A DNA stretch of 64,000 nt. It comes from Candidatus Hydrogenedentota bacterium (GTDB lineage Bacteria; Hydrogenedentota; Hydrogenedentia; Hydrogenedentales; SLHB01). Position 1 is the stretch's first letter; every line of letters begins with the position of its first letter. The position numbers and the translations under genes are program-made. Location of the stretch: the NCBI GenBank assembly GCA_045863295.1, contig BTWA01000001.1, forward strand, positions 32,001 through 96,000. Direction: 5' to 3'. Shown here piece by piece: positions 1 to 64,000 of this stretch. The notes below the pieces were generated by a model. It saw nothing but the letters and a program-made list of their open reading frames with translations, was not told where the DNA came from and ran no database searches.

Positions 1-1
1 G

Positions 2-199
2 GGAAAAGCCATTCCACGGACCGAGTGGGAAGGCGCAGTTCACATTCCAACCCGTGGCCACGGCGGCGGCCGCGAGTTTAACGGCGGTAGCCAAGCCGGC
101 GGGTATCGTCGTCGCACCAGCGGCGGCGGCTATCGCGGCGGCAACCCCGGCGGAGGCAACGGCCAGGGCGGCGGACAACGCCGTTGGCGCCAGCGCTAA
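2..199 (+). CDS. C-terminal fragment (runs off the window edge) of a probable DEAD/DEAH-box RNA helicase with a Gly/Arg-rich tail
   Basis: Frame 2 reads GKAIPRTEWEGAVHIPTRGHGGGREFNGGSQAGGYRRRTSGGGYRGGNPGGGNGQGGGQRRWRQR* (TAA 197-199). GKxIPR followed by an RGG-rich tail is typical of RhlE-like helicase C-termini, and a terminator follows. Confidence 0.55.
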   Translation, partial: GKAIPRTEWEGAVHIPTRGHGGGREFNGGSQAGGYRRRTSGGGYRGGNPGGGNGQGGGQRRWRQR

Positions 200-226
200 T
201 CGCAATTCTACTACCGACACTGATAT

Positions 227-265
227 CCCCCCGATCCGCTCACGCGGGCCGGGGGTTCTTCTTTT
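227..265 (+). terminator. Rho-independent terminator
   Basis: Hairpin CCCCCCGATCCGC-TCAC-GCGGGCCGGGGG followed by TTCTTCTTTT, just after the stop at 199. Confidence 0.7.
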
Positions 266-279
266 GCTCACTCTCCGCG

Positions 280-308
280 TTGACAATTTCTGTACTTTCA
301 GATATTAT
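280..308 (+). promoter_or_regulatory. Sigma70 promoter of the GbsR/MarR-type regulator, with a palindromic operator overlapping the spacer
   Basis: TTGACA (280-285), 17 nt, TATTAT (303-308). ATTTCTGTACTTTCAGATAT (286-305) is an imperfect palindrome. RBS AGGAG precedes ATG 327. Confidence 0.8.
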
Positions 309-326
309 CGTAACAGGAGAAGTTTG

Positions 327-851
327 ATGCAGTTGACCCCTTCCATGAAGAAGTTCATCCTTCACTGGGGCGAAATGGGCGCCCGCTGGGGGGTGACGCG
401 CACAGTCGCTCAAGTGCATGCCCTGCTTTATGTTACCGCAAAACCTCTCCCAGCGGATGAAATCGCCGAAACCCTTTCCATTGCCCGCTCCAATGTCAGC
501 ACCACCTTGAAAGAACTTCAAGGCTGGGGCATTGTCCGGGTCAGCCATGTGATGGGGGATCGAAGAGAACACTTCGAGACGGTCGCAGGCGTTTGGGAAA
601 TGTTTATGACCATCCTCGACGAGCGCAAACACCGCGAAATGGACCCCACTATCCAGATTCTCCGAGAATCCATCGAGTTTGCACGTAATGAAGGGAACTA
701 TCAGGAATACGAACGGTTAAGCGAACTTTTGGAATTCTTTGAAACCATGTCCCGGTGGTATGGCCAAATTCGCCGGATGCCTACCCCGATGTTACGCAAA
801 CTGGCCTCTATGGGCGACAAGATGGCAGGGTTGGCGGAGAAGCTGTCATGA
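327..851 (+). CDS. GbsR/MarR-family transcriptional regulator (COG1510-like)
   Basis: MQLTPSMKKFILHWGEMGARWGVTRTVAQVHALLY...ADEIAETLSIARSNVSTTLKELQGWGIV, a wHTH. Start set at ATG 327 after AGGAG. Confidence 0.9.
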   Translation: MQLTPSMKKFILHWGEMGARWGVTRTVAQVHALLYVTAKPLPADEIAETLSIARSNVSTTLKELQGWGIVRVSHVMGDRREHFETVAGVWEMFMTILDERKHREMDPTIQILRESIEFARNEGNYQEYERLSELLEFFETMSRWYGQIRRMPTPMLRKLASMGDKMAGLAEKLS

Positions 852-886
852 AAAGGACGGTATTTTTTTGCCCAGACTATTCCCCT

Positions 887-906
887 ATTTCAGAAATTCC
901 CGAAAC
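887..906. promoter_or_regulatory. Second putative operator for the GbsR/MarR-type regulator
   Basis: ATTTCAGAAATTCCCGAAAC shares the ATTTCnG-N6-CnGA pattern with the operator at 286-305. Confidence 0.55.
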
Positions 907-1115
907 AAGAGACGGGTGCAGCAATTCTATTGAACGCCAAAACAACCCTACCCGAGAACGCGAGATGACCCGTCATTTGTCGTGCACGGAGTCGCTACTC
1001 CGACTCGTCGCGTTACTCCTGCGCAGACCCAGCCTGGAAGAACCAGGTCTTCATCGGTAGCAGATGCCAATCCCAACTCCGGGCAGCCTCACAACGAGAG
1101 CCCGTCACTTTCGGT

Positions 1116-3584
1116 CTAGAACACACCCAAGCGGCGTTGCGGGTTTGGCGCGACCTTCTCGCTCTCCAGCCGCTTCTTCTGAATGAGCCACACTTCCGCG
1201 ATTTGCGTGCCACGTCCAGAACTGCCCCTACCCGGAGTCTGATCCCATTTGAGGGTGAGCGTGCCGTCCTGGGTCGCTTCGACCGGAATGTCGAATTCGA
1301 CCGGCGCGATGGGATCGGGCTTGTCCATGAAATCATGCACTTGCACGTCGTCCGCAAAGAGGCGCATCTGCGTATCCCACTTATCGCCGGCGTACACGGC
1401 GCGAACAATGTACTCGGCACCAGGATCGAGGTTCTCATACTTCATGTACAGCGGCGCCTCGAACCGCGTCTCTGCATCGTTGAACCACGACCTGCGCCGA
1501 TCCACCGGCCGCGGGTAATACCCCAGCAACGGATTGGTCCGGTTCTCGGGATCGAATTCATCCGTCACATTGCGCACTAGGTGCGGCTGATTCAAGGGAT
1601 CGCCCAAGTCGTCATAGAACCCGCCCGGGCCAGGGTTGGTCCAGTTCACGATAGCGTGAATCGCCAGAATGCGGTCTTCTTCGGATTCCATCTTCCGCAA
1701 TTCAGCAAACCGGGCAGCAAGCCATGGCAGGTTGTTCAACGGACGGTCAACGAGATCAAAATTCGCGCCGCGCCCAATCGACACCGCTTGGTATCGCGGC
1801 ACACTATGCTGCATACGAATACTCTGGAAAAGCGCCTCGGCCATATCGCTAACCCGGCTGCGCAACTCCTGCGCCGCGGGATTGATTAGCGCGTCATTGA
1901 GAATCCTCTCCGCCTCCTCCACGGCGCGCAGACTACCCACTACGTCCGCACGCTGGAGCACGGCCAGGGCCGTTTGCTCGGCATGAGATTCGTGAATGAG
2001 ACGACGCCGTACAAAGGCGTCGTAATACGCGCGGTATACGATCTGCTGGAAGCGCCAACTTGACCGCACAAAAGGATTCGCGGTGCGCTCCAACTCCTGC
2101 ACCTGTAACAGCGTGGTGTCCACTGACACATTCGCGGCCAACGGTCCGGTCCAATTCCGCTCCAAGCCAAAAATTATCTCGGCGACCCCATACTCGAATT
2201 CCGTTCCAATGAAATACCGCGCATACTCGACCGCAACCTGATGCGGATCCGTGTCCGGATCCCATCCGAGCATGCTCCACAGGACCTTATTAAAATCGTC
2301 GTTCACACCCTCAGAGTAGGTGATGAATCCACCGTCGCAATACGGCGCACTCCACCGGTAAATCTCCGTGAACGCACGGGGGCGCGGATTAATCACTTCG
2401 CGATCCTGCGTGAGCGGGAACGCAACGTCCCAGTCCTGCACGGGATACTGACAGGAGTAGGAATGCGTGATATCCGGATAATGGCGAATAGGGTACTGCG
2501 CGGGGATCTCTTTGCGCATCACCGGCAGGCTCAGGCGATTCTGCGGCGCAAACACGACTCCGGAGAGCCATTTCGGTTGCACATTCTTCATGTACTCCAG
2601 AAATTCATTCATCCAATCCAGCGTGAACCCCTGCGGCGACATCCACATCTCCGCATCCGGGTGGGTCTTGTGCAACACGTCCGTCTGCTTTTCGAGTAGG
2701 GCCATCAAGTGCTCGGGCTTGGTATGGCCGGGATCGCCGCCGGGCACAAACACCACATCGATGCGCGGCAGCTCCTTGAAAACGTCGCCCCACTCTTTAA
2801 GTGCCGCATTGACTGTCGCTGGGTCGCCGTAGTTCTTGTCCATGGCCGGGTACCAAATCCACACTTCCAATCCGTACTCATCGCACACCCGGGACATTTC
2901 GGCCATCATCTCGATCTGCGGCAAGGGGAAGAGCGGGCTATCCGGTTCGTCATCGCTGCGCGGAGGAATGAGTTCGACCGCATTTGTGCCGAACACGACC
3001 ATGTCGCGCACGTACTGCTCCCACATGGGGACGGTCCATCCATCGTACGTGTTCACTTTCGGCCGGAACCCAACCTGATGGCCGCGACGGGCCGTATGCG
3101 GGGCCGTGTTGATCGACAACTCCGCGGGCAGCATAGCCTCGTCCCGGCGTAATCGGAGTTCGCGAAGCAGCCGCCCAGTCCCGAACAAAACGCCCCGCGG
3201 CGAGTTCGCCACCACGCTGACTACCGTCCGCTCGCCCTGCTTACGGGAGGAAAGGACATACCCTTCGTCGCCCTCCGGCTTCACATTCGTCAGGGCCGTG
3301 CCCAGCGGCGTGTCAAGCGTGCTTAATGCTTCCAGAGTGCCCAACACAATCACGGTATCCGTACCTTCGGGCCATGTGTGGACCGAATCCCATCGAAGCC
3401 GGCTACGCTTTTCCACCTCTTCGCGTAACATGGCCACTGCCTTCTGCACCGTCACCGGAGCTTCGGCCGGAGAAACGATAGACGCCGTACCTACTGCAGT
3501 AAAGGCAGTTTGCGCGTCGGCCACCGAAACCATCCATGCCACCGCCAAAGTCCATCCGAACCAAGCCTTGATCGCGCACCTCAT
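1116..3584 (-). CDS. Large secreted hypothetical protein with an N-terminal GH20b/GH67N-like domain; probable carbohydrate-active enzyme
   Basis: Signal peptide MRCAIKAWFGWTLAVAWMVSVADA after RBS GGAGGAG. PEGDEGYVL...ANSPRGVLFGTGRLLR resembles the hexosaminidase/alpha-glucuronidase N-domain, followed by a barrel-like region and a C-terminal beta-sandwich. Confidence 0.6.
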   Translation of the reverse strand: MRCAIKAWFGWTLAVAWMVSVADAQTAFTAVGTASIVSPAEAPVTVQKAVAMLREEVEKRSRLRWDSVHTWPEGTDTVIVLGTLEALSTLDTPLGTALTNVKPEGDEGYVLSSRKQGERTVVSVVANSPRGVLFGTGRLLRELRLRRDEAMLPAELSINTAPHTARRGHQVGFRPKVNTYDGWTVPMWEQYVRDMVVFGTNAVELIPPRSDDEPDSPLFPLPQIEMMAEMSRVCDEYGLEVWIWYPAMDKNYGDPATVNAALKEWGDVFKELPRIDVVFVPGGDPGHTKPEHLMALLEKQTDVLHKTHPDAEMWMSPQGFTLDWMNEFLEYMKNVQPKWLSGVVFAPQNRLSLPVMRKEIPAQYPIRHYPDITHSYSCQYPVQDWDVAFPLTQDREVINPRPRAFTEIYRWSAPYCDGGFITYSEGVNDDFNKVLWSMLGWDPDTDPHQVAVEYARYFIGTEFEYGVAEIIFGLERNWTGPLAANVSVDTTLLQVQELERTANPFVRSSWRFQQIVYRAYYDAFVRRRLIHESHAEQTALAVLQRADVVGSLRAVEEAERILNDALINPAAQELRSRVSDMAEALFQSIRMQHSVPRYQAVSIGRGANFDLVDRPLNNLPWLAARFAELRKMESEEDRILAIHAIVNWTNPGPGGFYDDLGDPLNQPHLVRNVTDEFDPENRTNPLLGYYPRPVDRRRSWFNDAETRFEAPLYMKYENLDPGAEYIVRAVYAGDKWDTQMRLFADDVQVHDFMDKPDPIAPVEFDIPVEATQDGTLTLKWDQTPGRGSSGRGTQIAEVWLIQKKRLESEKVAPNPQRRLGVF

Positions 3585-3771
3585 TCCACGTATCTCCTCC
3601 ACCTTGAATACTGCCCGTTGCGTCAGTCGTCCAGGCAGGATACACATTGAACAGGGCAAGTTGAAACCACATAGCGGCGCAATTCCGCTCCAATGCCGCC
3701 GCGCTCGCCACCGGCACGCTTTGGCCCGCCAACCATTATTTGCTAAGGTGTACGCTTCACAGGAGAGTGCC

Positions 3772-4491
3772 ATGGGCGAGTTGATATTGGTGCGTCACGG
3801 GCAAGCCTCGTTTCACGACGAGAATTACGACAAACTGTCGCCATTGGGCGAAGATCAGGCGCGTTTGCTGGGCCGGTATTGGGCGCGCATTGGGTTCATT
3901 CCCAACCACCTGTTCAGTGGCCCCCTCGCACGTCAGCGCCGCTCGGCCGAACTGATTGCCGAAGGCTTTCGCGAGGCCGGCTTGCACGTGCCCGACCTCC
4001 GGATTGTGGATGACCTCGCGGAGATGCCGGTGGAAGAAATTGGTAAGCGCTTTCTTCCGCAGCTTTGCATGCAGGATCCCGAAATGATGGAAACGATGAT
4101 GCAGTTCTCCAATGCCGAGGATCGCATGGAAAAGGAAAGGCTGTTTCAACGCGTCTTTGAAAAAGTAGTGGCCATGTGGGGTGACGGTGCCTTCGCCGAG
4201 GCAGATGTTGAAACATGGGAGACCTTCGTGGGCCGGATTGGCCGCGCCATCGATCATGTTCTGAGCCACAACGGCGGAGGCGAACGCCTTGTCGTAGTTA
4301 CGTCGGGCGGTCCGACCGGAGTGACCGTGCAACGCGCGCTGGGGCTGGACGCGCCGACGACCATGAATCTCATGTGGCGTATTCGCAACGCGTCGATCAC
4401 GGAATTCTTGTTTACCGAGGGGCGCATGACGATGTCCTCCTTCAACGCCGTACCTCATTTGGAAGACCCGGACTTCTGGACGTACCGGTAG
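3772..4491 (+). CDS. Histidine phosphatase (phosphoglycerate mutase) family protein
   Basis: MGELILVRHGQAS (RHG motif), SGPLARQRRSA, VVTSGG, SSFNAVPHL. RBS AGGAG upstream. Confidence 0.9.
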   Translation: MGELILVRHGQASFHDENYDKLSPLGEDQARLLGRYWARIGFIPNHLFSGPLARQRRSAELIAEGFREAGLHVPDLRIVDDLAEMPVEEIGKRFLPQLCMQDPEMMETMMQFSNAEDRMEKERLFQRVFEKVVAMWGDGAFAEADVETWETFVGRIGRAIDHVLSHNGGGERLVVVTSGGPTGVTVQRALGLDAPTTMNLMWRIRNASITEFLFTEGRMTMSSFNAVPHLEDPDFWTYR

Positions 4492-4648
4492 TTGAACGTG
4501 AATTGAATGCGACGCACCATGCCTGGATTTTCTCCGTTGCCAGTTGGGTTTGTGCGGGGCGCGATGACTCTTCTCTCTTTCTAGGGAGAGGTTGGGCGAG
4601 CGGGAAAAATGTGTCCCTGGGAATTGCACATTAATAGGGAGTGCACCG

Positions 4649-5866
4649 ATGGATTTCTCCATGCCTGAGCGACTGAAGGACTTGCTGCCGGAAGTGCGGC
4701 AATTTGTCGACGACGAATTGATACCCATCGAGTCCGGTCTTTTGGAAGGCGGCTTTCGCGCGATGCTACCGGAATTGGATCGGGTGCGTGAACGAGTCAA
4801 GGCCAACGGCTGGTGGACCCCCCAAATGTCCGCCCACCTCGGAGGAATGGGATTATCATTGGTGGAGCATGGGCTGCTCACAGCGGAGTTGGGGCGCACA
4901 CCCATCGGCCACTACTGCTTCAACTGCCAAGCGCCGGACGCAGGCAATATGGAACTCCTGCATTTGCACGGCAGTGACGCGCAGGTAGAGCGGTACTTGA
5001 AACCGCTCGTTCGCGGCGAAATTCGAAGTTGTTTTGGTATGACCGAGCCGGAGCACGCGGGATCGAATCCGGTATGGATGAGCACGACCGCCGTGAAAGA
5101 CGGTAACGACTACGTGATCAATGGGCACAAGTGGTTTGCCTCGTCGGCGGAAGGCGCAGCGTTTGCCATCGTCATGGCGGTGACTGATCCGACGGCCGCG
5201 CCCCACTTTCGGGCAAGCATGATCCTCGTGCCCACAAATACGCCGGGCTACCAATTCGTTCGCAATATTCCGATTATGGGTGATGTCGGAGAAGACTGGG
5301 CGAGTCACGCGGAACTGCGATTCGACAATTGCCGTGTGCCGCAATCGAACCTGCTCGGTCCGGAAGGCGCGGGCTTCATGTTGGCCCAGGAACGCCTTGG
5401 GCCCGGACGGATCCATCACTGCATGCGCTGGCTGGGCATGTGCGAGCGCAGTTTCGAGCTGATGTGCGACTATGCAGCCAAACGCGAAATCGCGCCCGGA
5501 AAACCGCTCGGCTCCCGCCAGTTCATTCAAGGGTGGATCGCGGAAAGCCGAGCGGAAATAAACGCGGCCCGACTCGCCGTACTGCATGCCGCATGGATGA
5601 TCGAAAAACTGGGACCCAAAGAGGCACGGGAAGAAATATCGTTGATCAAGTTTCACGTGGCCGGCGTGCTGCAACGTGTCGTGGATCGCGCTATTCAGGT
5701 GCACGGTGGCCTCGGGGTAACCGACTACACCCCGCTCTCGTATTTCTTCCGCCATGAACGCGCCGCTCGCATTTATGATGGCGCGGACGAAGTGCATAAA
5801 CTTTCGGTCGCCAAGCGCATCTTGAAACAGTACGGCATTGCCGTGGAGTCCGGAGCCCGGCAATGA
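4649..5866 (+). CDS. Acyl-CoA dehydrogenase, ACAD10/11- or LvaC-like clade
   Basis: FNCQAPDAGNMELL, RSCFGMTEPEHAGS, YVINGHKWF, AQERLGPGRIHHCMR, AIQVHGGLGVT, RAARIYDGADEVH. Confidence 0.93.
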   Translation: MDFSMPERLKDLLPEVRQFVDDELIPIESGLLEGGFRAMLPELDRVRERVKANGWWTPQMSAHLGGMGLSLVEHGLLTAELGRTPIGHYCFNCQAPDAGNMELLHLHGSDAQVERYLKPLVRGEIRSCFGMTEPEHAGSNPVWMSTTAVKDGNDYVINGHKWFASSAEGAAFAIVMAVTDPTAAPHFRASMILVPTNTPGYQFVRNIPIMGDVGEDWASHAELRFDNCRVPQSNLLGPEGAGFMLAQERLGPGRIHHCMRWLGMCERSFELMCDYAAKREIAPGKPLGSRQFIQGWIAESRAEINAARLAVLHAAWMIEKLGPKEAREEISLIKFHVAGVLQRVVDRAIQVHGGLGVTDYTPLSYFFRHERAARIYDGADEVHKLSVAKRILKQYGIAVESGARQ

Positions 5867-6930
5867 TTGGCGTCGACGGCACCGCGCCTGTTCGCCACGG
5901 CGAGGAGCTCAACATCTCCGCGCTGGAATCGTATCTCCACAGGACCGTGCCGGAAACCAGCGGATCCCTGGTTATCGAACAATTCCCGAGCGGGCATTCG
6001 AACCTGACCTATTTGATTCGACTGGGCGAGCGGGAGTGGGTGTTGCGCCGCCCTCCGTTCGGCAGCAAGGTGAAAGGCGCGCACGACATGAAGCGCGAAT
6101 ACACCGTGCTGGAAAGATTGCATCCCGTGTACGCGCCCGCGCCCAAGCCGGTGGTCTTCTGCGACGATCATTCTGTCATCGGTTCCGACTTCTATGTGAT
6201 GGAGCGCATCCAAGGCGTGATCATGCGCCACAAAAAGCCATCCGATTTTCCGGCCGTTTCACCCGAACTCGCATCGGCATGCTGTCGTGGCTTTGTCAAG
6301 AATCTCGCCACCTTGCATGGCCTCGACTACAAGGCCATCGGGCTGGACGCATTGTACAAGGGCGACGGATACGTCCTGCGCCAAGCGGAAGGTTGGGCCA
6401 AGCGATACGAAGGGTCGAAAACCGACGACATCGCGGAAATCGATCGGGTCATCGCCTGGCTCAAGGACCACGTGCCCATGGATACCGGAGCGGTCCTGAT
6501 TCATAACGACTACAAGTTCGACAACGTGGTGGTCGCTCCCGAAGACCTGACTCGAATAATCGGCGTGCTGGATTGGGAGATGTGCACCATCGGCGATCCA
6601 CTCGCGGACTTGGGCACCTCGCTCAGCTATTGGATGGAACCCGCGGACGCAGACGCGTTCAAAACGGTTCAGTGTTTCATGACCACATTGCCCGGCGCGA
6701 TGACCCGGCAGGAAGTAGCCAACACATACGCGGAAATCACCGGACGCGATCTGTCGAACATTCTCTATTACTACATACTCGCGCTGTTCAAGCTTGCGGT
6801 CATTGTGCAGCAGATCTACTACCGCTACAAGCAGGGCCTGACCCAGGACGAGCGGTTCGCGTCCATGATTGTCATGGTGCACTTGCTCGGGCGCAAGGCA
6901 GTCGAGAGCATCGAGACTGGACGGATGTAG
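5863..6930 (+). CDS. APH-family phosphotransferase (ACAD10/11 kinase domain or LvaA-like)
   Basis: QFPSGHSNLTYLI, VLRRPP, AHDMKREY, FYVMERIQG, LIHNDYKFDN, GVLDWEMCTIGDPLADLG. ATGA overlap with the acyl-CoA dehydrogenase. Confidence 0.92.
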   Translation: MIGVDGTAPVRHGEELNISALESYLHRTVPETSGSLVIEQFPSGHSNLTYLIRLGEREWVLRRPPFGSKVKGAHDMKREYTVLERLHPVYAPAPKPVVFCDDHSVIGSDFYVMERIQGVIMRHKKPSDFPAVSPELASACCRGFVKNLATLHGLDYKAIGLDALYKGDGYVLRQAEGWAKRYEGSKTDDIAEIDRVIAWLKDHVPMDTGAVLIHNDYKFDNVVVAPEDLTRIIGVLDWEMCTIGDPLADLGTSLSYWMEPADADAFKTVQCFMTTLPGAMTRQEVANTYAEITGRDLSNILYYYILALFKLAVIVQQIYYRYKQGLTQDERFASMIVMVHLLGRKAVESIETGRM

Positions 6931-7054
6931 AAACCGGAGCGTTTTGTGCCTGGCAAGCGCGCTAGCCTACGGGCTCGGATTTCGCGATGAATCAAGCCGC
7001 TGGTTCTTCTGCAACGCGGCCGCCATACGACGTCGCGCCATCAGGAAGTGGCCC

Positions 7055-7177
7055 GGACCGCTTAATCCCGCTGAATGTGCATGACTGCGCGAACGGGACT
7101 CCAACCTCACGGGAATAACCACCGGGAATTCGATCCGGCGGACGGCCAATTGGTACGATCCCGAGACAGGAAAGTAC
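7055..7177 (+). ncRNA. Candidate riboswitch-like structured leader resembling a SAM-I/IV variant
   Basis: Nested stems TCCCG/CGGGA, GTGCA/TGCGC, CCGG/CCGG and GTAC-GA-TCC...GG-AAA-GTAC, with core GACTCCAACC-TC-ACGG-GAATAA-CCAC. Ends 5 nt before RBS AAGGA. The SAM-I/IV resemblance is recalled, not computed. Confidence 0.45.
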
Positions 7178-7195
7178 GTCACAAGGAACAACGAC

Positions 7196-7600
7196 GTGAA
7201 CACAAACGAACTCATCAAGCAGTACTACGCTGCGTTTAATGCCGGCGACATGAACACATTTCTGGGCTTGCTGACCGAGGATGTCGTGCACGACATCAAC
7301 CAGGGTGGGCGGCAAATTGGCCGAGAGGCGTTTAGAACCTTCATGGACCGCATGAACGCCTCGTACAAAGAGGAGCTCGTGGACATCCTGATCATGACAA
7401 GCGATGACGGATCGCGCGCCGCGGCCGAGTTTACGGTACTGGGCAAGTATCTGAAAACCGACGAAGGCCTGCCCCCGGCCAAGGGCCAGACGTACCGCTT
7501 GCCCGCGGGCGCTTTCTTTGAGATTCGCGATGGCAAAGTCTCACGCGTAACCAACTACTATAACCTGCAAGACTGGCTTGCCCAGGTGAAGGAAGCCTGA
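7196..7600 (+). CDS. SnoaL/NTF2-like ketosteroid-isomerase-related protein
   Basis: YYAAFNAGD...LLTEDVVHDINQG...RAAAEFTVLGKYLKTDEGLPPAKGQTYRLPAGAFFEIRDGKVSRVTNYYNLQDW. GTG start after AAGGA. Confidence 0.88.
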   Translation: MNTNELIKQYYAAFNAGDMNTFLGLLTEDVVHDINQGGRQIGREAFRTFMDRMNASYKEELVDILIMTSDDGSRAAAEFTVLGKYLKTDEGLPPAKGQTYRLPAGAFFEIRDGKVSRVTNYYNLQDWLAQVKEA

Positions 7601-8205
7601 TGTCCACGGAAGGCATAACCATCCGCACCTTGACCGGCAGAGCCATGCAGCCGTACTTGCCTGACTTGGCCCGCCTGCGAATCGCTGTCTTCCGGGATTT
7701 TCCTTACTTGTACGACGGCACCGTGGAATACGAAGAGAAATATCTGCAGACCTATCTCGAAACGTCTGAGAGCATCATCGTACTGGCACTGGAAGGCGAA
7801 AAAGTCATCGGCGCCTCCACCGGCTTGCCGCTGGACTGCGAAATCGATGATTTCATTAAGCCGGTGGCTGCGAACGGATACGACCCATCGCGCGTGTTCT
7901 ACTGCGGCGAGTCCGTCCTGCTCAAACCCTACCGCGGCCGAGGCCTATACAAATTCTTCTTTCAGGGCCGGGAAGATCACGCGCGCGCACTGGGCCGTTT
8001 TGAGTACACGGCCTTCTGCGGCGTGCAGCGCCCGATCGATCATCCACTTAGCCCACCCGACTACGAACCCCTCGATCCCATCTGGGAAAAGTTCGGCTAT
8101 GTAAAGCAACCGCACCTCATTGCGCGTTATGTCTGGAAAGACGTGGACAAAGACTCTGAAACGGCAAAGCCGATGGTCTTCTGGATGAAAAAGATCGTCC
8201 GTTAA
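7600..8205 (+). CDS. GNAT-family N-acetyltransferase
   Basis: LARLRIAVFRDFPYLYDG, IGASTGLP, FYCGESVLLKPYRGRGL (acetyl-CoA loop). Coupled to the upstream gene by TGATG. Confidence 0.88.
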   Translation: MSTEGITIRTLTGRAMQPYLPDLARLRIAVFRDFPYLYDGTVEYEEKYLQTYLETSESIIVLALEGEKVIGASTGLPLDCEIDDFIKPVAANGYDPSRVFYCGESVLLKPYRGRGLYKFFFQGREDHARALGRFEYTAFCGVQRPIDHPLSPPDYEPLDPIWEKFGYVKQPHLIARYVWKDVDKDSETAKPMVFWMKKIVR

Positions 8206-8280
8206 CGCGACTAGCCCGCATGTAGCGCCAAGCGCGCTTTTAGCATGGCGAGAAGCGCGGCAGCCCCGGGGAGAATACCG

Positions 8281-9708
8281 ATGCGTACCATGCCACTTCT
8301 GTTGGCGATTTGTCTGGTAAAGGCCATGAGTGCCTACGCCGAAGCCCCCTCCGGAGACGAGGCGCGCCAAGCCCTGAAACGCGCCGCCGTTTTCTTCAAT
8401 GAGACCGTGACCGTGGAAGGCGGCTACCTTTGGCGCTACAGCGCGGACCTGGCGCAGCGCGAAGGCGAGGTTAAGGCAACCGCAACGGAATCGTGGGTGC
8501 AACCGCCGGGAACGCCCACCGTCGGCGAAGCGTATCTCGCCGCGTACGAAGCGACCGGCGATCCGTACTACCTGGAAGCGGCTCGAAAATCCGCGCGCGC
8601 ACTCGTGCACGGCCAGTTGCAGTCTGGAGGCTGGGAGTACCGGCTCGAAGCCGGCACGGAGAAACGCAAAGCGTATGCGTTTCGCGCCGACAACAACGAA
8701 AGCGGCAAGAACGTATCCACGCTGGACGACAATACGACGCAAGCAGCTCTGCAATTCCTGATGAAGTTTGACAAGGCCGTTCAATTCAAGGATCCGTCTG
8801 TTCACGAGGCCGTCGAATATGCGCTTGCCAAGTTGATGGAGGTACAGTTTCCAAACGGTGCATGGCCGCAGCGCTTCAGCGGTCCCCTCGACCCCGCAGA
8901 GCACCCGGTCATTAAGGCAAGCTATCCAGAGTCCTGGTCAAGAGACTATGTGCAACGTTCATACTACGGCCACTATACATTCAATGACGGCGGAATTAGC
9001 GATACCATCGACACGATGCTGCTGGCACACGACATCTATGATATCACCGCCTACCGGGACTCTGCCATCAAAGCCGGCGATTTCATTTTGTTGGCCCAGA
9101 TGCCCGATCCCCAACCCGGATGGGCTCAACAGTACGATGCGAACATGCATCCCGCGTGGGCACGCAAGTTCGAGCCACCCGCAATTACCGGGGGAGAGTC
9201 CCAAGGCGTCATGCGTACTTTGATCCAGCTTTCTCTCAGAACCGGCGAGAGACGCTTTCTCGAACCGATTCCGCGCGCGCTGGCCTACTACCGCGCGTCC
9301 GTTCTGCCGGATGGCCGATTGGCCCGATTCTACGAACTGCAAACCAACCGGCCCCTATTTTTCACCAAGGACTATCAGCTTACCTACAGCAGCGATGACA
9401 TGCCCACACACTATTCGTTCATCACGTCGAACAGTCTCGACAGCATTCAAGACGAGTATGAAGTAGCTGTTCGCACGTTGGATGAAAAAGAGGGATCAAA
9501 AAAATCGGTACGCGTGCCACGCGCGGTGCCCGCCGATCCAGTCGCGGTGCGCGAAGCCATCGACGGTCTCGACGCACGAGGTGCCTGGGTAACCACCGGG
9601 CGTCTCCGGAGCGAAGGCGAGGACGGCGACACGCGGCAAATCATCGATAGCAGCGTGTTCTGCACCAACATTCGAATCTTGACTGCGTACATACGTGCCA
9701 GGCAATAG
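8281..9708 (+). CDS. Secreted pectate lyase, PL10 (PelA-like)
   Basis: Signal peptide, STLDDNTTQAAL, QFPNGAWPQRF, YTFNDGGISD, QPGWAQQYDANMHPAWARKFEPPAITGGES. Confidence 0.8.
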   Translation: MRTMPLLLAICLVKAMSAYAEAPSGDEARQALKRAAVFFNETVTVEGGYLWRYSADLAQREGEVKATATESWVQPPGTPTVGEAYLAAYEATGDPYYLEAARKSARALVHGQLQSGGWEYRLEAGTEKRKAYAFRADNNESGKNVSTLDDNTTQAALQFLMKFDKAVQFKDPSVHEAVEYALAKLMEVQFPNGAWPQRFSGPLDPAEHPVIKASYPESWSRDYVQRSYYGHYTFNDGGISDTIDTMLLAHDIYDITAYRDSAIKAGDFILLAQMPDPQPGWAQQYDANMHPAWARKFEPPAITGGESQGVMRTLIQLSLRTGERRFLEPIPRALAYYRASVLPDGRLARFYELQTNRPLFFTKDYQLTYSSDDMPTHYSFITSNSLDSIQDEYEVAVRTLDEKEGSKKSVRVPRAVPADPVAVREAIDGLDARGAWVTTGRLRSEGEDGDTRQIIDSSVFCTNIRILTAYIRARQ

Positions 9709-9715
9709 CGGCCAA

Positions 9716-9889
9716 CCACGGATTTCACGAACAAAACTTAATGTCTCGGGGCCAAATTCCCGGAACACTCAGACGTGGCTGCAAACCGTCGCTTGTGCGT
9801 CACGCACCCTTTGGAATTGGCGAGCGTTGCATTCCAAACGTATTTGCCAATCCTCATAGAATGGAATGTCCCATTCGTGGAATTCGTGT
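9716..9889. repeat. Intergenic element bounded by imperfect inverted repeats (CCACGAAT-type REP-like family)
   Basis: CCACGGATTTCACGAA (9716-9731) is an imperfect inverse of TTCGTGGAATTCGTGT (9874-9889). A related CCACGAATGAGCACGAAT lies at 17734-17751. Confidence 0.55.
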
Positions 9890-10007
9890 TAACTCGGGGC
9901 TGAATTGTACCGCGTAAACTTGCTATACTCCCTCCGATTTTGTCCCCCTGGGGTACTCGATTCGCACTAAATACGCGGCTTTCCACGCCGTGACAAGGGG
10001 CTTTGCC

Positions 10008-11900
10008 ATGAGTTTTCCCATTCCAGTGAACGATTATGAGCCGCTGGTACTCGACCCGTCCCAACCGGCGCTGACGCCGGACCAGTTGGCCCACCTGCAA
10101 GGAAACGTGCAGCTCGTCCGCGACGTCATCATCTTCTACACCGCGATTGCCGGCATCAAAGGGCTCGCCGGCCACACCGGCGGCGCCTACAGCATCGTAC
10201 CGGAAGTGCTGATCGCCGATGCCTTCATGCGCGGAAGCGACAAGGTCTACCCCGCATTCTTCGACGAAGCAGGCCACCGCGTCGCGATTCAGTACGCCAT
10301 GGCGGCCTTCAACGGCCACATGCCCTTTGAAAAACTCTACCACTACCGCGAATACGGCCACGGCCTCTTTGGCCACCCGGAGTTGGAACCGGAAGAAGGC
10401 ATCATGTTCAGCTCTGGACGTCTCGGCCACCTGTGGCCGTTTGTCAATGGCGTGGCGTTGGCCCACCCCGGCAAAACCGTCTTCCTGTTCGGCAGCGACG
10501 GATCTCAAATGGAAGGCGACGACGCGGAAGCGGCCCGGCTTGCCGTAGCGCAGAAGCTGAATGTGAAACTCTGCATCGACGACAACAACGTGACCATTTC
10601 CGGTCATCCCAAGGATTATCTGCCGGGATACGACATCGGCAAGACACTCGCCGGCCACGGCCTCACCGTGGACGCGCACGACGCCGAAGATCTGGCCGCG
10701 CTTTACCAACGCATGCAAAAAGCAATGGCGACCGACGGGCCCGTCGCGCTGATTAACAAGCGCGTCATGGCGCCCGGCGTGCCCGGCATCGAAAACAACC
10801 ATGCTGGCCACGACGTGATCAAGAAAGACCACGCGGTCGCCTACCTCACCGCTCGAGGCCATACAGCGGCCGTGGACTATCTGAACAACGTCAAGGTGGA
10901 GAAGACGTCACAAACCTACCTGGGATCGTCCAAGGAAACTGCAGGCAACCGCGTGGAATTCGGCACCTACGTAAACGAAATCCTCGCGAAGATGACTCCC
11001 GAAGAGCGCAAGAGCAGCGTGATCGTCATTGACTCCGACCTCGAAGGCTCCACCGGGCTCAAAGCCATTCGCACCGCGCACCCCGATGTATGCATCAACG
11101 GCGGCGTGCAGGAACGCGGCAACTTCAGCGCGGCGGCGGGCTTCGGCTTTACGCCCGGCAAACAAGGCATCTTCAGCACCTTCTCGGCTTTCCTCGAAAT
11201 GATCGTGTCCGAGGCCACCATGGCGCGGTTGAACAAAGCCACTGCCATTTGCCACTTCTCCCATGCCGGCGTGGATGAAATCGCGGACAACACCTGCCAC
11301 TTTGGCATCAACGTATTCTTCGCCGATGCAGGTCTGGAAGACGACGACACAAAACTCTACTTCCCCGGCGATGCACTACAACTGAAAGCCCTGCTGTACA
11401 AAATCTGGAACGACCGTGGGCTTCGCTACGTGTTCACGAACCGCTCGAAGATTCCGTTTATCCTCAACGAAGACGGATCGAAATTCTACGACGGCAATTA
11501 CACATTTACTCCCGGGAAAGACGAGATCATTCGCAAAGGCACGGCGGGCTACGTCGTGTCCTATGGCGAATTGCTGTACCGGGCATTGGACGCCGTCGAG
11601 CAGGCGCGCAAAGCCGGCATCGACGTCGGCCTTATCAACAAACCGACCCTGAACGTGGTGGACGAAGAGACCACGGCCATCGCGGGCAAATCCCCGTTTG
11701 TACTCGTTGTTGAAGGACAGAATCTCAAGACCGGCCTCGGCGCGCGCTACGGCACATGGCTCATCGAACGCGGTCTCACGCCCAAGTTCGCGCGCATGGG
11801 CGTTACCAAACCCGGCTGCGGCGGTATCGAAGAACAAGTCCCCTTCCAGGGACTCGCGCCGTATGACATTCTCGAAAAGATCAAAGCGATGGGCGCGTAA
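10008..11900 (+). CDS. Transketolase-like ThDP-dependent enzyme (atypical single-chain type)
   Basis: LAGHTGGAYS, LFGHPEL, FSSGRLGHLW, ThDP-binding variant FGSDGSQMEG...DDNN, IDSDLEGSTG, GGVQERGNF, STFSAFLE. Confidence 0.85.
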   Translation: MSFPIPVNDYEPLVLDPSQPALTPDQLAHLQGNVQLVRDVIIFYTAIAGIKGLAGHTGGAYSIVPEVLIADAFMRGSDKVYPAFFDEAGHRVAIQYAMAAFNGHMPFEKLYHYREYGHGLFGHPELEPEEGIMFSSGRLGHLWPFVNGVALAHPGKTVFLFGSDGSQMEGDDAEAARLAVAQKLNVKLCIDDNNVTISGHPKDYLPGYDIGKTLAGHGLTVDAHDAEDLAALYQRMQKAMATDGPVALINKRVMAPGVPGIENNHAGHDVIKKDHAVAYLTARGHTAAVDYLNNVKVEKTSQTYLGSSKETAGNRVEFGTYVNEILAKMTPEERKSSVIVIDSDLEGSTGLKAIRTAHPDVCINGGVQERGNFSAAAGFGFTPGKQGIFSTFSAFLEMIVSEATMARLNKATAICHFSHAGVDEIADNTCHFGINVFFADAGLEDDDTKLYFPGDALQLKALLYKIWNDRGLRYVFTNRSKIPFILNEDGSKFYDGNYTFTPGKDEIIRKGTAGYVVSYGELLYRALDAVEQARKAGIDVGLINKPTLNVVDEETTAIAGKSPFVLVVEGQNLKTGLGARYGTWLIERGLTPKFARMGVTKPGCGGIEEQVPFQGLAPYDILEKIKAMGA

Positions 11901-11958
11901 GTCAACGCGAGAGCCGTATAGCAAGTATACGAGTGAGACACTTTCACCGTCACGTACG

Positions 11959-11988
11959 TCCCCTCCCGACAGGGAGGGGATTTTTTTT
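11959..11988 (+). terminator. Rho-independent terminator
   Basis: TCCCCTCCC-GACA-GGGAGGGGA-TTTTTTTT: perfect 9-bp stem and T8. Confidence 0.93.
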
Positions 11989-12056
11989 GGTAAGGCCGTT
12001 TTGACGACCCCATCTCGCTGAACAGATAAATCGAAGCCGGTTGTGGCCTTGCCTCA

Positions 12057-12222
12057 CGAGCATGCCATTGCGCCCGACCGGGAGGTTTCCCTGTTCTTGC
12101 CGCTTTCGTCCGATGCAAAGAGGAGGTCGCACATTGCCCCATACTGTCCTCTTCATTGTCGCCACGGCGGGCTTCGAAACCGCAAGCGAGCTTGCTTGGG
12201 TAAGGCGGCAGCAAGCTACCGC
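12057..12222 (+). repeat. 166-bp direct repeat, left copy (REP/REPIN-like, multi-hairpin)
   Basis: Matches 17851-18016 with 7 substitutions and no indels. Contains GCAAGC-GA-GCTTGC and GCGGCAGC-AA-GCTACCGC hairpins. Confidence 0.95.
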
Positions 12223-12692
12223 GGTCCAAAAAAAGCGCAGACTTGATGTGAGGATTGCCGCGTTGGCTTGATTCCATTCTGGTTGACTTCGCATCCTTTT
12301 TTGGCCGTTCCCTACCTTTATGTCCCGCTTGTTGCAGTTTGCAGGAGGATGTACCGAGTGGATTGGCTCGGTACGTCGGATTCAAACGAGGGGTTACAAA
12401 AATGTACACCGGCAATAACGTAAGCATTGACAATGAGTTTGGGTGTTGCTCCACGGTTGCGAGTCTGATCTTATCCGATCTTTGAGGGACTCGATTTGCG
12501 TACGCTCTAACGTTGGAAACAAAAGAAGCACATCGGTTAAACCGACTTGCGGGAAGAAATCGTACGTCAAGGCATCGGACAATTGGGGCTGCAGTAAGCT
12601 GGAATACCGATGAGAGCAAATTGATTGCAGGTTTAGACCTACGACAAAATCTACGTATACTACCTGGCTAGGCAAAAGGGGCAACTCCACAG

Positions 12693-15600
12693 ATGCAGTT
12701 TCTGAAGAATGGACCAGACGTTCCTGATCGACTGCTTCAAGATCACGAAGAAGGAAGAGTCGTCTTTTTCTGTGGTGCTGGAATTTCCTACCCGGCCGGA
12801 CTGCGAGGATTTAATTGGCTTGTTGACGAAGTGTATGGCCATTTCAACATCGTGCCCAACTCAGTTCAGGAGGCCGCAAGAAAATCGGGTAGATTCGATA
12901 TGGCAATTGGCTTATTGGAGTCGGAAGTACCTGGGGGCAGGTTAGCGGTACGGGAGGCTATCAGAAATTTCCTATTGCCAAAGTCGCTTAATCGGAAAGC
13001 CACTGAGACTCACCAAGCGCTGCTCACTTTGAGCAAGAACCGCGGCGGTGAATATCGGTTGATCACTACGAATTTCGACCGACTCTTCGAGGAATCAGCT
13101 TCACGGGATGGCCTAGAATTCGAGCGATTCGCGGCTCCAATGTTACCTATACCCAAACAAAAAAGAATCAACGGCCTAGTTTACCTTCACGGTTTGTTAC
13201 CAGCGACATCAGACACAAATGCGCTACAAAGACTGGTCATTTCGAGTGGAGATTTTGGGCTTGCGTACTTAACTGAACGTTGGGCCGCCCGGTTTGTTGG
13301 CGAGATTTTTCGTAATTTCACCGTTTGTTTTGTGGGATACAGCATAAATGATCCAGTACTTCGCTATATGATGGATGCTCTGGCCGCGGACAAGCTATTA
13401 GGCGAGGCGTCGCCTGAATTTTTCGCATTCGGCGAATATAAGATAGGTCACAGAGAAAAGGCGGAAAGCGAGTGGAAAGCGAAGAATGTTACCCCAATTC
13501 TCTATAAGTTGAATAAGGCACACTCGCTACTTCACAAAACGTTAAGCGAGTGGGCGCGTACGTATCGAGACGGGGTTCAGGGCAAGGAAAGAATTGTCTC
13601 ACAATATGCGTTGGCGATGCCGACATCCAGTACGGAGCAGGACGACTTTGTGGGGAGGATGTTGTGGGCAATAAGCGACCTGAGCGGCTCTCCTGCCAAG
13701 CATTTTGCCGAGTTTAAGCCTGCCCCGCCTCTGGATTGGCTTGAGTACTTCTATTTCAAGAGATATAGGCATGCTGATTTAATTAGATTTGGAGTTCGGC
13801 CTAATAATGACGTGGATGACAAATTAACCTTTAGCGTTGCGGAAAGACCTTGTCCATATGCTCTAGCGCCGTGGATGCGATTGCTAGGATCTGGCACTTC
13901 CGGCGCAAGTTGGGACAATATCCAACAAAACTTGGCGCGATGGCTTTCAAGGCATCTGGGAGACCCTCGATTGATTCTGTGGCTCACCAAGTATGGTGGC
14001 CACATACATCAAGAACTGGCGCGCACAATTCAGGCGGAACTTTCCAGGATTCAGAGGCTTCAGCAGAACGCGAACAGCGCTTCACTCCAGCAAATCTTGG
14101 ACGCATCTCCAAACGGAGTACCTGATGACCGTTTGTACTCAATTTGGAGAATGGTCTTGGACGGCCAAACAGCAGCCAACGGCAATCAGTTTGGTCTCTA
14201 CGATTGGTTTGGAAAATTGGCGCACAGTGGTTTGACTGCCAGCCTCCGTGTAGAGCTACGGAGGCTTCTGGCGCCGCGCGTGATGTTCAGGGCCGCATTT
14301 CATGTACCTGACAACAGTAACGCAACTCAAGGGAGGCCAGAAAAGGAAGAAATTGAATGGGACCTAGTACTGGCAACGAGACATGTTCATTCCACAATCA
14401 GTGACCATGGGAACGATGCGGCTTGGCTCAAAGTTATAGGTAACATTTATCCGGATATTTTTCCGCTACTACGAGACGCACTGGACTTGATGCGTGATCT
14501 TGGGGGGGCCGACGACAAATTCGACAGATCCTATATCGACCACCCTTCAATACCGAATCACCCTCAGAACCACAATTTTCATGATTGGACGGTATTGATA
14601 GTTCTTCTCCGAGACTCTTGGTGCGCCATTGCAAAGCAAGACATTGTACGAGCACGACGTTATGCCGAGGACTGGTTTGAAATGCCTTATCCACTATTTA
14701 AGCGACTCGCATTTTTTGCAGCGAGAAGCGAGAATGTAATTGAGAAAGAACAGGCTGTCGCGTGGATACTTTCTGACAACGGTTGGTGGCTCTGGTCAAC
14801 AGCTACTCAAAGAGAGGTTATTCGCTTACTGGCTTGGATTGGCGTCAGGCTTGAGCGGTCGGAATTGAAAAATCTGGAAAATGCGATATTGGCTGGACCC
14901 CCGAGGGAAATGTTCAAAGACGACCTTTCCGTTGAGGATTGGAATAGAATAATTGATAGGATAATTTGGCTGCGGTTAGCGAAGTTGGTAGACGCAGGAA
15001 CTCAACTTGGAACTGAAGCATTAGCCAAGTATAGAGAAATATCTGAAAGAAGATCTGAGTGGAGAATAGCTGAGGATGAACGTGACGAGTTTCCCTTTTG
15101 GCTAGGTGACGGTGATGACGGGCGAAGCTACACAGCTACTCCAATTCATCGACGAGAACTTGTGGAATGGCTAAAGCTAAATCAAACCGAAGACCATTGG
15201 GATGAAGACAATTGGCAAGAAAGGTGCAGACGAGAGTTCGGCACGACATTCTGTGCTCTCTATTCACTCTCTTGCGAAAGCCTTTGGATTGTTGATCGTT
15301 GGCGGCAGGCCATTAATGCTTGGTCAGAAGAGAGTCTGGCTTACCGGCGTTGGAGATGGGTTGGCCCCGTGCTGTGGAACGCTCCAGACGATATCCTGAT
15401 TTCGCTATCACCCGGTCTTAGTAGGTGGTTGAATCTTGTCGCAAAGAAAGGTGAGGGCGCGTCGGTTCCCTTGCTGGCCTTTTTAGCCAGAATGCTGCAT
15501 TTAGATTACGAAGAGAAAGGCGTACACAAAGATTACGTTACCCACGCCTTGAACCATCCACTCGGAAGGACAGTAGACGCGGTCATCAAGATGTGGTACC

Positions 15601-16481
15601 GCCAGGGGTTGCAAGATGACCAGTCCTTGACAAGTCCGTACCGCGAATGGTTCACAGAGATATGTGATACAAGCAACATTGCTTTTCGCAATGGCCGCGT
15701 ACATTTAGCCGTTCACACAATGACGCTTTTCCGAGTCGACGAGGATTGGTGTAAGAGCCGCTTCTTGCCTTTGTTTGACTGGAACGTAAACGAATTGGAG
15801 GCTACCGCTGTTTGGCAGGGGTTTCTTTGGTCTCCACGCATTCATCACCCATTACTGGAGGCATTTAAGCAGTCGTTCTTGGCATGTTCTCATCATTACA
15901 CGGAACTCGGAGACTTTGGTAGTCAATACGCAAGATTCCTTACCTATGTTGCCCTTGATTCGGCGGATGTGTTCTCAGAAGGCGATCTGCGTCTAGCATT
16001 TCGAGCTTTGCCGCCGCACGCAATTGCCATAGTTGCCGATACATTAGCGGAATCGCTTAAGAGTGCTGGTCCGCAAAAAGAACAACATTGGTCCAATCGA
16101 GTGTCGCCGTTCTTGAAGTCGGTTTGGCCGCAGGGAAACGAATACGCTACGAAGGACATCGTGGAGAGTTTAGCCGAACTCTGTATCGTAAGTGGTAAAA
16201 GTTTCCCCGAGGCTTTTGACCAGTTAAGGCACTGGCTGAAACCAATCAAGAATCTTCATGTTATCTGCGTGCTGCTCGTCAAGTCAGAATTGTGCAGTCG
16301 CCATCCTGCGGAGGCGTTGCAATTCTTGGCAAAGATTGTGGATCTAGAGGCTGACTGGCCACCTCAAGAGCTTGAGCAATGCCTCAATGAAATCGTGTCC
16401 GCGTCGCCAGAACTTCTTGATGCGCCCTCAGTTCGGCAAATTAGAGAGTATCTTCACCGGATGCGTGGCAGGCTCGCATAG
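12693..16481 (+). CDS. dsr1: Anti-phage defence-associated sirtuin Dsr1 (SIR2-like NADase domain plus a long C-terminal DUF4020-like region)
   Basis: MQFLKNGPDVPDRLLQDHEEGRVVFFCGAGIS, LITTNFDRLFE, LVYLHGLLP, LVISSGDFGLAYLTERWAARFV, CFVGYSINDPVLRYMMDALAAD, QDDFVGRMLWA all match the Dsr1 family as recalled. 1262 aa, and visibly more AT-rich than the flanks. Confidence 0.9.
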   Translation: MQFLKNGPDVPDRLLQDHEEGRVVFFCGAGISYPAGLRGFNWLVDEVYGHFNIVPNSVQEAARKSGRFDMAIGLLESEVPGGRLAVREAIRNFLLPKSLNRKATETHQALLTLSKNRGGEYRLITTNFDRLFEESASRDGLEFERFAAPMLPIPKQKRINGLVYLHGLLPATSDTNALQRLVISSGDFGLAYLTERWAARFVGEIFRNFTVCFVGYSINDPVLRYMMDALAADKLLGEASPEFFAFGEYKIGHREKAESEWKAKNVTPILYKLNKAHSLLHKTLSEWARTYRDGVQGKERIVSQYALAMPTSSTEQDDFVGRMLWAISDLSGSPAKHFAEFKPAPPLDWLEYFYFKRYRHADLIRFGVRPNNDVDDKLTFSVAERPCPYALAPWMRLLGSGTSGASWDNIQQNLARWLSRHLGDPRLILWLTKYGGHIHQELARTIQAELSRIQRLQQNANSASLQQILDASPNGVPDDRLYSIWRMVLDGQTAANGNQFGLYDWFGKLAHSGLTASLRVELRRLLAPRVMFRAAFHVPDNSNATQGRPEKEEIEWDLVLATRHVHSTISDHGNDAAWLKVIGNIYPDIFPLLRDALDLMRDLGGADDKFDRSYIDHPSIPNHPQNHNFHDWTVLIVLLRDSWCAIAKQDIVRARRYAEDWFEMPYPLFKRLAFFAARSENVIEKEQAVAWILSDNGWWLWSTATQREVIRLLAWIGVRLERSELKNLENAILAGPPREMFKDDLSVEDWNRIIDRIIWLRLAKLVDAGTQLGTEALAKYREISERRSEWRIAEDERDEFPFWLGDGDDGRSYTATPIHRRELVEWLKLNQTEDHWDEDNWQERCRREFGTTFCALYSLSCESLWIVDRWRQAINAWSEESLAYRRWRWVGPVLWNAPDDILISLSPGLSRWLNLVAKKGEGASVPLLAFLARMLHLDYEEKGVHKDYVTHALNHPLGRTVDAVIKMWYRQGLQDDQSLTSPYREWFTEICDTSNIAFRNGRVHLAVHTMTLFRVDEDWCKSRFLPLFDWNVNELEATAVWQGFLWSPRIHHPLLEAFKQSFLACSHHYTELGDFGSQYARFLTYVALDSADVFSEGDLRLAFRALPPHAIAIVADTLAESLKSAGPQKEQHWSNRVSPFLKSVWPQGNEYATKDIVESLAELCIVSGKSFPEAFDQLRHWLKPIKNLHVICVLLVKSELCSRHPAEALQFLAKIVDLEADWPPQELEQCLNEIVSASPELLDAPSVRQIREYLHRMRGRLA

Positions 16482-16559
16482 AGACTGACAGCGCACTATC
16501 CGCTAGCTGTTTTCACCTTTCCCATTGTGCAATTCCCGCCTATCACTTGCCTTTCGTCC

Positions 16560-16602
16560 AAAGCGGTGTCGCCGCTTGTCAGCTTTGCCACCGCACTCCA
16601 TA
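16560..16602 (+). repeat. REP-like palindromic unit
   Basis: AAAGCGGTGTCGCCGCTTGTCAGCTTTGCCACCGCACTCCATA, with GCGGTG/CACCGC arms. Same AAAGCGG...CCGCACTCCA layout as the 3' end of the 166-bp repeats. Confidence 0.65.
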
Positions 16603-16732
16603 CCAGTGGCTGGCTTCCGTGGTGGTTGGTTTCGCTTGGGTGCCGCTATTGGGCTGATGTGGGAGGAGTGGTGTGTCGCCTCATGTGCCTTCAGTGCAAC
16701 ACGCCGGGCTTGTTAATAGGAGGATAATTCCT

Positions 16733-17743
16733 ATGCCTAGCAAGCCGGAGTCGGCGTTTGATGTTTTGAAGGGGGCTTATTTGGCGGTGGAGCCGCATGT
16801 GAAGGCGCATTTGGATGCGGTGTGTGAGGCGCGGGGGAAGGAGTCTGTGCGGGTGACGCCGTTGGGTTCGCCTTGTTCGCGGGCATGGGATGACGAGTGG
16901 GTTGCGGTGGTGGAGGCGAAGGAGGCGGAACTGGCGCGGCGGATCTGCGGGGCGCGGTCGGTGTCGGGTGGGCCGTGCGAGTTGTCGCCTGACCATGCGA
17001 ATGGGCGTTGCCGGTTTCATGGCGGGTTTGATTTGTCGGGGGGGCAGCGGGGGAACCGGAATGCGGTGGTGCATGGGTTGTATGCGCGGCGGTTGATGGT
17101 ATGCGGGCCGCAGTGCGGGATGTGGGGGTCGTGTCCGGTGGCGTGTCCGGAAATCGAGGCAATGGCTCCGAAGGATCGGCCGGTGTGTCCGTTTGAGTTG
17201 GCGGAGTATAACGCGGCGTTGACGGATGGGTTGGCGGTTGCGGATGGCCGGGATATGACGAGTCCGTTGCATCAGCAGACGGCGCATGCGCTGGCGTTGC
17301 TGCAGGTGATGATGTCGCGGGCGATGGCTACGATGTCGCGGAACGGGTTGTCGCCTTTTTCGGGTGAACAGGGGGAGCAGGCAAACAACGCGATGCGTGC
17401 GTTGATGCGGATTTTTTGGGAGTACCGTCAGTTGCGGGGTTTGTTTCCGCCGTTGGGGGAGGACGAGGCGCCTAGCGAGACGAGCGCGGTGCAGCAGGCG
17501 ATGCGGATGGCGGTGGATACGGATTTGACGCCGGAAGGGCAGGGGGATTTGCAGTTTCCGGCGAATCCGCGCGCGGTGTTGCGGACGGGATTTATCAACC
17601 TGGATCCTGGGGCGGCGCTTCGCGGGCCGCGGCCGGATATGCAGGCAGTGATGCCGCGCTGGTCAAAGCAGCGGAAGGTGGAGGCTGAGAACGTGGACGA
17701 GGACGAGGCCGAGCGCGAGGAAGAGGAATTTGACCACGAATGA
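16733..17743 (+). CDS. HGGxSTG-like (phage small-terminase-associated) Cys/His-rich domain protein
   Basis: ICGARSVSGGPCELSPDHANGRCRFHGGFDLSGGQRGNRNAVVHGLYA followed by CGPQCGMWGSCPVAC...PVCPFE and an acidic tail. RBS AGGAGG before ATG 16733. Confidence 0.65.
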   Translation: MPSKPESAFDVLKGAYLAVEPHVKAHLDAVCEARGKESVRVTPLGSPCSRAWDDEWVAVVEAKEAELARRICGARSVSGGPCELSPDHANGRCRFHGGFDLSGGQRGNRNAVVHGLYARRLMVCGPQCGMWGSCPVACPEIEAMAPKDRPVCPFELAEYNAALTDGLAVADGRDMTSPLHQQTAHALALLQVMMSRAMATMSRNGLSPFSGEQGEQANNAMRALMRIFWEYRQLRGLFPPLGEDEAPSETSAVQQAMRMAVDTDLTPEGQGDLQFPANPRAVLRTGFINLDPGAALRGPRPDMQAVMPRWSKQRKVEAENVDEDEAEREEEEFDHE

Positions 17744-17758
17744 GCACGAATGGTCCAA

Positions 17759-17823
17759 CCCGGATATTTCACGACGTTGTCCCATTTATTGTGTACCAAC
17801 AGATCCATAGAACTATTGTCGAA
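17759..17823 (+). mobile_element. Left-end fragment of the MITE/IS-like element at 52225-52429
   Basis: CCCGGATATTTCACGA is identical to 52228-52243, and ungapped similarity continues (TTGTCC..ATT..TGTGTA.CAACA) for about 50 more nt. Confidence 0.6.
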
Positions 17824-17850
17824 TGCGATGTGTTGGTTGTTGCGGGGCCG

Positions 17851-18016
17851 CGAGCATGCCATTGCGCCCGACTGGGAGGTTTCCCTGTTCTTGCCGCTTT
17901 CGTCCGATGCAAAGAGGAGGTCGCACATTGCCCCATACGGTCTTCTTCATTGTCGCCACGGCGGGCTTCGAAACCGCAATCGAGCTTGCTTGGCTAGGGC
18001 GGCAACAAGCTACCGC
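17851..18016 (+). repeat. 166-bp direct repeat, right copy
   Basis: 159/166 identical to 12057-12222 (offset 5794 nt). Ends 11 nt before the xerD stop codon. Confidence 0.95.
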
Positions 18017-18027
18017 AGGCCAGAGAA

Positions 18028-18939
18028 TTATCCCCTCGGATGAAACGCTTTGTGGGCTTTGCTCAATCGATCCGTGCTGACGTGCGTGTAGATTTGCGTG
18101 GTGGCAATGTCGGCGTGGCCGAGCATTTCCTGCACGGCGCGCAAGTCGGCGCCGTTGTCGACGAGGTGCGTGGCGAACGAATGCCGCAGTGTGTGCGGCG
18201 TGACATTGCCGCGGACGTTCGCCTGTCGCGCGTAGCGTTTGACTACGCGCCATGCGCTCGTGCGGCCCATTGGCCCTTTGCGTTTCATGGAAAGAAAGAC
18301 CGTGTCGGCGCGCGTATCCATCTTCGTGCGTTGGCGGATCCAGGCGTTCAATGCTTTTACCGCCTCTTCTCCCAACGGCACGATGCGCGTCTTGGAGCCT
18401 TTTCCCGTGACGCGAACCGAACTCTCTTCCACCGATACATCGCGCAGGCGCAACGTGATGAGTTCGCTGATGCGGAGTCCGCACGAATAAAACAGTTCCA
18501 GCATTGCCGCATCGCGAACGCCTTCGGGAGTCGATCGATCCGGTGCGGCGATCATGCGATCCACTTCGCGGGTCGTCATGACATCGGGCAGGCCTTTCGT
18601 GATGCGCGGCGACTCGAACCCTTCGGTGGGGTCGCCTTTGGCGAGTCCCTCGTCGCGGACAAAGCGGTGAAACCGCCGGATAGCGCTCAAGTGCCGCATG
18701 GCCGAACGCGCGGACAAGCCCTCCTTACGCAGTGCGATGAGATGATCCAGCAAACGTTCGCGGGTTACCTGTCCGAGGTCGGTCACTCCGGCTTCGGCCA
18801 AGTGATTGAGATAGCGCTGTAAGTCGGCGGCATATGCGGCGAGTGTTTTTTCGGCCAGACCGGATTCGAAGACGGCGGCCTGCATAAACCGATCGAGGTA
18901 CGGCCCGAACGGGCTGGTGTTTTGGACATCCTTATCCAT
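18028..18939 (-). CDS. xerD: Site-specific tyrosine recombinase XerD
   Basis: GLAEKTLAAYAADL, RDAAMLELFYSCGLRISEL, VTGKGSKTRIVP, TPHTLRHSFATHLVDNGADLRAVQEMLGHADIATTQIYTHV, and C-terminal HKAFHPRG. Confidence 0.9.
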   Translation of the reverse strand: MDKDVQNTSPFGPYLDRFMQAAVFESGLAEKTLAAYAADLQRYLNHLAEAGVTDLGQVTRERLLDHLIALRKEGLSARSAMRHLSAIRRFHRFVRDEGLAKGDPTEGFESPRITKGLPDVMTTREVDRMIAAPDRSTPEGVRDAAMLELFYSCGLRISELITLRLRDVSVEESSVRVTGKGSKTRIVPLGEEAVKALNAWIRQRTKMDTRADTVFLSMKRKGPMGRTSAWRVVKRYARQANVRGNVTPHTLRHSFATHLVDNGADLRAVQEMLGHADIATTQIYTHVSTDRLSKAHKAFHPRG

Positions 18940-19083
18940 GGGTGTATTGTACCAGATGTGTCAAGAATTTAGTATCGCCTCGTCTGGCAACCCTAATGAT
19001 TGAGTGTAATGCCCGACTCCCCGCTGGGTAAGGTGAATTGTCAGGAGTTTACGGCGCAACGAAGCGCATGGAGTAGCGACGGC

Positions 19084-19257
19084 ATGAGCAAGCCGAAAAC
19101 AATTTCAAAACCCAAGTCACTTTTTATCAAGGAGTTGGAAACGCCGCCCGCGTTGGCGGTGACTCAGGTCACGACTTTGGCGTTGGGCGAAGAGGGCGAT
19201 TCCAGTTTTCCCATTTCGCTGCCGGTGTTGGAGTATTTGAAGGGCAAAGCTGTTTAA
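19084..19257 (+). CDS. Graspetide (plesiocin-type, TTxxxxEE) RiPP precursor peptide, 57 aa
   Basis: MSKPKTISKPKS-LFIKEL-ETPPALAVTQV-TTLALGEE-GDSSFPISLPVLEYLKGKAV. Leader and core mirror plesiocin PsnA2 (LFIEDL...TTLAIGEE). GGAG RBS; ends 12 nt before the ATP-grasp gene. Confidence 0.85.
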   Translation: MSKPKTISKPKSLFIKELETPPALAVTQVTTLALGEEGDSSFPISLPVLEYLKGKAV

Positions 19258-19269
19258 CGGCGGCCACGG

Positions 19270-20178
19270 ATGGCGGCTGTACTGATACTGGGTTCGGAGA
19301 CGGACCCGCAAGTTGAACGGGCACGGAACGGCATACGGGCGCATGGCGGTCGGTCCTACTTGTGCGATACAACCACCCTTTCGGACCATACCTGCCTATC
19401 GATTCGCGATAACCGGGTTTATCTCGGATCGCGGACCATTCCCCCCATACAGTCCGTGTATTTGCGTGGGTTGGGCGTCAGCCCGCTTGCGCCTGAATGC
19501 CGTGACGATATGCGCAGGCGGCCTTACGGCCTCCTGGCTCAGGTAGACGAGCGCCGATCCCTGTTGGGGTCGGCGCTCAAGCTTTTGGAAGCGCGAGGGG
19601 TCCGAATCGTCAATACGATCGAGGCCAATGGGCTGCATGCGTTCAAACCGTACCAGCTTGCACGGATTGCTCAGGCCGGCGTGCCGGTGCCCCCCACACT
19701 GGCCAGCGCGGATCCCGGGCTGGTCCGGCAATTCGCGCATGCTCATGGGCGCGTGGTGTATAAACCCATTGGCGGAGGCGCATTGGTGCAACCGCTGACC
19801 GCGGCGGATCTTTCGCCCGAGCGGATCGAAGCGCTTGCGTTGGCGCCGGTGCTGTTTCAGAAATGGTGCGATGGCATTTCCCTCCGCGTATATGTGGCCG
19901 GACGCAAAGCCATTGCGGCGGCCGCGATTCACTCGACCGAACTCGACTACCGGCGCAAAGAAGACGCGGTGACTCCAATTCGCCTGACGGCGGATGAACG
20001 CCGCGCCGCCATTGCCGCCGCCAAGGCCTGCGGCATGCCCTTCACGGGGGTTGACCTGATCCGAATGAAGCGCGGCTTTGTCGTGCTGGAGTGCAACCCT
20101 TCGCCCATGTTCGCCGCGTTTGAAGACAAGACCGGCTTGGATGTTTCCGGGCCGTTGGCGCGTCTTCTGCTGGCCTGA
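19270..20178 (+). CDS. ATP-grasp ligase / graspetide synthetase (PsnB-like, RimK superfamily)
   Basis: FKPYQL...AGVPVPPTLAS, VVYKPIGGGA, APVLFQKW, LRVYVAG, ELDYRR (DFR-like), FTGVDLIR, VLECNPSPMF. Directly after the TTxxxxEE peptide. Confidence 0.88.
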   Translation: MAAVLILGSETDPQVERARNGIRAHGGRSYLCDTTTLSDHTCLSIRDNRVYLGSRTIPPIQSVYLRGLGVSPLAPECRDDMRRRPYGLLAQVDERRSLLGSALKLLEARGVRIVNTIEANGLHAFKPYQLARIAQAGVPVPPTLASADPGLVRQFAHAHGRVVYKPIGGGALVQPLTAADLSPERIEALALAPVLFQKWCDGISLRVYVAGRKAIAAAAIHSTELDYRRKEDAVTPIRLTADERRAAIAAAKACGMPFTGVDLIRMKRGFVVLECNPSPMFAAFEDKTGLDVSGPLARLLLA

Positions 20179-20218
20179 GACGGGGTCCATGTGGTATTCT
20201 CGCGGTGGTTCAGTTACC

Positions 20219-20259
20219 CCGGACGAGACGCGCCGTACCCGGTCAAGACAAGACGACGC
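20219..20259 (+). ncRNA. Guanidine-III riboswitch (ykkC-III)
   Basis: CCGGACGAGACGCGCCGTACCCGGTCAAGACAAGACGACGC closely matches the ykkC-III pseudoknot (CCGG-ACGAG...CGCCGU-A-CCCGG...ACAAG-ACGRCGC) and lies just upstream of an SMR exporter. Confidence 0.92.
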
Positions 20260-20290
20260 ACCTTAGACCCATGTGTTAAGGAGCGTTCTC

Positions 20291-20611
20291 ATGGCTTGGC
20301 TTATTTTGTTTTTGGCGGGTTTGTTGGAAACGGTCTGGGCGATTGGACTGAAATACACGCACGGGTTTACCCGTTTCTGGCCTAGCGTTTTCACCATTGC
20401 CGCAATCGCCGCCAGCATGTACCTGCTCGCTGTTGCGTCGCGATCGTTGCCGATCGGCACCGCCTACGCCGTGTGGGTCGGCATCGGCGCGGCAGGTACG
20501 GTTGTTCTCGGCGCATTCCTCTTGGGCGAGCCTTTGAACCTGCCCCGGGTGTTCTTTCTCGCGCTGCTGGGCATTTCCATCGCCGGACTGAAGCTAACCG
20601 CGGCTCACTAG
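20291..20611 (+). CDS. sugE: SMR-family guanidinium exporter (SugE/Gdx)
   Basis: MAWLILFLAGLLETVWAIGLKYTHGFTR (membrane Glu13), SLPIGTAYAVWVGIG, AGLKL. Guanidine riboswitch upstream. Confidence 0.93.
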   Translation: MAWLILFLAGLLETVWAIGLKYTHGFTRFWPSVFTIAAIAASMYLLAVASRSLPIGTAYAVWVGIGAAGTVVLGAFLLGEPLNLPRVFFLALLGISIAGLKLTAAH

Positions 20612-22125
20612 GCCGAAAGTGCCGCCTCGAACCGGTGTATCAAATCTTCGATGGGCTCCAAACCCACGGAGACCCGCACGAGATACGGTGACACGCCCAC
20701 AGACTCCACCCATTCGAGTTCCTGGTAATGGGCCAGCAGCGTGTATGGACAAGCCAGCGTAAACACCGTGCCCAAGCTGGGCCCTTTGGAGACGCGCAAC
20801 GCATCGTAAAACCGTGGCGCCGTGTTGGGTGCATCGTGCAACAAGAGAGAAAACAGGCCGCCGTACCCTGCCCCGTCCCGCATAACGGCCGCGTAGTTTT
20901 CCGGCGTGTCGTACTTCGGGTAGTAGATGCGCTGCACCTTGGGGTGTTTTCGGAGATGGTCGCACAGTGCTTCCGCGTTGGCGTTGATTTGCCGCATGCG
21001 ATCAGGAAAATCCCGCGAATTGGATTCCAAGGTGACGGCATCCTCCCACCAGAGCCGGTCTTCGTATTCGACGGCGTGGGCAGTCTTCAACTCATTGTAG
21101 AACGGCGAATTCGAGTTCAGTATCAACGCGCCGCCCATGACATCGATCGATCCCGAGAAGTACTTGGTCAGGCTGGTGATGATCACGTCCGCGTAAGGCA
21201 ACAAGTCCGCGTTAATATACGAGGCGACGGTCTCATCCACGACCAGCGGCACGCCTCGCTCACGCAATGCTCTCGACAGGCGCGGCAGTTCCGCGCATTG
21301 CAGCAACGGATTGGCTGCGTGCTCGCAAAACAGCGCGCCAAAGGATTCGTTGGCGAGCAGCCATTCCACCGATTCATGGCTCTTTGCACCAAAATCAGGG
21401 AAAAACTCACGGGAAGGACCCCATTTCGTTTGAATATGCAGAAGATCCACATACGGAAAGCCGAGCTGAATCGTACGGGCGCCAGGCCGGCGTTCCCTCG
21501 CGGTTATCAGCGCACCGTTCAAAGCGGCCATACCGGAAGGATATAGAAACACATTGTCCGCGACTTCACCCGTCAACGTGGCAATGCGTTCCCGCACAGT
21601 CTGCTTGGCTTCGCGGCCTTCCCCCCGATCCGCCCGTTCTTCCAGGGTGGCGAGGGCGAGCCGGGAACTGACGATGTCGCCGTAATGCTGCCAGAACTTC
21701 TTGGCCAAACCGACAGCCTCGGCCGGAAAGATGGCCACGAACACATGGTTAAGTCCATACGGCTCAATCCGGGCCTGAACACCCTGGGTTTCCGCCATGA
21801 ATTGCCTGCACCGGGTGGCAACGCGCTCGGACGGCAAAGCAATGCACAGTTCGTTGGGATTGGCAAACCGCTCCCTGCACCGGTAGAACAGGTCGTTGAC
21901 GATAGGGTTAAACACGAACCGGGGATAGCCGCAGGACAAAGCCTCCAACAGAATGGGGTCATTTTCCTCGTACCTGACGACATGTTCCCACCGTGGCAGG
22001 GCGACAGATACCGCGTGAGGCGAGTCCGGAATGGGTTTGCCCAAATCCGCTTCTCGCCAGAGGGGGGCCTTCCATAACTTGTTCACGGGGGTAAGGAACT
22101 CCTTGTATGGTCGCGTAGGGCGCAA
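20608..22125 (-). CDS. PLP-dependent Cys/Met metabolism enzyme, long cystathionine gamma-synthase-like form
   Basis: LGKPIPDSPHAVSVALPRW, GYPRFV, FLYPSGMAA, GFPYVD, ITSLTKYFSGSIDVMGG (PLP Lys), KGPSLGTVFTLACPYTLLAHY, LVRVSVGLE. Exact start uncertain. Confidence 0.85.
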   Translation of the reverse strand: MRPTRPYKEFLTPVNKLWKAPLWREADLGKPIPDSPHAVSVALPRWEHVVRYEENDPILLEALSCGYPRFVFNPIVNDLFYRCRERFANPNELCIALPSERVATRCRQFMAETQGVQARIEPYGLNHVFVAIFPAEAVGLAKKFWQHYGDIVSSRLALATLEERADRGEGREAKQTVRERIATLTGEVADNVFLYPSGMAALNGALITARERRPGARTIQLGFPYVDLLHIQTKWGPSREFFPDFGAKSHESVEWLLANESFGALFCEHAANPLLQCAELPRLSRALRERGVPLVVDETVASYINADLLPYADVIITSLTKYFSGSIDVMGGALILNSNSPFYNELKTAHAVEYEDRLWWEDAVTLESNSRDFPDRMRQINANAEALCDHLRKHPKVQRIYYPKYDTPENYAAVMRDGAGYGGLFSLLLHDAPNTAPRFYDALRVSKGPSLGTVFTLACPYTLLAHYQELEWVESVGVSPYLVRVSVGLEPIEDLIHRFEAALSA

Positions 22126-22358
22126 AACCTTCGCCCTAGAGACATTTACGCCGCATTATACTCTCGAGGCCTCTACATATGAATGCACTATGCACGATCC
22201 GTCTCCTCAACCCGCTGTTGGCCAGCCGGTTGCCGCTCTTTCCACCGTCAACGGACAGGCACTTAACGGGTAGGGCACCGCTTGTGTTCCCAGGTCTGCC
22301 TCGGTACAGTGATGCTTGGGCCTGGTCTACCTGCTGCGGCAGCGAGTGGGACATATCC

Positions 22359-24095
22359 ATGACGATGCAACGATTGGCAAAACTCATGTGCCTTTTTGCG
22401 CTTGCCGCGTACAGCGTGGGCTGCGGCGAGTTCAAGGTGCCGCTGGCATGGGTCCTGCCGAACAAAGCCGGCGACAATCCCCCAAACAATCCTCCGGATG
22501 ACAACGACGACGGGGGCGAGACTCCCGACGATGGATCCGGCGGTGGCGGCGATGATGGGGGCGACGATGGTGATGATGGCGGCGGCGGGTCTGGAGGAGG
22601 TGGCCAAGTCGATACCCGGTTCAGCGGCACATGGATAGCCGCCTACGGCGACGATCTGCCGGCCGGGCTGGGACGGCGCCAGCACGTGGTACAACTGACA
22701 TTGTCGCAGTCGAACGCGACGGTGACGGGGTCGGGCCAGATGGCGCGATTCTACAATACGGGTCCTGTTGCATTCGACACGAATCCGTTTCTCCTGGATG
22801 TCAACGGAACTGTGAGTGGCAGCGACGCTACGCTCAATCTCAGCGCCGTCAGTGGATCGCCTTTCACCTTCAATCCGCAGTGGATCGTCCGATACGGCGG
22901 CAATACCTTGGTAGGCGTGTTTGCCGAGAAAGACCCGAACAACGGGTCGCTCGCGAACGGCGGCCGCATGGGTGGCGCGCAGTGGCACCGCGTGACCTCC
23001 CTCAATCCGACGGGGGATTGGGTTGCCTCGTATGCGGATGCGTTTGGCGGGGGCGCATTTCAGCCCCGAGACCGCACCGCCCAGCTTTCGCTCACCCGAA
23101 ATCCCGACAGCACCGTAACGGGACTCGGATCTTTTGTCGAGTTTGGGACGGCGGGCGGGCCTTTTCCCTTCAGCTTTGACCTGGTTGACGGGGGATCTCA
23201 GTTACGGCAAGTTCGGTTCACGTTGGGCAATTTTCAGCCGCTGGATGGCACCGAAGACTGGTACACACTCCAAACAGGGGACGTCTTGGTGGGCGGATAC
23301 AGCCGGTTTAATGACAACGATGCCGCGGTTCGCTCCGGTCATGCGACGTGGCGGCGATCGGGGGCGGTGCAATCGAATGATTACGTGCGCGAATGGGTGA
23401 CCGCGTTCGGCGACACGCAGCCTACCGGCGACGACGGATCGGATTTTCTGATCGCGTTCGAGAGCATCGTACTCAACGGCAATGCGGTAACCGGATCCGC
23501 GCGCGTGTGGGACGAAAGCGAATCGAGCCCGGCATTCCGTTCGTTCACCATCGAAAATGGGACCGTGGTGGGGACCAATCTCGTGCTCGATCTGGTTTTC
23601 GGCAACAGGCGGTTTTCGTGGGACATGCGAATCGCCAACGGTACGCTGGCGGGATCCTACCGCCGCACCGGCATCAATGATTCGTTTCAGGGACGCGGTC
23701 ATGCTGAATGGGGATTTGGTTCGCGCTCGAATCTCGCAGGTACGTGGGCCGCATCCTTTTTTGACACGTACAGCGCCAACCTCGACGCCAATCAAGTTGA
23801 CGATCGGGCCAGCCAACTTGCCGTCATGACGATTTCCAGTGTGGACGGCAATGGCGCGGTTAGTGGTACCGGCTTCCTGCGTCTGGCGAACGAAACCACG
23901 CGCCGTAACTTTACCATCACAGGTCAAGTCGTCGCGGAAGGTGTGGAAATCGTTTGGTCGGGTGCCGACTTGTTTGGCCAGACCTTGTGGCAGACCCAGA
24001 AAGCGGGCAGCCGGTTGTTTGGCACCTATACTAACCTCAATGATCAAAACGGCGTTGAACAACAAGGTCACGCCACATTTCTTCGAATGAACTGA
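22359..24095 (+). CDS. Lipoprotein with a Gly/Asp-rich linker and four tandem repeats of about 120 aa (beta-barrel-like)
   Basis: Lipobox AYSVG-C. Repeats start at FSGTW, PTGDW, YVREW, LAGTW and end at GGAQW, GHATW, GHAEW, GHATF. Confidence 0.75.
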   Translation: MTMQRLAKLMCLFALAAYSVGCGEFKVPLAWVLPNKAGDNPPNNPPDDNDDGGETPDDGSGGGGDDGGDDGDDGGGGSGGGGQVDTRFSGTWIAAYGDDLPAGLGRRQHVVQLTLSQSNATVTGSGQMARFYNTGPVAFDTNPFLLDVNGTVSGSDATLNLSAVSGSPFTFNPQWIVRYGGNTLVGVFAEKDPNNGSLANGGRMGGAQWHRVTSLNPTGDWVASYADAFGGGAFQPRDRTAQLSLTRNPDSTVTGLGSFVEFGTAGGPFPFSFDLVDGGSQLRQVRFTLGNFQPLDGTEDWYTLQTGDVLVGGYSRFNDNDAAVRSGHATWRRSGAVQSNDYVREWVTAFGDTQPTGDDGSDFLIAFESIVLNGNAVTGSARVWDESESSPAFRSFTIENGTVVGTNLVLDLVFGNRRFSWDMRIANGTLAGSYRRTGINDSFQGRGHAEWGFGSRSNLAGTWAASFFDTYSANLDANQVDDRASQLAVMTISSVDGNGAVSGTGFLRLANETTRRNFTITGQVVAEGVEIVWSGADLFGQTLWQTQKAGSRLFGTYTNLNDQNGVEQQGHATFLRMN

Positions 24096-24113
24096 CCTTC
24101 CAGGGGAGAACTC

Positions 24114-25808
24114 ATGCTAGGGATTGGATTCTGGGACTGGGCCGCCATTCTGGTCTATCTGTTTGGCATCACCGCCATCGGCGTTTGGACCGTCACCCGT
24201 ATCAAAGACAGCGCCGACTTTTTCATGGGCGGCCGCATGCACAACAAATGGTTCATGATGTTCTTTGCATTTGGATCGGGCACCAGTGGCAACGACGCCG
24301 TGGGCGTCTCGGCGAAAACGTACACAAGCGGCATGTCGGGCATCTGGTACCAATGGCTATGGTTGTTTGCCACGCCGTTTTATTGGCTCATCGCCCCCGC
24401 CATGCGCCGAATGCGTTGCATCACAACAGGCGATTACTTTGAGCAGCGGTACGACTCCAGTGTGGCCGGGCTGTACAGTCTGGTCGGTGTGCTCCAACTG
24501 ACCTTCAACATAGGCATTTTGCTACTGGGTTGCGGCACCATGATAGACGCCGTCACCCAGGGCGCCATCGACAAAAATTTCGCCATCGTAGGCATGACCG
24601 TGATGTTCGTGCTGTACGGCGTTGCCGGCGGATTGACCGCGGCCATCATCACCGATTTCATCCAAGGCATTCTCACTGTGGTCCTGTCATTCATGTTGTT
24701 GCCGGTCGCCTTGAAACACGTTGGCGGAATGTCTGGACTGCGCGAAGCGATTGGCGATCCACACATGTTCACGATTGTCTCGCCCGGGGAGATCAATCTC
24801 TTCCACATTATCATGTCGTGTACGTTGGCGTTGGCGGGCATTGCGACGCAGCCCCATATTATGGGCGTATGCGCCGCCGGCAAGACTGAATTTGAAGGGC
24901 GATTCGGCTTTGCTTCCGGTAACCTTTTGAAGCGGTTCTGCACTATCCCCTGGATGTTGGTGGGGTTGTGTGGGGTGGCCATGTATCCGGGGCTTACGGG
25001 AAGCGAAACGGATCAGATCTATGGACGCGTTGCGCGCGACCTGTTGCCGGGCGTTATGCCTGGACTGGTCGGCATATTCCTTGCCGCATTGCTGGCGTCC
25101 GTCATGTCGTCTTGCGATGCCTTCATGGTGTCCTGTTCGGGCCTGTTCACACAGAATTTTTACCGTCGCTTTATTGGCAAGAACCGGACCGAAGGGCACT
25201 ATGTATTCGTGGGGCGCATTGTTTCGGTGTTTATTGTAGTGATAGGGCTGATGTTCGCGTACACCGTATCCAATGTACCGCGCGGCCTTGAGCTGTTCTT
25301 TCAGTTCCAGGCGCTAATGGCCGCCGCGTTCTGGCTGGGTTTGTTCTGGCGGCGCACGACGGTGGCCGGAGCGTGGGCGGGCACACTGGTCTGCCTTGGT
25401 GTCTGGGCCGTTACCAGTTTGCCCCCATTGCAGGGCTGGTATGCTCAAAACCTGCCCGAATTCATGATTTGGAATGACCGCCTGCGGTATTCATACAGTT
25501 CCTTCTTTTACCTGAGCGCCGGCTTTGCCACCGCGGTGGTGGTCAGCCTTTTCACGAAACGGGTGGCCCAGGAAAAGCTGGATCGCCTGTACACATGCCT
25601 GCGCACCCCCATCCAGGAGAACGAACCCCATCAGGCGCCATTTACCGTGCCGGCGGGATCATCGCCGACTGTGAGAAAATTGGTTGCCCACCCCGATTTC
25701 GAGATCTATGTGCCGTCGGCGCAGTCGCTCGCGGGTTTTGGGGTGTTCTGGGCCTTTGTGGTGGGTCTGATTGGTTTTGTCTACTGGCTGACGGGACTTG
25801 GACAGTAA
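24114..25808 (+). CDS. Sodium:solute symporter (SSS) family protein
   Basis: Many TM helices, DFFMGGR, ITTGDYFEQRY, YGVAGGLTAAIITDFIQG, GIFLAALLASVMSSCD. Confidence 0.92.
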   Translation: MLGIGFWDWAAILVYLFGITAIGVWTVTRIKDSADFFMGGRMHNKWFMMFFAFGSGTSGNDAVGVSAKTYTSGMSGIWYQWLWLFATPFYWLIAPAMRRMRCITTGDYFEQRYDSSVAGLYSLVGVLQLTFNIGILLLGCGTMIDAVTQGAIDKNFAIVGMTVMFVLYGVAGGLTAAIITDFIQGILTVVLSFMLLPVALKHVGGMSGLREAIGDPHMFTIVSPGEINLFHIIMSCTLALAGIATQPHIMGVCAAGKTEFEGRFGFASGNLLKRFCTIPWMLVGLCGVAMYPGLTGSETDQIYGRVARDLLPGVMPGLVGIFLAALLASVMSSCDAFMVSCSGLFTQNFYRRFIGKNRTEGHYVFVGRIVSVFIVVIGLMFAYTVSNVPRGLELFFQFQALMAAAFWLGLFWRRTTVAGAWAGTLVCLGVWAVTSLPPLQGWYAQNLPEFMIWNDRLRYSYSSFFYLSAGFATAVVVSLFTKRVAQEKLDRLYTCLRTPIQENEPHQAPFTVPAGSSPTVRKLVAHPDFEIYVPSAQSLAGFGVFWAFVVGLIGFVYWLTGLGQ

Positions 25809-25931
25809 GCGGCCAGCCGACTTTGATCGCTTGTGTCCCGATCCTTTCCGGGGTAGTATGTAGCAATACCGAATTTGCACTTACTTGGGGCTGGCGCGTG
25901 CAATCCGCATGCGAGGGGCAAGGAGAGAATC

Positions 25932-26294
25932 ATGGCGCCATCAGGCGACGAACGACGCCGTTATCCGCGCAGCCGGCGGGGCTTTGCCGCGCTGGAGGAC
26001 AAAGGCGGACCGGGTGTTTTAAATCATGTGGACAACATCAGCGCGAACGGCGTGCTGTGTCATACCGTGAAACCTATTCCGCTCATGACAAAGATGAGCA
26101 TCGTGTTGGAGCTTCCCACGGATCCCGTGCAACGCGTGGAAGCCGAAGGCATTGTCGTCCGGTGCGATCCGCATGAACTGGGCGACGACCATTTCAAGGT
26201 GGCCATTATCTACACCAAGATTGGCGATGAAGATCTCGATGCGATCCACAATTTTGTGGAGGCCGATCTAGCCGCGTCCACCACCGAAGACTGA
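25932..26294 (+). CDS. Stand-alone PilZ-domain c-di-GMP receptor
   Basis: ERRRYPR (RxxxR) and NISANG ([D/N]xSxxG). RBS AGGAG. Confidence 0.85.
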   Translation: MAPSGDERRRYPRSRRGFAALEDKGGPGVLNHVDNISANGVLCHTVKPIPLMTKMSIVLELPTDPVQRVEAEGIVVRCDPHELGDDHFKVAIIYTKIGDEDLDAIHNFVEADLAASTTED

Positions 26295-26300
26295 GGCATT

Positions 26301-27920
26301 GTGACCACGCCACGCCGCCGCGACGCCCGCATCCGGGACCGCGCGGCGTTTTTGTTTTGCGCTGCCGTCCTGGGAATGGTCGTGGTTTACCCCGTCGCGC
26401 GGCTGATTGGGCAGGCCGTGGCCGGTTGGGACATGACCGCAATCACGGAACCGGTAGGCGTCCGGGCGATCCGCAATACCGTCGTGATGTCACTGCTCAC
26501 AGTGCTCTTCTCGGGGGTATTCGGTACAGCGTTGGCGGTGTGGTTTAGCCGGTACACGTTTCCTGGGCGAGACTGGGCCGCGGCGCTTGCCTATATGCCA
26601 TTTACGTTACCGCCTCTGGTCGGGGTGCTGAGCTTCTATTACCTCATTGGCCGCGACGGATTTGTACCGCGTGCCCTGGAGCGGTACCTTGGTTTCGAAG
26701 ACGTCTACCTGGAAGGGCCGTGGGCTATCCTGGCTATTCACACGTACTCCTTTTTCGTTTTCTTTTACGCGATGGTGTCTGCCTCCCTGGACTCCATGGA
26801 TCGGTCGCTGGTGGAGGCCGCGCGAAGCCTCGGTGCAACTCCACTGCGCGCGTTCTTCAAAGTGACTCTGCCGTTGCTGCGCCCTGCATTGTTGGGTGCG
26901 GCCACGCTTACGTTCATGTCGTCCGGCGCGTCGTTCAGCGCGCCCCTCATCTTTGGCAATCAGTATCCGATGTTAAGTGTCCGCATTTTCGAGGAACGCG
27001 AACAGCACCACGACGCAGCCGCGGTAACGCTGACCGTGGCGCTGGCCGCTGTTTCCCTGCTGGCGCTGCTTCTCTTTCGATCGCGATCCCGGCCCGTGTC
27101 CGGCGCGTCGAAAGGCGTGCGCGTTCCCATTCGCACGGCGGGGGCGCGCCTGATCGCGGCATTGCTATCCTGGGGCATTGCACTGGTTCTCATTGTACCC
27201 CACTTAACGATACTGCTCATGTCAATTGTCGATCATCGCTCCTGGCACGACGAAGTTTTTCCCGTTCGTTATACTTTTGAAAACTACGCGGGCCTTGTTC
27301 GCGAACCGGGCATGTTTGCGCCGATACGCAACAGCTTCTGGATGAGTGCGATTGCGGCGGCTATCACGCTGGCGGTGGCCGCTCCCGCCTCGTATCTCAT
27401 TGGCCGGCGCCGCCGAGGCGGATCAATTATCAATTTGATTGCCATGACCCCTTGGGCACTGCCCGGCACTGTTATCGCCGTGAGTCTGATTGTGGCGTTC
27501 AACGAGGCATGGATGCCGCTAGCAGGGACCATCTGGCTTATTCCCATCGCTTACGTAATCCGAGGTATACCTTTGGTCACCCGTATGACGACCGCATCCG
27601 TGGAAGTTTTCGACGGCACGCTCATGGAGGCGGGCCGGACTCTGGGAGGGTCTCCGTGGTACTGTTTCCGGCGAGTGGCCGTGCCCTTGCTTCTCCCGGC
27701 CATTGCCGCGGCCATGGCACTTTCATTCGCTACAAACCTTGGTGAGTTTGTGGCCTCCATTTTGTTGTGGGTTCCGTCCAATACACCCATCTCGGTGCAG
27801 ATCAACATGGTCTGGCGCGGATCCGGGATTGGCATGGCGTTCGCCTACAGTGTGCTGCTGATGATTTTCGCCGTGGTTACGTTTGTCGCGTCACGGCGAT
27901 TTGCATCCCCGTTGCGGTGA
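26301..27920 (+). CDS. ABC transporter permease, FbpB/ThiP type (two fused TMDs)
   Basis: Two EAA loops (SLVEAARSLGA and TLMEAGRTLGG), RYTFPGR, PWALPGTVIA. Confidence 0.9.
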   Translation: MTTPRRRDARIRDRAAFLFCAAVLGMVVVYPVARLIGQAVAGWDMTAITEPVGVRAIRNTVVMSLLTVLFSGVFGTALAVWFSRYTFPGRDWAAALAYMPFTLPPLVGVLSFYYLIGRDGFVPRALERYLGFEDVYLEGPWAILAIHTYSFFVFFYAMVSASLDSMDRSLVEAARSLGATPLRAFFKVTLPLLRPALLGAATLTFMSSGASFSAPLIFGNQYPMLSVRIFEEREQHHDAAAVTLTVALAAVSLLALLLFRSRSRPVSGASKGVRVPIRTAGARLIAALLSWGIALVLIVPHLTILLMSIVDHRSWHDEVFPVRYTFENYAGLVREPGMFAPIRNSFWMSAIAAAITLAVAAPASYLIGRRRRGGSIINLIAMTPWALPGTVIAVSLIVAFNEAWMPLAGTIWLIPIAYVIRGIPLVTRMTTASVEVFDGTLMEAGRTLGGSPWYCFRRVAVPLLLPAIAAAMALSFATNLGEFVASILLWVPSNTPISVQINMVWRGSGIGMAFAYSVLLMIFAVVTFVASRRFASPLR

Positions 27921-27954
27921 ATGCCATGCTCACGTCAGGTATGGATTCGCACGC

Positions 27955-28683
27955 ATGAAAATCATCTTATTCGGCGCCGAGGCTCACGAGTTGCAGGATC
28001 CCGTTTCCCGGCACGGTCAATTTGAAGTAGTGGAAACCGATCCCGATGTGGTTGTTTGTTTTGGGGGCGACGGCACGTTGTTGTCAGCGGAACATCGATG
28101 GCCGGGTATACCCAAAGTGCCGATACGAAACAGCCGGCGAGGCGTGCGTTGCATTTCGTTCCCGCCTGAAGACGTATTGGAAAGGCTCGCGGCGAATCAA
28201 CTGCACCGAAGCGAGTTTTTGAAACTTCAATGCCTTGTTCGGAACGGCGTTCGGAGCGGGGAAATCCACACGGCCATGAACGAATTCAACGTTCACATGG
28301 GCCATATCAATTCCGCCGTGCGATTTCAGTTGTGGCTAAACGGCGAAGCGTTTGCCGGCGGCACGGAAATCATTGGCGACGGATTGGTCATCAGCACGCC
28401 ATTCGGCAGTACGGCCTATTACAATCAAATCACCCGAGGCATTTTCTTCTCGGGTCTTGGCATCGCGTTCAAGAATACATTGGACTTGACGAACCACGTG
28501 GTGACCTACGAAACAACCGAAGTGCGCGTATTGATTACGCGCGGCCCCGCTATCCTTGGCTACGACAATGCGCCAGAATACAGACCTCTCACGCAAGGCG
28601 ACGAACTCATCGTATGCAAACATCCCCAACCCGCGGTCATTCTCACATGGGAAGCACTGACGCACCCCTCCGACAATTTTTAA
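27955..28683 (+). CDS. NAD(+) kinase family protein
   Basis: VVVCFGGDGTLL, AMNEF, GDGLVISTPFGSTAY. Confidence 0.85.
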   Translation: MKIILFGAEAHELQDPVSRHGQFEVVETDPDVVVCFGGDGTLLSAEHRWPGIPKVPIRNSRRGVRCISFPPEDVLERLAANQLHRSEFLKLQCLVRNGVRSGEIHTAMNEFNVHMGHINSAVRFQLWLNGEAFAGGTEIIGDGLVISTPFGSTAYYNQITRGIFFSGLGIAFKNTLDLTNHVVTYETTEVRVLITRGPAILGYDNAPEYRPLTQGDELIVCKHPQPAVILTWEALTHPSDNF

Positions 28684-28726
28684 TGAAGACAGCGAATTCA
28701 GGGGCGCCGAGTGTGCAAGCAGTTTC

Positions 28727-29773
28727 TCAGACGAATCTTTGCCGGATATAAAATCCCGCGACCAGCAACAATGCGGCACACCCTGTAAAGAAGGCAACCC
28801 GCACGAGGTGGGATCGCGGCGCGTCTCCGGACATGGCCACTGTGGTTTCGGCCGCCTGTGCGATCGGCCCGCTTGACTCCATTGCGGTGGCTTGCGTTTC
28901 TCTCGTTTCAACCGCCATAGTCGCATTTGCCGCGACTGCCGGTTTCGGCACTTCAGGTTGGGCCACATCATCGACCGGCGCCAAGTCCTGGTTCTCAATC
29001 GTTTCGCGAAATTGTTCGACCAGTTCCCTGTGGCGCGCCATCAATTCCGGATACTTTTCCATCATTTTCTCCAGCGCGGCCATTCGTCCTTCGCGGGTGG
29101 TCTCCTTGCGGATGGCCTCGCCCATAAGCGAGGCGGCTGCCGCATCTTGCAAGTTGATCGCGTTGCTGCCTTCGCCGTAGTAGCCGGAAGGATTCCTCGG
29201 ACGGTATTTCAACATCTGCTCATACAGATCGCGGGCAGTGTCCGTGTCCCCATTCAGTTCCGCCAGTTTCGCCAAGCCCTGTAGCCCTTCGAGTTGCATT
29301 GAGTCATCGTCGGGATACTGCGTCATCATTCGTTCATATAACGATCGCGCGTTCTCTGGATCGAGCGAAAGCGCGCGGTTGGCCGCCAGGCTAAAGACTT
29401 TCTTCATATAGTCATTGGAAGGGTCGTAGCGGTCAATCACGCCGAGGTACGTCTCGTACGCGGCCTGAAGATCGGGCGGTTGACCGGCCTCTGTGAGGTC
29501 CCACTCGTGAATTACGCCAATTTGCGTGGCCAATTGCACCGTTTTCGCCAAGTCGGGGTACTGGGCGATCAGGTTTTCGTATTGGGCGATCAGGGCGTCT
29601 TTACCTTCGGCGAGGGCTATTTCCCGGCCTTGCTCCCCCAGGAATTCGACCGTCTCGAAAAACGGCCCTTGGTCCACGGGCAGATCCTGAGCGAGAGTAT
29701 GCGGCACACGCACGCACACATACAGCGCCACGATCGCGAAGCGCAACCGCCGTTTGGAAAATAAGATGACCAT
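28727..29773 (-). CDS. Exported TPR-like helical-repeat protein with a C-terminal membrane anchor
   Basis: N-terminal signal-like segment, TPR-like ARSLYERMMTQYPD and LAKLAELNGDTDTARDLYEQML, low-complexity linker, C-terminal TM plus IRQRFV. Confidence 0.6.
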   Translation of the reverse strand: MVILFSKRRLRFAIVALYVCVRVPHTLAQDLPVDQGPFFETVEFLGEQGREIALAEGKDALIAQYENLIAQYPDLAKTVQLATQIGVIHEWDLTEAGQPPDLQAAYETYLGVIDRYDPSNDYMKKVFSLAANRALSLDPENARSLYERMMTQYPDDDSMQLEGLQGLAKLAELNGDTDTARDLYEQMLKYRPRNPSGYYGEGSNAINLQDAAAASLMGEAIRKETTREGRMAALEKMMEKYPELMARHRELVEQFRETIENQDLAPVDDVAQPEVPKPAVAANATMAVETRETQATAMESSGPIAQAAETTVAMSGDAPRSHLVRVAFFTGCAALLLVAGFYIRQRFV

Positions 29774-29922
29774 AGCCGGTATAATAGAGAGTCCTGCTCT
29801 CCTGATAAATACCCGGTCCTTGGACAAACGTTTCGCCGTTGTCCCTGCTTGGAATTGCGGTCACCGCTTCACCGGCGGTTCAAAAGTTGGTAGACTGGGC
29901 TGAACCATGGGGGATTGAATCC

Positions 29923-30555
29923 ATGTTACATGAGTTGGACGGCGCGGGCGAGCGGCTGCGCGATCGAAACGCCGGCTGGGTCGCCCGGCGCGACAGCGCC
30001 GAATTCCTTGGAGCAGTGGCGGTCCGCTCCCTGACCATCCTGGCAGAATTCCGGGAAGAGATGGATGTGGACGTCCGGCGATCCGTCGAAAAAGTCATGG
30101 GCGAGGCTAGTGCGGCGCTGGCGGGCATTGAGCCGAAACCCATTGACAAACACTTCACCGTAGAGGAACTGGCCCAAGCATGCGCTAAAGGCGAAGAGCG
30201 CGTGGTGAATGCAATGGAAAGCGGCTATGAAGTGCAGGTTCATCTGAAGAGTGGTCGCAATCAACGTGTCTACATTGAGCAGGACGATGGCAAGGACGGC
30301 ATCAAAATCATACGGGTATTCACCCGGTGCGGGCCGCCCCGAGAGGATGCATTTGTGTGGGCTCTGCGCGCCAACTCGAAGTTGGTGCATAGCGCCCTCG
30401 CCCTCGAGAAGGGCGAAAACGGGCCGACGCTGATCCTTGTGAAGTGCTTTCTGGAAGGCGAGGTGACGCCGCGCGAAATGCGGTCCGCCGTAAAAGAGAT
30501 TGCTTATTATGGCGACTGGGTCGAGTCGAAGATGACCGGTCTGGACGAACTGTAG
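29923..30555 (+). CDS. Hypothetical protein with a C-terminal YbjN/chaperone-like domain
   Basis: GRNQRVYIE...IRVFTRCGP...WALRANSKLVHSALAL...VKEIAYYGDWVESKMTGLDE resembles the domain often fused to Ser/Thr kinases. Start uncertain (29839-29923). Confidence 0.55.
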   Translation: MLHELDGAGERLRDRNAGWVARRDSAEFLGAVAVRSLTILAEFREEMDVDVRRSVEKVMGEASAALAGIEPKPIDKHFTVEELAQACAKGEERVVNAMESGYEVQVHLKSGRNQRVYIEQDDGKDGIKIIRVFTRCGPPREDAFVWALRANSKLVHSALALEKGENGPTLILVKCFLEGEVTPREMRSAVKEIAYYGDWVESKMTGLDEL

Positions 30556-30597
30556 CGGAACCCATGCGAAGACTATGCAAACCTCGGATCCATCCCC

Positions 30598-31275
30598 ATG
30601 AAGCGCGCTGTACTGGCCGTGTTGTTTTGCCTGGTCGCGATAGCGGCGCTGGCATTCACAATGGCGGACATTCAACTTGGAGCTGTGGAAGCCCAGAGCA
30701 GCACGGAGTTCACCCGGGCCAGCAATTTCAATGAGGATCTTTCCGACAGGGGCGACATTCACCGTATTTTCATGCATGTGGACAAGCAAACACCCCTCGC
30801 CAGCGCCTTTGCCTGGGAGTTGCGCCAAGCGTTGCAAAGCGAGGGCAACTTCACTGTGATTCAATTGGGCAGTCCCCCCGGCCCGGATGACTTCCCCGTG
30901 CTTCTCGCCCGGATACCGCAGGCCGACACATTCTGGACCCCGTTTTATTGCGGTGGTTCGGCGCGAATCGAAGCAAAGTATGCGTCATTTACCTCCAAGA
31001 TCTCGCTGGAGGACCGCGCCGGCATTGTGTTTGACGGCAATCCCGAGTTGGGGCGCCTGCCGATTCGAACGACTATGGACGTCACAACGAAAATCAGCGC
31101 AACCGGATTGTTGTCCCTCCCTGCCTACCGGCGCATCGTTACGCGCGAGGCCGCGCGAGCCATGGCTGAGTACCTTCGCACTAGCATCGACGAAATCACG
31201 CAAGAAGCCGCCGATTCGGTTCGAAAAGGGGATAATCCCGCGGTAGTCCGATCCGGCCAGACGACACCCCCCTGA
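30598..31275 (+). CDS. Exported or membrane-anchored hypothetical protein
   Basis: N-terminal MKRAVLAVLFCLVAIAALA; operon-like spacing with neighbours. Confidence 0.6.
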   Translation: MKRAVLAVLFCLVAIAALAFTMADIQLGAVEAQSSTEFTRASNFNEDLSDRGDIHRIFMHVDKQTPLASAFAWELRQALQSEGNFTVIQLGSPPGPDDFPVLLARIPQADTFWTPFYCGGSARIEAKYASFTSKISLEDRAGIVFDGNPELGRLPIRTTMDVTTKISATGLLSLPAYRRIVTREAARAMAEYLRTSIDEITQEAADSVRKGDNPAVVRSGQTTPP

Positions 31276-31276
31276 T

Positions 31277-31813
31277 ATGGACCCATCCCGGCTGTCGTCT
31301 TACACGATTCAACTGGCCGAACCCCACCATATTCCCGCGCTTCAGGCCGTGGAGCGTGCCGCGGCGTCCATCATCCCGTCCAAGTACCTGCCCGAGGCCA
31401 TTCGGGGCGACACGGTCGAGCCGGAACTTCACCTGCAGGGGCAGAAAGCAGGTACGCTTTGGGTCGCCTTGGAGCGTCAAGGGAATCCGGTCGGATTCCT
31501 GCTACTTCTAGAACTGGATGGCGACGCGTTCATCCGCGAGGTGGATGTGCATCCCGATTTCGGTCGACGGGGGATCGGCACGGCCCTTATTCATACTGCG
31601 GAAGCGTGGGCACGGGAACAGGGCTATACCGGCATGGTTTTAACAACGTATCGGGACATACCATGGAACGCTCCTTTTTACGCGAAACTTGGCTTTGAGA
31701 TCGTGGCTCCCATCGCTTTCACCCCCGCCATGAGCCGTCAATTTGAAGAGGAAGCCCGGTGGGGTCTGAACCTTTCCCTGCGGGTCTTCATGTGCAAACG
31801 CCTGATGGTCTAA
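31277..31813 (+). CDS. GNAT-family N-acetyltransferase
   Basis: FIREVDVHPDFGRRGIGTALI, MVLTTYRDIPWNAPFYAKLGF. Confidence 0.9.
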   Translation: MDPSRLSSYTIQLAEPHHIPALQAVERAAASIIPSKYLPEAIRGDTVEPELHLQGQKAGTLWVALERQGNPVGFLLLLELDGDAFIREVDVHPDFGRRGIGTALIHTAEAWAREQGYTGMVLTTYRDIPWNAPFYAKLGFEIVAPIAFTPAMSRQFEEEARWGLNLSLRVFMCKRLMV

Positions 31814-31823
31814 GGCAACGTCG

Positions 31824-31852
31824 TTTAATGGCTCTTCCGAATTTGTTATAAT
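31824..31852 (+). promoter_or_regulatory. Sigma70 promoter with extended -10 for greA-carB
   Basis: TTTAAT (31824-31829), 17 nt, TATAAT (31847-31852), with a TG extension at 31844-31845. Confidence 0.6.
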
Positions 31853-31968
31853 AGTCGGTTAAGAGACGTAGTCAAATTCATGTAAATCATGATGGCGAAA
31901 GAAGTTGCGACGACCGATGCATGTCGGCCGGGCGTACTCTTGCGCCCGAGGGTAGGGTGACGTTTGTT

Positions 31969-32436
31969 ATGAGCCGATTGAACGTGAGTCCGGAAGGACT
32001 TCAAAAGCTGAAAGATGAATTGGAAGCCTGCCAGAAGCGCAAGATGGAAGTGGCCGCCATCATTGAGCATGCGCGCAGCTTTGGCGACTTGCGCGAAAAT
32101 GCGGATTACCATGCCGCCAAAGAAGAGCAGGCCATGTTGCACGCTCGAATTCGTGACATTGGAGACAAGATTGCGCGGTCCGTTGTCATCGAACACGACA
32201 AAATTGACGGCAACAAAGCCCTTATAGGCGCCACGGTAAAGGTGCGCAACAAGAAGACCAATAAAGACACGGTTTTTATTCTGGTCAGTCCAGTGGAGGC
32301 CGACGCAACGACCGGGAAAATCTCGGTACGGTCACCCGTGGGTGAGGCACTCCTTGGGAAAGAAGTTGGCGAAGTGGCCGTGGCCAAGGTCCCGGCCGGC
32401 AACCTTGAATTCGAGATTTTGGAAATCAGCCGCTGA
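31969..32436 (+). CDS. greA: Transcription elongation factor GreA
   Basis: EGLQKLKDELE, ARSFGDLRENADYHAAKEEQ, GKISVRSPVGEALLGK. Confidence 0.95.
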   Translation: MSRLNVSPEGLQKLKDELEACQKRKMEVAAIIEHARSFGDLRENADYHAAKEEQAMLHARIRDIGDKIARSVVIEHDKIDGNKALIGATVKVRNKKTNKDTVFILVSPVEADATTGKISVRSPVGEALLGKEVGEVAVAKVPAGNLEFEILEISR

Positions 32437-32536
32437 CCGGCGCTGTCTCGCCGTTCAATCGATTGATTGGTGTTCACTCGTAGGGGTGAGGTGTATCCAG
32501 ACGGGCACAGGCACGTCAAAGGTGTAAAGCAGATCC

Positions 32537-35500
32537 ATGCCGAAACGGACAGACATTCAGAAAATTTTCATCATCGGGTCGGGGCCCATTGTTATAGGTC
32601 AGGCTTGCGAGTTTGACTATTCCGGAACCCAGGCGTGTAAAGCGCTTCGCGAGGAAGGCTACGAAGTCATCCTGGCCAACAGCAATCCCGCCACGATTAT
32701 GACCGATCCGGAAACGGCGGACCGCACGTATATTGAACCGCTCACTGTCGACACTTTGGAGCGAATCATTGAGCGCGAACGCCCCGATGCCGTGCTTCCC
32801 ACCGTGGGCGGCCAGACCGGCCTGAATCTGGCGGTCGCGCTCGCGGAACGGGGCATCCTGGAAAAATACGGCTGCGAACTGATCGGGGCCAAGCTCGATG
32901 CCATCAAGCGTGCGGAGGACCGGGGTCTCTTCCGGGACACGATGCTGGCCTGCGGACTTGATTTGCCGGAAAGCCTTGTCGTTCATACCCTTGAGGAAGC
33001 GCGCGAATTCGGCGCAAAGCTCAATTATAAGGCGATTATTCGGCCCGCCTTCACCTTGGGAGGAAGCGGCGCCGGCGTTTCATTCAACAAAGACGAGTTT
33101 GAAGACGTTGTCAAGTGGGGCCTCGAATGCAGTCCGGTCACCGAGGTGCTTGTTGAAGAGAGCGTGCTCGGGTGGAAAGAGTACGAATTGGAGGTCATGC
33201 GCGATCTCAACGATAACGTCGTGATCATCTGTTCGATTGAAAACTTTGATCCCATGGGCGTGCATACCGGCGACAGCATCACCGTTGCCCCAGCCCAGAC
33301 CTTGACGGACAAGGAATACCAGGTCATGCGCGATGCGGCCATCACCGTGATTCGCGCGATCGGTGTTGAAACCGGGGGGTCCAATATTCAGTTTGCGGTG
33401 AACCCCGCGGACGGCCGCCTGGTTGTCATCGAAATGAATCCGCGCGTGTCGCGCAGCTCGGCGTTGGCATCGAAGGCCACTGGTTTCCCGATTGCCAAGA
33501 TTGCCGCCAAGCTTGCTGTTGGGTACACGCTCGACGAGATACCCAACGATATTACCCGCGAGACCCCCGCCTCTTTCGAACCCACCATTGACTACGTGGT
33601 GACGAAGATTCCGCGTTGGGCCTTCGAGAAGTTTCCTGGATCCAAACCCGAATTGACCGTGCAGATGAAGAGTGTCGGCGAGGCCATGAGTATTGGCCGC
33701 ACTTTTAAGGAATCACTTCAAAAGGGGTTGCGTTCGCTCGAAATAGGCCGGTTTGGCCTCGGTGCGGACGGCAAAGACAAGCCGTTGACGGAGGGTTCTG
33801 TCGCGGAAGAAAAAGAGGCGCTGCTGCGATACGTGCGAGTGCCGCGCCCCGATCGCATGCTGCGGCTCGCGCAGGCAATCCGGGCTGGCGCTACTGTGGA
33901 GGAGTTGCACGCCAACACCGCGATTGATCCCTGGTTTCTTCGCCACTTGAAAGAAATTGTCGAGGAAGAATCCATTCTCCGCGCGACGAACCCAGCCGAT
34001 TCAGCCGCCATGCGGCGCGCCAAGGAAATGGGTTTTTCCGACGTGCAGCTTGCGCATCTCTGGAGCACCACACCCGCGGCCGTGCGCGAGGCGCGTAAAA
34101 GCCAGGGCATCGTTCCCAATTATAAGCTAGTGGATACCTGCGCGGCGGAATTCGAGGCGTATACGCCCTACTACTATTCGGCCTACGGTGACGACGATGA
34201 AGTGCGGCCGCAATCCCGCGACAGCATCATGATTATCGGTGGCGGCCCCAACCGCATCGGGCAAGGCATCGAATTCGATTATTGCTGCTGCCATGCGGCG
34301 TTCGCCCTCAAAGAGGACGGCTACGAGACCATTATGGTCAACAGCAATCCCGAAACCGTCTCCACCGATTACGACACGTCGGACCGGCTTTACTTCGAAC
34401 CGGTGACCTTCGAAGACGTGCTGAACATCGTCGAGCGCGAAAAGCCCAAGGGCGTCATTGTGCAGTTTGGCGGTCAGACTCCACTGAACCTTGCCATGTC
34501 CCTGTGGAACGCGGGTGTGCCCATCATTGGAACCAGCCCCAAGAGCATTGCGTGTGCGGAAGATCGCAAGGAATTTCGCGAGGTGGTGCAGAAGTTGGGG
34601 CTTGTGCAACCGTCCAATGACACGGCAACAAGTCTCGAAGAAGCGCGTGCCGTTGCGGATTCGATCGGCTATCCTGTGGTGGTGCGGCCGTCGTTCGTAC
34701 TCGGCGGCCGCGCGATGGAAATCGTGTACAACCAGTCCTCGCTGGATCGGTATATGACCCATGCCGTCGAGGCGTCGCCTGAACATCCCGTGCTTATCGA
34801 CAAGTTTCTGGAGAGCGCGATCGAAATCGATGTCGATGCGCTTGGCGACGGCGTTGACGTCGTTGTGGCCGGAATCATGCAGCATATTGAAGAGGCCGGT
34901 GTGCATTCCGGCGACAGCGCGTGCATCTTGCCTCCCTACGACCTTGATCCCGGTATCATCGAGCGCATCAAGGAGCAGACTCGGGCCCTGGCGCGCGAAC
35001 TCAAAGTGATTGGCCTGATGAATGTGCAGTTCGCCGTCGTTGACGAGACCATTTATATCTTGGAAGTCAACCCTCGGGCCTCGCGTACCGTGCCGTTTGT
35101 GAGCAAAGCCACCGGCATTCCGTTGGCAAAGATAGCCGCGCGTGTGATGGCGGGGAAAACCCTTCGTGAGTTGGGTCTCTTCACCGATCCGGAACCGGCG
35201 TACGTGAGCGCCAAGGAAGTCGTGCTGCCGTTCATCAAGTTTCCGGGCGTCGACATACTGCTCGGGCCGGAAATGCGCAGCACAGGTGAAGTCATGGGCA
35301 TTGATCGATCCATGGGGCTCGCTTTTGCCAAGAGTCAGATCGCGGCGGGCAATCAGGTACCCATGGAAGGCACCGTATTCCTCAGTTTGAACGACCGCGA
35401 CAAAGCCAAAATGGATGACCTTGGGAAGCAACTGATCGAGTTGGGATTTCGAATCGTGGCTACGCAAGGCACCGCGGATTGTCTGAAGGCGCAGGGCCTT

Positions 35501-35788
35501 CCCGTCGATACCGTGTATAAAGTCGGCGAGGCCCGGCCCAACGTCGTCGACCTGATGATTAACGGCGAAATCGATTGGATAATTAATACGCCCTTGGGCG
35601 TGGCGTCAAAATACGACGAACAGGCCATACGCAGGAACGCACTCGAACGCGGACTCCCTACCATGACCACGCTGGCCGCCGCACGCGCCTCCGTGAAAGC
35701 CATCCGGGAACTTCGCGCCGGCAAGACAGAAGTGCGGTCTTTGCAGGAATACCACACCGAAGTGGCGGGTCTAGCCTCTGCCGGATAG
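32537..35788 (+). CDS. carB: Carbamoyl-phosphate synthase large subunit
   Basis: [34 protein letters not shown], duplicated ATP-grasp halves, [18 protein letters not shown]-terminal MGS domain. Confidence 0.99.
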
Positions 35789-35816
35789 GCAACGCGACGT
35801 CGAGAGGAGTTCACAC

Positions 35817-36665
35817 GTGGACCCATCCCAGGGTTGCCTGTACGTCGTGGCAACGCCCATAGGCAACCTCGAAGATGTGACGCATCGCGCGTTGCGCGTA
35901 CTCCGCGAGGCGGATCTGATTGCCGCTGAAGACACGCGCCACACCCGCAAGCTTCTGAATCACTACGAAATCGGGACACCGGTAACCAGTTACCACGACC
36001 ACAACGAAGCCACCAAAGCGGAAAGCCTGGTGATGGATATTCAGTCCGGCAAGCGGATTGCGCTGGTGACCGACGCGGGCACGCCTTGCATATCCGATCC
36101 GGGGTACCGGCTGGTCCGGCTATGCCATGAAGAACGCCTACCGGTAGTGGCAGTGCCGGGGCCTTGCGCGGCCGTGGCCGCACTGTCCATTGCGGGCCTG
36201 CCGGCGAGCACGTTCACGTTTCACGGTTTCTTTCCACGCAAAGCGTCCGATGCCTCAGCGCTGCTCACCGCAATTGCGGCTGTTCCAGGTACCCACGTCT
36301 TCTACGAGGCTCCGAACCGCCTGGCCGCGACGTTACACGAGGTGGCGGCCCGTTGGCCCGATACGGATGTCTATGTGGCGCGGGAATTGACGAAGCTGCA
36401 CGAAGAACTGATGCGCGGTCCCGCCCTCGAAATAGCGCGGCGGTGCAGGGAAAGCGAAGTCCGCGGAGAGTGTGTCGTGATCGTGGCCGTACCTCCGCCG
36501 CCGGCCCAAGCGGTTCCCGACGAAGCGGGTCTTCGCGCGGAGGTCGAGTGGGTTATGACCACCCGCGCCGTTTCGCGCCGTGACGCCGTGCGAGAGATAG
36601 CCGGCAAGTACGGCATTGCGCGCAAGGCGGTCTACGCCGCCGCCGTGCTAGAATCGGATTCATGA
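35817..36665 (+). CDS. rsmI: 16S rRNA (cytidine1402-2'-O)-methyltransferase
   Basis: LYVVATPIGNLEDVTHRA, IAAEDTRHT, LVTDAGTPCISDPG, ARELTKLHEE. Confidence 0.96.
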   Translation: MDPSQGCLYVVATPIGNLEDVTHRALRVLREADLIAAEDTRHTRKLLNHYEIGTPVTSYHDHNEATKAESLVMDIQSGKRIALVTDAGTPCISDPGYRLVRLCHEERLPVVAVPGPCAAVAALSIAGLPASTFTFHGFFPRKASDASALLTAIAAVPGTHVFYEAPNRLAATLHEVAARWPDTDVYVARELTKLHEELMRGPALEIARRCRESEVRGECVVIVAVPPPPAQAVPDEAGLRAEVEWVMTTRAVSRRDAVREIAGKYGIARKAVYAAAVLESDS

Positions 36666-37903
36666 GGCCATCCCGCGCTTTTCCCGAACTTCCCCTGGCC
36701 GTGGAGCGTTCCGCTCTTGCGGTTCGCTATGGGCTGCTCGCGGTCATACTGCCATTCTTCCTTTTGGATTTTTTTCCCGGCAATCATTGGAGCATTGCGG
36801 TCATCTCTTTGATGGTGCTTGCGCATAATGCGTTTGTTCATTTTGCACTTTCGCGGCGCCGCCACGATCTTTTCTTTTCCACCTTTAATTTGATTCTCTA
36901 TGTGGCCGAAGTCACATTGGTTGTGCAATTCTCCGGCCGTGATTCCAGCGACGCTTACCTCCTCTATTTCTTTCTCATCATTGGCTTCAGCGTTTATGTC
37001 CGATCGTACAAATGGATCTTGGGGCTGGCCGTACTCTGTGCCGGGCTATACACGGCAATCCTTCTCATTGAAGCTTGGCGCATCGGACTCTCCGAGGATT
37101 CAGCGAACCTCGTTGTGCGTATTCTGATGCTGCTCGCGTTTGGATGGCTGACCGCGCAATTACGTTCGCGGATCCGCACGGTCGAAGACAATGTCGAAGA
37201 GCAGCAGGCCCGGCTAGTGGCATCGGAGACTACGCTACGCACCATCCTGAACAGCGCAGGCGATCCCATTCTTGTGTTTGATGATTTTGAATTCATTACT
37301 GAGGTGAACGATCGAACCTGCGAATTTCTTGGCGCCTCCCGCGATGAGATAATCGGCAAACGAGTCCGGCAATTCCTGTTCGACGACGGTACGCTGCCGC
37401 AAAAGCTGGCCGATTTGCGCAGTCGAGGTGAAGGAAAAAGTGAAGAGATCATCGTAAATGCGGAGGGCGAGGAACGCACCGTCGAATCCGTCGTACGGTC
37501 TTTCATGCTGGACGACCAACGCTATTTTGTGTCCCTGCTGCGCGACGTAACGCGCGACAAGCAGTTGCAGGAAGCCACCCGCCTTGCCAACATGAATCTG
37601 GAACGGCTCAATCGCGAGTTGCGACAGGTGGACGAGCTAAAAACGCACTTCTTGATCAGTATGTCTCAACACCTGCGATCGCCCTTGGCGGCCGTTCTAG
37701 GCTATGTGGACATGTTGATGGAGGAAGAATTGGGCACAATCACGCACGAACAACGCAAAGCGCTGCAAACCTGCCGCCGCGCGCTCCAACGGGTGTTCAA
37801 ACTGATGGACGAGGCCCTCAGCGCGGGTCAGCTGGAAGGCCGGCGGTCCACGCCGGCTACGGCGCCCGCACGCAAGTCCGGAACCGGCTCGCCTGGGGAA
37901 TGA
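36662..37903 (+). CDS. Membrane PAS-domain protein with a degenerate HisKA helix and no ATPase domain (pseudo-histidine kinase)
   Basis: About 6 TM helices, PAS (LRTILNSAGDPILVFD...VNDRTCEFLG...LLRDVTRDK), HisKA-like FLISMSQHLRSPLAAVLGY. Stops before any HATPase_c boxes. Confidence 0.8.
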   Translation: MRPSRAFPELPLAVERSALAVRYGLLAVILPFFLLDFFPGNHWSIAVISLMVLAHNAFVHFALSRRRHDLFFSTFNLILYVAEVTLVVQFSGRDSSDAYLLYFFLIIGFSVYVRSYKWILGLAVLCAGLYTAILLIEAWRIGLSEDSANLVVRILMLLAFGWLTAQLRSRIRTVEDNVEEQQARLVASETTLRTILNSAGDPILVFDDFEFITEVNDRTCEFLGASRDEIIGKRVRQFLFDDGTLPQKLADLRSRGEGKSEEIIVNAEGEERTVESVVRSFMLDDQRYFVSLLRDVTRDKQLQEATRLANMNLERLNRELRQVDELKTHFLISMSQHLRSPLAAVLGYVDMLMEEELGTITHEQRKALQTCRRALQRVFKLMDEALSAGQLEGRRSTPATAPARKSGTGSPGE

Positions 37904-38847
37904 CCGGACGCCATTCCTGACACCACTTCCCGATCACGCGCCGTCAGCCAGACAACGGTTTCTTCCAGCACCTGCATTGTCTGGTCCACATCGAGCCCAA
38001 TGTGGTCGGATTCGTAGAGTACGAACTCCTTCGGTTCACGCGCCGCATCGAACAATGCATGCGCTGCATCCAATGGGATCAGCCGATCATCCGTGCCATT
38101 CTGCACAAGGACAGGCCGGGGCGAAATCTCCGCCACATGCCGTATGGGGTCTGCCGGCGCAAGGTAACTTGCCGCGATCATCCGTACGATTCCATGCCAA
38201 GCGCCTAATTCCTCACGTGCAGAGACGCTGGACAGGAGCTTTCCAATATCTCCGCCGCCGTACGTGAGTACAGCCGCCTTGATGCGCGGTTCGAACGCGG
38301 CGGCTGTCGATCCGGTAATGGCTCCAAAACTCGCTCCGAGCATATAGATGCGGTTTGCGTCAATGTCGTCCCGCGTTTCCAGATAGTCGATCAGACGGCG
38401 CGTATCGATCACGTTCAGTGCCGCGCGCCGGCGAAGCCCCATGGCTTTTTGAAGCGTTGACGCATCCGACAATGCCCGTTCGCCCCGTGTATATTGATCG
38501 AAGCAAACCATGGCGAATCCGCCGCGCGTGAACGGTCCGGCAATATCGAGTAGCGCACCCTTTTTTTGACCAATCCCGTGCAGAAAAATGATGCAAGGAT
38601 AGGGCCCCTCACCGTCCTTAGGGACTGCCATCAGTGTTGGCACGTGCATGCCCGGCAGGCTGTCGTAGACGAAGTCGACAACGCGGTAGAGCGGTTCCAC
38701 CGTCTCCGACCGCACGCGCGCATTCAGCGGTAGCGAGGCGTCGTAGCCATCATAGTAAGCGGCATCTTGCTGCTTTTTGTAAATCATAATGGCAAAACAA
38801 ACCAAGATCAGGGCAATTGACAGGGCGGCGAGGATTTTCTTTTTCAT
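37828..38847 (-). CDS. Membrane-anchored alpha/beta hydrolase (esterase-like)
   Basis: N-terminal TM, PCIIFLHGIG, IDANRIYMLGASFG (GxSxG), VLVQNGTDDRLIP, ESDH. Confidence 0.85.
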   Translation of the reverse strand: MKKKILAALSIALILVCFAIMIYKKQQDAAYYDGYDASLPLNARVRSETVEPLYRVVDFVYDSLPGMHVPTLMAVPKDGEGPYPCIIFLHGIGQKKGALLDIAGPFTRGGFAMVCFDQYTRGERALSDASTLQKAMGLRRRAALNVIDTRRLIDYLETRDDIDANRIYMLGASFGAITGSTAAAFEPRIKAAVLTYGGGDIGKLLSSVSAREELGAWHGIVRMIAASYLAPADPIRHVAEISPRPVLVQNGTDDRLIPLDAAHALFDAAREPKEFVLYESDHIGLDVDQTMQVLEETVVWLTARDREVVSGMASGHSPGEPVPDLRAGAVAGVDRRPSS

Positions 38848-38980
38848 GATTCGACAACGGCTCCAAAGCCCTCCATTGTCCACACCCGGCGGGCCTCATA
38901 CAACTGTGCGGTTCTGCCACAAATCCCGGCAGTGGCGGTACAATTCACCGTGGGATCTGCGGGCCGCCGGGAGGAACACA

Positions 38981-40321
38981 GTGCGGAATCACCCCAGCCG
39001 ACTTTTTGCATGGATGGTATTGCCTGGCCTTTTGGCATTGTGCGGCTGCGATCCGTTCCAGATTGCGCCAAGGCGGGCTTTTGCCTATTTGGAGTCAGCT
39101 CAAAACCCCGCCGATATCAAGATGCAGACGATAGGTTTTACGTCCGACTACGCCGGGGGTTGGCCTCAGTTCCTCTATTTCGATTTTGCCCCCGCCCTGC
39201 GTTACCGCGACGTGAGTCCCTTTACCGTGGCGTTCATTCACCACTCGCTCTCTCTCATTAACGAAGACACAGTCGAGGCGCTTGGCATGACGCAACATGA
39301 TGCATTTCGGGCGCGTCAGATGCGCCTTCAAGCACTGGCCTACATGGAACGCTTTGCCTCCCGTCCCGATGACCCCGGGGTAGGCACTTACGGATTCTGG
39401 CCTTATTCTGCAGACCCCAACGCGCCGGTGTCGGAGTTGGAACGAACGGCATTTCAGTGGCTGCAAGGGCCTGTCTTTCGCGGTTCCCGAACTCCGCCCA
39501 ATGTGGGCTTCTATCCGCGAGCGATGGCAATAGCGCCGGATGCCGACACCACCGCATGTATTCTCGCCGCCCGGCTCAATGGGTCCCTGATGGACGGTGG
39601 CACGTTGCCGCCAGACTCCAGTTGTCTGCACGTGCTGACGGATTGGCGTGATACCGGTCAGGTGATGCGCCGCCTTAACCCTTCATGGTTGCAGGATCAA
39701 AGCGGCTTGTTTCTCACTTGGCTCGACTACCGGTTCCCGGGCGATCCATTCGCCGAAAACGACGTTGATCTACTGGTGAACGCCAATGTCCTGTTTGCAA
39801 TGGCTCGCTTTGGACGGCTTGACCTTCCGGGCGTGAGCGACGCCGTATCCACCATCAATTCCATAGTCGAGCAGGGGCTTCACCGGACGGCGTTTCACAC
39901 GGTCAGCGAGTATTATCCTGACAATGTGGCCTTCGAGTACTGCGTGTCCAGGGCATACCATGAGGGTCCGGTGCCCGACCTGCAGGCCGCTGTTGAACGA
40001 ATGGCCGATGAACTGGTTGCCGAAGCGACCCTTCATCCGGACGGCACTACTTCCTGGGATCGCGGGGCGCCTGCGCTGAACACGGCTTTTGCCGTATTGA
40101 CTCTCATGAATGCAGGTAGGGACACGCCCGTCGTTGAACAGGGTCTGGCGTATTTGGTTAGGCAGCAAAGTCTGCACCATGGAAGTTGGTCGGAAGGGCC
40201 GTTTTTCAAGGGACAAACGACACGAGGCATCACTGTCTACTGGGTCTCGGAGGCTTTCACCACCGCCATCGCCCTGGAAGCCTTTTGCCGGTTTCGTCTC
40301 CACGAGGCTGGAATCGGATAG
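38981..40321 (+). CDS. Lipoprotein with terpenoid-cyclase/prenyltransferase-like (alpha/alpha) repeats, paralog 1
   Basis: Lipobox LALCG-C, GTYGFW, PDADTTA, NDVDLLVNANVL, QW-like YLVRQQSLHHGSW, SEAFTTAIALEA. Confidence 0.7.
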   Translation: MRNHPSRLFAWMVLPGLLALCGCDPFQIAPRRAFAYLESAQNPADIKMQTIGFTSDYAGGWPQFLYFDFAPALRYRDVSPFTVAFIHHSLSLINEDTVEALGMTQHDAFRARQMRLQALAYMERFASRPDDPGVGTYGFWPYSADPNAPVSELERTAFQWLQGPVFRGSRTPPNVGFYPRAMAIAPDADTTACILAARLNGSLMDGGTLPPDSSCLHVLTDWRDTGQVMRRLNPSWLQDQSGLFLTWLDYRFPGDPFAENDVDLLVNANVLFAMARFGRLDLPGVSDAVSTINSIVEQGLHRTAFHTVSEYYPDNVAFEYCVSRAYHEGPVPDLQAAVERMADELVAEATLHPDGTTSWDRGAPALNTAFAVLTLMNAGRDTPVVEQGLAYLVRQQSLHHGSWSEGPFFKGQTTRGITVYWVSEAFTTAIALEAFCRFRLHEAGIG

Positions 40322-40360
40322 AATAGCCATTCATCGGGCAATGCTGTTTGAGGGGGCGAG

Positions 40361-41689
40361 GTGAACAAGATCCTGGGTTTGGCCGTTTTGGCACTCGTTA
40401 TTACTGGCTGCGATGCGTTCGATCGTGCGCCCGTTCGAGCATTTCAATACCTTGAAAACACGCAGGTGAAAACTGATATCAAACGAACCACTATTGGGTT
40501 GTATTCCGACTATGCCGGAGATTGGCCACAATATTTTTATTTCAATATTGCGCCCAATTTTCAGTTTCGCGACGTCAATCCTTTCACCGTTACGTTCATT
40601 CACCACGCACTCAGCCTAGTGAACAACAATACAGTCGCCGCGCTCGGCATGACGGACGAACACGCGTTTCAAGCACGCCAACTCCGGCGGCGAGCCATCG
40701 CGTTCATGGAACGGTTTGCGGCCCGGCCCGGCGATCCCGCCGCGGGCACCTATGGATTTTGGCCGTACGATCCGGAGCCGGACGGTCCCGTCACACCTGT
40801 TGAAATGCTCGCGGACGATCTCTTCACCAATCCCGTGCTCTTTTATGGGTACAGGATCCCCCCCAACACTGGATTCTTTCCCGAGAACATGGCCATCCCG
40901 AGCGACGCGGATACCACGGCCAACGTGCTGGCAGCGAAGCTACTTTCCTCACAAATCGACGGCGGTGTTGCCCCGCCTTCCATTGCCGACCTGCGGGTTT
41001 TTACCGATTGGCGGGACACCGGCGCGGTCACGCGGCGTTTGAATCCCTTTTGGCTGCCGCGTATGAGCGGTCTGTACTTAACCTGGCTCGACTACCGCGT
41101 GCCCGGGGATCCGTCCGCCGCCAACGACGTCGATCTTCTGGTCAATGCGAATGTCCTATACGTTATGGCACGACTGGGTCAGCCCAATGCCCCCGGTGTC
41201 GATGAGGCGGTGGGGATGATCAATTTTGTCGTGAACGACGGATTTCACCTTATCGCATTCCGTTCGCTGGTCAATTACTACCCACGCAACTACTGTTTCG
41301 AGTATTGCGTTTCCCGGGCATTTTACGAAGGGCCTTTACCCGCGTTGAAGCCCGCGGTCGATCGGATGGCGGATGACTTGGTGGCTGCGGCGCAGGTGAA
41401 TAGCGATGGAACCGCGTTCTGGGATCAGGGCAGTCCACATCTGAACACGGCTTTTGCCGTCTTGACGCTTCTGAATGCCGGCAAGGACACACCCCTCATC
41501 GAACAGGGTCTGATGTATCTTGCGCAAGAGCAAAAAGTCCTGGCCGGAAATTGGGACGAAGGTGAATTCTTTCTGGGTGAGCCCTACTACGGCGTCACGG
41601 GCTACTGGGTGTCGGAAGCATTCACCACGGCCATGGCACTCGAAGCTTTTTGCCGATTCCGGCTGCGCGAGGCAGGAATCATGCCGTAG
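40361..41689 (+). CDS. Lipoprotein with terpenoid-cyclase/prenyltransferase-like repeats, paralog 2
   Basis: Lipobox LVITG-C; colinear with the upstream paralog (GTYGFW, SDADTTA, NDVDLLVNANVL, YLAQEQKVLAGNW, SEAFTTAMALEA). Confidence 0.72.
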   Translation: MNKILGLAVLALVITGCDAFDRAPVRAFQYLENTQVKTDIKRTTIGLYSDYAGDWPQYFYFNIAPNFQFRDVNPFTVTFIHHALSLVNNNTVAALGMTDEHAFQARQLRRRAIAFMERFAARPGDPAAGTYGFWPYDPEPDGPVTPVEMLADDLFTNPVLFYGYRIPPNTGFFPENMAIPSDADTTANVLAAKLLSSQIDGGVAPPSIADLRVFTDWRDTGAVTRRLNPFWLPRMSGLYLTWLDYRVPGDPSAANDVDLLVNANVLYVMARLGQPNAPGVDEAVGMINFVVNDGFHLIAFRSLVNYYPRNYCFEYCVSRAFYEGPLPALKPAVDRMADDLVAAAQVNSDGTAFWDQGSPHLNTAFAVLTLLNAGKDTPLIEQGLMYLAQEQKVLAGNWDEGEFFLGEPYYGVTGYWVSEAFTTAMALEAFCRFRLREAGIMP

Positions 41690-42412
41690 TCAGGGTTTCG
41701 TGCCGTCCACCAGATAGGGAGCGAACAAATGTTCCATCTCCGCCAAATTGGCGTCGATCGACCATGGGAGGTGATACGCGAACATGTCGAGAATCACCAG
41801 CGCGTTCAGGTTGGCATCGCCGGCGGAAACCGTTCGGATCCGTTGGCTTAGTCCATGATTCACTTCATGGATTTGCCGATACAGTTCGCGCAATCCCGCG
41901 AGGTCCAACTCAGATGGGTCCCCGTGTTGGCGCCGGTAGTATTGCGCCAACAAGTAGGCCCCCGCCGCGCGAAACAGGGTCTCCTGCACCGACGCAAAAG
42001 GCAGATGAAACCTTGCCATGGGTTTGAAATTTGCAAGTATTGGACAGCCGCTCGTGGCCATTCGCAGGCCGATTAGAGAGCTTAATGCCCGCTGAAGGGT
42101 TGTCTTCGATGTGACCGTACGCTCCGCAGTGACGACCGTGGCGGTTACTTCCGTATACGAGAGCATTTCGCCAAATACATCCACGAGATCCACCAAGGAG
42201 ACGGCTGCCGGGCATTTTGGATGATCGGCCGTGTTTAGCGGGCACACCGAACATTGTTCCACACCCAAGGCGGTCCACTCCGGCAAGGGATTCCTGGGCG
42301 GCGGTGCGTCTTGTTCCAACGTTTGACCATCGAGGACGACGCGAACCGTAATCTCTCTGGATTCGGCTCCGTACGCGAAATGATAGGTAATATGGATTGC
42401 CCCTGCGTGCAT
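41690..42412 (-). CDS. Conserved Cys-containing hypothetical protein (DUF6901-like)
   Basis: WTALGVEQCSVCPL...HPKCPAA, SLIGLRMATSGCP, FKPMARFHLPFAS, DANLNALVILD. Start uncertain. Confidence 0.7.
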   Translation of the reverse strand: MHAGAIHITYHFAYGAESREITVRVVLDGQTLEQDAPPPRNPLPEWTALGVEQCSVCPLNTADHPKCPAAVSLVDLVDVFGEMLSYTEVTATVVTAERTVTSKTTLQRALSSLIGLRMATSGCPILANFKPMARFHLPFASVQETLFRAAGAYLLAQYYRRQHGDPSELDLAGLRELYRQIHEVNHGLSQRIRTVSAGDANLNALVILDMFAYHLPWSIDANLAEMEHLFAPYLVDGTKP

Positions 42413-42649
42413 TGACACGGTCACGGTTCGTCCGGAATACAGCCCACCCACACTTCCGTTCGACTCGTTTGCCTTCCTTTCCCCACGTTGCAGCCAGAAA
42501 CACGTTGTCCCGAGATACCCGCATTGTACGCTATTCTCCGAGATGACAATCAATTTCGGTGCAGATTCGGAGTAGTGTCAAGCCATGGCGTCATTTGTTG
42601 AGTATTGTTTTAATTGATTTTACAATCCCGAAATATCAAAATAGACCGA

Positions 42650-42736
42650 CCACAACATATAGGTACACAAAAATGAATATTATCAACAGTTAGGCTCAAA
42701 TTGTGTAAAATAATGCAGCAACCCAATATTTTGTTG
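42650..42736. promoter_or_regulatory. AT-rich regulatory region with two NrdR-like boxes and two DnaA-like boxes upstream of ftsK
   Basis: CCACAACATATAGGTA (42650-42665) and ACCCAATATTTTGTTG (42721-42736) resemble the NrdR consensus acaCwAtATaTwGtgt. TTATCAACA (42680-42688, one mismatch) and TGTGTAAAA (42702-42710, exact TTWTNCACA on the minus strand). Confidence 0.55.
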
Positions 42737-42822
42737 CATATTTACCCAACTCCTGTTACACTCAAATCAAAATTGGGGTCGTCTTGTGGGGTTCAAAACA
42801 CGAAAGGATCGAACTAGTGCCG

Positions 42823-45423
42823 ATGTTGTCCTCCGAACGGCGCAGTGAAATTCTTGGCGTATTTTTATTTTGTATCAGTATTCTTCTTTTTCTTGCGCTT
42901 GTGACCGATGGTTACCAAGGCAGCCCACGAAGGCCAATCGAAGATATCTCAGGAGTCCCGAATGCTCTGGGTAAGCCCGGAGCCGCCGTGGCCGGAATCC
43001 TGTACCTCATTGTCGGTGGCGGAAGCCATGTTCTTTACGTCGTCTTCGCCGTTTGGGGCAGCCTTCTACTTCGCCACAAACCCTTAGACCGGTTACCATG
43101 GCGCCTGTTTGGCGCGGCCCTCTTGACCGTAGCCGTGGGTGCCTTGCTTCACGTCGACATTACAATTTTAAAGACAGCCGAGCCTTACGGCGGGGTGTTG
43201 GGGGGCTTCTTTGGAACGCTCTCTTACAGCACGTTTGGGGTCGTTGGATCGAATGTGTTGTGGACCACTCTCGGCATAGTTGGAACCCTGCTCTCCACCG
43301 AATTTCTATTCGTTCGGCTCCTGGACAGACTTGGCGGTCTCGTCGTGTTGATGCTGCATGCCACTTACCTTGGCTTGATTCACCTGGGCAAGAGGCTCTC
43401 CTCTTCGCCGGATACCGTGGCGGAAGCGGCCCCGACGGCTGCGAAGGGACGAAAGGGAACGGCCCCTGCCGCAAAAGAGTATCCCTTCGAGGAACCGCCG
43501 ATTGTGGTCGCGCCGTTTACCGGATACAACGACTCCGCTGGTTTGGCGATGTCTCCCCATACCACGGCGATCTCTCATCCCGGTCACATCACACGCAAGA
43601 TGCCGGAACTGCCTCTTCCCGAGCCGGAAATGGTGCCGGCAACTTCTGGTTACGACGAGACCGTGCCAGAACCGCCCCGCGAACCCATTCGTATTCACCC
43701 GTCCCCTCGGGCCACGGACTCCCTTGTCGAGTCCGCAGCGCCTGCCTCAAAGGAATCCAAATCTTCGAAGAAGGCCCGAGCGGCGACGCCTGCTGAGCCT
43801 GTTTCCGAAGCTCCCGCGGAAACCCCGGACTTGGAAGAGCCGGTGGTTGCGGACGTCGTGCCCTACGAGGCGCGTACGTCAAGCAAGGCCAAGGCCGCTC
43901 CCATGCCTCGGCGCAAGTCGGTCATCATGGACGAGTTGCCCGACGACTACGAATATCCGAAACGGTACACGAAGCCGTCGCTGGAGATTTTTGAAGTCGC
44001 CGAACAGACTGAAGAAGAGGATTGGAGCGAGCAGCTTCTGGCGACCAGCGCGCTGTTGGAGCAGACGCTCCTCACCTTTGGGATTGAAGCGCGGGTTACC
44101 GACGTGACTCGTGGACCGACGATTACCCGGTTCGAGTTGGAGCCGGCGCCGGGCATCAAGGTTGCCCGTTTCCAGACCTTGGCTGATGACATAGCCCTTG
44201 CACTTAAAGCGCACCGGGTGCGGGTGGAAGCGCCCATTCCGGGCAAGGGCCGCGTCGGCATTGAAGTGCCCAACAAGCACCGCGAGGCCGTAACCATTCG
44301 CGAACTGCTCGAATCGAAGAAATTCTCAAAAGCCAAGGGCATTCTCAATCTGGCACTTGGCAAAGACATTGCCGGCGACCCGACCGTAGTGGATCTGACG
44401 ACCATGCCGCACCTTCTCGTGGCGGGCGCCACCGGCGCGGGCAAAACGGTATGTGTAAAGACCTTGCTTGCGAGTGTACTCTGCGCGAAGACACCGGAAG
44501 AACTGCAGCTTATGCTAATAGACCCGAAGATGGTGGAGTTGTCGATCTTCAACGACATTCCGCATCTCATTACACCGGTCGTCATTGATCCGAAGAAAGC
44601 GGCCCACGCGCTGAACTGGCTGATCGTGGAAATGGAAGAGCGCTACCGGCTGTTCGCGCATCTACGCGTGCGGAACATCGAAGTCTATAATGAAAGTGTA
44701 GACAACGGCGAAATCGAAATGGTCGGCGACGACGGCACCGGCGGGTCCGTGGAATCCATCCGCAAGCTGCCCTACATCGTGTGCATTATTGACGAATTGG
44801 CCGACCTGATGATGCTCGCCCGTGCCGAGGTGGAAGATGCGATTGCCCGGCTGGCTCAGCTCGCCCGCGCTGTGGGGATTCACCTGATTATTGCCACCCA
44901 GCGTCCCAGCGTAGACGTGCTCACAGGGGTCATTAAGGCCAACTTCCCGGCGCGCATGTCATTTCAGGTGTCCTCCCGTGTGGACTCGCGTTGCATTCTC
45001 GACGAAATTGGCGCGGAGCGGCTTATTGGCCGGGGCGATATGCTCTATTTGCCGGCGGGCCAGTCCAAGCCGACCCGCATTCAGGGGGCCTTTGTGAGCG
45101 ACGAGGAGATGAACCGGCTCATTGCCTATTTGAAGACACAGGCACCGCCTCAATACCGGGACGAAATCGAAAAGTTCGGGAAAAAGGACCAGCTGGACGA
45201 TTTGGCGGATCAGGACGACGATTTGTTTGACGAAGCGGTACGGGTTGTGCTTGAATCTGGGCAGGCATCCATATCTATGGTGCAACGGCGGCTCCGTGTG
45301 GGGTATACTCGAGCCGCGCGCCTGATAGACATGATGGAAATTAGGGGGATTGTGGGGCCGCATATGGGTAGCAAGGCTCGAGAAATCCTAGTTGATGCTC
45401 CGCCCAAGAACGAGGTCGCATGA
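42823..45423 (+). CDS. ftsK: DNA translocase FtsK
   Basis: N-terminal TMs, Pro-rich linker, GPTITRFELEPAPG, MPHLLVAGATGAGKT, IDPKMVEL, IIDELADLM, ATQRPSVDV, gamma domain ASISMVQRRLRVGYTRAARLID. Confidence 0.98.
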   Translation: MLSSERRSEILGVFLFCISILLFLALVTDGYQGSPRRPIEDISGVPNALGKPGAAVAGILYLIVGGGSHVLYVVFAVWGSLLLRHKPLDRLPWRLFGAALLTVAVGALLHVDITILKTAEPYGGVLGGFFGTLSYSTFGVVGSNVLWTTLGIVGTLLSTEFLFVRLLDRLGGLVVLMLHATYLGLIHLGKRLSSSPDTVAEAAPTAAKGRKGTAPAAKEYPFEEPPIVVAPFTGYNDSAGLAMSPHTTAISHPGHITRKMPELPLPEPEMVPATSGYDETVPEPPREPIRIHPSPRATDSLVESAAPASKESKSSKKARAATPAEPVSEAPAETPDLEEPVVADVVPYEARTSSKAKAAPMPRRKSVIMDELPDDYEYPKRYTKPSLEIFEVAEQTEEEDWSEQLLATSALLEQTLLTFGIEARVTDVTRGPTITRFELEPAPGIKVARFQTLADDIALALKAHRVRVEAPIPGKGRVGIEVPNKHREAVTIRELLESKKFSKAKGILNLALGKDIAGDPTVVDLTTMPHLLVAGATGAGKTVCVKTLLASVLCAKTPEELQLMLIDPKMVELSIFNDIPHLITPVVIDPKKAAHALNWLIVEMEERYRLFAHLRVRNIEVYNESVDNGEIEMVGDDGTGGSVESIRKLPYIVCIIDELADLMMLARAEVEDAIARLAQLARAVGIHLIIATQRPSVDVLTGVIKANFPARMSFQVSSRVDSRCILDEIGAERLIGRGDMLYLPAGQSKPTRIQGAFVSDEEMNRLIAYLKTQAPPQYRDEIEKFGKKDQLDDLADQDDDLFDEAVRVVLESGQASISMVQRRLRVGYTRAARLIDMMEIRGIVGPHMGSKAREILVDAPPKNEVA

Positions 45424-45890
45424 AGCAAACTACACGCTTTCCCGGCTTTGAATTAAAAGCCCGCCGCGATCAACTTGGCTTCAGCGTCGAGGAAATTTAC
45501 CGAAAGCTGCGTATTCCCGCGCAGACGATTCACCTATTAGAATCCGGCGATTTGCAGAAGTTGCCTGCCGCCTGCTACACCGTGGGTTTCCTTCGATCCT
45601 ACTGCGAATTTCTTGGCCTGCCGTCCAAGCAATACATCGATTTGTATCATGTTGCGCTGCTGCCACCCAGCCGCTTTCGCCGTCCGTTCGAGGGTGGGTC
45701 CGGCGGTACTGCCCAACTCCCTCTGCCATCGTGGGTTCGCGACGGATTAACGTGGGCGGCCGTCCTGGGCATGGTGGGTATCGGTTGGTTGACTTGGTCT
45801 GTCGTATTTCAACCCAACTTGGACCCTGCCGAAACAAGCGTCCAGGCAGGCGTATTGTCCGTTCCCACACCGCCTTCCGAATCCGAATAA
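45420..45890 (+). CDS. Short RodZ-like HTH membrane protein
   Basis: GFELKARRDQLGFSVEEI...LESGDLQKLPAACYTVGFLRSYCEFLGL plus one TM; sits in the usual ftsK-rodZ-pgsA order. No long periplasmic domain. Confidence 0.8.
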   Translation: MKQTTRFPGFELKARRDQLGFSVEEIYRKLRIPAQTIHLLESGDLQKLPAACYTVGFLRSYCEFLGLPSKQYIDLYHVALLPPSRFRRPFEGGSGGTAQLPLPSWVRDGLTWAAVLGMVGIGWLTWSVVFQPNLDPAETSVQAGVLSVPTPPSESE

Positions 45891-46006
45891 TCACGCCGTT
45901 CTCCTTGCCGGATTCTAACGTGGGCTTTCCCCCGCATGATTTGCTACTATTCGGCGTAATTTCCGCACCGACTGATTGAAAATGTCACTCATGGAGTGCG
46001 CCTCGC

Positions 46007-46636
46007 GTGAGCAGTAACGCCGACACACGCAGCATCGGGTTCAACCTACCCAACCAACTGACGTTGGCCCGGGTGGTTATGGTGCCCATATTCGTAGCTG
46101 TCATGTCCTTTCACAACTATGTCTGTTTTGCGGTGGGATATGTACTCTTTGTGGTCGCCGTCATTACGGACTATTACGATGGCAAGATTGCCCGAGACCG
46201 CAACCAAGTCACGAATTTTGGCAAATTGATCGATCCCCTTGCGGACAAGATTTTGATGTCGGCGGCTTTTCTGATGGCGATGGATATTTCTCCGTTGCGC
46301 ATTCCGGCTTGGACCGTAGTGGCAATTCTGGCGCGTGAATTCCTTGTTACCGGAATTCGTACCCTAGCAGTCACCGAAGGAGTTGTGATCCCCGCCGAGG
46401 GCCACGGCAAAATCAAGACCGCCGCCCAGATGACCTATATCCTGCTTTTCATCCCGCTAGCCGTGGTTTCTCACGTGCTGCAGGGGCAAGGGTTGGACGT
46501 CGCCGCCAGGTACGATTCTGTCGTGGCTGTTACTTCCCTGTGGTGCGCTGTCGGTGTGGCCCTCTATACGGTGTATTCGGGCATCCATTACTTGGTGAAC
46601 AACTGGCGCGTGCTGCACTTGGGCGCACAATCATGA
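46007..46636 (+). CDS. pgsA: CDP-diacylglycerol--glycerol-3-phosphate 3-phosphatidyltransferase
   Basis: NLPNQLTLARV, ITDYYDGKIAR...VTNFGKLIDPLADK, AREFLVTGIR, GKIKTAAQM. Confidence 0.95.
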   Translation: MSSNADTRSIGFNLPNQLTLARVVMVPIFVAVMSFHNYVCFAVGYVLFVVAVITDYYDGKIARDRNQVTNFGKLIDPLADKILMSAAFLMAMDISPLRIPAWTVVAILAREFLVTGIRTLAVTEGVVIPAEGHGKIKTAAQMTYILLFIPLAVVSHVLQGQGLDVAARYDSVVAVTSLWCAVGVALYTVYSGIHYLVNNWRVLHLGAQS

Positions 46637-47748
46637 GCGCGGCGCACTCCCGAGCCATTATCGATCTCAGCGCCTATGCGCAGAATTTGCGTGCCATCCG
46701 CGACGCTGTCCCCCCGGAAACGGGAATCCTCGCTGTGGTCAAGGCCGACGCATACGGGCTGGGCATGATCCCCATTGCACAGCGCGCCGTGGCCGAAGGC
46801 GTGTCCATGCTTGGCGTGGCACACGTGAGCGAGGGAATTGCGTTGCGGAAGGCCGGCATAACCGCCCCTGTCCTCATAATGGTGCAGCCCTTCGAGGATT
46901 CACTTGCCGCCGCAGTCGAGAACGATTTGCGCATTACCGTGTCCAACGTGCAGATTGCTGAGAAATTGGGCGAGATTGCCCGCGGTATGAACAAGGTGGT
47001 GCCGGTCCATTGCGAGATCGACACCGGGATGGGCCGGCAAGGTTTTCACGTGGATACCGCGGTCGCGGACATGCTTTTCCTGACACGGATTTCTCACATC
47101 GACATCGAAGGCATTTTCACGCACTTTCCTTCCGCGGACGATTCCAAAGAACCGTTCACCGCGCAGCAGTTGCGCCAGTTCCGCAACCTTTTGCGTCAAG
47201 TGGACAAAGAAGGTATCCCGTACGAACTGGCCCATGCGAGCAACAGCGCTGGGATCGTGACCCAGCCCACCGCGGCGTTCGACATGGTGCGGCCGGGCAT
47301 CATGACGTACGGCGTGTGGCCGGCGGACACGCCGCGCACCATGAACATTGCGCCAGTCGTTCGCTGGGAGACGAAGATTGCATTGCTCAAGGATATTCAG
47401 GCGGAAAGCACCGTCGGCTACGGCCGAACGTATACCACAAAAGAGGCGATTCGCACGGCCGTCCTCCCCGTGGGCTATGCCGATGGTTACATGCTGGCGT
47501 TGTCCAACCGCAGCCACGTGCTGATACGAGGCCAGAAATGCCCTGTGCGCGGACGCGTATCCATGAACCATACCGTGGTCGAGGTCGGCCACGTTGGCGG
47601 CGTTTCCGTGGGCGATACCGCTGTTCTGATAGGATCCGATGGCGGCAAGTCGATCGCCGTGGAAGAGTTGGCGCATCAGGCGAACACCATTCCCTACGAA
47701 ATACTCACGGGCATCGGACGTTCCGTCGAGCGCGTCTACCTGGATTGA
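46633..47748 (+). CDS. alr: Alanine racemase
   Basis: AVVKADAYGLG (PLP Lys), IDTGMGRQG, EGIFTHFPSAD, SNSAG, VGYGRTY, PVGYADG, TIPYEILT. Confidence 0.95.
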   Translation: MSAAHSRAIIDLSAYAQNLRAIRDAVPPETGILAVVKADAYGLGMIPIAQRAVAEGVSMLGVAHVSEGIALRKAGITAPVLIMVQPFEDSLAAAVENDLRITVSNVQIAEKLGEIARGMNKVVPVHCEIDTGMGRQGFHVDTAVADMLFLTRISHIDIEGIFTHFPSADDSKEPFTAQQLRQFRNLLRQVDKEGIPYELAHASNSAGIVTQPTAAFDMVRPGIMTYGVWPADTPRTMNIAPVVRWETKIALLKDIQAESTVGYGRTYTTKEAIRTAVLPVGYADGYMLALSNRSHVLIRGQKCPVRGRVSMNHTVVEVGHVGGVSVGDTAVLIGSDGGKSIAVEELAHQANTIPYEILTGIGRSVERVYLD

Positions 47749-47751
47749 CTC

Positions 47752-48273
47752 GTGTCTCTCACCTACATCATCGACGGCTACAATGTCATGCACCGGTGCC
47801 GCGGCCTGCTTTCCACCGCCGATCACAGTATTGAGACGGCCCGCAACGAGCTTGTCGATCGCGTCGTTCGCTATTGCGCCGAATCGATGGATCATGCGGT
47901 AATCGTGTTTGATGGCCGGGGTCCGCTCTCCGAATCGGCGCGGCCGGAGCACTTTGCCAATGTCGAAATTGTTTACTCTCCGAAGCACCTCAACGCGGAC
48001 ACGCTCATTGAACGCCGCATCTATGAAGCCACTGGCCGCACCAACTATGTCGTGGTCAGCGGAGACAAAGGTATTCGCGATCTGTGCCGGGGCATGGGTT
48101 CGCTTGCCCTCACGCCGGACAATTTTCTGACGACATTACGTAACGCCTTTGAGCAGGACCGGCAAGTGCGCCAGTATGCCGCCGATCAAAGCAAGCGCAA
48201 CGAGGTCAGCGATCGGCTCGACGCGGGGTCGCTTCAGAAGCTTATCGAGTTACGAAAGAAACTCGATCGGTAG
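47752..48273 (+). CDS. NYN-domain (YacP/Rae1-like) ribonuclease
   Basis: YIIDGYNV, VIVFDG, VYSPKHLNADTLIE, VVVSGD. Confidence 0.88.
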   Translation: MSLTYIIDGYNVMHRCRGLLSTADHSIETARNELVDRVVRYCAESMDHAVIVFDGRGPLSESARPEHFANVEIVYSPKHLNADTLIERRIYEATGRTNYVVVSGDKGIRDLCRGMGSLALTPDNFLTTLRNAFEQDRQVRQYAADQSKRNEVSDRLDAGSLQKLIELRKKLDR

Positions 48274-48451
48274 GCTATCTTCCTCTCAAACCAGAACGCA
48301 ATTAGGTCACCATCAATACGCACAACTCTGCTTCAGCGCGTTTGGCGTAGGATATATACTGTCTTTCAATTGCGTGCTTTCCATACTATGATTAAGCGTT
48401 CCGCATCCGTACGCAGTAGGTTGTGGCCAATACGAATGGGCGATTTCCGAA

Positions 48452-49876
48452 ATGATTGCGTTGCCGTCCCGCATAACCAACGCAGTACCGGCCAAAGGTG
48501 AATGGCCGCGGATTCTCCTGCTGGCACTTTTGTATTTGGTGTTTGGCCGCATCTGCTTTTCGCTCGGCACGATACATGAAAACATCTCGATGGTCGTGTA
48601 CGTGCCCGAGGGCATCAGCCTGGCGTTTGGAATTCTGTACGGCCCGCGCATGGCGTGGGGGGTGTTGCTGGGCGAGTTCCTGCTGGTGCAATCCTCTGGC
48701 GGCCCGCTTTGGTTCTCGCTTGTCCTTGCGTGCTCCAATGCCGGTGAGAACGCCCTTGGCGCATGGTTGTTGCGGCGCAAAGGGTTGCACAAGGGCGCCA
48801 TTGATGCTACTGGCGTCATTTGGCTCGCGCTGGTATCCGCCCTGCTCATCCAACCCATGAGCGCCACTGGGGGTGTGCTGGCCAAGACGATTCACGAAGG
48901 GCTGGTTTGGTCCGATGCCGGCATCACCTGGGCCTATTGGTGGTTGGCAAACGTGCTTGGTCAAGTGCTGGTCACCCCCTTCATCCTTGCATGGGTTTTT
49001 CCAAGCGATTCCATGTGGTCTGCGCGATCCCCGTGGGAGAAGTGGGGGGCCATCGGGGGCAATGCGCTTGTGCTTTTCACGTCGGTCTATTGGCTTCCGG
49101 AATCCATGCGCAACCCTATCATCATGATCAGCCTTCCGTATCCGACGATGACTTGGGGCATGCTTCGCCTTGGACTTCGCGGCATCACCATCATGAATGC
49201 CATGCTTGTCGGTACGACCGTCCTATCCACCGCGATGGGGACCGGGGTTTTCGTCAACGAGGATCCACTCCCTCAGGACTTCTTCTTCATAAACGTGTTC
49301 ATGGGGTGCGTGGTCATGTCCACAATGATCGTTACAACACTTTTTGTAGAGCGTCACGATCTGGTTGGGGCCCTGCATCGATTGGTGACCATTGATTCCC
49401 TGACCGGCGCCGCCAGTCGCCGGCACTTTTTTGATCGGTTGGGCGAGGAAGTATCGCGAAGCCGGCGGTTCGGTCATCCGCTTTGTGCCATTGTATTCGA
49501 CATTGATCATTTCAAATCCGTGAACGACCGGTACGGCCACGCAACCGGCGATGAAGCGCTCAAATTTGTCGTGCGCGTCGCATTGCGATCATTCCGGAAT
49601 GTCGACCATGTGGGGCGCATCGGCGGAGAGGAATTCGCCGTGCTGATGCCTGAAACGGGGGCTATTTCCGCGTATGAAGCGGCCGAACGGTTTCGCAAAG
49701 CGATTGCAGCCGAACCCATACCGGACGCCAATGGCGGTCAATTCACCATCACGATTTCGGTGGGCGTAGCCCATTTGAAAGAAAGCGACGTGGATCCGGA
49801 GTTGTTGATGCAGCGTGCAGACAATGCCCTGTACGTCTCCAAGAGGAATGGGCGAGACTGTGTGAGCCGGGGATGA
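48452..49876 (+). CDS. MASE1-GGDEF diguanylate cyclase
   Basis: Multi-TM MASE1-like N-terminus, DSLTG, FDIDHFKSVNDRYGHATGD, RNVD (RxxD I-site), GRIGGEEF, ADNALYVSK. Confidence 0.92.
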   Translation: MIALPSRITNAVPAKGEWPRILLLALLYLVFGRICFSLGTIHENISMVVYVPEGISLAFGILYGPRMAWGVLLGEFLLVQSSGGPLWFSLVLACSNAGENALGAWLLRRKGLHKGAIDATGVIWLALVSALLIQPMSATGGVLAKTIHEGLVWSDAGITWAYWWLANVLGQVLVTPFILAWVFPSDSMWSARSPWEKWGAIGGNALVLFTSVYWLPESMRNPIIMISLPYPTMTWGMLRLGLRGITIMNAMLVGTTVLSTAMGTGVFVNEDPLPQDFFFINVFMGCVVMSTMIVTTLFVERHDLVGALHRLVTIDSLTGAASRRHFFDRLGEEVSRSRRFGHPLCAIVFDIDHFKSVNDRYGHATGDEALKFVVRVALRSFRNVDHVGRIGGEEFAVLMPETGAISAYEAAERFRKAIAAEPIPDANGGQFTITISVGVAHLKESDVDPELLMQRADNALYVSKRNGRDCVSRG

Positions 49877-49883
49877 CTTGGGT

Positions 49884-51971
49884 TTACAAGGGTTCAAACC
49901 CTTTCTCTGTCACTTTGTGCCTTTGCATATCGCCGCCTTCGCCGGTGCGGGTTACCAGCGTGATCTCGCCCACGGTCACCGTTGTGGATCCTACGGATAA
50001 AGTCGCCCCGCCAAGGTCGAGCCGGCCTTCCACGCGTACCTTGGATTTGCCGTCTTCCACTTTTTGATATGCTGCCGCGAATACCGCCTGGGTGCCGCGT
50101 TGACGCCGCACGACGACGGGGACAGTCTCCTTCAACTCATATCCGGGTGCGAGTGCGTAGAAGCTTTGCGACCGGTCGAAGAAACGAAACTCGATAACGC
50201 CTTGTCCAGCTTTTACACGAGCTTGTAGCAACGGTTCGCTGAACCGAGTCACCCCCTTCAAGTGATTGTATCCCTGGTTTTCGCCCAAGGCCTCCACTGC
50301 CGCCGACGCAGGCAAATCGACAAATTCGCCCCGCACGTGCAGGGGTAGATCGAACGTGGATTCGTCTTCCGCGGTGCACAGCATGATGTCCAGCACAATG
50401 CCGTCGACTACGGCTACGGTTCGATCAAGGGACACCCCTTTGTATGCCGTGGTGCATGAAGCGCGCGCAATCGCGAACGATCCTTCTTCTGCGAAAGCTT
50501 TCAGCGATCCTCCTGCTCGTTGTTGGCTCGTGCCGTTTACCGCCACTGTATTGTGGGCGATGGTTTGCGCGAACCAGCCGCGATGCATGGGATTTCCGTA
50601 AGGAAGCCTGCCGGGATCGACAAATCGCTCGTCACCGAGGACATACCAAATTACATTCAGTTTTGCCGGGTGTACGTGTCCCGACTTGCCCGGTCCATAG
50701 TCGAGATACAATGCCGACTCTCCATTGGGATCGCGTAGGATGGCCAATCCTTCGGATCGATCGTTCGAGGACCGCGTCAACTGTAGAGGTCGTGGCTCGA
50801 ATTCGGCGGGCATATCCGCGCCCCACAACAACGCCCATGTCGAGTCTCTTGGTTCGAGAAGAGATGCGTATTTTTCATCCGCATACCGCCGGTAGGCCAC
50901 TTCGTAGCAGGCGCGCGCATCTGCAATGGACGAACGGCCACTGTCGTGCAGTGCGGGAAACGTCAAGTCCGGAAAGAGTTGGCGCATGGGAGCGTCGAAC
51001 AGTTTTCGCGCGCGCGGATGTGAGTACACATCCATTCCGGCACGGGCGGCGCCTTCGAATGTGTACAGGAGAGCCCGCAACGCGTACCAATGATACGATG
51101 GCGATTCCTCGTACCACATGCCGCTTGGCAAGACGCTTTTGTCCAGCTGAAAAAGCACCCCGCTGGGTCCATTGAACGCTTCGTCCACCAGTGAGGCGTC
51201 TCCCAGTAGCCAACCGGCCGCAGCAATGCCCGCATTGTGCCACGTCTGCCAATTAGAGATGCCCGCATCGTTCAGGCGAATTGTATCCACCATAGGCCGG
51301 ATCAACGCTCGTTCTATGTTCGAATGATCGTCCGGCGTAAAACACGGCGCGTCATGAACCAGGTCATATCCATACACAAGCCGGCATAGATGCACGGATT
51401 CATCCAACGTCTGCGCGAAGAGGCGGGCCGCACTCTTGGCCTCGGCTTTGCCGTCCCGGTCATGCAGGGGCAAGTTCCGATAGAACTCCGCGTAGTTCAG
51501 TAGAATGGCTTTAGCCGTTTCAGCATGGGAAATGTTGCCGGTCATGGCATAGGCGATGCCCAGATCTTCGAGGCCTCCCAGGTAGTGTGAGTGCCGTTGC
51601 GTTACGTATACGTCGTCGTACGGCCATCCGCTATACATTTCGCCGCAAACGTTGCACCGGTGTTCCGTGGGCGACACGGGCGACAGGGAGCCACCATCTT
51701 TCTTGCAGCTATACCAATGCGTCCATTGGCCTCCTTGGCGAGGCACGTTCAGTGGTTCGCGAGAAAGCGCTTCGGCCCTTTCAATAATTCCATGCAGGAT
51801 TACCTGAGCCCAAGGCTGACTCGCCGCACGCGATTTCGCGGACGCGATTTCTTCCGCGGTGTGAAAGACGCGCGGATATGGACCCTTAGCGACACGGATC
51901 TCCATCGGCGTTTGTGCGATGACAACAGTGATCGGAAGCAAGAACAACAGCGTTACCCGGTATGCGCCCAT
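49884..51971 (-). CDS. Secreted alginate lyase / heparinase II/III-domain polysaccharide lyase (PL17-like)
   Basis: Signal peptide, RLFAQTLDESV, SNWQTWHNA, GMWYEESPSYHWYAL, SGHVHPAKL, DPGRLPYG, QTIAHNTVAVNG. Confidence 0.85.
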   Translation of the reverse strand: MGAYRVTLLFLLPITVVIAQTPMEIRVAKGPYPRVFHTAEEIASAKSRAASQPWAQVILHGIIERAEALSREPLNVPRQGGQWTHWYSCKKDGGSLSPVSPTEHRCNVCGEMYSGWPYDDVYVTQRHSHYLGGLEDLGIAYAMTGNISHAETAKAILLNYAEFYRNLPLHDRDGKAEAKSAARLFAQTLDESVHLCRLVYGYDLVHDAPCFTPDDHSNIERALIRPMVDTIRLNDAGISNWQTWHNAGIAAAGWLLGDASLVDEAFNGPSGVLFQLDKSVLPSGMWYEESPSYHWYALRALLYTFEGAARAGMDVYSHPRARKLFDAPMRQLFPDLTFPALHDSGRSSIADARACYEVAYRRYADEKYASLLEPRDSTWALLWGADMPAEFEPRPLQLTRSSNDRSEGLAILRDPNGESALYLDYGPGKSGHVHPAKLNVIWYVLGDERFVDPGRLPYGNPMHRGWFAQTIAHNTVAVNGTSQQRAGGSLKAFAEEGSFAIARASCTTAYKGVSLDRTVAVVDGIVLDIMLCTAEDESTFDLPLHVRGEFVDLPASAAVEALGENQGYNHLKGVTRFSEPLLQARVKAGQGVIEFRFFDRSQSFYALAPGYELKETVPVVVRRQRGTQAVFAAAYQKVEDGKSKVRVEGRLDLGGATLSVGSTTVTVGEITLVTRTGEGGDMQRHKVTEKGFEPL

Positions 51972-52224
51972 TACAATTACGCCCCTTGTTTTCCCGGGAA
52001 GAAGGGTAACGCACGCGGGCGCCACACACAAGCCTCAGTGCCCCATATACACGGGGAACTCACTGTTTCGACGCATGGATCCCATTTTCGTCGATTGTGA
52101 ACGCTGGTTTCTGGTTAGTCGAAACCCATGGGTCCAGTCAGTGACATTAGGACAATACTTGCAATCACGTCCCAAGCCTCAGTCCGTTGGATTATCCGAC
52201 TGGCTACTCACAGATACGGATCTT

Positions 52225-52429
52225 TAGCCCGGATATTTCACGAATTTGTCCAATTAGCTGTGTAACAACAATTCAACCGGCCTGTTACCAAAACTGGCGC
52301 ACTTACAGTGTGCACGTGAAATATCCTCAGCGTTTCAAGCTTACGGAATTCTGTGTGAGCATTTTGCACCACGGAGACTGTACTTCAGTCTTCCACGCAC
52401 ACTTTTAGCGTGGTGCAAAATGCGGGTTA
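52225..52429. mobile_element. MITE/IS-remnant-like element of about 205 bp with imperfect terminal inverted repeats and an internal perfect inverted repeat
   Basis: Left end TA-GCCCGGATATTTCACGA versus right end (reverse complement) TA-ACCCGCATTTTGCACCA, 12/17 identical. Perfect 15-bp inverted repeat GCATTTTGCACCACG (52359-52373) / CGTGGTGCAAAATGC (52409-52423). Left end is repeated at 17759. Confidence 0.55.
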
Positions 52430-52492
52430 GCGGCAGGTTTGTCAAAAGATCGGCTTGAAAGACACCATTTGGAAAGAGACGAGAGTACAGCG

Positions 52493-53866
52493 TCAGCGAA
52501 TTGCATCTCGAAGTGTGCTGGAATGTAAGTTGACGAATTCCTCGTACACGGCATCCGCGATTTCCGGATCCATATCCAGTATCTTGCGCGGTACATCGAT
52601 GCTCGCGAGGATTTCTTCCTTCGATTGCGGCGACGGGCCAGTGGCACGAGTTAACGCATCCGCGATGCTCACGATGGCCACGGCCTCCTTGGCTTCGACG
52701 GCGAGTTCCGGTTTGTGATGGAAGCGGATTGGCGCTGAGATTTCAGGCGGAAGACTCCAATTTTCGGCCAGCAAATAGCCTGCCTCGTTGTGGCAGAGTC
52801 CGATGACCTGTTCTTCCGCTTCCACGAGGGCCAGTCCGAAAAGGGACTTATCAATCCGCCCGTACATTTCCGCCGCAACTTCGGCAAGTGCCGGCCGGCC
52901 AATGTCGTGCAAGAGCCCTGCCGAGAATACGCCAATCTGGCGTTTGCGGCCGCAGGCCTTGCTTACAATGCGCGTGGCGGCGGCACACCCCATCGAGTCG
53001 AGCCAGAACGAACGATAATTAATAAACTTGGACTTCTCAAACACATTGAGCACGGCCACGCTCAAGACGATTGAGTACGTTTCCCGAAGTCCCAGCAGGG
53101 AAATTGCCAACTGGACGTCATCCACACGTTGCGGGAATCCGTAGAAGGCAGAGTTGGCGACACTCAACACCTTTGCGGCGACGGGCGGGTCCATTACCAC
53201 TATGTCCGCCACATCCCTCACCGAACTGAGGGGATCAAGGGTCGCCGCCTGGACCCGTTGCACGGTTTCCGGGAGGGCCGGCAAATGATCGATTTGTTTT
53301 ACCAGGTTGGCCACGCCGCTCAATTTGAGTGAAGAAGACAATCCCACCATTCCGGCCATGGTCGCCATCGGCGGCAATTGCGAATTTTGTACGTCTGGGT
53401 AATAGCGCTCGATGGCCCGCCGTACGTCGTTTGGCGAGACGAGCATGGGCTTTACGCGGAGCTTGGTGATGGACTCCAACTCATGGATGACCGATGCGTC
53501 CAAAGGACACACCATGCCGACAGTCAACAGCTTGCCCAGCCGGTCTATGGGGAACACCTCGTGGCGGACAACGAAGCTTCGGGGGATCAGCGTAAGTAAT
53601 TCACGGCTGACTTCGTATTCGTTGAGATGAATGCTGGCGATACCTGGCTGGCGTGCGAGAAAATTCACGAAGCCGTCGGGATCGAAGTACCCGAGCTGAA
53701 TCAGGATTTCGACAATTTTCCCGCCTTTGGCCTGTTGCAGTCTCAATCCTTCATCCAGTTGCGCGCGGGAAATCAGACCGGCTTCAATGAGCATTTCGCC
53801 AATTTTGCGCTTGGATGCGTGAGATTCCGGGCTTGGACTATGGGCAGATTTGGGTGGCAACGGCAT
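52493..53866 (-). CDS. MshEN (T2SSE_N) domain fused to an HDOD domain
   Basis: RKIGEMLIEAGLISRAQLDEGLRLQ (MshEN c-di-GMP motif), then LPALPETV, DPPVAAKVLSVANSAFYG, FSAGLLHDIG, HNEAGYLLAENWSLP, IRFHH. Confidence 0.88.
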   Translation of the reverse strand: MPLPPKSAHSPSPESHASKRKIGEMLIEAGLISRAQLDEGLRLQQAKGGKIVEILIQLGYFDPDGFVNFLARQPGIASIHLNEYEVSRELLTLIPRSFVVRHEVFPIDRLGKLLTVGMVCPLDASVIHELESITKLRVKPMLVSPNDVRRAIERYYPDVQNSQLPPMATMAGMVGLSSSLKLSGVANLVKQIDHLPALPETVQRVQAATLDPLSSVRDVADIVVMDPPVAAKVLSVANSAFYGFPQRVDDVQLAISLLGLRETYSIVLSVAVLNVFEKSKFINYRSFWLDSMGCAAATRIVSKACGRKRQIGVFSAGLLHDIGRPALAEVAAEMYGRIDKSLFGLALVEAEEQVIGLCHNEAGYLLAENWSLPPEISAPIRFHHKPELAVEAKEAVAIVSIADALTRATGPSPQSKEEILASIDVPRKILDMDPEIADAVYEEFVNLHSSTLRDAIR

Positions 53867-53973
53867 CTACAAGTTTTCCCACAAGACAGCATCTCCGGCT
53901 GCGAGGCCGGTGTTTGTATGTGTAGTCTAGGGAGAGCAGGCTACACGAATCAAGCCTTCATTGCGCGGTTCCG

Positions 53974-54843
53974 CTATTTTACGAGCCTTACACCGGTATC
54001 CACGCTGTGGACTACACTTGACGGATACGGCAATCCATCTTCTACCAGGCCGCGCGCTTGGGCTTCGCTTCGGCATAGCCCGAACACCGTGGGGCCGCTA
54101 CCGCTCATTGCAGCGGCCAGACACCCGCGATCCAGCAACAGTTGTTTTACTTCCGCAAGTTCCGGATGCATCACAAATGCCGCGGACTCCATGCGGTTGA
54201 ACACGACCTCGGGCATCCGGTCCTCTTTCATCCCGGTGACGACCGATCGGAACCGGGGAGTGCCCACTCGATTTGGCGTTTCTGTATTGCGCGCCAGATC
54301 CGGGCTGCCATAAACTGCGGCCGTGCTGACATGGAACGGCGGGTGTACGAGTACAAACCACGCCTTCGCGATGGGCCGCAACGGGGTCAGTATCTCGCCT
54401 CGTCCCGTGGCGGCCACGGTACCACCGGTAAGGCAGTAGGGCACGTCCGATCCCAAGCCGACTGCAATCTCTCGTAGTTCTTCCAACGACAAGCCGAGCC
54501 CCCAGAGTACATTTAGACCGGCAAGAGCGGCGGCGCAATTTCCGGATCCTCCCGCGAGCCCGGCGGCCACCGGGATATGCTTGTCCAGCGTCATCGTGGC
54601 GCCCTGTTCACAGCCGGTAGCGTGGCGGAGTGCGAGTGCCGCCTTCATTACCAGATTGCTGTTGTCGGTTTCCAGACCTGGCATGGAACATTGCAGAACC
54701 AATTCGCGATCCCCGGGCTCGATTCGCAAGTGATCGCACAGGCTCACTGTCTGGAATATGGTTTCGATATTCGTATAGCCGTCCGGACGGCGATCCAAGA
54801 CGTCCAGATACAGATTTATTTTCGCGAAAGATTGGTATTCCAT
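53974..54843 (-). CDS. ispE: 4-diphosphocytidyl-2-C-methyl-D-erythritol kinase
   Basis: AKINLYLDV, KHIPVAAGLAGGSGNCA, LGSDVP, MSGSGPTVFGL. Confidence 0.97.
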   Translation of the reverse strand: MEYQSFAKINLYLDVLDRRPDGYTNIETIFQTVSLCDHLRIEPGDRELVLQCSMPGLETDNSNLVMKAALALRHATGCEQGATMTLDKHIPVAAGLAGGSGNCAAALAGLNVLWGLGLSLEELREIAVGLGSDVPYCLTGGTVAATGRGEILTPLRPIAKAWFVLVHPPFHVSTAAVYGSPDLARNTETPNRVGTPRFRSVVTGMKEDRMPEVVFNRMESAAFVMHPELAEVKQLLLDRGCLAAAMSGSGPTVFGLCRSEAQARGLVEDGLPYPSSVVHSVDTGVRLVK

Positions 54844-54874
54844 AGGATTTTTGGTAACCCGGTGGCGCCTGGCG

Positions 54875-56341
54875 CTACGGGAGATCCGGTCCCTTCATGA
54901 GTTCATCCTTCAGGGAACCTACACGTTCCGACAAGATCACCCGGTAGATCTGAGGATTCCTGAGTCGCTTGTATTCATCCGGCAATGCGGCAATCTGATC
55001 CATCGCGTGTTTCCGGATTGCCCCAATACTTTCCGCGGGGGCAATCCGGCGGCCCCTTTCCATAACCGGTACCAACAACGGTTCGCAACGCACGGCGTTT
55101 CTCAACTGCACTTCACGGTGGGGCTGATCGTGGTCGCGTCCGGCTACTGGGCCGGATTCCGGCCACGTTTCGCCTTCCGCGAATAAGACATCGCCCAGCG
55201 GCTGATTCCACCGATCGAAATAGCGGACCAGCATTTTTGGCGCCGGATTCGTCGCCTTAGCGGCGTTGGAGGAGATCTTAATGCGGGGTTGCCATGTGCC
55301 GTTTTCCATGATGGCAACCAGCTTGTAGACGCCGTTCAGCGATGGGCAGTCGCTCGCTGTGATGAGATGCGTGCCCACGCCCCAGGCGTTGATCTTCGCG
55401 CCTTGCCGCTTCAAGTCTGCTATAAGGTCTTCTTCGAGGTCGTTGGAGGCGACGATTAGGGGATCGTCGAATCCTGCTTCCCGCATCATACGATAGGCGA
55501 TCTTGCTTAGCTTCGCCAGATCGCCCGAATCCAGGCGGATTGCTGGCCGCACGGGGATACCGGCTTCGCGCATTTCGTTAAATACGGCAATGGCGTTGGG
55601 CACACCACTGTGAATGGTGTCGTAGGTGTCAACCAGTAGTACACACCGCTGAGGGTAGTTTCGCGCGAACGCCCGAAATGCCTCCACCTCGCTTGGAAAA
55701 CTCATTACCCAGCTATGCGCGTGTGTGCCCGCCACGGGAATTCCATACACCTTCCCGGCCAGCACGTTGGACGTGGACGCGCACCCGCCCACGTGTGCCG
55801 CTCGCGATGCGCTTACGCCTCCGTCGGGTCCGTGTGCCCTTCGGAGCCCAAATTCCATTACCGGGTCGCCTTCCGCCGCAAGACACACTCTCGCCGCCTT
55901 CGTGGCGATTAGCGTTTGGTAATTCAGCATGTTCAGGAGCGCGGTTTCAAGCAACTGGGCTTCGAAAATTGGACCCTCAATCTGAACAATTGGTTCATGC
56001 GGAAAAACCAGCGTGCCTTCTGGAATAGCCCGGACGGCACAACGCGGCTCGAATGTACGGAGGTAGGTCAGGAAGGATTCGTCAAAGAGTTTCTGTTCGC
56101 GCAAAAAGGCGATATCGTCGTCGCCAAAGCGGAGGTTTTCGAGGTAGCTGAGGAACGATTCCAGACCGCAGGCGACGCCAAAACCGGCGTGGGTGGGGAG
56201 ACCTCGGAAGAAATATTCAAAGCAAACGAGATTGTTTGCGCGGTCTTCCTTGAGATACCCCGCCATCATTGTCAATTGATAGAAATCGGTCAAGAGCGCC
56301 AATCCTTCGCGCCGGAACCACGCGTCTCTGCCGTCGGTCAT
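54875..56341 (-). CDS. pncB: Nicotinate phosphoribosyltransferase
   Basis: LLTDFYQLTM, MEFGLRRAHG, GTHAHSWV, LLVDTYDT, IRLDSGDL, SNDLEE, GVYKLVA. Confidence 0.96.
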   Translation of the reverse strand: MTDGRDAWFRREGLALLTDFYQLTMMAGYLKEDRANNLVCFEYFFRGLPTHAGFGVACGLESFLSYLENLRFGDDDIAFLREQKLFDESFLTYLRTFEPRCAVRAIPEGTLVFPHEPIVQIEGPIFEAQLLETALLNMLNYQTLIATKAARVCLAAEGDPVMEFGLRRAHGPDGGVSASRAAHVGGCASTSNVLAGKVYGIPVAGTHAHSWVMSFPSEVEAFRAFARNYPQRCVLLVDTYDTIHSGVPNAIAVFNEMREAGIPVRPAIRLDSGDLAKLSKIAYRMMREAGFDDPLIVASNDLEEDLIADLKRQGAKINAWGVGTHLITASDCPSLNGVYKLVAIMENGTWQPRIKISSNAAKATNPAPKMLVRYFDRWNQPLGDVLFAEGETWPESGPVAGRDHDQPHREVQLRNAVRCEPLLVPVMERGRRIAPAESIGAIRKHAMDQIAALPDEYKRLRNPQIYRVILSERVGSLKDELMKGPDLP

Positions 56342-56910
56342 GAAAGATCGCCCGAGTTCACGATAGCCGCACCTGCTTCGCGAATCTCTTGGAGTGCGCG
56401 TTCTCCCTCGCCCTGCGGATCAATCGCCTTGCACAGATCCTCCAGTAGCACGGCCTGAAATCCGCCTTTGATGGCATCGAGCACCGTCGCGCGCACGCAA
56501 TAGTCTGTTGCGATTCCGCAGACAAAGACACGCTTGACGCGCCGGATACGCAACGTCTCCGCCAGGCGCGTACCATCGAAATCGCTGTAATTCTCCTTTT
56601 CTTTTTCGGCTGCCTTGCTCACGATGAGGGCATCTTCGGGGATCCTCAAATCCGGGTGAAATTCCGCGCCAAACGTGCCCTGTACGCAATGGGACGGCCA
56701 ACTGCCATCAATGAACAGAGGGTTGTCGCTGAAGCTGCAATGATCCGGCGGATGCCAATCGCGAGTGTAGAAACATTGGTTGAACCGATGAGCCATTGCG
56801 TTGATGCCTGGGATGATGCAATCGGCGTCCTTAACTGGGAGCGCGCCGCCAGGGCAAAAGTCGTTTTGCATGTCCACTACGATTAATGCGTCGCCTGACT
56901 GGATATCCAT
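56338..56910 (-). CDS. pncA: Nicotinamidase/pyrazinamidase
   Basis: ALIVVDMQNDFCPGGALPV, TRDWHPPDHCSF, WPSHCVQGT, CGIATDYCV. Confidence 0.95.
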   Translation of the reverse strand: MDIQSGDALIVVDMQNDFCPGGALPVKDADCIIPGINAMAHRFNQCFYTRDWHPPDHCSFSDNPLFIDGSWPSHCVQGTFGAEFHPDLRIPEDALIVSKAAEKEKENYSDFDGTRLAETLRIRRVKRVFVCGIATDYCVRATVLDAIKGGFQAVLLEDLCKAIDPQGEGERALQEIREAGAAIVNSGDLS

Positions 56911-56930
56911 GACCGAACTGCCTCCACCGG

Positions 56931-57557
56931 TCAAATGGGCACACGGGACCGGTCGCGAAAACGGCGCAATCCCTGCTGATCAGGGGATTCCAGAAGGCGA
57001 TTCATCATAGACTCCATTGGGACGATGTTCGCAACCGCTGCGTACATTTGTTCAAACGCTGCGTTTGAAAAGGCATCGGGGAGAGCCTGCGCGCCCATGC
57101 CTTCGTGGCACGACCGTTCTTTTACCCAATTCAAAGCGTACTCCAGAATATCAGAGTGATCAAACGCCATGGGCGGTAGTGCGTGCACCGGGAACCACTG
57201 GGCGTCCCGTGCATCGTCGTCCGCTTTTACCATATGACGTGTTGCATCGATCAATGCCACGTACACGACGCTGACGGCCCAACCGCGGGGATCGCGGCCC
57301 GGGTTTCCAAATGTGCCGATTTGCGCCAATTTAACGGCGTACAGGCCGGTTTCTTCCCGCAATTCTCGCGCGGCTGCCACATCCAATGGCTCGTTTTCGT
57401 TTACGAATCCTCCGGGCAACGCCCAACTCCCTTCAAAGGGTTCGTGTCCCCTGCAGATCAAGAGGACATGCAAGGTCCCATCTATTACGGACAAGACGAC
57501 GGAGTCCGCTGCCATGATGGGTCGAGGATACGGATATGTGAATGCAAGCGTGGACAT
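56931..57557 (-). CDS. Nudix hydrolase, NrtR-like, with a degenerate C-terminal wHTH
   Basis: WALPGGFVNENEPLDVAAARELREETGL (intact Nudix box), FGNPGRDPRG, MAFDHSDIL. Heads the pncA-pncB operon. Confidence 0.85.
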   Translation of the reverse strand: MSTLAFTYPYPRPIMAADSVVLSVIDGTLHVLLICRGHEPFEGSWALPGGFVNENEPLDVAAARELREETGLYAVKLAQIGTFGNPGRDPRGWAVSVVYVALIDATRHMVKADDDARDAQWFPVHALPPMAFDHSDILEYALNWVKERSCHEGMGAQALPDAFSNAAFEQMYAAVANIVPMESMMNRLLESPDQQGLRRFRDRSRVPI

Positions 57558-57626
57558 TTGACGAAGCACTCCGTTGCGTTCTTTGGGAGGCCGTAGCACT
57601 TCGGGGATAGTGCAAGACGCAGCGAA

Positions 57627-58505
57627 TCAGGACACGCTGCCGGCCTCCTGGCGCACTGATGTGACGGATCGAAAGGCCGTATCGGTTCCGCCAAACGCTT
57701 CCCGCACAAACTCAAGAAACAGGCGGCGTGTTGCCGGCCGGGTCCAAGGCATGGTTTCCGAGAAACCGTGAATGCCGTTTGGCACTTCCACCACACGCGC
57801 CTCCACACCGGCGTTGTGCAGTTTGTCCGCCAATTCGTATGCCTTGGAAAGCGGAGTGACGCCATCCAGAGTGCCATGCACCAGCAATGTCTTCGGTGAC
57901 TCGGGGCTCACGTACTGGATTGGAGACACTCGGATGAAGGCGGGGTGATTCTCGTGAAACCATTCTCCTGTGTAGAACCAATAAACCGGATACATTATGG
58001 GCCGTACCCATAAAGGTACCCGGCCGGAGAAATCGTAAACGCCGTAAAGGCAAAACAATGCTTGCACTGCCGAAGACATCCCGGGCGGGTCATCCGTAAA
58101 CCCGTCGCCGTTTCGAGTGTACGCCGCTAACGAAGCCAGATGGCTTCCCGAACTGGAACCGTAGAGGCCGAACCGTTGAGGATCAAATCCGTATTGACCG
58201 GCGTTGACTCGCAACCAGCGAATGGCGTCTTTGATGTCGGCGATTTGACCGTCAAAACCCTCTTTGGGCAGGAGGCGGAAACCGACCACGGCCGCAGCCG
58301 CCAAACCCGCTTCCGCCACGGACTTTGCGTAGTACCGTTGAAGCCCGGTGTTATCCACGCACCACGCGCCGCCGTGAATGATGATCATGAGCGGAAGGGG
58401 ATGCTGGGGCATGGGATCTGGTAAATACAGATCAATCGTAAGCGTCTTGCCGCCCAAGCGTTTGTAGGGTATGCGGTTTATACGGGTGACAGTACGCTCG
58501 GACAA
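57627..58505 (-). CDS. Alpha/beta hydrolase (HSL/BD-FAE-like esterase)
   Basis: IIHGGAW, DIKDAIRWLR, FGLYGSSSGSHLA, LLVHGTLDGVTP, NGIHGF. Confidence 0.88.
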   Translation of the reverse strand: MSERTVTRINRIPYKRLGGKTLTIDLYLPDPMPQHPLPLMIIIHGGAWCVDNTGLQRYYAKSVAEAGLAAAAVVGFRLLPKEGFDGQIADIKDAIRWLRVNAGQYGFDPQRFGLYGSSSGSHLASLAAYTRNGDGFTDDPPGMSSAVQALFCLYGVYDFSGRVPLWVRPIMYPVYWFYTGEWFHENHPAFIRVSPIQYVSPESPKTLLVHGTLDGVTPLSKAYELADKLHNAGVEARVVEVPNGIHGFSETMPWTRPATRRLFLEFVREAFGGTDTAFRSVTSVRQEAGSVS

Positions 58506-58845
58506 TGCAGGATTCCAATCCTAATTTCCGCCGTGTTTGAATACGGCTGCCCAGCAGCTACGAGACCAGACAGGTACAAACACCGGCCGCAATTCATTAC
58601 ATGCCCACGCGTCGGGAATTCTAACACACGAAGTCCGTCCTGTACAGAAATGCTCAAAGCCCGATCCCCGGCTACAGGCCGGGGATCGGGCCGCCATTGC
58701 CGCCGTCATCGGCGTACGGCGAAAATCGATTTATGTGGAACGGGCCGACTTGCGCTTCGTTCTGGCCGGGGCCGACCCGGTACATGTTCTACGTTTCCCA
58801 GCGACTGCCGGTGAAACTCTGCGGCCAATGAAAACCATGAACTCG

Positions 58846-59193
58846 TCAGTTCACGGGTACCGTTCTCCGTTGAGCCCAATCTGCCTTGGGCAACGATACC
58901 GTCAAGATGCCGTCCGACAGGTTGGCGGAGATCTTCGCGGCATCTACCCAGACCGGAATCTGAAAACGCTTGCGCACCGCGCCGGCGGGGCGTTCGCGAC
59001 GAAGGTACTTGGACTCTGCGTCACCGGTCTTGCGCTCCGCGGATATGGTCAACACGCCGTTCTCGACGTGAATGGCTACACCGTCGGACACGACACCGGG
59101 GGCAGGGAGTTCGATTTTCAGCGCGTCCGGTAGATCCTGGACGTTGGCACAGACAGCCGTGGAAACACCCGCTTTGGCGATGCATACGGACAT
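58846..59193 (-). CDS. Hsp20/alpha-crystallin family protein (short, divergent)
   Basis: IELPAPGV...IHVENGVLTISAER, YLRRER, ISANLSDGILTVSLPK. Confidence 0.85.
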   Translation of the reverse strand: MSVCIAKAGVSTAVCANVQDLPDALKIELPAPGVVSDGVAIHVENGVLTISAERKTGDAESKYLRRERPAGAVRKRFQIPVWVDAAKISANLSDGILTVSLPKADWAQRRTVPVN

Positions 59194-59256
59194 AAGAAAA
59201 GTCTCCTTTGGGTGGCGCAGGGGCGCCATGGCCCCTGCGCGCAACGTGCTGGTTGG

Positions 59257-59706
59257 TTAGTTAACGCGCACGTCAATTTGCTTCGGTTTGGTTTCTTCGC
59301 GCTTCGGAAGCGTGACGTAGAGCACACCATCCCGGTATGAGGCGTCGATCTTGTCGCCTTGGAAACCGGCAGGCAACTCGAACGAGCGTTGGAAGCTGCC
59401 GTAGCGCCGCTCAACGCGGTGTCCGCCGTTTTCCTTCTGGTCGGATTCGTACTTACGCGACCCCTTGATGGTCACGAAGTTGTCCTGTACGGTCACTTCA
59501 ATGTCTTCCTTCTTCATGCCGGGCAGGTCTGCTTCGATCACGTATGCGTCTTTGGTTTCGCGGACGTCCACCGCCGGAACCCAGTTTTGCGTGCCTTCTA
59601 TGAAGGGGGTGAGTTCACCGAACAACCGGCTGAACTGATTCTCCAGATCACGCAGATTTCCAACCGGAGACAAGACAGGTCGATCACTCCAACGTACCAA
59701 TGACAT
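59257..59706 (-). CDS. Hsp20/alpha-crystallin family protein
   Basis: WVPAVDVRETKDAYVIEADLPG, HRVERRYGSFQRSFELP, ASYRDGVLYVTLPK. RBS GGAGG. Confidence 0.95.
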   Translation of the reverse strand: MSLVRWSDRPVLSPVGNLRDLENQFSRLFGELTPFIEGTQNWVPAVDVRETKDAYVIEADLPGMKKEDIEVTVQDNFVTIKGSRKYESDQKENGGHRVERRYGSFQRSFELPAGFQGDKIDASYRDGVLYVTLPKREETKPKQIDVRVN

Positions 59707-59787
59707 GGCCAACACCTCCTCAATCTTCACCAAGGTTCTGGTTCTTTTCTGCTCTTGCCGGTCCTTTGGCCGGCTTGTCATAGGATG

Positions 59788-59804
59788 AGCAACGGCTGTG
59801 CCAA
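59788..59804 (-). promoter_or_regulatory. Sigma54 (-24/-12) promoter for the Hsp20 pair
   Basis: Minus strand TTGGCAC-AGCCG-TTGCT is an exact TGGCAC-N5-TTGCW match about 80 nt upstream of the ATG. An AT-rich tract lies further upstream. Confidence 0.8.
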
Positions 59805-59992
59805 ACGGCCTCTTGGTCATAAGTTATTTAATTGCAGTGCATTAACGTTTCACCCTGCAGAAACTGGGCTATACGAGTCGCTTTGAGTGATTAGTTTTGA
59901 GATGCGAATGTTTTGTTTTGAAACAATGAGTCGATGGCTGGGTCAAGAGTTTGAAATGTGAGGCTTATGCACCGGATAGCCGGGTGACCCGT

Positions 59993-62206
59993 TTAATTCC
60001 GAGGGACGGCCGCTTCCAGATTCACGAATACTATCGCCGAGGGATCGCCATCGACAAGAGACGCTCCAACCCACTTTCCATCCGGCGACACAATTGGCCC
60101 GGAGCTTTCCTGGCGCTCGTTTGGCTGGGGATTGCGCCTCTGATTGTGAAGTCGCGTGAGTCGGATCTTGTCGCGCGACTTATCGGGCCATACGGCAAAC
60201 AGGTCTTCGACATTTTCGCCCGCCGTCATGGCGGCGACGAAATAGTTCCCGGACGGATGCCATGGCTGCGGTCCGACGCATCCGTCACCCAGATAGACAG
60301 GGTCGGAATCCAATTGGATAAAATTGATTCGTGGCTGAGTGACTCTGTCCGCGGCCCAGGATGCGACTATAGCGTCACCTTCCGGGCTGAGCGCAAATTC
60401 AGCAAACTCCACAGGAATAATGGCAAGTGGCGATTCTCCTCGGAATGTTGGGGCCGCGCCCATAGCCCGGATCTCGGACCCCTCGTTTGAGATGACGAAA
60501 TAGATGCAGAATTCGTCTGTGGGTGCGAACCGGATGTCTCTGACGACACCGTTCACCCTACCCAATGTGCGGAGCGAGCCTGAATCCAGGTTCAATTCCG
60601 CAATGATAGACGTGCGGGACTGCGGACTGGTCAACACCATGGCGAGTCTCTTACCGTCGTGCGAGCCAGCGATGGCTGTACAGATGCCGTGCGGTTCGGA
60701 GCCACTTCCTCTCAATGTGCTCGCATACACCTCTTTGGGCTCGTCTGAATCTCCATCACGGCTCATCAGTACGGAGCTGCCCGCCGAGAGCAGATCGCGG
60801 TCAAACGTATGCCGCACCTCCACAATGGCCTGATAAAGCGGGGAGCCTGCAGGAGCGGGAAAGACAGAGACGTATTCCGGCCGAATTGCCTGCAGGCGGC
60901 GGTTTTGTACAGAGCGGGCATCGAGTAACTGAACGGCTTCATTCACACTCTTGTGGCCGGGCGAAACCGCCAACACCAATCGTCGTCTTGCGTAATGGCC
61001 TCCCGGGAGTCCCAAGGCTTCTACATAGAGGGTGTCGCTGGCGGCGTTCCATCCCAGTGGTTTAAGGAAACAGGCGGGCGAGTGTTGATTCAGTACGATC
61101 ACGCCGGATGCTTGCTGGACGAATGCGAGACCTCTCAGCATTTCATCGTGAATCAAGGCCGGTTGCTCATTTCGTACCGTGGGATAACCCTTCAGGCCTC
61201 GATTCGTCGCCGCCAAAACAAGTGCGAGCAGCAATATTGCAACAAAGCCTGCCGTCCATCCCCTTCGACCGCTATACCATGGCCGCCGCACGACGACTGG
61301 AGTCGTCTTTGCAGCCGCTGCCAATCCTGTGTTGCTTTGGGTTTTCACCGCTGCCACTCGGACTTGATCGATTCGTGCCAGCAGTGCCCTTCCCGTCGCG
61401 GGGCGTCGCTCCGGTTCTTTTCGGAGCAGGTCCATGACCAATTCTTGCAGTCCATCCGGGATTGCCGGGTCAAACTCCTTGAGGGGCGGTGGATCGGCGG
61501 TGGTTATGGACTGAACCAGCCCGACCGGCGTTTCCGCGGCAAAGGGCCGCCTGCCGGCGATCATCTCGTACAGCATCACGCCCAAGGAGAACAGGTCGCT
61601 GTGGGGTCCGATTTCTCCCACACCACAATGCTCGGGCGACATGTACTGAGGCGTACCTAAGAATGCGCCTTCCGTGGTGAGTTTGCTTTCGGCCATGAGA
61701 AACTTCGCCAAGCCGAAATCAGATACGCGCACCCTTCCGTCGCTTGCGAGAATCACGTTGGACGGCTTCACATCCCGGTGGACGATACCATTGCTGTGGG
61801 CGCAGGCAAGGGCGTCTGCAATCTGTCGTGTCACGGCGAGGGATTCTACCCAATCAGGGCGGGCACGGCTGCCCAAGCGCTGTTCCAGCGTAATCCCTTC
61901 CACGAACTCCATCACAATGAAGGGGGTTCCGCGATCTTCCCGTACGGCATAGACCTGCACAATGTTGGGGTGGTTGAGCTTCGCGGCCGCGCGGGCTTCC
62001 TGTCGGAACCGTGCCACGAGCGACTCGTCGCCGGCCAACCTGCGCCGCAACACTTTGATGGCCACCAGCCGATCCAATGCCGGATCCCGGGCGAGATAGA
62101 CATAACCCATACCGCCTTTGCCCAAGGGCTTCAACACTTCGTAATCGCCCAATCGCTTGTGATCGGGTCCGGATGGATTCGCGGAATTATTGTCGTGCTT
62201 GGTCAT
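59993..62206 (-). CDS. Membrane Ser/Thr protein kinase with an extracytoplasmic beta-propeller-like domain
   Basis: LGKGGMGYVY, VAIKVL, HPNIVQVY, HRDVKPSN, DFGLAK, GTPQYMSPE, one TM, TolB-like repeats (IRFAPT, FALSPEG, IVSPDGKW). Start reassigned to ATG 62206. Confidence 0.9.
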   Translation of the reverse strand: MTKHDNNSANPSGPDHKRLGDYEVLKPLGKGGMGYVYLARDPALDRLVAIKVLRRRLAGDESLVARFRQEARAAAKLNHPNIVQVYAVREDRGTPFIVMEFVEGITLEQRLGSRARPDWVESLAVTRQIADALACAHSNGIVHRDVKPSNVILASDGRVRVSDFGLAKFLMAESKLTTEGAFLGTPQYMSPEHCGVGEIGPHSDLFSLGVMLYEMIAGRRPFAAETPVGLVQSITTADPPPLKEFDPAIPDGLQELVMDLLRKEPERRPATGRALLARIDQVRVAAVKTQSNTGLAAAAKTTPVVVRRPWYSGRRGWTAGFVAILLLALVLAATNRGLKGYPTVRNEQPALIHDEMLRGLAFVQQASGVIVLNQHSPACFLKPLGWNAASDTLYVEALGLPGGHYARRRLVLAVSPGHKSVNEAVQLLDARSVQNRRLQAIRPEYVSVFPAPAGSPLYQAIVEVRHTFDRDLLSAGSSVLMSRDGDSDEPKEVYASTLRGSGSEPHGICTAIAGSHDGKRLAMVLTSPQSRTSIIAELNLDSGSLRTLGRVNGVVRDIRFAPTDEFCIYFVISNEGSEIRAMGAAPTFRGESPLAIIPVEFAEFALSPEGDAIVASWAADRVTQPRINFIQLDSDPVYLGDGCVGPQPWHPSGNYFVAAMTAGENVEDLFAVWPDKSRDKIRLTRLHNQRRNPQPNERQESSGPIVSPDGKWVGASLVDGDPSAIVFVNLEAAVPRN

Positions 62207-62419
62207 GGAGCCTGGATTCCGACACTCTATTTCCTCCCTTTTCGCGCCGGTCCTTTCGAATACAACACCAGCGGCGCACCGAAGTTCGCCAGGGAAGCCT
62301 GGCGATATTGTACCCGGCGGGGGCGCGGATGTCCCCTTGCATGGTTGACGCGTGCCCCGTACGGGTGAGTAGACTGTGAGCCGGTTGCCATTCCGGGCGG
62401 TGAAGGGGTATTGATTACC

Positions 62420-63151
62420 ATGGACGATAGAGTTCGCGCCACGAAGACCTTTGGTTTCGAGCCGGGTCGTCGCCTCGCCAGCAAATACGAAGTCGTAAGC
62501 CGCCTCGGCACGGGGTGGGAAGGCGAGGTCTACCACGTCACGGAGATTACGACGGGCGTGGAGCGCGCAGCCAAGTTCTTTTTTCCGCAGCGCAATCCCC
62601 GTGACAAGGCAATCAAGTTCTACGCGAAGAAGCTCGACAAGCTGCGCAAGTGTCCGATCGTGATTCAATACCACACGCAGGAGTGGTGCCGGTGCCGGGG
62701 CGAGAAGATTGCGTTCCTGGTGAGCGAATACGTGGAAGGGCAATTGCTCTCGAATTTCATCAAGCAACATCCGGGGAAGCGAGTTCACTATTTCGAGGCG
62801 ATGCATTTGTTGTATTCGCTGGTGCTGGGTCTGGAAGAGATACATCAGATCGGCGAGTATCATGGCGATTTGCACGCGGAGAACATCATCGTCAAACGAA
62901 CGGGGATTCATTTCGACGTTAAGGTGGTGGACATGTTCCAGTGGGGGCGTTGCACTCCAGCCCACTTTCTGGACGACGTGTGCGACGCAATCCGGTTGTT
63001 CTACAACGCAATCGGGGGAGCCAAGGCATATTCCCATGCGCCGAAGGAAGTGAAGTCCGTGGTGTGCGGCCTAAAACGGTCACTCATTCGGAAGAAGTTC
63101 AAAACCGCCGGCGATCTGCGCGTGTTTCTTGAGACAACATCCTGGGATTGA
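62420..63151 (+). CDS. Small stand-alone protein-kinase-like protein (non-RD, DMF instead of DFG)
   Basis: YEVVSRLGTGWEGEVY, ERAAKFF, LVSEYVEG, YHGDLHAENII, VKVVDMF. Confidence 0.8.
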   Translation: MDDRVRATKTFGFEPGRRLASKYEVVSRLGTGWEGEVYHVTEITTGVERAAKFFFPQRNPRDKAIKFYAKKLDKLRKCPIVIQYHTQEWCRCRGEKIAFLVSEYVEGQLLSNFIKQHPGKRVHYFEAMHLLYSLVLGLEEIHQIGEYHGDLHAENIIVKRTGIHFDVKVVDMFQWGRCTPAHFLDDVCDAIRLFYNAIGGAKAYSHAPKEVKSVVCGLKRSLIRKKFKTAGDLRVFLETTSWD

Positions 63152-63188
63152 GGACAGACACGTTTCACCGCGCGTTTGGTTTGCACGA

Positions 63189-64000
63189 TCACGCTGTACG
63201 ATTCCCATTTACAAACGCCGCGTCAATAACCGCTTTGCCGTCAAGGTCGCGAAACGCGACGAAATCGGCCTTCTTTCCAATCACGGGCAGTGCGAATTGG
63301 AACGGAAGACCGAAGAGCTTGGCCGGAATGGCGTTTGCCGATGCGAAGGCTTCCTCCAATGTCAGGTCGGTGTTGAGGGCCACGTTCAATACTCCCTGCA
63401 ACAGCATAAGGGAACTGCCCGCGAGTAAATCGGTGCCCGTAAGACAGATGCGCCCGCTTGGCTTCAACTCCACAGGAATTCCCGCGAGGTCGTAGAAGCC
63501 CGGCTTCAATCCCGCGGCCGTAACCACATCGGACGTCAGAACCAAACGTGAGGGACCCTTTGCACGTGCGATAGTCTTCAGCATGGGCGCGGGCACATGA
63601 TGCAAGTCTGCGATTACGGACGCCGCAAGACGATCCTCCGCCATTTGGGGCCAGAGTGGATTGACATGGCGATGCATCATGGATGCGGAACCATTTCCCA
63701 AATGAGTTGACAAGACTGCACCGGCATCCACCGCGCGTTTGATATCATCTGCCGTGGCCTGATGGTGGCCTAAAGAGACGGCCACGCCGCGCTTGATCAC
63801 GGCCTTAATAAACGGAATTGCCCCGGGAACCTCGGGCGCAATCGTGGTATAGACAACCTTTCCCTCCGCTGCCTTCATGCACCGATCGAATTCGCGAATG
63901 CTGGGCTTCCGTACGTGCCTGCGCGCGTGTGCGCCTCGCGGTCCGTCCTCCGGTGAAATGTAGGGGCCTTCCAGGTGGATACCGGGCACAGCGCGGGCCA
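63189..64000 (-). CDS. nagA: N-acetylglucosamine-6-phosphate deacetylase (5' end outside the window)
   Basis: PGIHLEGPYIS...GAH, TIAPE, VSLGH, STHLGNG, VIADLHH, LTSD, LAGSSL. Confidence 0.9.
   Translation of the reverse strand, partial: ARAVPGIHLEGPYISPEDGPRGAHARRHVRKPSIREFDRCMKAAEGKVVYTTIAPEVPGAIPFIKAVIKRGVAVSLGHHQATADDIKRAVDAGAVLSTHLGNGSASMMHRHVNPLWPQMAEDRLAASVIADLHHVPAPMLKTIARAKGPSRLVLTSDVVTAAGLKPGFYDLAGIPVELKPSGRICLTGTDLLAGSSLMLLQGVLNVALNTDLTLEEAFASANAIPAKLFGLPFQFALPVIGKKADFVAFRDLDGKAVIDAAFVNGNRTA

Follow-up and report, generated by a model that had tools for sequence, protein, structure and literature searches.

Genes and features between transketolase and xerD

The window analysed here, a 64-kb stretch of DNA from a sludge bacterium, contains an intact gene for defence-associated sirtuin 1 (dsr1), a single REP hairpin, an HGGxSTG-domain gene and a MITE fragment between two direct copies of a 172-nt repeat. 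The features are as follows.

9990..11900, +, transketolase gene (tkt), left flank, host backbone; Pfam Transketolase_N, Transket_pyr and Transketolase_C; GC3 0.76
11958..11991, +, predicted intrinsic-terminator-like hairpin 3' of transketolase; 10-bp stem and T run
12057..12228, +, left repeat copy, 172 nt; decayed REPIN-sized unit, 163/172 identical to the right copy
12172..12228, +, REP arm of family A in the left copy; 78-89% identical to dispersed copies
12246..16500, +, low-GC segment (GC 0.49), likely variable between strains; 447-nt leader, dsr1 and 19-nt tail
12693..16481, +, dsr1, defence-associated sirtuin 1, intact, 1262 aa; NF041818, PADLOC PDLC02183
16557..16603, +, single REP hairpin of family C; 14 to 16 genome matches
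16733..17743, +, HGGxSTG-domain gene, 336 aa; NF041373 HGG_STG, 31.9 bits (cut-off 29)
17759..17830, +, first 72 nt of a MITE, truncated in this strain; 45 to 55 genome copies
17851..18022, +, right repeat copy, 172 nt; REP arm 17966-18022
18028..18939, -, xerD, housekeeping tyrosine recombinase, right flank; TIGR02225, 349.6 bits (cut-off 329.6)

Dsr1 was matched over its full length by the NCBIfam family NF041818 (1705 bits, cut-off 1400) and was also called by PADLOC. Residues G28, N127 and H166 were identical in all 60 aligned homologues (the first 60 of the 120 listed), and the motif suggests that N127 and H166 are equivalent to N133 and H171 of DSR2. As in the DSR1 system of Garb et al. 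(10.1101/2021.12.14.472415), in the part of that report available, the system consists of one long protein that belongs to the NF041818 family and has a SIR2 domain with the conserved residues; defence through NAD+ depletion is predicted from what is reported for the family. Unlike that system, it is known from sequence, and it occurs in a lineage where Dsr1 is otherwise rare: this genome was the only one of 133 genomes of the order with a match above the cut-off. The best database relatives were only 50-52% identical. The GC3 of dsr1 (0.49, vs 0.72-0.76 for the HGGxSTG gene, tkt and xerD) indicates that the gene is foreign by composition. The low-GC segment lacks the marks of a composite or non-autonomous transposon: neither terminal inverted repeats nor a short target duplication was found at its ends, and the longest word common to both ends was 6 nt and lay away from the junctions.

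The HGGxSTG gene belongs to a resident multi-copy family, with four paralogues in the genome at 39-54% identity, and the MITE fragment ends 20 nt before the right repeat copy. An earlier note on this DNA had listed Dsr1, a REP-like unit and an HGGxSTG-like gene as the only contents; all three are present, but the 72-nt MITE remnant had been missed. The same note had rightly placed the left copy behind the transketolase terminator (the hairpin lies 65 nt before it) and the right copy 11 nt from the xerD stop, counted from 18016. It had also reported no transposase or integrase inside. Indeed, the interval has two long ORFs, neither of which is a recombinase, and xerD lies outside it.

Nature of the repeat pair

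The two copies had been described as identical at 159/166 positions (12057-12222 vs 17851-18016). This was confirmed, and the match runs on to 12228 and 18022 (163/172), with a longest perfect run of 65 nt and a possible short gapped extension of the right copy to about 17835. The pair is the sole long direct-repeat family between 9000 and 22000, and the 6.3-Mb assembly has just two full-length copies; the repeat is therefore low-copy and not one of many equally similar dispersed sequences. The earlier description of it as REP-derived applies to the last 57 nt, which are a REP arm, whereas the first 115 nt are private to the two copies. Among 53 further genomes of the same family, matches were limited to the REP arm and occurred in 10. 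The 25-nt core of family A had 33 matches in the genome at up to five mismatches, and the family A arm also flanks a RAYT gene (NF047646, 88.3 bits, cut-off 80) on contig C2, where the gene lies between two complete doublets. Hence, as the earlier note had thought worth checking, a cognate RAYT is present in trans.

Several features suggest that the 172-nt unit is a decayed REPIN. Its length compares with 165-199 nt in 10 intact doublets, hand-picked for comparison of the left arm. Its second, left arm is vestigial at best (14 and 52 of 1000 random 100-mers scored as high); in the left copy this arm lies at about 12030-12075 and is weak, with 14 of 1000. Two inverted REPs folding as a hairpin were not found in the repeat, and the copies folded no better than shuffled sequences (z -0.03 and 0.75). 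The C-A mispair in the stem of the REP arm and the remains of the left arm are identical in the two copies, and the duplication is therefore probably later than the decay. For the same reason, mobilisation of the module by RAYT, as the earlier note had proposed, is unlikely, both copies having the same decayed arms. Rfam gave no meaningful match for a structured RNA in 11800-18200. In viral contigs, a 19-nt stretch from the repeat had no match and the HGGxSTG protein no confirmed relative. The candidate Acido-Lenti-1 was rejected as another hairpin family, located beside a Y1 transposase on contig C20.

An independent local copying of the REPIN, by a RAYT-assisted hop or by gene conversion, could also have formed the right copy, and dsr1 would then be there by coincidence, in a permissive intergenic site. 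A RAYT gene flanked by these REP arms is present in the genome. Furthermore, on C3, three neighbouring REPIN units 1-5 kb apart, with middles 80-89% identical, surround DNA of host GC, so that local REPIN copying without foreign cargo does occur in this genome. At the locus itself, 6/9 differences between the copies are located in the 57-nt REP arm, and the arm ends of the left and right copies match different family variants. However, neither copy has a recognisable second arm, and the stem mispair is common to both. In the available parts of two reports, REP singlets are interpreted as defunct remnants (PMC3116915), and it is stated that a REPtron does not transpose as one unit (PMC6006769). 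We regard this explanation as unlikely.

That the duplication is an artefact would be in keeping with the short-read assembly of 88 contigs and with the X1 contigs, which break at the repeat (X1-X6 denote the sequencing runs compared). This is very improbable, since the copies differ at nine sites and have distinct flanks. In X1, possibly the source of the assembly and therefore no independent witness, one contig of 5748 nt reaches from inside one copy to inside the other (12156-17903) with no differences and a depth of 12.2, against 12.8 and 12.9 for its neighbours. In run X5, from another study, the left copy is continuous with the left flank.

The closeness of the right copy to the xerD stop (5-11 nt) had led the earlier note to speculate on XerD. 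A role of the repeats as att sites for XerD, or for an integron-like activity, is hardly credible, however. The enzyme is a canonical XerD, scored 157.5 bits against the integron integrase model TIGR02249 (cut-off 265), and has an XerD-type counterpart in 31/31 genomes searched. Using dif and attC motifs that we take to be the appropriate ones, we found no dif-like site in the 64-kb window at three mismatches (0.75 expected by chance) and no attC core in either repeat copy. In the DNA after xerD in 20 relatives, there was no tkt, dsr1, HGGxSTG gene or comparable repeat pair.

Likely variation of the dsr1 segment between strains

Six of 14 listed runs (X1-X6) were compared, as contigs. Run X3 gave pieces identical to the window, dsr1 included. 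In X5, a 321-nt contig (depth 5.8) follows the window over 11975-12245, apart from 7 differences, and then continues with 50 unlike letters, which are not the xerD end and are absent from the window's genome. The departure point lies 17 nt beyond the end of the left repeat, which is kept whole. In X2, from the same sample, a 167-nt contig (depth 3.5) has 13 unlike letters before it joins the window at 16501, and a 666-nt contig goes on with MITE-like letters past 17830. The junctions at 12246 and 16501 bound the segment of GC 0.49; each is a single short contig from one sample, none links the two, and none spans the junction of the HGGxSTG block with tkt in the related strain. What the reads show as the alternative allele is a substitution rather than an empty site. 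The site thus varies between strains, as the earlier note had anticipated. Its proposal that the whole 5.8-kb interval is gained or lost as a unit was not supported: because the related strain leaves at 12246 and re-enters at 16501, the variable piece is likely dsr1 alone.

Cover in runs X2, X4, X5 and X6 is extensive for the HGGxSTG gene and the flanks but sparse for dsr1; poor read cover was not counted as evidence. X2, X5 and X6 also have 151-nt dsr1 pieces (depth 2-4, 0-4 differences), and their samples are therefore likely mixtures of strains. None of X2, X4, X5 and X6 extends over the right copy, so that any order of events is tentative. A loose end in X5 at 16739 (depth 2) was set aside as a possible chimera.

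In the six runs, whose contigs could miss a rare one, there was no one-copy empty site, joint or excised circle; such a molecule could not show in X1, because the repeat there is a collapsed 106-nt contig. Likewise, no empty site was found among 30 relatives, all from outside the genus, and the metagenome pattern matches were all chance ones (16/16, up to 22 nt).

These results bear on the idea of a working cassette of 5.8 kb, in which RecA excises, amplifies and re-integrates dsr1 together with the HGGxSTG gene. The repeats are private, direct and 95% identical, and with their 65-nt perfect run they would still allow RecA-dependent loop-out or amplification. The private-repeat loci enclose 0.56% of the genome, and 4/9 of them have defence-type cargo; amplification between long direct repeats is reported for restriction-modification (RM) systems in the part of PMC2853133 available. 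On the other hand, the sole alternative allele keeps the left copy and 17 bases before it differs, and therefore loop-out cannot produce it. No joint was seen in the six runs, and the copies have drifted from each other (9/172) more than the left copy and its flanks have between strains (7/271). We consider the working cassette doubtful.

Taken together, these findings lead us to favour, with about an even chance of being right, the reading that the repeat copies are a long target duplication from an older insertion and that dsr1 was exchanged alone inside the slot. A family A REPIN between the transketolase terminator and the xerD stop would first have lost its arm pairing. A DNA block would then have entered by break-repair or a single crossover, copying about 170-190 nt to both sides. 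Subsequently, illegitimate recombination at 12245/12246 and 16500/16501 would have introduced or replaced the dsr1 segment, which may now spread between strains by homologous recombination in the common flanks. Finally, the MITE would have been clipped in this strain.

Other repeat-bracketed loci in the genome and its relatives

Of 16 direct-repeat pairs in the genome, 10 were two-copy, at 9 loci. The four private-repeat loci with defence-type cargo carry Dsr1, two Cas9 systems, on contigs C6 and C24, and a Schlafen pair; the genome has a third Cas9 system, without bracketing repeats. On C8, the first 47 codons of a gene are duplicated around the ParA-Schlafen pair, which resembles the long target duplications of PMC2853133 as described in the available part; the target gene had no relative in 134 other genomes. 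Straddling repeats were present at only 2/19 Cas9 loci of relatives (41 and 54 nt), these loci being sampled from 38 genomes with a match, chosen for longer contigs, and 10 of them having less than 5 kb on one side. In a control, 1/20 xerD loci had a straddling repeat, which was a paralogue cluster. Only 10/322 crude low-GC stretches lay inside a private repeat pair. Among defence families picked blind, 0/4 matches fell in private pairs (N6_Mtase 0/1, AbiEii 0/3; TIR_2 and Mrr had no match), against 4/7 for families picked afterwards; the enrichment for defence is accordingly post hoc.

A broader reading is that this lineage captures complete defence systems (Dsr1, two Cas9-Cas1-CRISPR loci and the Schlafen pair) at REP-type hairpins, recurrently duplicating 80-280 nt of target, possibly in events started by a RAYT nick, and that the blocks circulate between strains as recombinase-free cassettes. 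We hold this to be quite improbable. If it were true, RAYT/REP systems would gain a role in the turnover of defence genes.

Comparison with known systems

Insertion of RM genes with long target duplication has been described (Furuta, Abe and Kobayashi 2010, PMC2853133). As far as the available part of that paper goes, the window is similar: the direct repeats around the defence gene are long, imperfect, low in copy number and close to gene ends, the unit has no transposase or integrase, and amplification through the repeats is possible. The paper also describes 'substitution' alleles, with different DNA in place of the defence gene. Unlike the RM systems, the cargo here is predicted to be an NAD+-depleting sirtuin and not a break-making nuclease, the duplicated target appears to be a decayed REPIN, and the variable piece is nested inside the repeats and was seen as a substitution allele.

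As in the REPINs, BIMEs and RAYT REPtrons presented in the available parts of PMC3116915 (Bertels and Rainey 2011) and PMC6006769 (Quentin et al. 2018), this genome has a REP hairpin family, inverted doublets of 165-199 nt and tandem clusters, and its one RAYT gene is flanked by two complete doublets. In contrast, the copies in the window are one-armed, decayed, 5.8 kb apart and in direct orientation. REPs can also act as short junction homologies at duplication joints in E. coli (PMC1428787); in the available part of that source, they do so at four junctions only, with homology shorter than the REP, whereas the duplication in the window also includes 115 nt of non-REP DNA.

If the target-duplication reading is true, long target duplication, described for RM genes, would also apply in an uncultured phylum, where it would account for a sirtuin defence gene and probably for Cas9 loci, and a dead repeat element would mark a defence-exchange slot that has no recombinase. 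This would be a useful but modest extension. It would be more if RAYT were shown to start the events, because the benefit of RAYT to its host is an open question in the available part of PMC6006769.

Composition downstream of REP sites

The HGGxSTG gene (GC3 0.76) is strongly G+T-skewed, with 224 G, 65 T, 33 C and 14 A at third codon positions. REP nicking was considered as the cause of the skew and dropped, since the sites of another family of the order had none (16 REP sites, mean 0.02, positive at 9/14 measurable). The literature within scope, which left subscription journals aside, contained no link between RAYT/REP and defence cassettes and no REP-linked skew. At the 26 single-orientation REP sites of this genome, five of which are copies of one larger repeat, downstream skew was positive at 20 (mean 0.13, p 0.0005).

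Content and flanks of the repeat-bounded interval

The direct repeats reported around dsr1 in an earlier note are real: the two stretches agree at 159/166 positions, and the match extends to 163/172; the longest uninterrupted identity spans 65 nt. No second long repeat family was found within 9000-22000. The described flanks were also correct, a transketolase gene (tkt) with a terminator-like hairpin on the left and canonical xerD on the right. The interval had been said to contain dsr1, a REP-like unit and an HGGxSTG gene; all three are present, and the start of a MITE had been overlooked.

Features of the interval
12057-12228, left copy of the direct repeat
12693-16481, dsr1 (NF041818, 1705 bits, cut-off 1400; also PADLOC)
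16557-16603, REP hairpin
16733-17743, HGGxSTG-domain gene (NF041373, 31.9, cut-off 29)
17759-17830, MITE fragment, first 72 nt (45 to 55 copies genome-wide)
17851-18022, right copy of the direct repeat

Genomic copies of the MITE are approximately 200-260 nt long; they have terminal inverted repeats and differ in how many internal 22-nt units they carry. Four paralogues of the HGGxSTG gene occur elsewhere in the genome. The dsr1 leader contains a 30-nt motif (12377-12406) found again on another contig, at C11:85990-86019 (93%), with weaker occurrences on C4 and ahead of the HGGxSTG paralogue on C26; this motif is possibly a promoter or operator element. An ATP-grasp (RimK-like) gene lies at 19084-20178, upstream of xerD.

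Of 133 genomes in the order, one has a Dsr1 match above the cut-off; identity to the best database relatives is 50-52%. N127 and H166 are retained and were identical in 60/60 homologues. Depletion of NAD+, reported for DSR1 (10.1101/2021.12.14.472415), is the predicted mode of action of this Dsr1. One public gene call on this contig covers only the last 370 residues, and the frame is open over 1262.

Origin of the direct repeat

A genome-wide copy-number check, as proposed earlier, found just two full units in the 6.3-Mb assembly; copies elsewhere are limited to the final 57 nt, a REP arm (family A) with 33 core matches. Most family-A arms are paired as inverted doublets, whose length is 165-199 nt and whose middles are unrelated (10 doublets picked by hand). 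The window's copies have this REPIN length but one clear arm only; any second arm is at most vestigial, its scores being equalled in 14 and 52 of 1000 random 100-mers. Furthermore, a C-A mispair in the REP stem is common to both copies, shuffled sequences fold as well as the left copy, and among 53 other genomes of the family the REP arm alone matches, in 10. Taken together, these findings suggest that the repeats are relics and that the duplication postdates their decay. The label "REPIN-like" was therefore right as to origin, whereas the copies themselves fail the REPIN test on the second arm. REP singlets are read as defunct in PMC3116915. The alternative that the right copy is an independent local copy of a REPIN, of a kind that exists on contig C3, we consider improbable, and we prefer duplication of a decayed unit.

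A RAYT (REP-associated Y1 transposase) gene at C2:53365-54348 (NF047646, 88.3 bits, cut-off 80) is flanked by two complete REPINs in direct orientation, and together they form the REPtron of the family supplying the window's arm. REPtrons are said not to move as a unit in PMC6006769. Tandem arrays with a period of 161-166 nt were observed at C29:5484, C37:57375, C56:323, C59:256 and C61:2439, mostly near contig ends; their units consist of a G+T-rich stretch and one family-A arm.

Strain variation within the repeats

Six of the 14 listed metagenome runs were compared, all as contigs; runs containing matching DNA were from bioreactors and sludge. In X1, possibly the source of the assembly, a single contig that begins within the left copy and ends within the right copy shows zero differences. 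This speaks against an assembly artefact, which we regard as very improbable. A metagenome search for relatives of the site gave 16 matches, all chance.

Sample S2 (runs X2 and X5) contains a strain diverged by 1-4%. From X5, one contig aligns over 11975-12245, covering left-flank sequence, the left copy in full and another 17 bases, and then continues for 50 letters that do not correspond to the dsr1 leader or to the xerD end; among the five of its seven differences that are listed, four are private and one is the right-copy allele. In one X2 contig, 13 unlike letters give way at 16501 to sequence of the window that extends across the REP hairpin, and a second crosses the HGGxSTG gene end, its MITE continuing beyond 17830. 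Both junctions bound a low-GC segment, 12246-16500 (GC 0.49; dsr1 GC3 0.49, versus 0.72-0.76 for tkt, xerD and the HGGxSTG gene). These results suggest that dsr1 was likely exchanged alone, within the repeats, each junction being one short unlinked contig from one sample. The right copy is uncovered in X2, X4, X5 and X6, samples that also contain low-depth dsr1 pieces. The segment ends showed neither inverted ends nor a short target duplication.

The 5.8-kb interval had been proposed as the unit that is gained or excised; the S2 contigs, one departing at 12246 and another entering at 16501, do not support this. No joint or excised circle was seen in the contigs of the six runs, which would hide a rare one, and an active 5.8-kb loop-out cassette is rather unlikely. 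The suggested involvement of XerD, or integron activity, is hardly credible: dif-like and attC motifs were searched and none was found, and genes after xerD are unrelated in 20/20 relatives.

From the observed anatomy and junction contigs, we infer the events and their order as follows. An older insertion would have left two copies of a decayed REPIN that lay between tkt and xerD; dsr1 would later have been gained or replaced by illegitimate recombination inside the repeats and would spread via homologous recombination in the flanks; and the MITE would have been clipped in the window's strain. We regard this as the most likely mechanism, at about even confidence. The closest known kind is an insertion with long target duplication: the locus shows three of its four defining features (PMC2853133), and no one-copy empty site, the fourth, was found in the metagenome search or in the contigs of the six runs. 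REPs at duplication joints are known in E. coli (PMC1428787). No published role of RAYT or REP in defence-cassette turnover was found in listings of openly accessible papers. Overall, the feature described earlier is real and was partly misread.

Private repeats around defence genes

Genome self-comparison (direct-repeat pairs 80 nt or longer, with 85% identity or more and 0.5-30 kb apart) gave 16 pairs, of which 10, at nine loci, were two-copy.

Private-repeat loci and their cargo
Window, Dsr1
C6:38615-45636, Cas9-Cas1 (repeat 146 nt, 88%)
C24:78599-86181, Cas9-Cas1 (repeat 81 nt, 99%, REP of a second family, C, with flanks)
C8:85638-88545, ParA-like ATPase and Schlafen-domain (Schlafen/AlbA_2) gene (repeat 135 nt, 92%)
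C20:93477-95565, HGGxSTG paralogue (duplicated upstream region includes the paralogue's own start)
Remaining loci, Y1 transposase; low-GC ORF; paralogue cluster; two-component pair

At C8, the first copy begins a gene whose first 47 codons make up the second copy, an arrangement that, judged from sequence, has the structure of a long target duplication. The C8 pair sits inside a DUF1156 methylase island.

The private-repeat loci enclose 0.56% of the genome, yet two of its three Cas1 genes; two of the three Cas9-Cas1 systems each lie within their own private repeats. This count of defence loci was made post hoc: for four families selected blind, 0/4 matches lay inside private pairs, and only 10/322 crude low-GC stretches fell there. 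Among relatives' Cas9 loci, a straddling repeat was found in only 2/19 (41 and 54 nt), 10/19 being cut short by contig ends; the 54-nt repeat is a family-A arm. On the boldest reading, REPs or RAYTs would seed the capture of entire defence systems as recombinase-free cassettes; we consider this unlikely. In another genus, a Cas9 locus lies between two direct family-A arms (L109:6543-6596 and 12109-12162; 54 nt, 93%).

G+T strand skew

The coding strand of the HGGxSTG gene at 16733-17743 is extremely G+T-rich (third positions G 224, T 65, C 33, A 14), opposite to two C+A-rich paralogues. Among the 30 most strongly skewed 800-nt stretches, nine have a REP within 1 kb, versus 1.4% of random ones; a skew of 0.25 was reached at 4/9 private-repeat loci versus 0.15 expected, and skew tracked REP orientation at 20/26 sites in this genome. 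Such a trend was not seen at 16 sites in another family, and HGGxSTG homologues elsewhere have the opposite skew in 4/6 loci; an origin of the skew in RAYT nicking is therefore unsupported. Extreme G+T versus A+C coding skew was observed at 16601-17600 of the window, C20:94189-95163, C23:17276-18268 and C22:71300-72800.

Follow-up and report, generated by a model that had tools for sequence, protein, structure and literature searches.

Graspetide groups were reportedly defined by Lee et al. 2020 (JACS) and Ramesh et al. 2021. According to the available part of the PsnB study (bioRxiv 10.1101/2021.03.09.434688), the core of group 2 graspetides is TTxxxxEE, and PsnB, the ligase of the plesiocin system, needs the LFIEDL motif of PsnA2 for binding. 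The same part of that text reports that the ring between core positions 2 and 7 (Thr32-Glu37) is made first by PsnB, that only the native TTxxxxEE is cyclised efficiently and that Arg101 of the enzyme is largely dispensable, and it describes the leader-pocket residues and Arg101 as conserved only in group 2a enzymes. Cleavage at a Gly-Gly site, together with a peptidase, is characteristic of microviridins, where such a site is often present, as stated in the portion of Makarova et al. 2022 (PMC8939145) that was accessible.

The gene pair described here lies on the + strand of the window, the whole 64,000-nucleotide stretch of DNA that was analysed, and very likely forms a two-gene cassette for a group 2 (plesiocin-type) graspetide, with a bicycle predicted on the core TTLALGEE and with a C-terminal tail that probably represents the remnant of a second core. 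The pair is real and probably functional. Its first gene (19084..19257, with the ATG at 19084 and the stop codon TAA at 19255-19257) encodes a precursor of 57 aa, MSKPKTISKPKSLFIKELETPPALAVTQVTTLALGEEGDSSFPISLPVLEYLKGKAV, and is preceded by a candidate ribosome-binding site, GGAG, found by sequence inspection 10 nt 5' of the ATG (19070..19073). Since the N-terminus MSKPKTISKPK agrees with the MKRTKxxSKK start of the relatives, the start is placed at ATG 19084 and not at TTG 19000. The leader recognition motif LFIKELE (residues 13-19, 19120..19140) is the counterpart of the PsnA2 LFIEDL named in the PsnB text, and the intact core TTLALGEE (residues 30-37, 19171..19194), for which two Thr-Glu esters are predicted, has the group 2 pattern given there. 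The remainder of the precursor contains a pseudo-core, ISLPVLEY (residues 44-51, 19213..19236), which occupies the place of a second core in a MAFFT alignment, and the C-terminal LKGKAV (19237..19254), which resembles the LKGK and TKAV ends of relatives (EEALKGK in L011; ESTKAV in L002 and L012). A gap of 12 nt (19258-19269) separates this gene from the second, which encodes a 302-aa ATP-grasp macrocyclase (19270..20178) assigned as PsnB-like by its homology to PDB 7drm. What the earlier note had read from this stretch, namely a 57-aa ORF with LFIKEL at 19120-19137 and TTLALGEE at 19171-19194, the 12-nt spacing, and the DYR and LECNPSPMF motifs of the ligase (residues 226-228 and 273-281), proved exact throughout.

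When all six frames of the complete 6.3-Mb genome were scanned, the combination of leader motif and TTxxxxEE was seen once, at this locus, and the whole genome encodes a single PsnB-like ligase, which argues that the pairing of precursor and ligase is not due to chance. Scans for promoters and terminators around the pair gave nothing beyond shuffle level, the one sigma-70-like match (18923-18950) being no better than shuffles, and PADLOC holds no model for either protein.

Among all PDB chains, 7drm was by far the best match to the ligase (E 1.5e-46, 162 bits, query residues 3-302). This chain is PsnB; 11 out of 11 residues named in the available text of the PsnB paper agree with the chain letter, the index being the native number plus 20. 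RimK and LysX chains were matched at about 1e-11 to 5e-9, with the RimK match starting at residue 192, and the MdnC and MdnB chains were matched weakly (E 6e-4 and 3.5e-3, respectively). The top NCBIfam model was the graspetide maturase TIGR04187 (GRASP_SAV_5884 maturase subfamily) at 91.8 bits against a cut-off of 350, which places the ligase outside that subfamily, and the ligase falls far under the curated cut-off of every NCBIfam graspetide model. Neither RimK family model reached its cut-off (TIGR00768, 76.4 bits against 143.4; RimK equivalog, 47.8 bits against 331). Both the PDB-wide and the NCBIfam rankings place PsnB or a graspetide maturase above RimK, which bears on the grouping with RimK/LysX that the earlier note had raised as a check.

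PsnB residues, as named in the accessible part of bioRxiv 10.1101/2021.03.09.434688, were mapped onto the window ligase by hand via the 7drm alignment. Arg213, which recognises the ring-forming Glu, corresponds to R206; Arg72, a core contact, corresponds to R66; and the DFR233-235 loop at the ATP corresponds to DYR226-228, with Tyr where the D(F/W)R motif of that text has Phe or Trp. The pocket for the leader Phe is kept at five out of five positions (Y171/I193/L196/V201/F203 in PsnB; Y164/I186/L189/V194/F196 here), as is R192 for leader binding (R185), while R101, assigned to the second core Glu, and R181, assigned to leader Asp18, are replaced by D93 and Q174, respectively. When 21 members of the family were aligned, no variation was seen at R206, D226 and R228 and hardly any at R66, R185, L189 and Y227.

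Binding of the precursor by the ligase is also supported by a model of their complex, built with alignments made in this analysis. The model scored 0.70, compared to 0.00 for the best of three controls, and passed a mark that 116 of 157 solved complexes had attained, as had 2 of 215 mismatched pairs, although this pass may reflect likeness, because PsnB-peptide structures have already been solved. At least 42% of the contacts agreed between runs. In the confident contacts, leader residues 10, 12-15, 17-18 and 21-22 meet ligase residues 164-166, 170-174, 180 and 185-194; F14 is placed against residues 164, 185, 186, 189 and 194, and G35-E36 of the core is placed at ligase residues 73-75, 123 and 276-280. 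The precursor pLDDT was 47-49, so its own fold is uncertain.

Building on the observed homology, on the residues that are conserved and on the synteny that precursor and ligase show across the clade, the following route is proposed. The ribosome would make the 57-aa precursor, and the ligase would bind its leader via Phe14 of LFIKELE, received in a hydrophobic pocket formed by Y164, I186, L189, V194 and F196, with R185. Arg206 would then bring a core glutamate to ATP for phosphorylation, and Thr30 and Thr31 would attack the acyl phosphates of Glu37 and Glu36, respectively; the order of these steps is the presumed one. The two predicted side-chain esters would be nested and would be formed with a loss of 36 Da, giving a hairpin-like bicycle on TTLALGEE. 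Removal of the leader and export of the product would be further presumed steps. By analogy with plesiocin, the product is most likely a serine-protease inhibitor.

The ligase is present in 35 of the 135 genomes of the phylum and in 25 of the 53 genomes of the window's family, its homologues carry the source names Candidatus Hydrogenedentes or Hydrogenedentota, and the nearest relative has 58% identity. In 25 of 29 relatives' loci (L002-L030), the ligase is directly preceded by a small ORF in which L[FY]IxxLE and TTxxxxEE are both present; conservation of the small ORF beside homologues, on which the earlier note had made its reading depend, is therefore clear. No precursor was found upstream of the ligase in L022, L025 and L030, and L024 offers only 238 nt of upstream sequence. 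At L025 and L030, both of which are loci without a recognisable precursor, a radical SAM/SPASM protein adjoins the ligase (L025:2550-3596:- and L030:1-798:+), a layout that may represent a different type of cassette with the same ligase clade. The ligase match in one further genome (G106:C10:373687-374585) is split between different frames (query residues 4-203 and 211-301) and is maybe a frameshifted or broken copy.

In the alignment of 25 precursors, L13, I15, L18, E19, P21, T30, T31, E36 and E37 are invariant and position 14 is F or Y, and the leader and first core of the window precursor agree perfectly with the resulting profile. Homology, key residues, the conserved small ORF and the complex model thus all bear out the original assignment of a plesiocin-type precursor with a PsnB-like macrocyclase. 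When 1.84 billion proteins were searched with the precursor profile, 805 cluster representatives were retrieved at E <= 0.001 and 200 at <= 1e-10; a word-index search with the precursor returned the window's own protein alone. The number of cores per precursor ranged from 1 to 19 among the best 150 of the 805 representatives, and ligase relatives accompanied by precursors of 1-13 cores come from Actinomycetota, Bacillota, Planctomycetota, Chloroflexota, Acidobacteriota, Melainabacteria and others. Group 2 graspetides are thus a large, widespread and already described kind. A full-text literature search combining Hydrogenedentes with graspetide found no report, and survey supplements may list such clusters.

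In a quick tree with SH-aLRT support only, the window ligase is the first branch of its clade (support 94 and 96) and sits on a long end branch (0.46). Sister to the Hydrogenedentota ligases, with a support of 99, is a clade of seven haloarchaeal ligases (L059-L063, L067 and L070). Their precursors are encoded on the opposite strand (e.g., L062:4680-4826:- and L067:2885-3025:-). In these precursors the leader is HFVEDLEER and is followed in most cases by a single core of TTLAVGEE type and by a second, different motif at the C-terminus with two Cys, [ILT]T[MQ][AS]C[YFA]ETGC, in place of which L059 and L070 end in GECPEKC.

The odd features of the window pair are mostly the norm in its clade. 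Two intact cores are present in 21 of the 25 related precursors, three have a single core (L010, L013 and L017) and one has a single core plus a degenerate second (L014, ITFKEGED); among 44 short representatives of the profile search, 32 have two cores and nine have one. P0199, P0214 and P0242 are further single-core relatives. The single core, which had been presented as unusual, therefore has known counterparts, and the same objection applies to the missing Gly-Gly site, none being conserved anywhere in the clade in the alignment of 25 precursors. The flanks of the relatives (65 flanking ORFs: sulfatases, hydrolases, regulators etc.) have nothing in common, indicating that precursor and ligase are the whole conserved module in the clade, and across these 65 ORFs a dedicated protease or exporter beside the ligase is absent as a rule. 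The observation that no such gene adjoins the window pair hence stands for dedicated ones, and fails as an oddity. Nor does the locus call for a distinct maturation or export route of an unreported kind, as had been suggested, since this minimal arrangement of two genes, with neither a protease nor an exporter, is the clade norm. The sole peptidase-like neighbour among the 65 ORFs is an alpha/beta hydrolase with S33 aminopeptidase-like Pfam matches, which lies upstream of the precursor, in divergent orientation, in two genomes that are close relatives of each other (L003:249-1142:- and L004:2570-3649:+).

A SugE-type SMR pump is encoded downstream of the pair (20291-20611) and is found beside no homologue. 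When XerD, SugE, the PLP enzyme and the HGG protein of the window were compared with the relatives' loci by tblastn, only the window's own locus was matched, which places all four outside the module. The HGG protein is a 356-aa product encoded at 16673-17743 (+), between Dsr1 and XerD, with an HGGxSTG domain (NF041373, 31.8 bits), an acidic C-terminus and no Pfam family; its gene has a strong GC skew of 0.37-0.39. The PLP enzyme, encoded at 20608-22125 (-), is a 505-aa protein of the Cys/Met metabolism family whose top NCBIfam model is BesB (198 bits, cut-off 800, residues 31-504). BesB is a dechlorinase/desaturase of terminal-alkyne amino acid synthesis. The 505-aa protein is possibly an unusual gamma-elimination enzyme.

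The sole recognised defence gene among the 13 proteins of 1116-20175 examined with PADLOC and NCBIfam is Dsr1 (12693-16481, + strand), a full-length anti-phage sirtuin gene (NF041818, 1705 bits, cut-off 1400; PADLOC Dsr1, 1496 bits). The GC content of this stretch is 0.46-0.51, compared to 0.57-0.63 for the graspetide pair, which is like its surroundings. The low GC suggests that Dsr1 is a horizontally acquired single-gene defence insert, and the graspetide module is host-like in GC and separate from it. The placement of the pair next to a defence island was thus overstated, one defence gene in a separate low-GC stretch being what is present.

The 20-aa tail of the precursor had been regarded as an unusual appendage and is best read, with moderate confidence from its alignment, as a diverged second core. 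With MAFFT, PISLPVLE-Y-LKGKAV lines up with the second core and the C-terminal end of two-core relatives (e.g., VTTLAIGEEALKGK), with ISLPVLEY against the usual TTLAIGEE and then LKGK, and the length of 57 aa matches that of two-core precursors (53-58 aa). In a 9-position PSSM made from 20 second cores, the best register was PISLPVLEY, but the match is not significant (7559 of 20000 shuffles were as good), and a global BLOSUM62 comparison with 20 second halves was marginal (178 of 3000 shuffles for the best score and 110 of 3000 for the mean). Because the window ligase branches first in its clade, the tree does not force a two-core ancestor. A frameshifted core in the tail was considered and rejected, as translation by eye revealed no TTxxxxEE in either other frame.

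Several studies have yielded sludge and bioreactor metagenome runs that contain near-identical DNA. In two other sludge runs, from two further studies, one contig of the first (X3) spans 18950-19294 with zero differences, and contigs of the second (X2) span 18950-19176 and 19192-19449, differing by a single synonymous change at position 19428. Gaps in the contig cover of X2 and X3 do not indicate that the DNA there is missing. Owing to this identity, the sludge DNA provides no variation for testing selection on the tail. Short contigs from two RNA libraries of two studies cover the 5' part of the ligase gene (19368-19548 and 19357-19528) and leave the precursor uncovered; they give a weak hint of ligase transcription, with DNA carry-over possible.

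The tail retains Ser45 and Glu50, which are ring positions 2 and 7 (the inner ring) of the pseudo-core, and it is conceivable, if unlikely, that it is a working half-core on which the same ligase forms a Ser45-Glu50 single lactone, giving a bicycle plus a monocycle with a loss of 54 Da. The inner ring is the one that PsnB makes first, by the account in the accessible PsnB text, and it is also the one that more often survives wear. The best 150 of the 805 representatives were scanned for 8-mers that have Gly at position 6 and three or more of the ring residues. All four ring residues were found in 932, with position 1 lost in 36, position 8 in 15, position 7 in five and position 2 in three, so that the outer positions are lost far more often than the inner, although the counted events are not independent of one another and some of the 8-mers are due to chance. 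The inner pair is likewise kept in other degenerate cores (ITFKEGED of L014, VTEALGEF of P0237 and the haloarchaeal [ILT]T[MQ][AS]C[YFA]ETGC), and Ser is found at position 2 in 25 of the 932 complete cores. Since worn cores keep this pair, there is room left for a working single-ring half-core. Against it, the Gly at position 6, which is nearly invariant and contacts PsnB Arg72 in the available description, is Leu in the pseudo-core, and the efficient cyclisation reported in that description is limited to native TTxxxxEE. Moreover, an S-x4-E spacing arises by chance in about one in eight tail shuffles, by our estimate, and conservation of the tail has no close relative to be judged by, the nearest ligase being at 58% and the other runs having identical DNA. 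Still more tentative is the extension that the half-core is functional and that plesiocin-type families, including the haloarchaeal one (xTxxCxETGC), use single-ring TxxxxE units as a selected building block and not as a product of decay; we consider this doubtful.

If instead the whole cassette were decaying, one of its two cores would have been lost and the precursor or its product would be without function. One core is indeed degenerate, the window ligase has the long end branch noted above, and plesiocin potency grows with the number of cyclised motifs, according to the part of PMC13097080 that was available. Nevertheless, both reading frames are intact, the ligase has every residue that is invariant in its family, leader and first core fit the profile perfectly, and at least three studies have sludge samples in which the sequence persists unchanged. 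In addition, true single-core relatives exist (L010, L013 and L017), from which one core seems enough. We therefore judge decay of the cassette improbable and retain the reading of a two-gene cassette with one intact core and a second-core remnant.

The Pfam RimK domain (3e-12) and the 76.4 bits of the RimK family model could be taken to mean that the enzyme is a housekeeping glutamate ligase of the RimK/LysX type and the small ORF a chance frame. This reading is extremely improbable and was rejected, given that RimK chains match only from residue 192 compared to residues 3-302 at 162 bits for PsnB, that 25 of 29 relatives' loci have kept the small ORF upstream and that the motif pair is single in the genome.

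With its one core and its ligase of 302 aa, the pair is a compact natural addition to the plesiocin-type graspetides, which are of interest as protease-inhibitor scaffolds and for peptide cyclisation, and it illustrates a minimal two-gene form that is common in Hydrogenedentota, a phylum that has been little studied. The way in which cores wear, with outer-ring residues lost and inner-ring residues kept, suggests that single-ring half-cores may be tolerated or used.

Of the known systems, the RimK and LysX alpha-L-glutamate ligases share with the window ligase the ATP-grasp fold and a similar C-terminal half, but they leave its N-terminal, substrate-binding part unmatched, have no precursor peptide and carry out amide ligation of free Glu. 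The microviridins (group 1; MdnA/MdnB/MdnC) are alike in having side-chain esters made by ATP-grasp enzymes on a ribosomal peptide and, according to the accessible part of bioRxiv 10.1101/2021.03.09.434688, in receiving a leader Phe in a hydrophobic pocket; they differ in their TxRxPSDxDE core, two ligases and cage topology, as far as that text and the available part of PMC8939145 describe them. Two-core precursors of the same phylum (L002-L030; P0131-P0238) have the same leader, the core consensus TTLA[IVL]GEE, the same length class (41-72 aa) and the same two-gene layout with unrelated flanks, but 21 of 25 carry two intact cores where the window precursor has one and ISLPVLEY. Finally, the plesiocin system of Plesiocystis pacifica (PsnA2/PsnB; 7drm, 7drn, 7dro and 7drp) has a ligase that is homologous over its whole length, and the two systems have in common, on the features named in the available PsnB text, an LFIxxL-type leader with a key Phe, the TTxxxxEE core, the core-binding Arg, the D(aromatic)R loop and the leader pocket; one ligase is expected to make all rings. 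The systems differ in that PsnA2 has four cores in that account, compared to one intact core and a degenerate second motif in the 57-aa window precursor, in that R101 and R181 of PsnB are not kept, and in the host, which here belongs to the phylum Hydrogenedentota.
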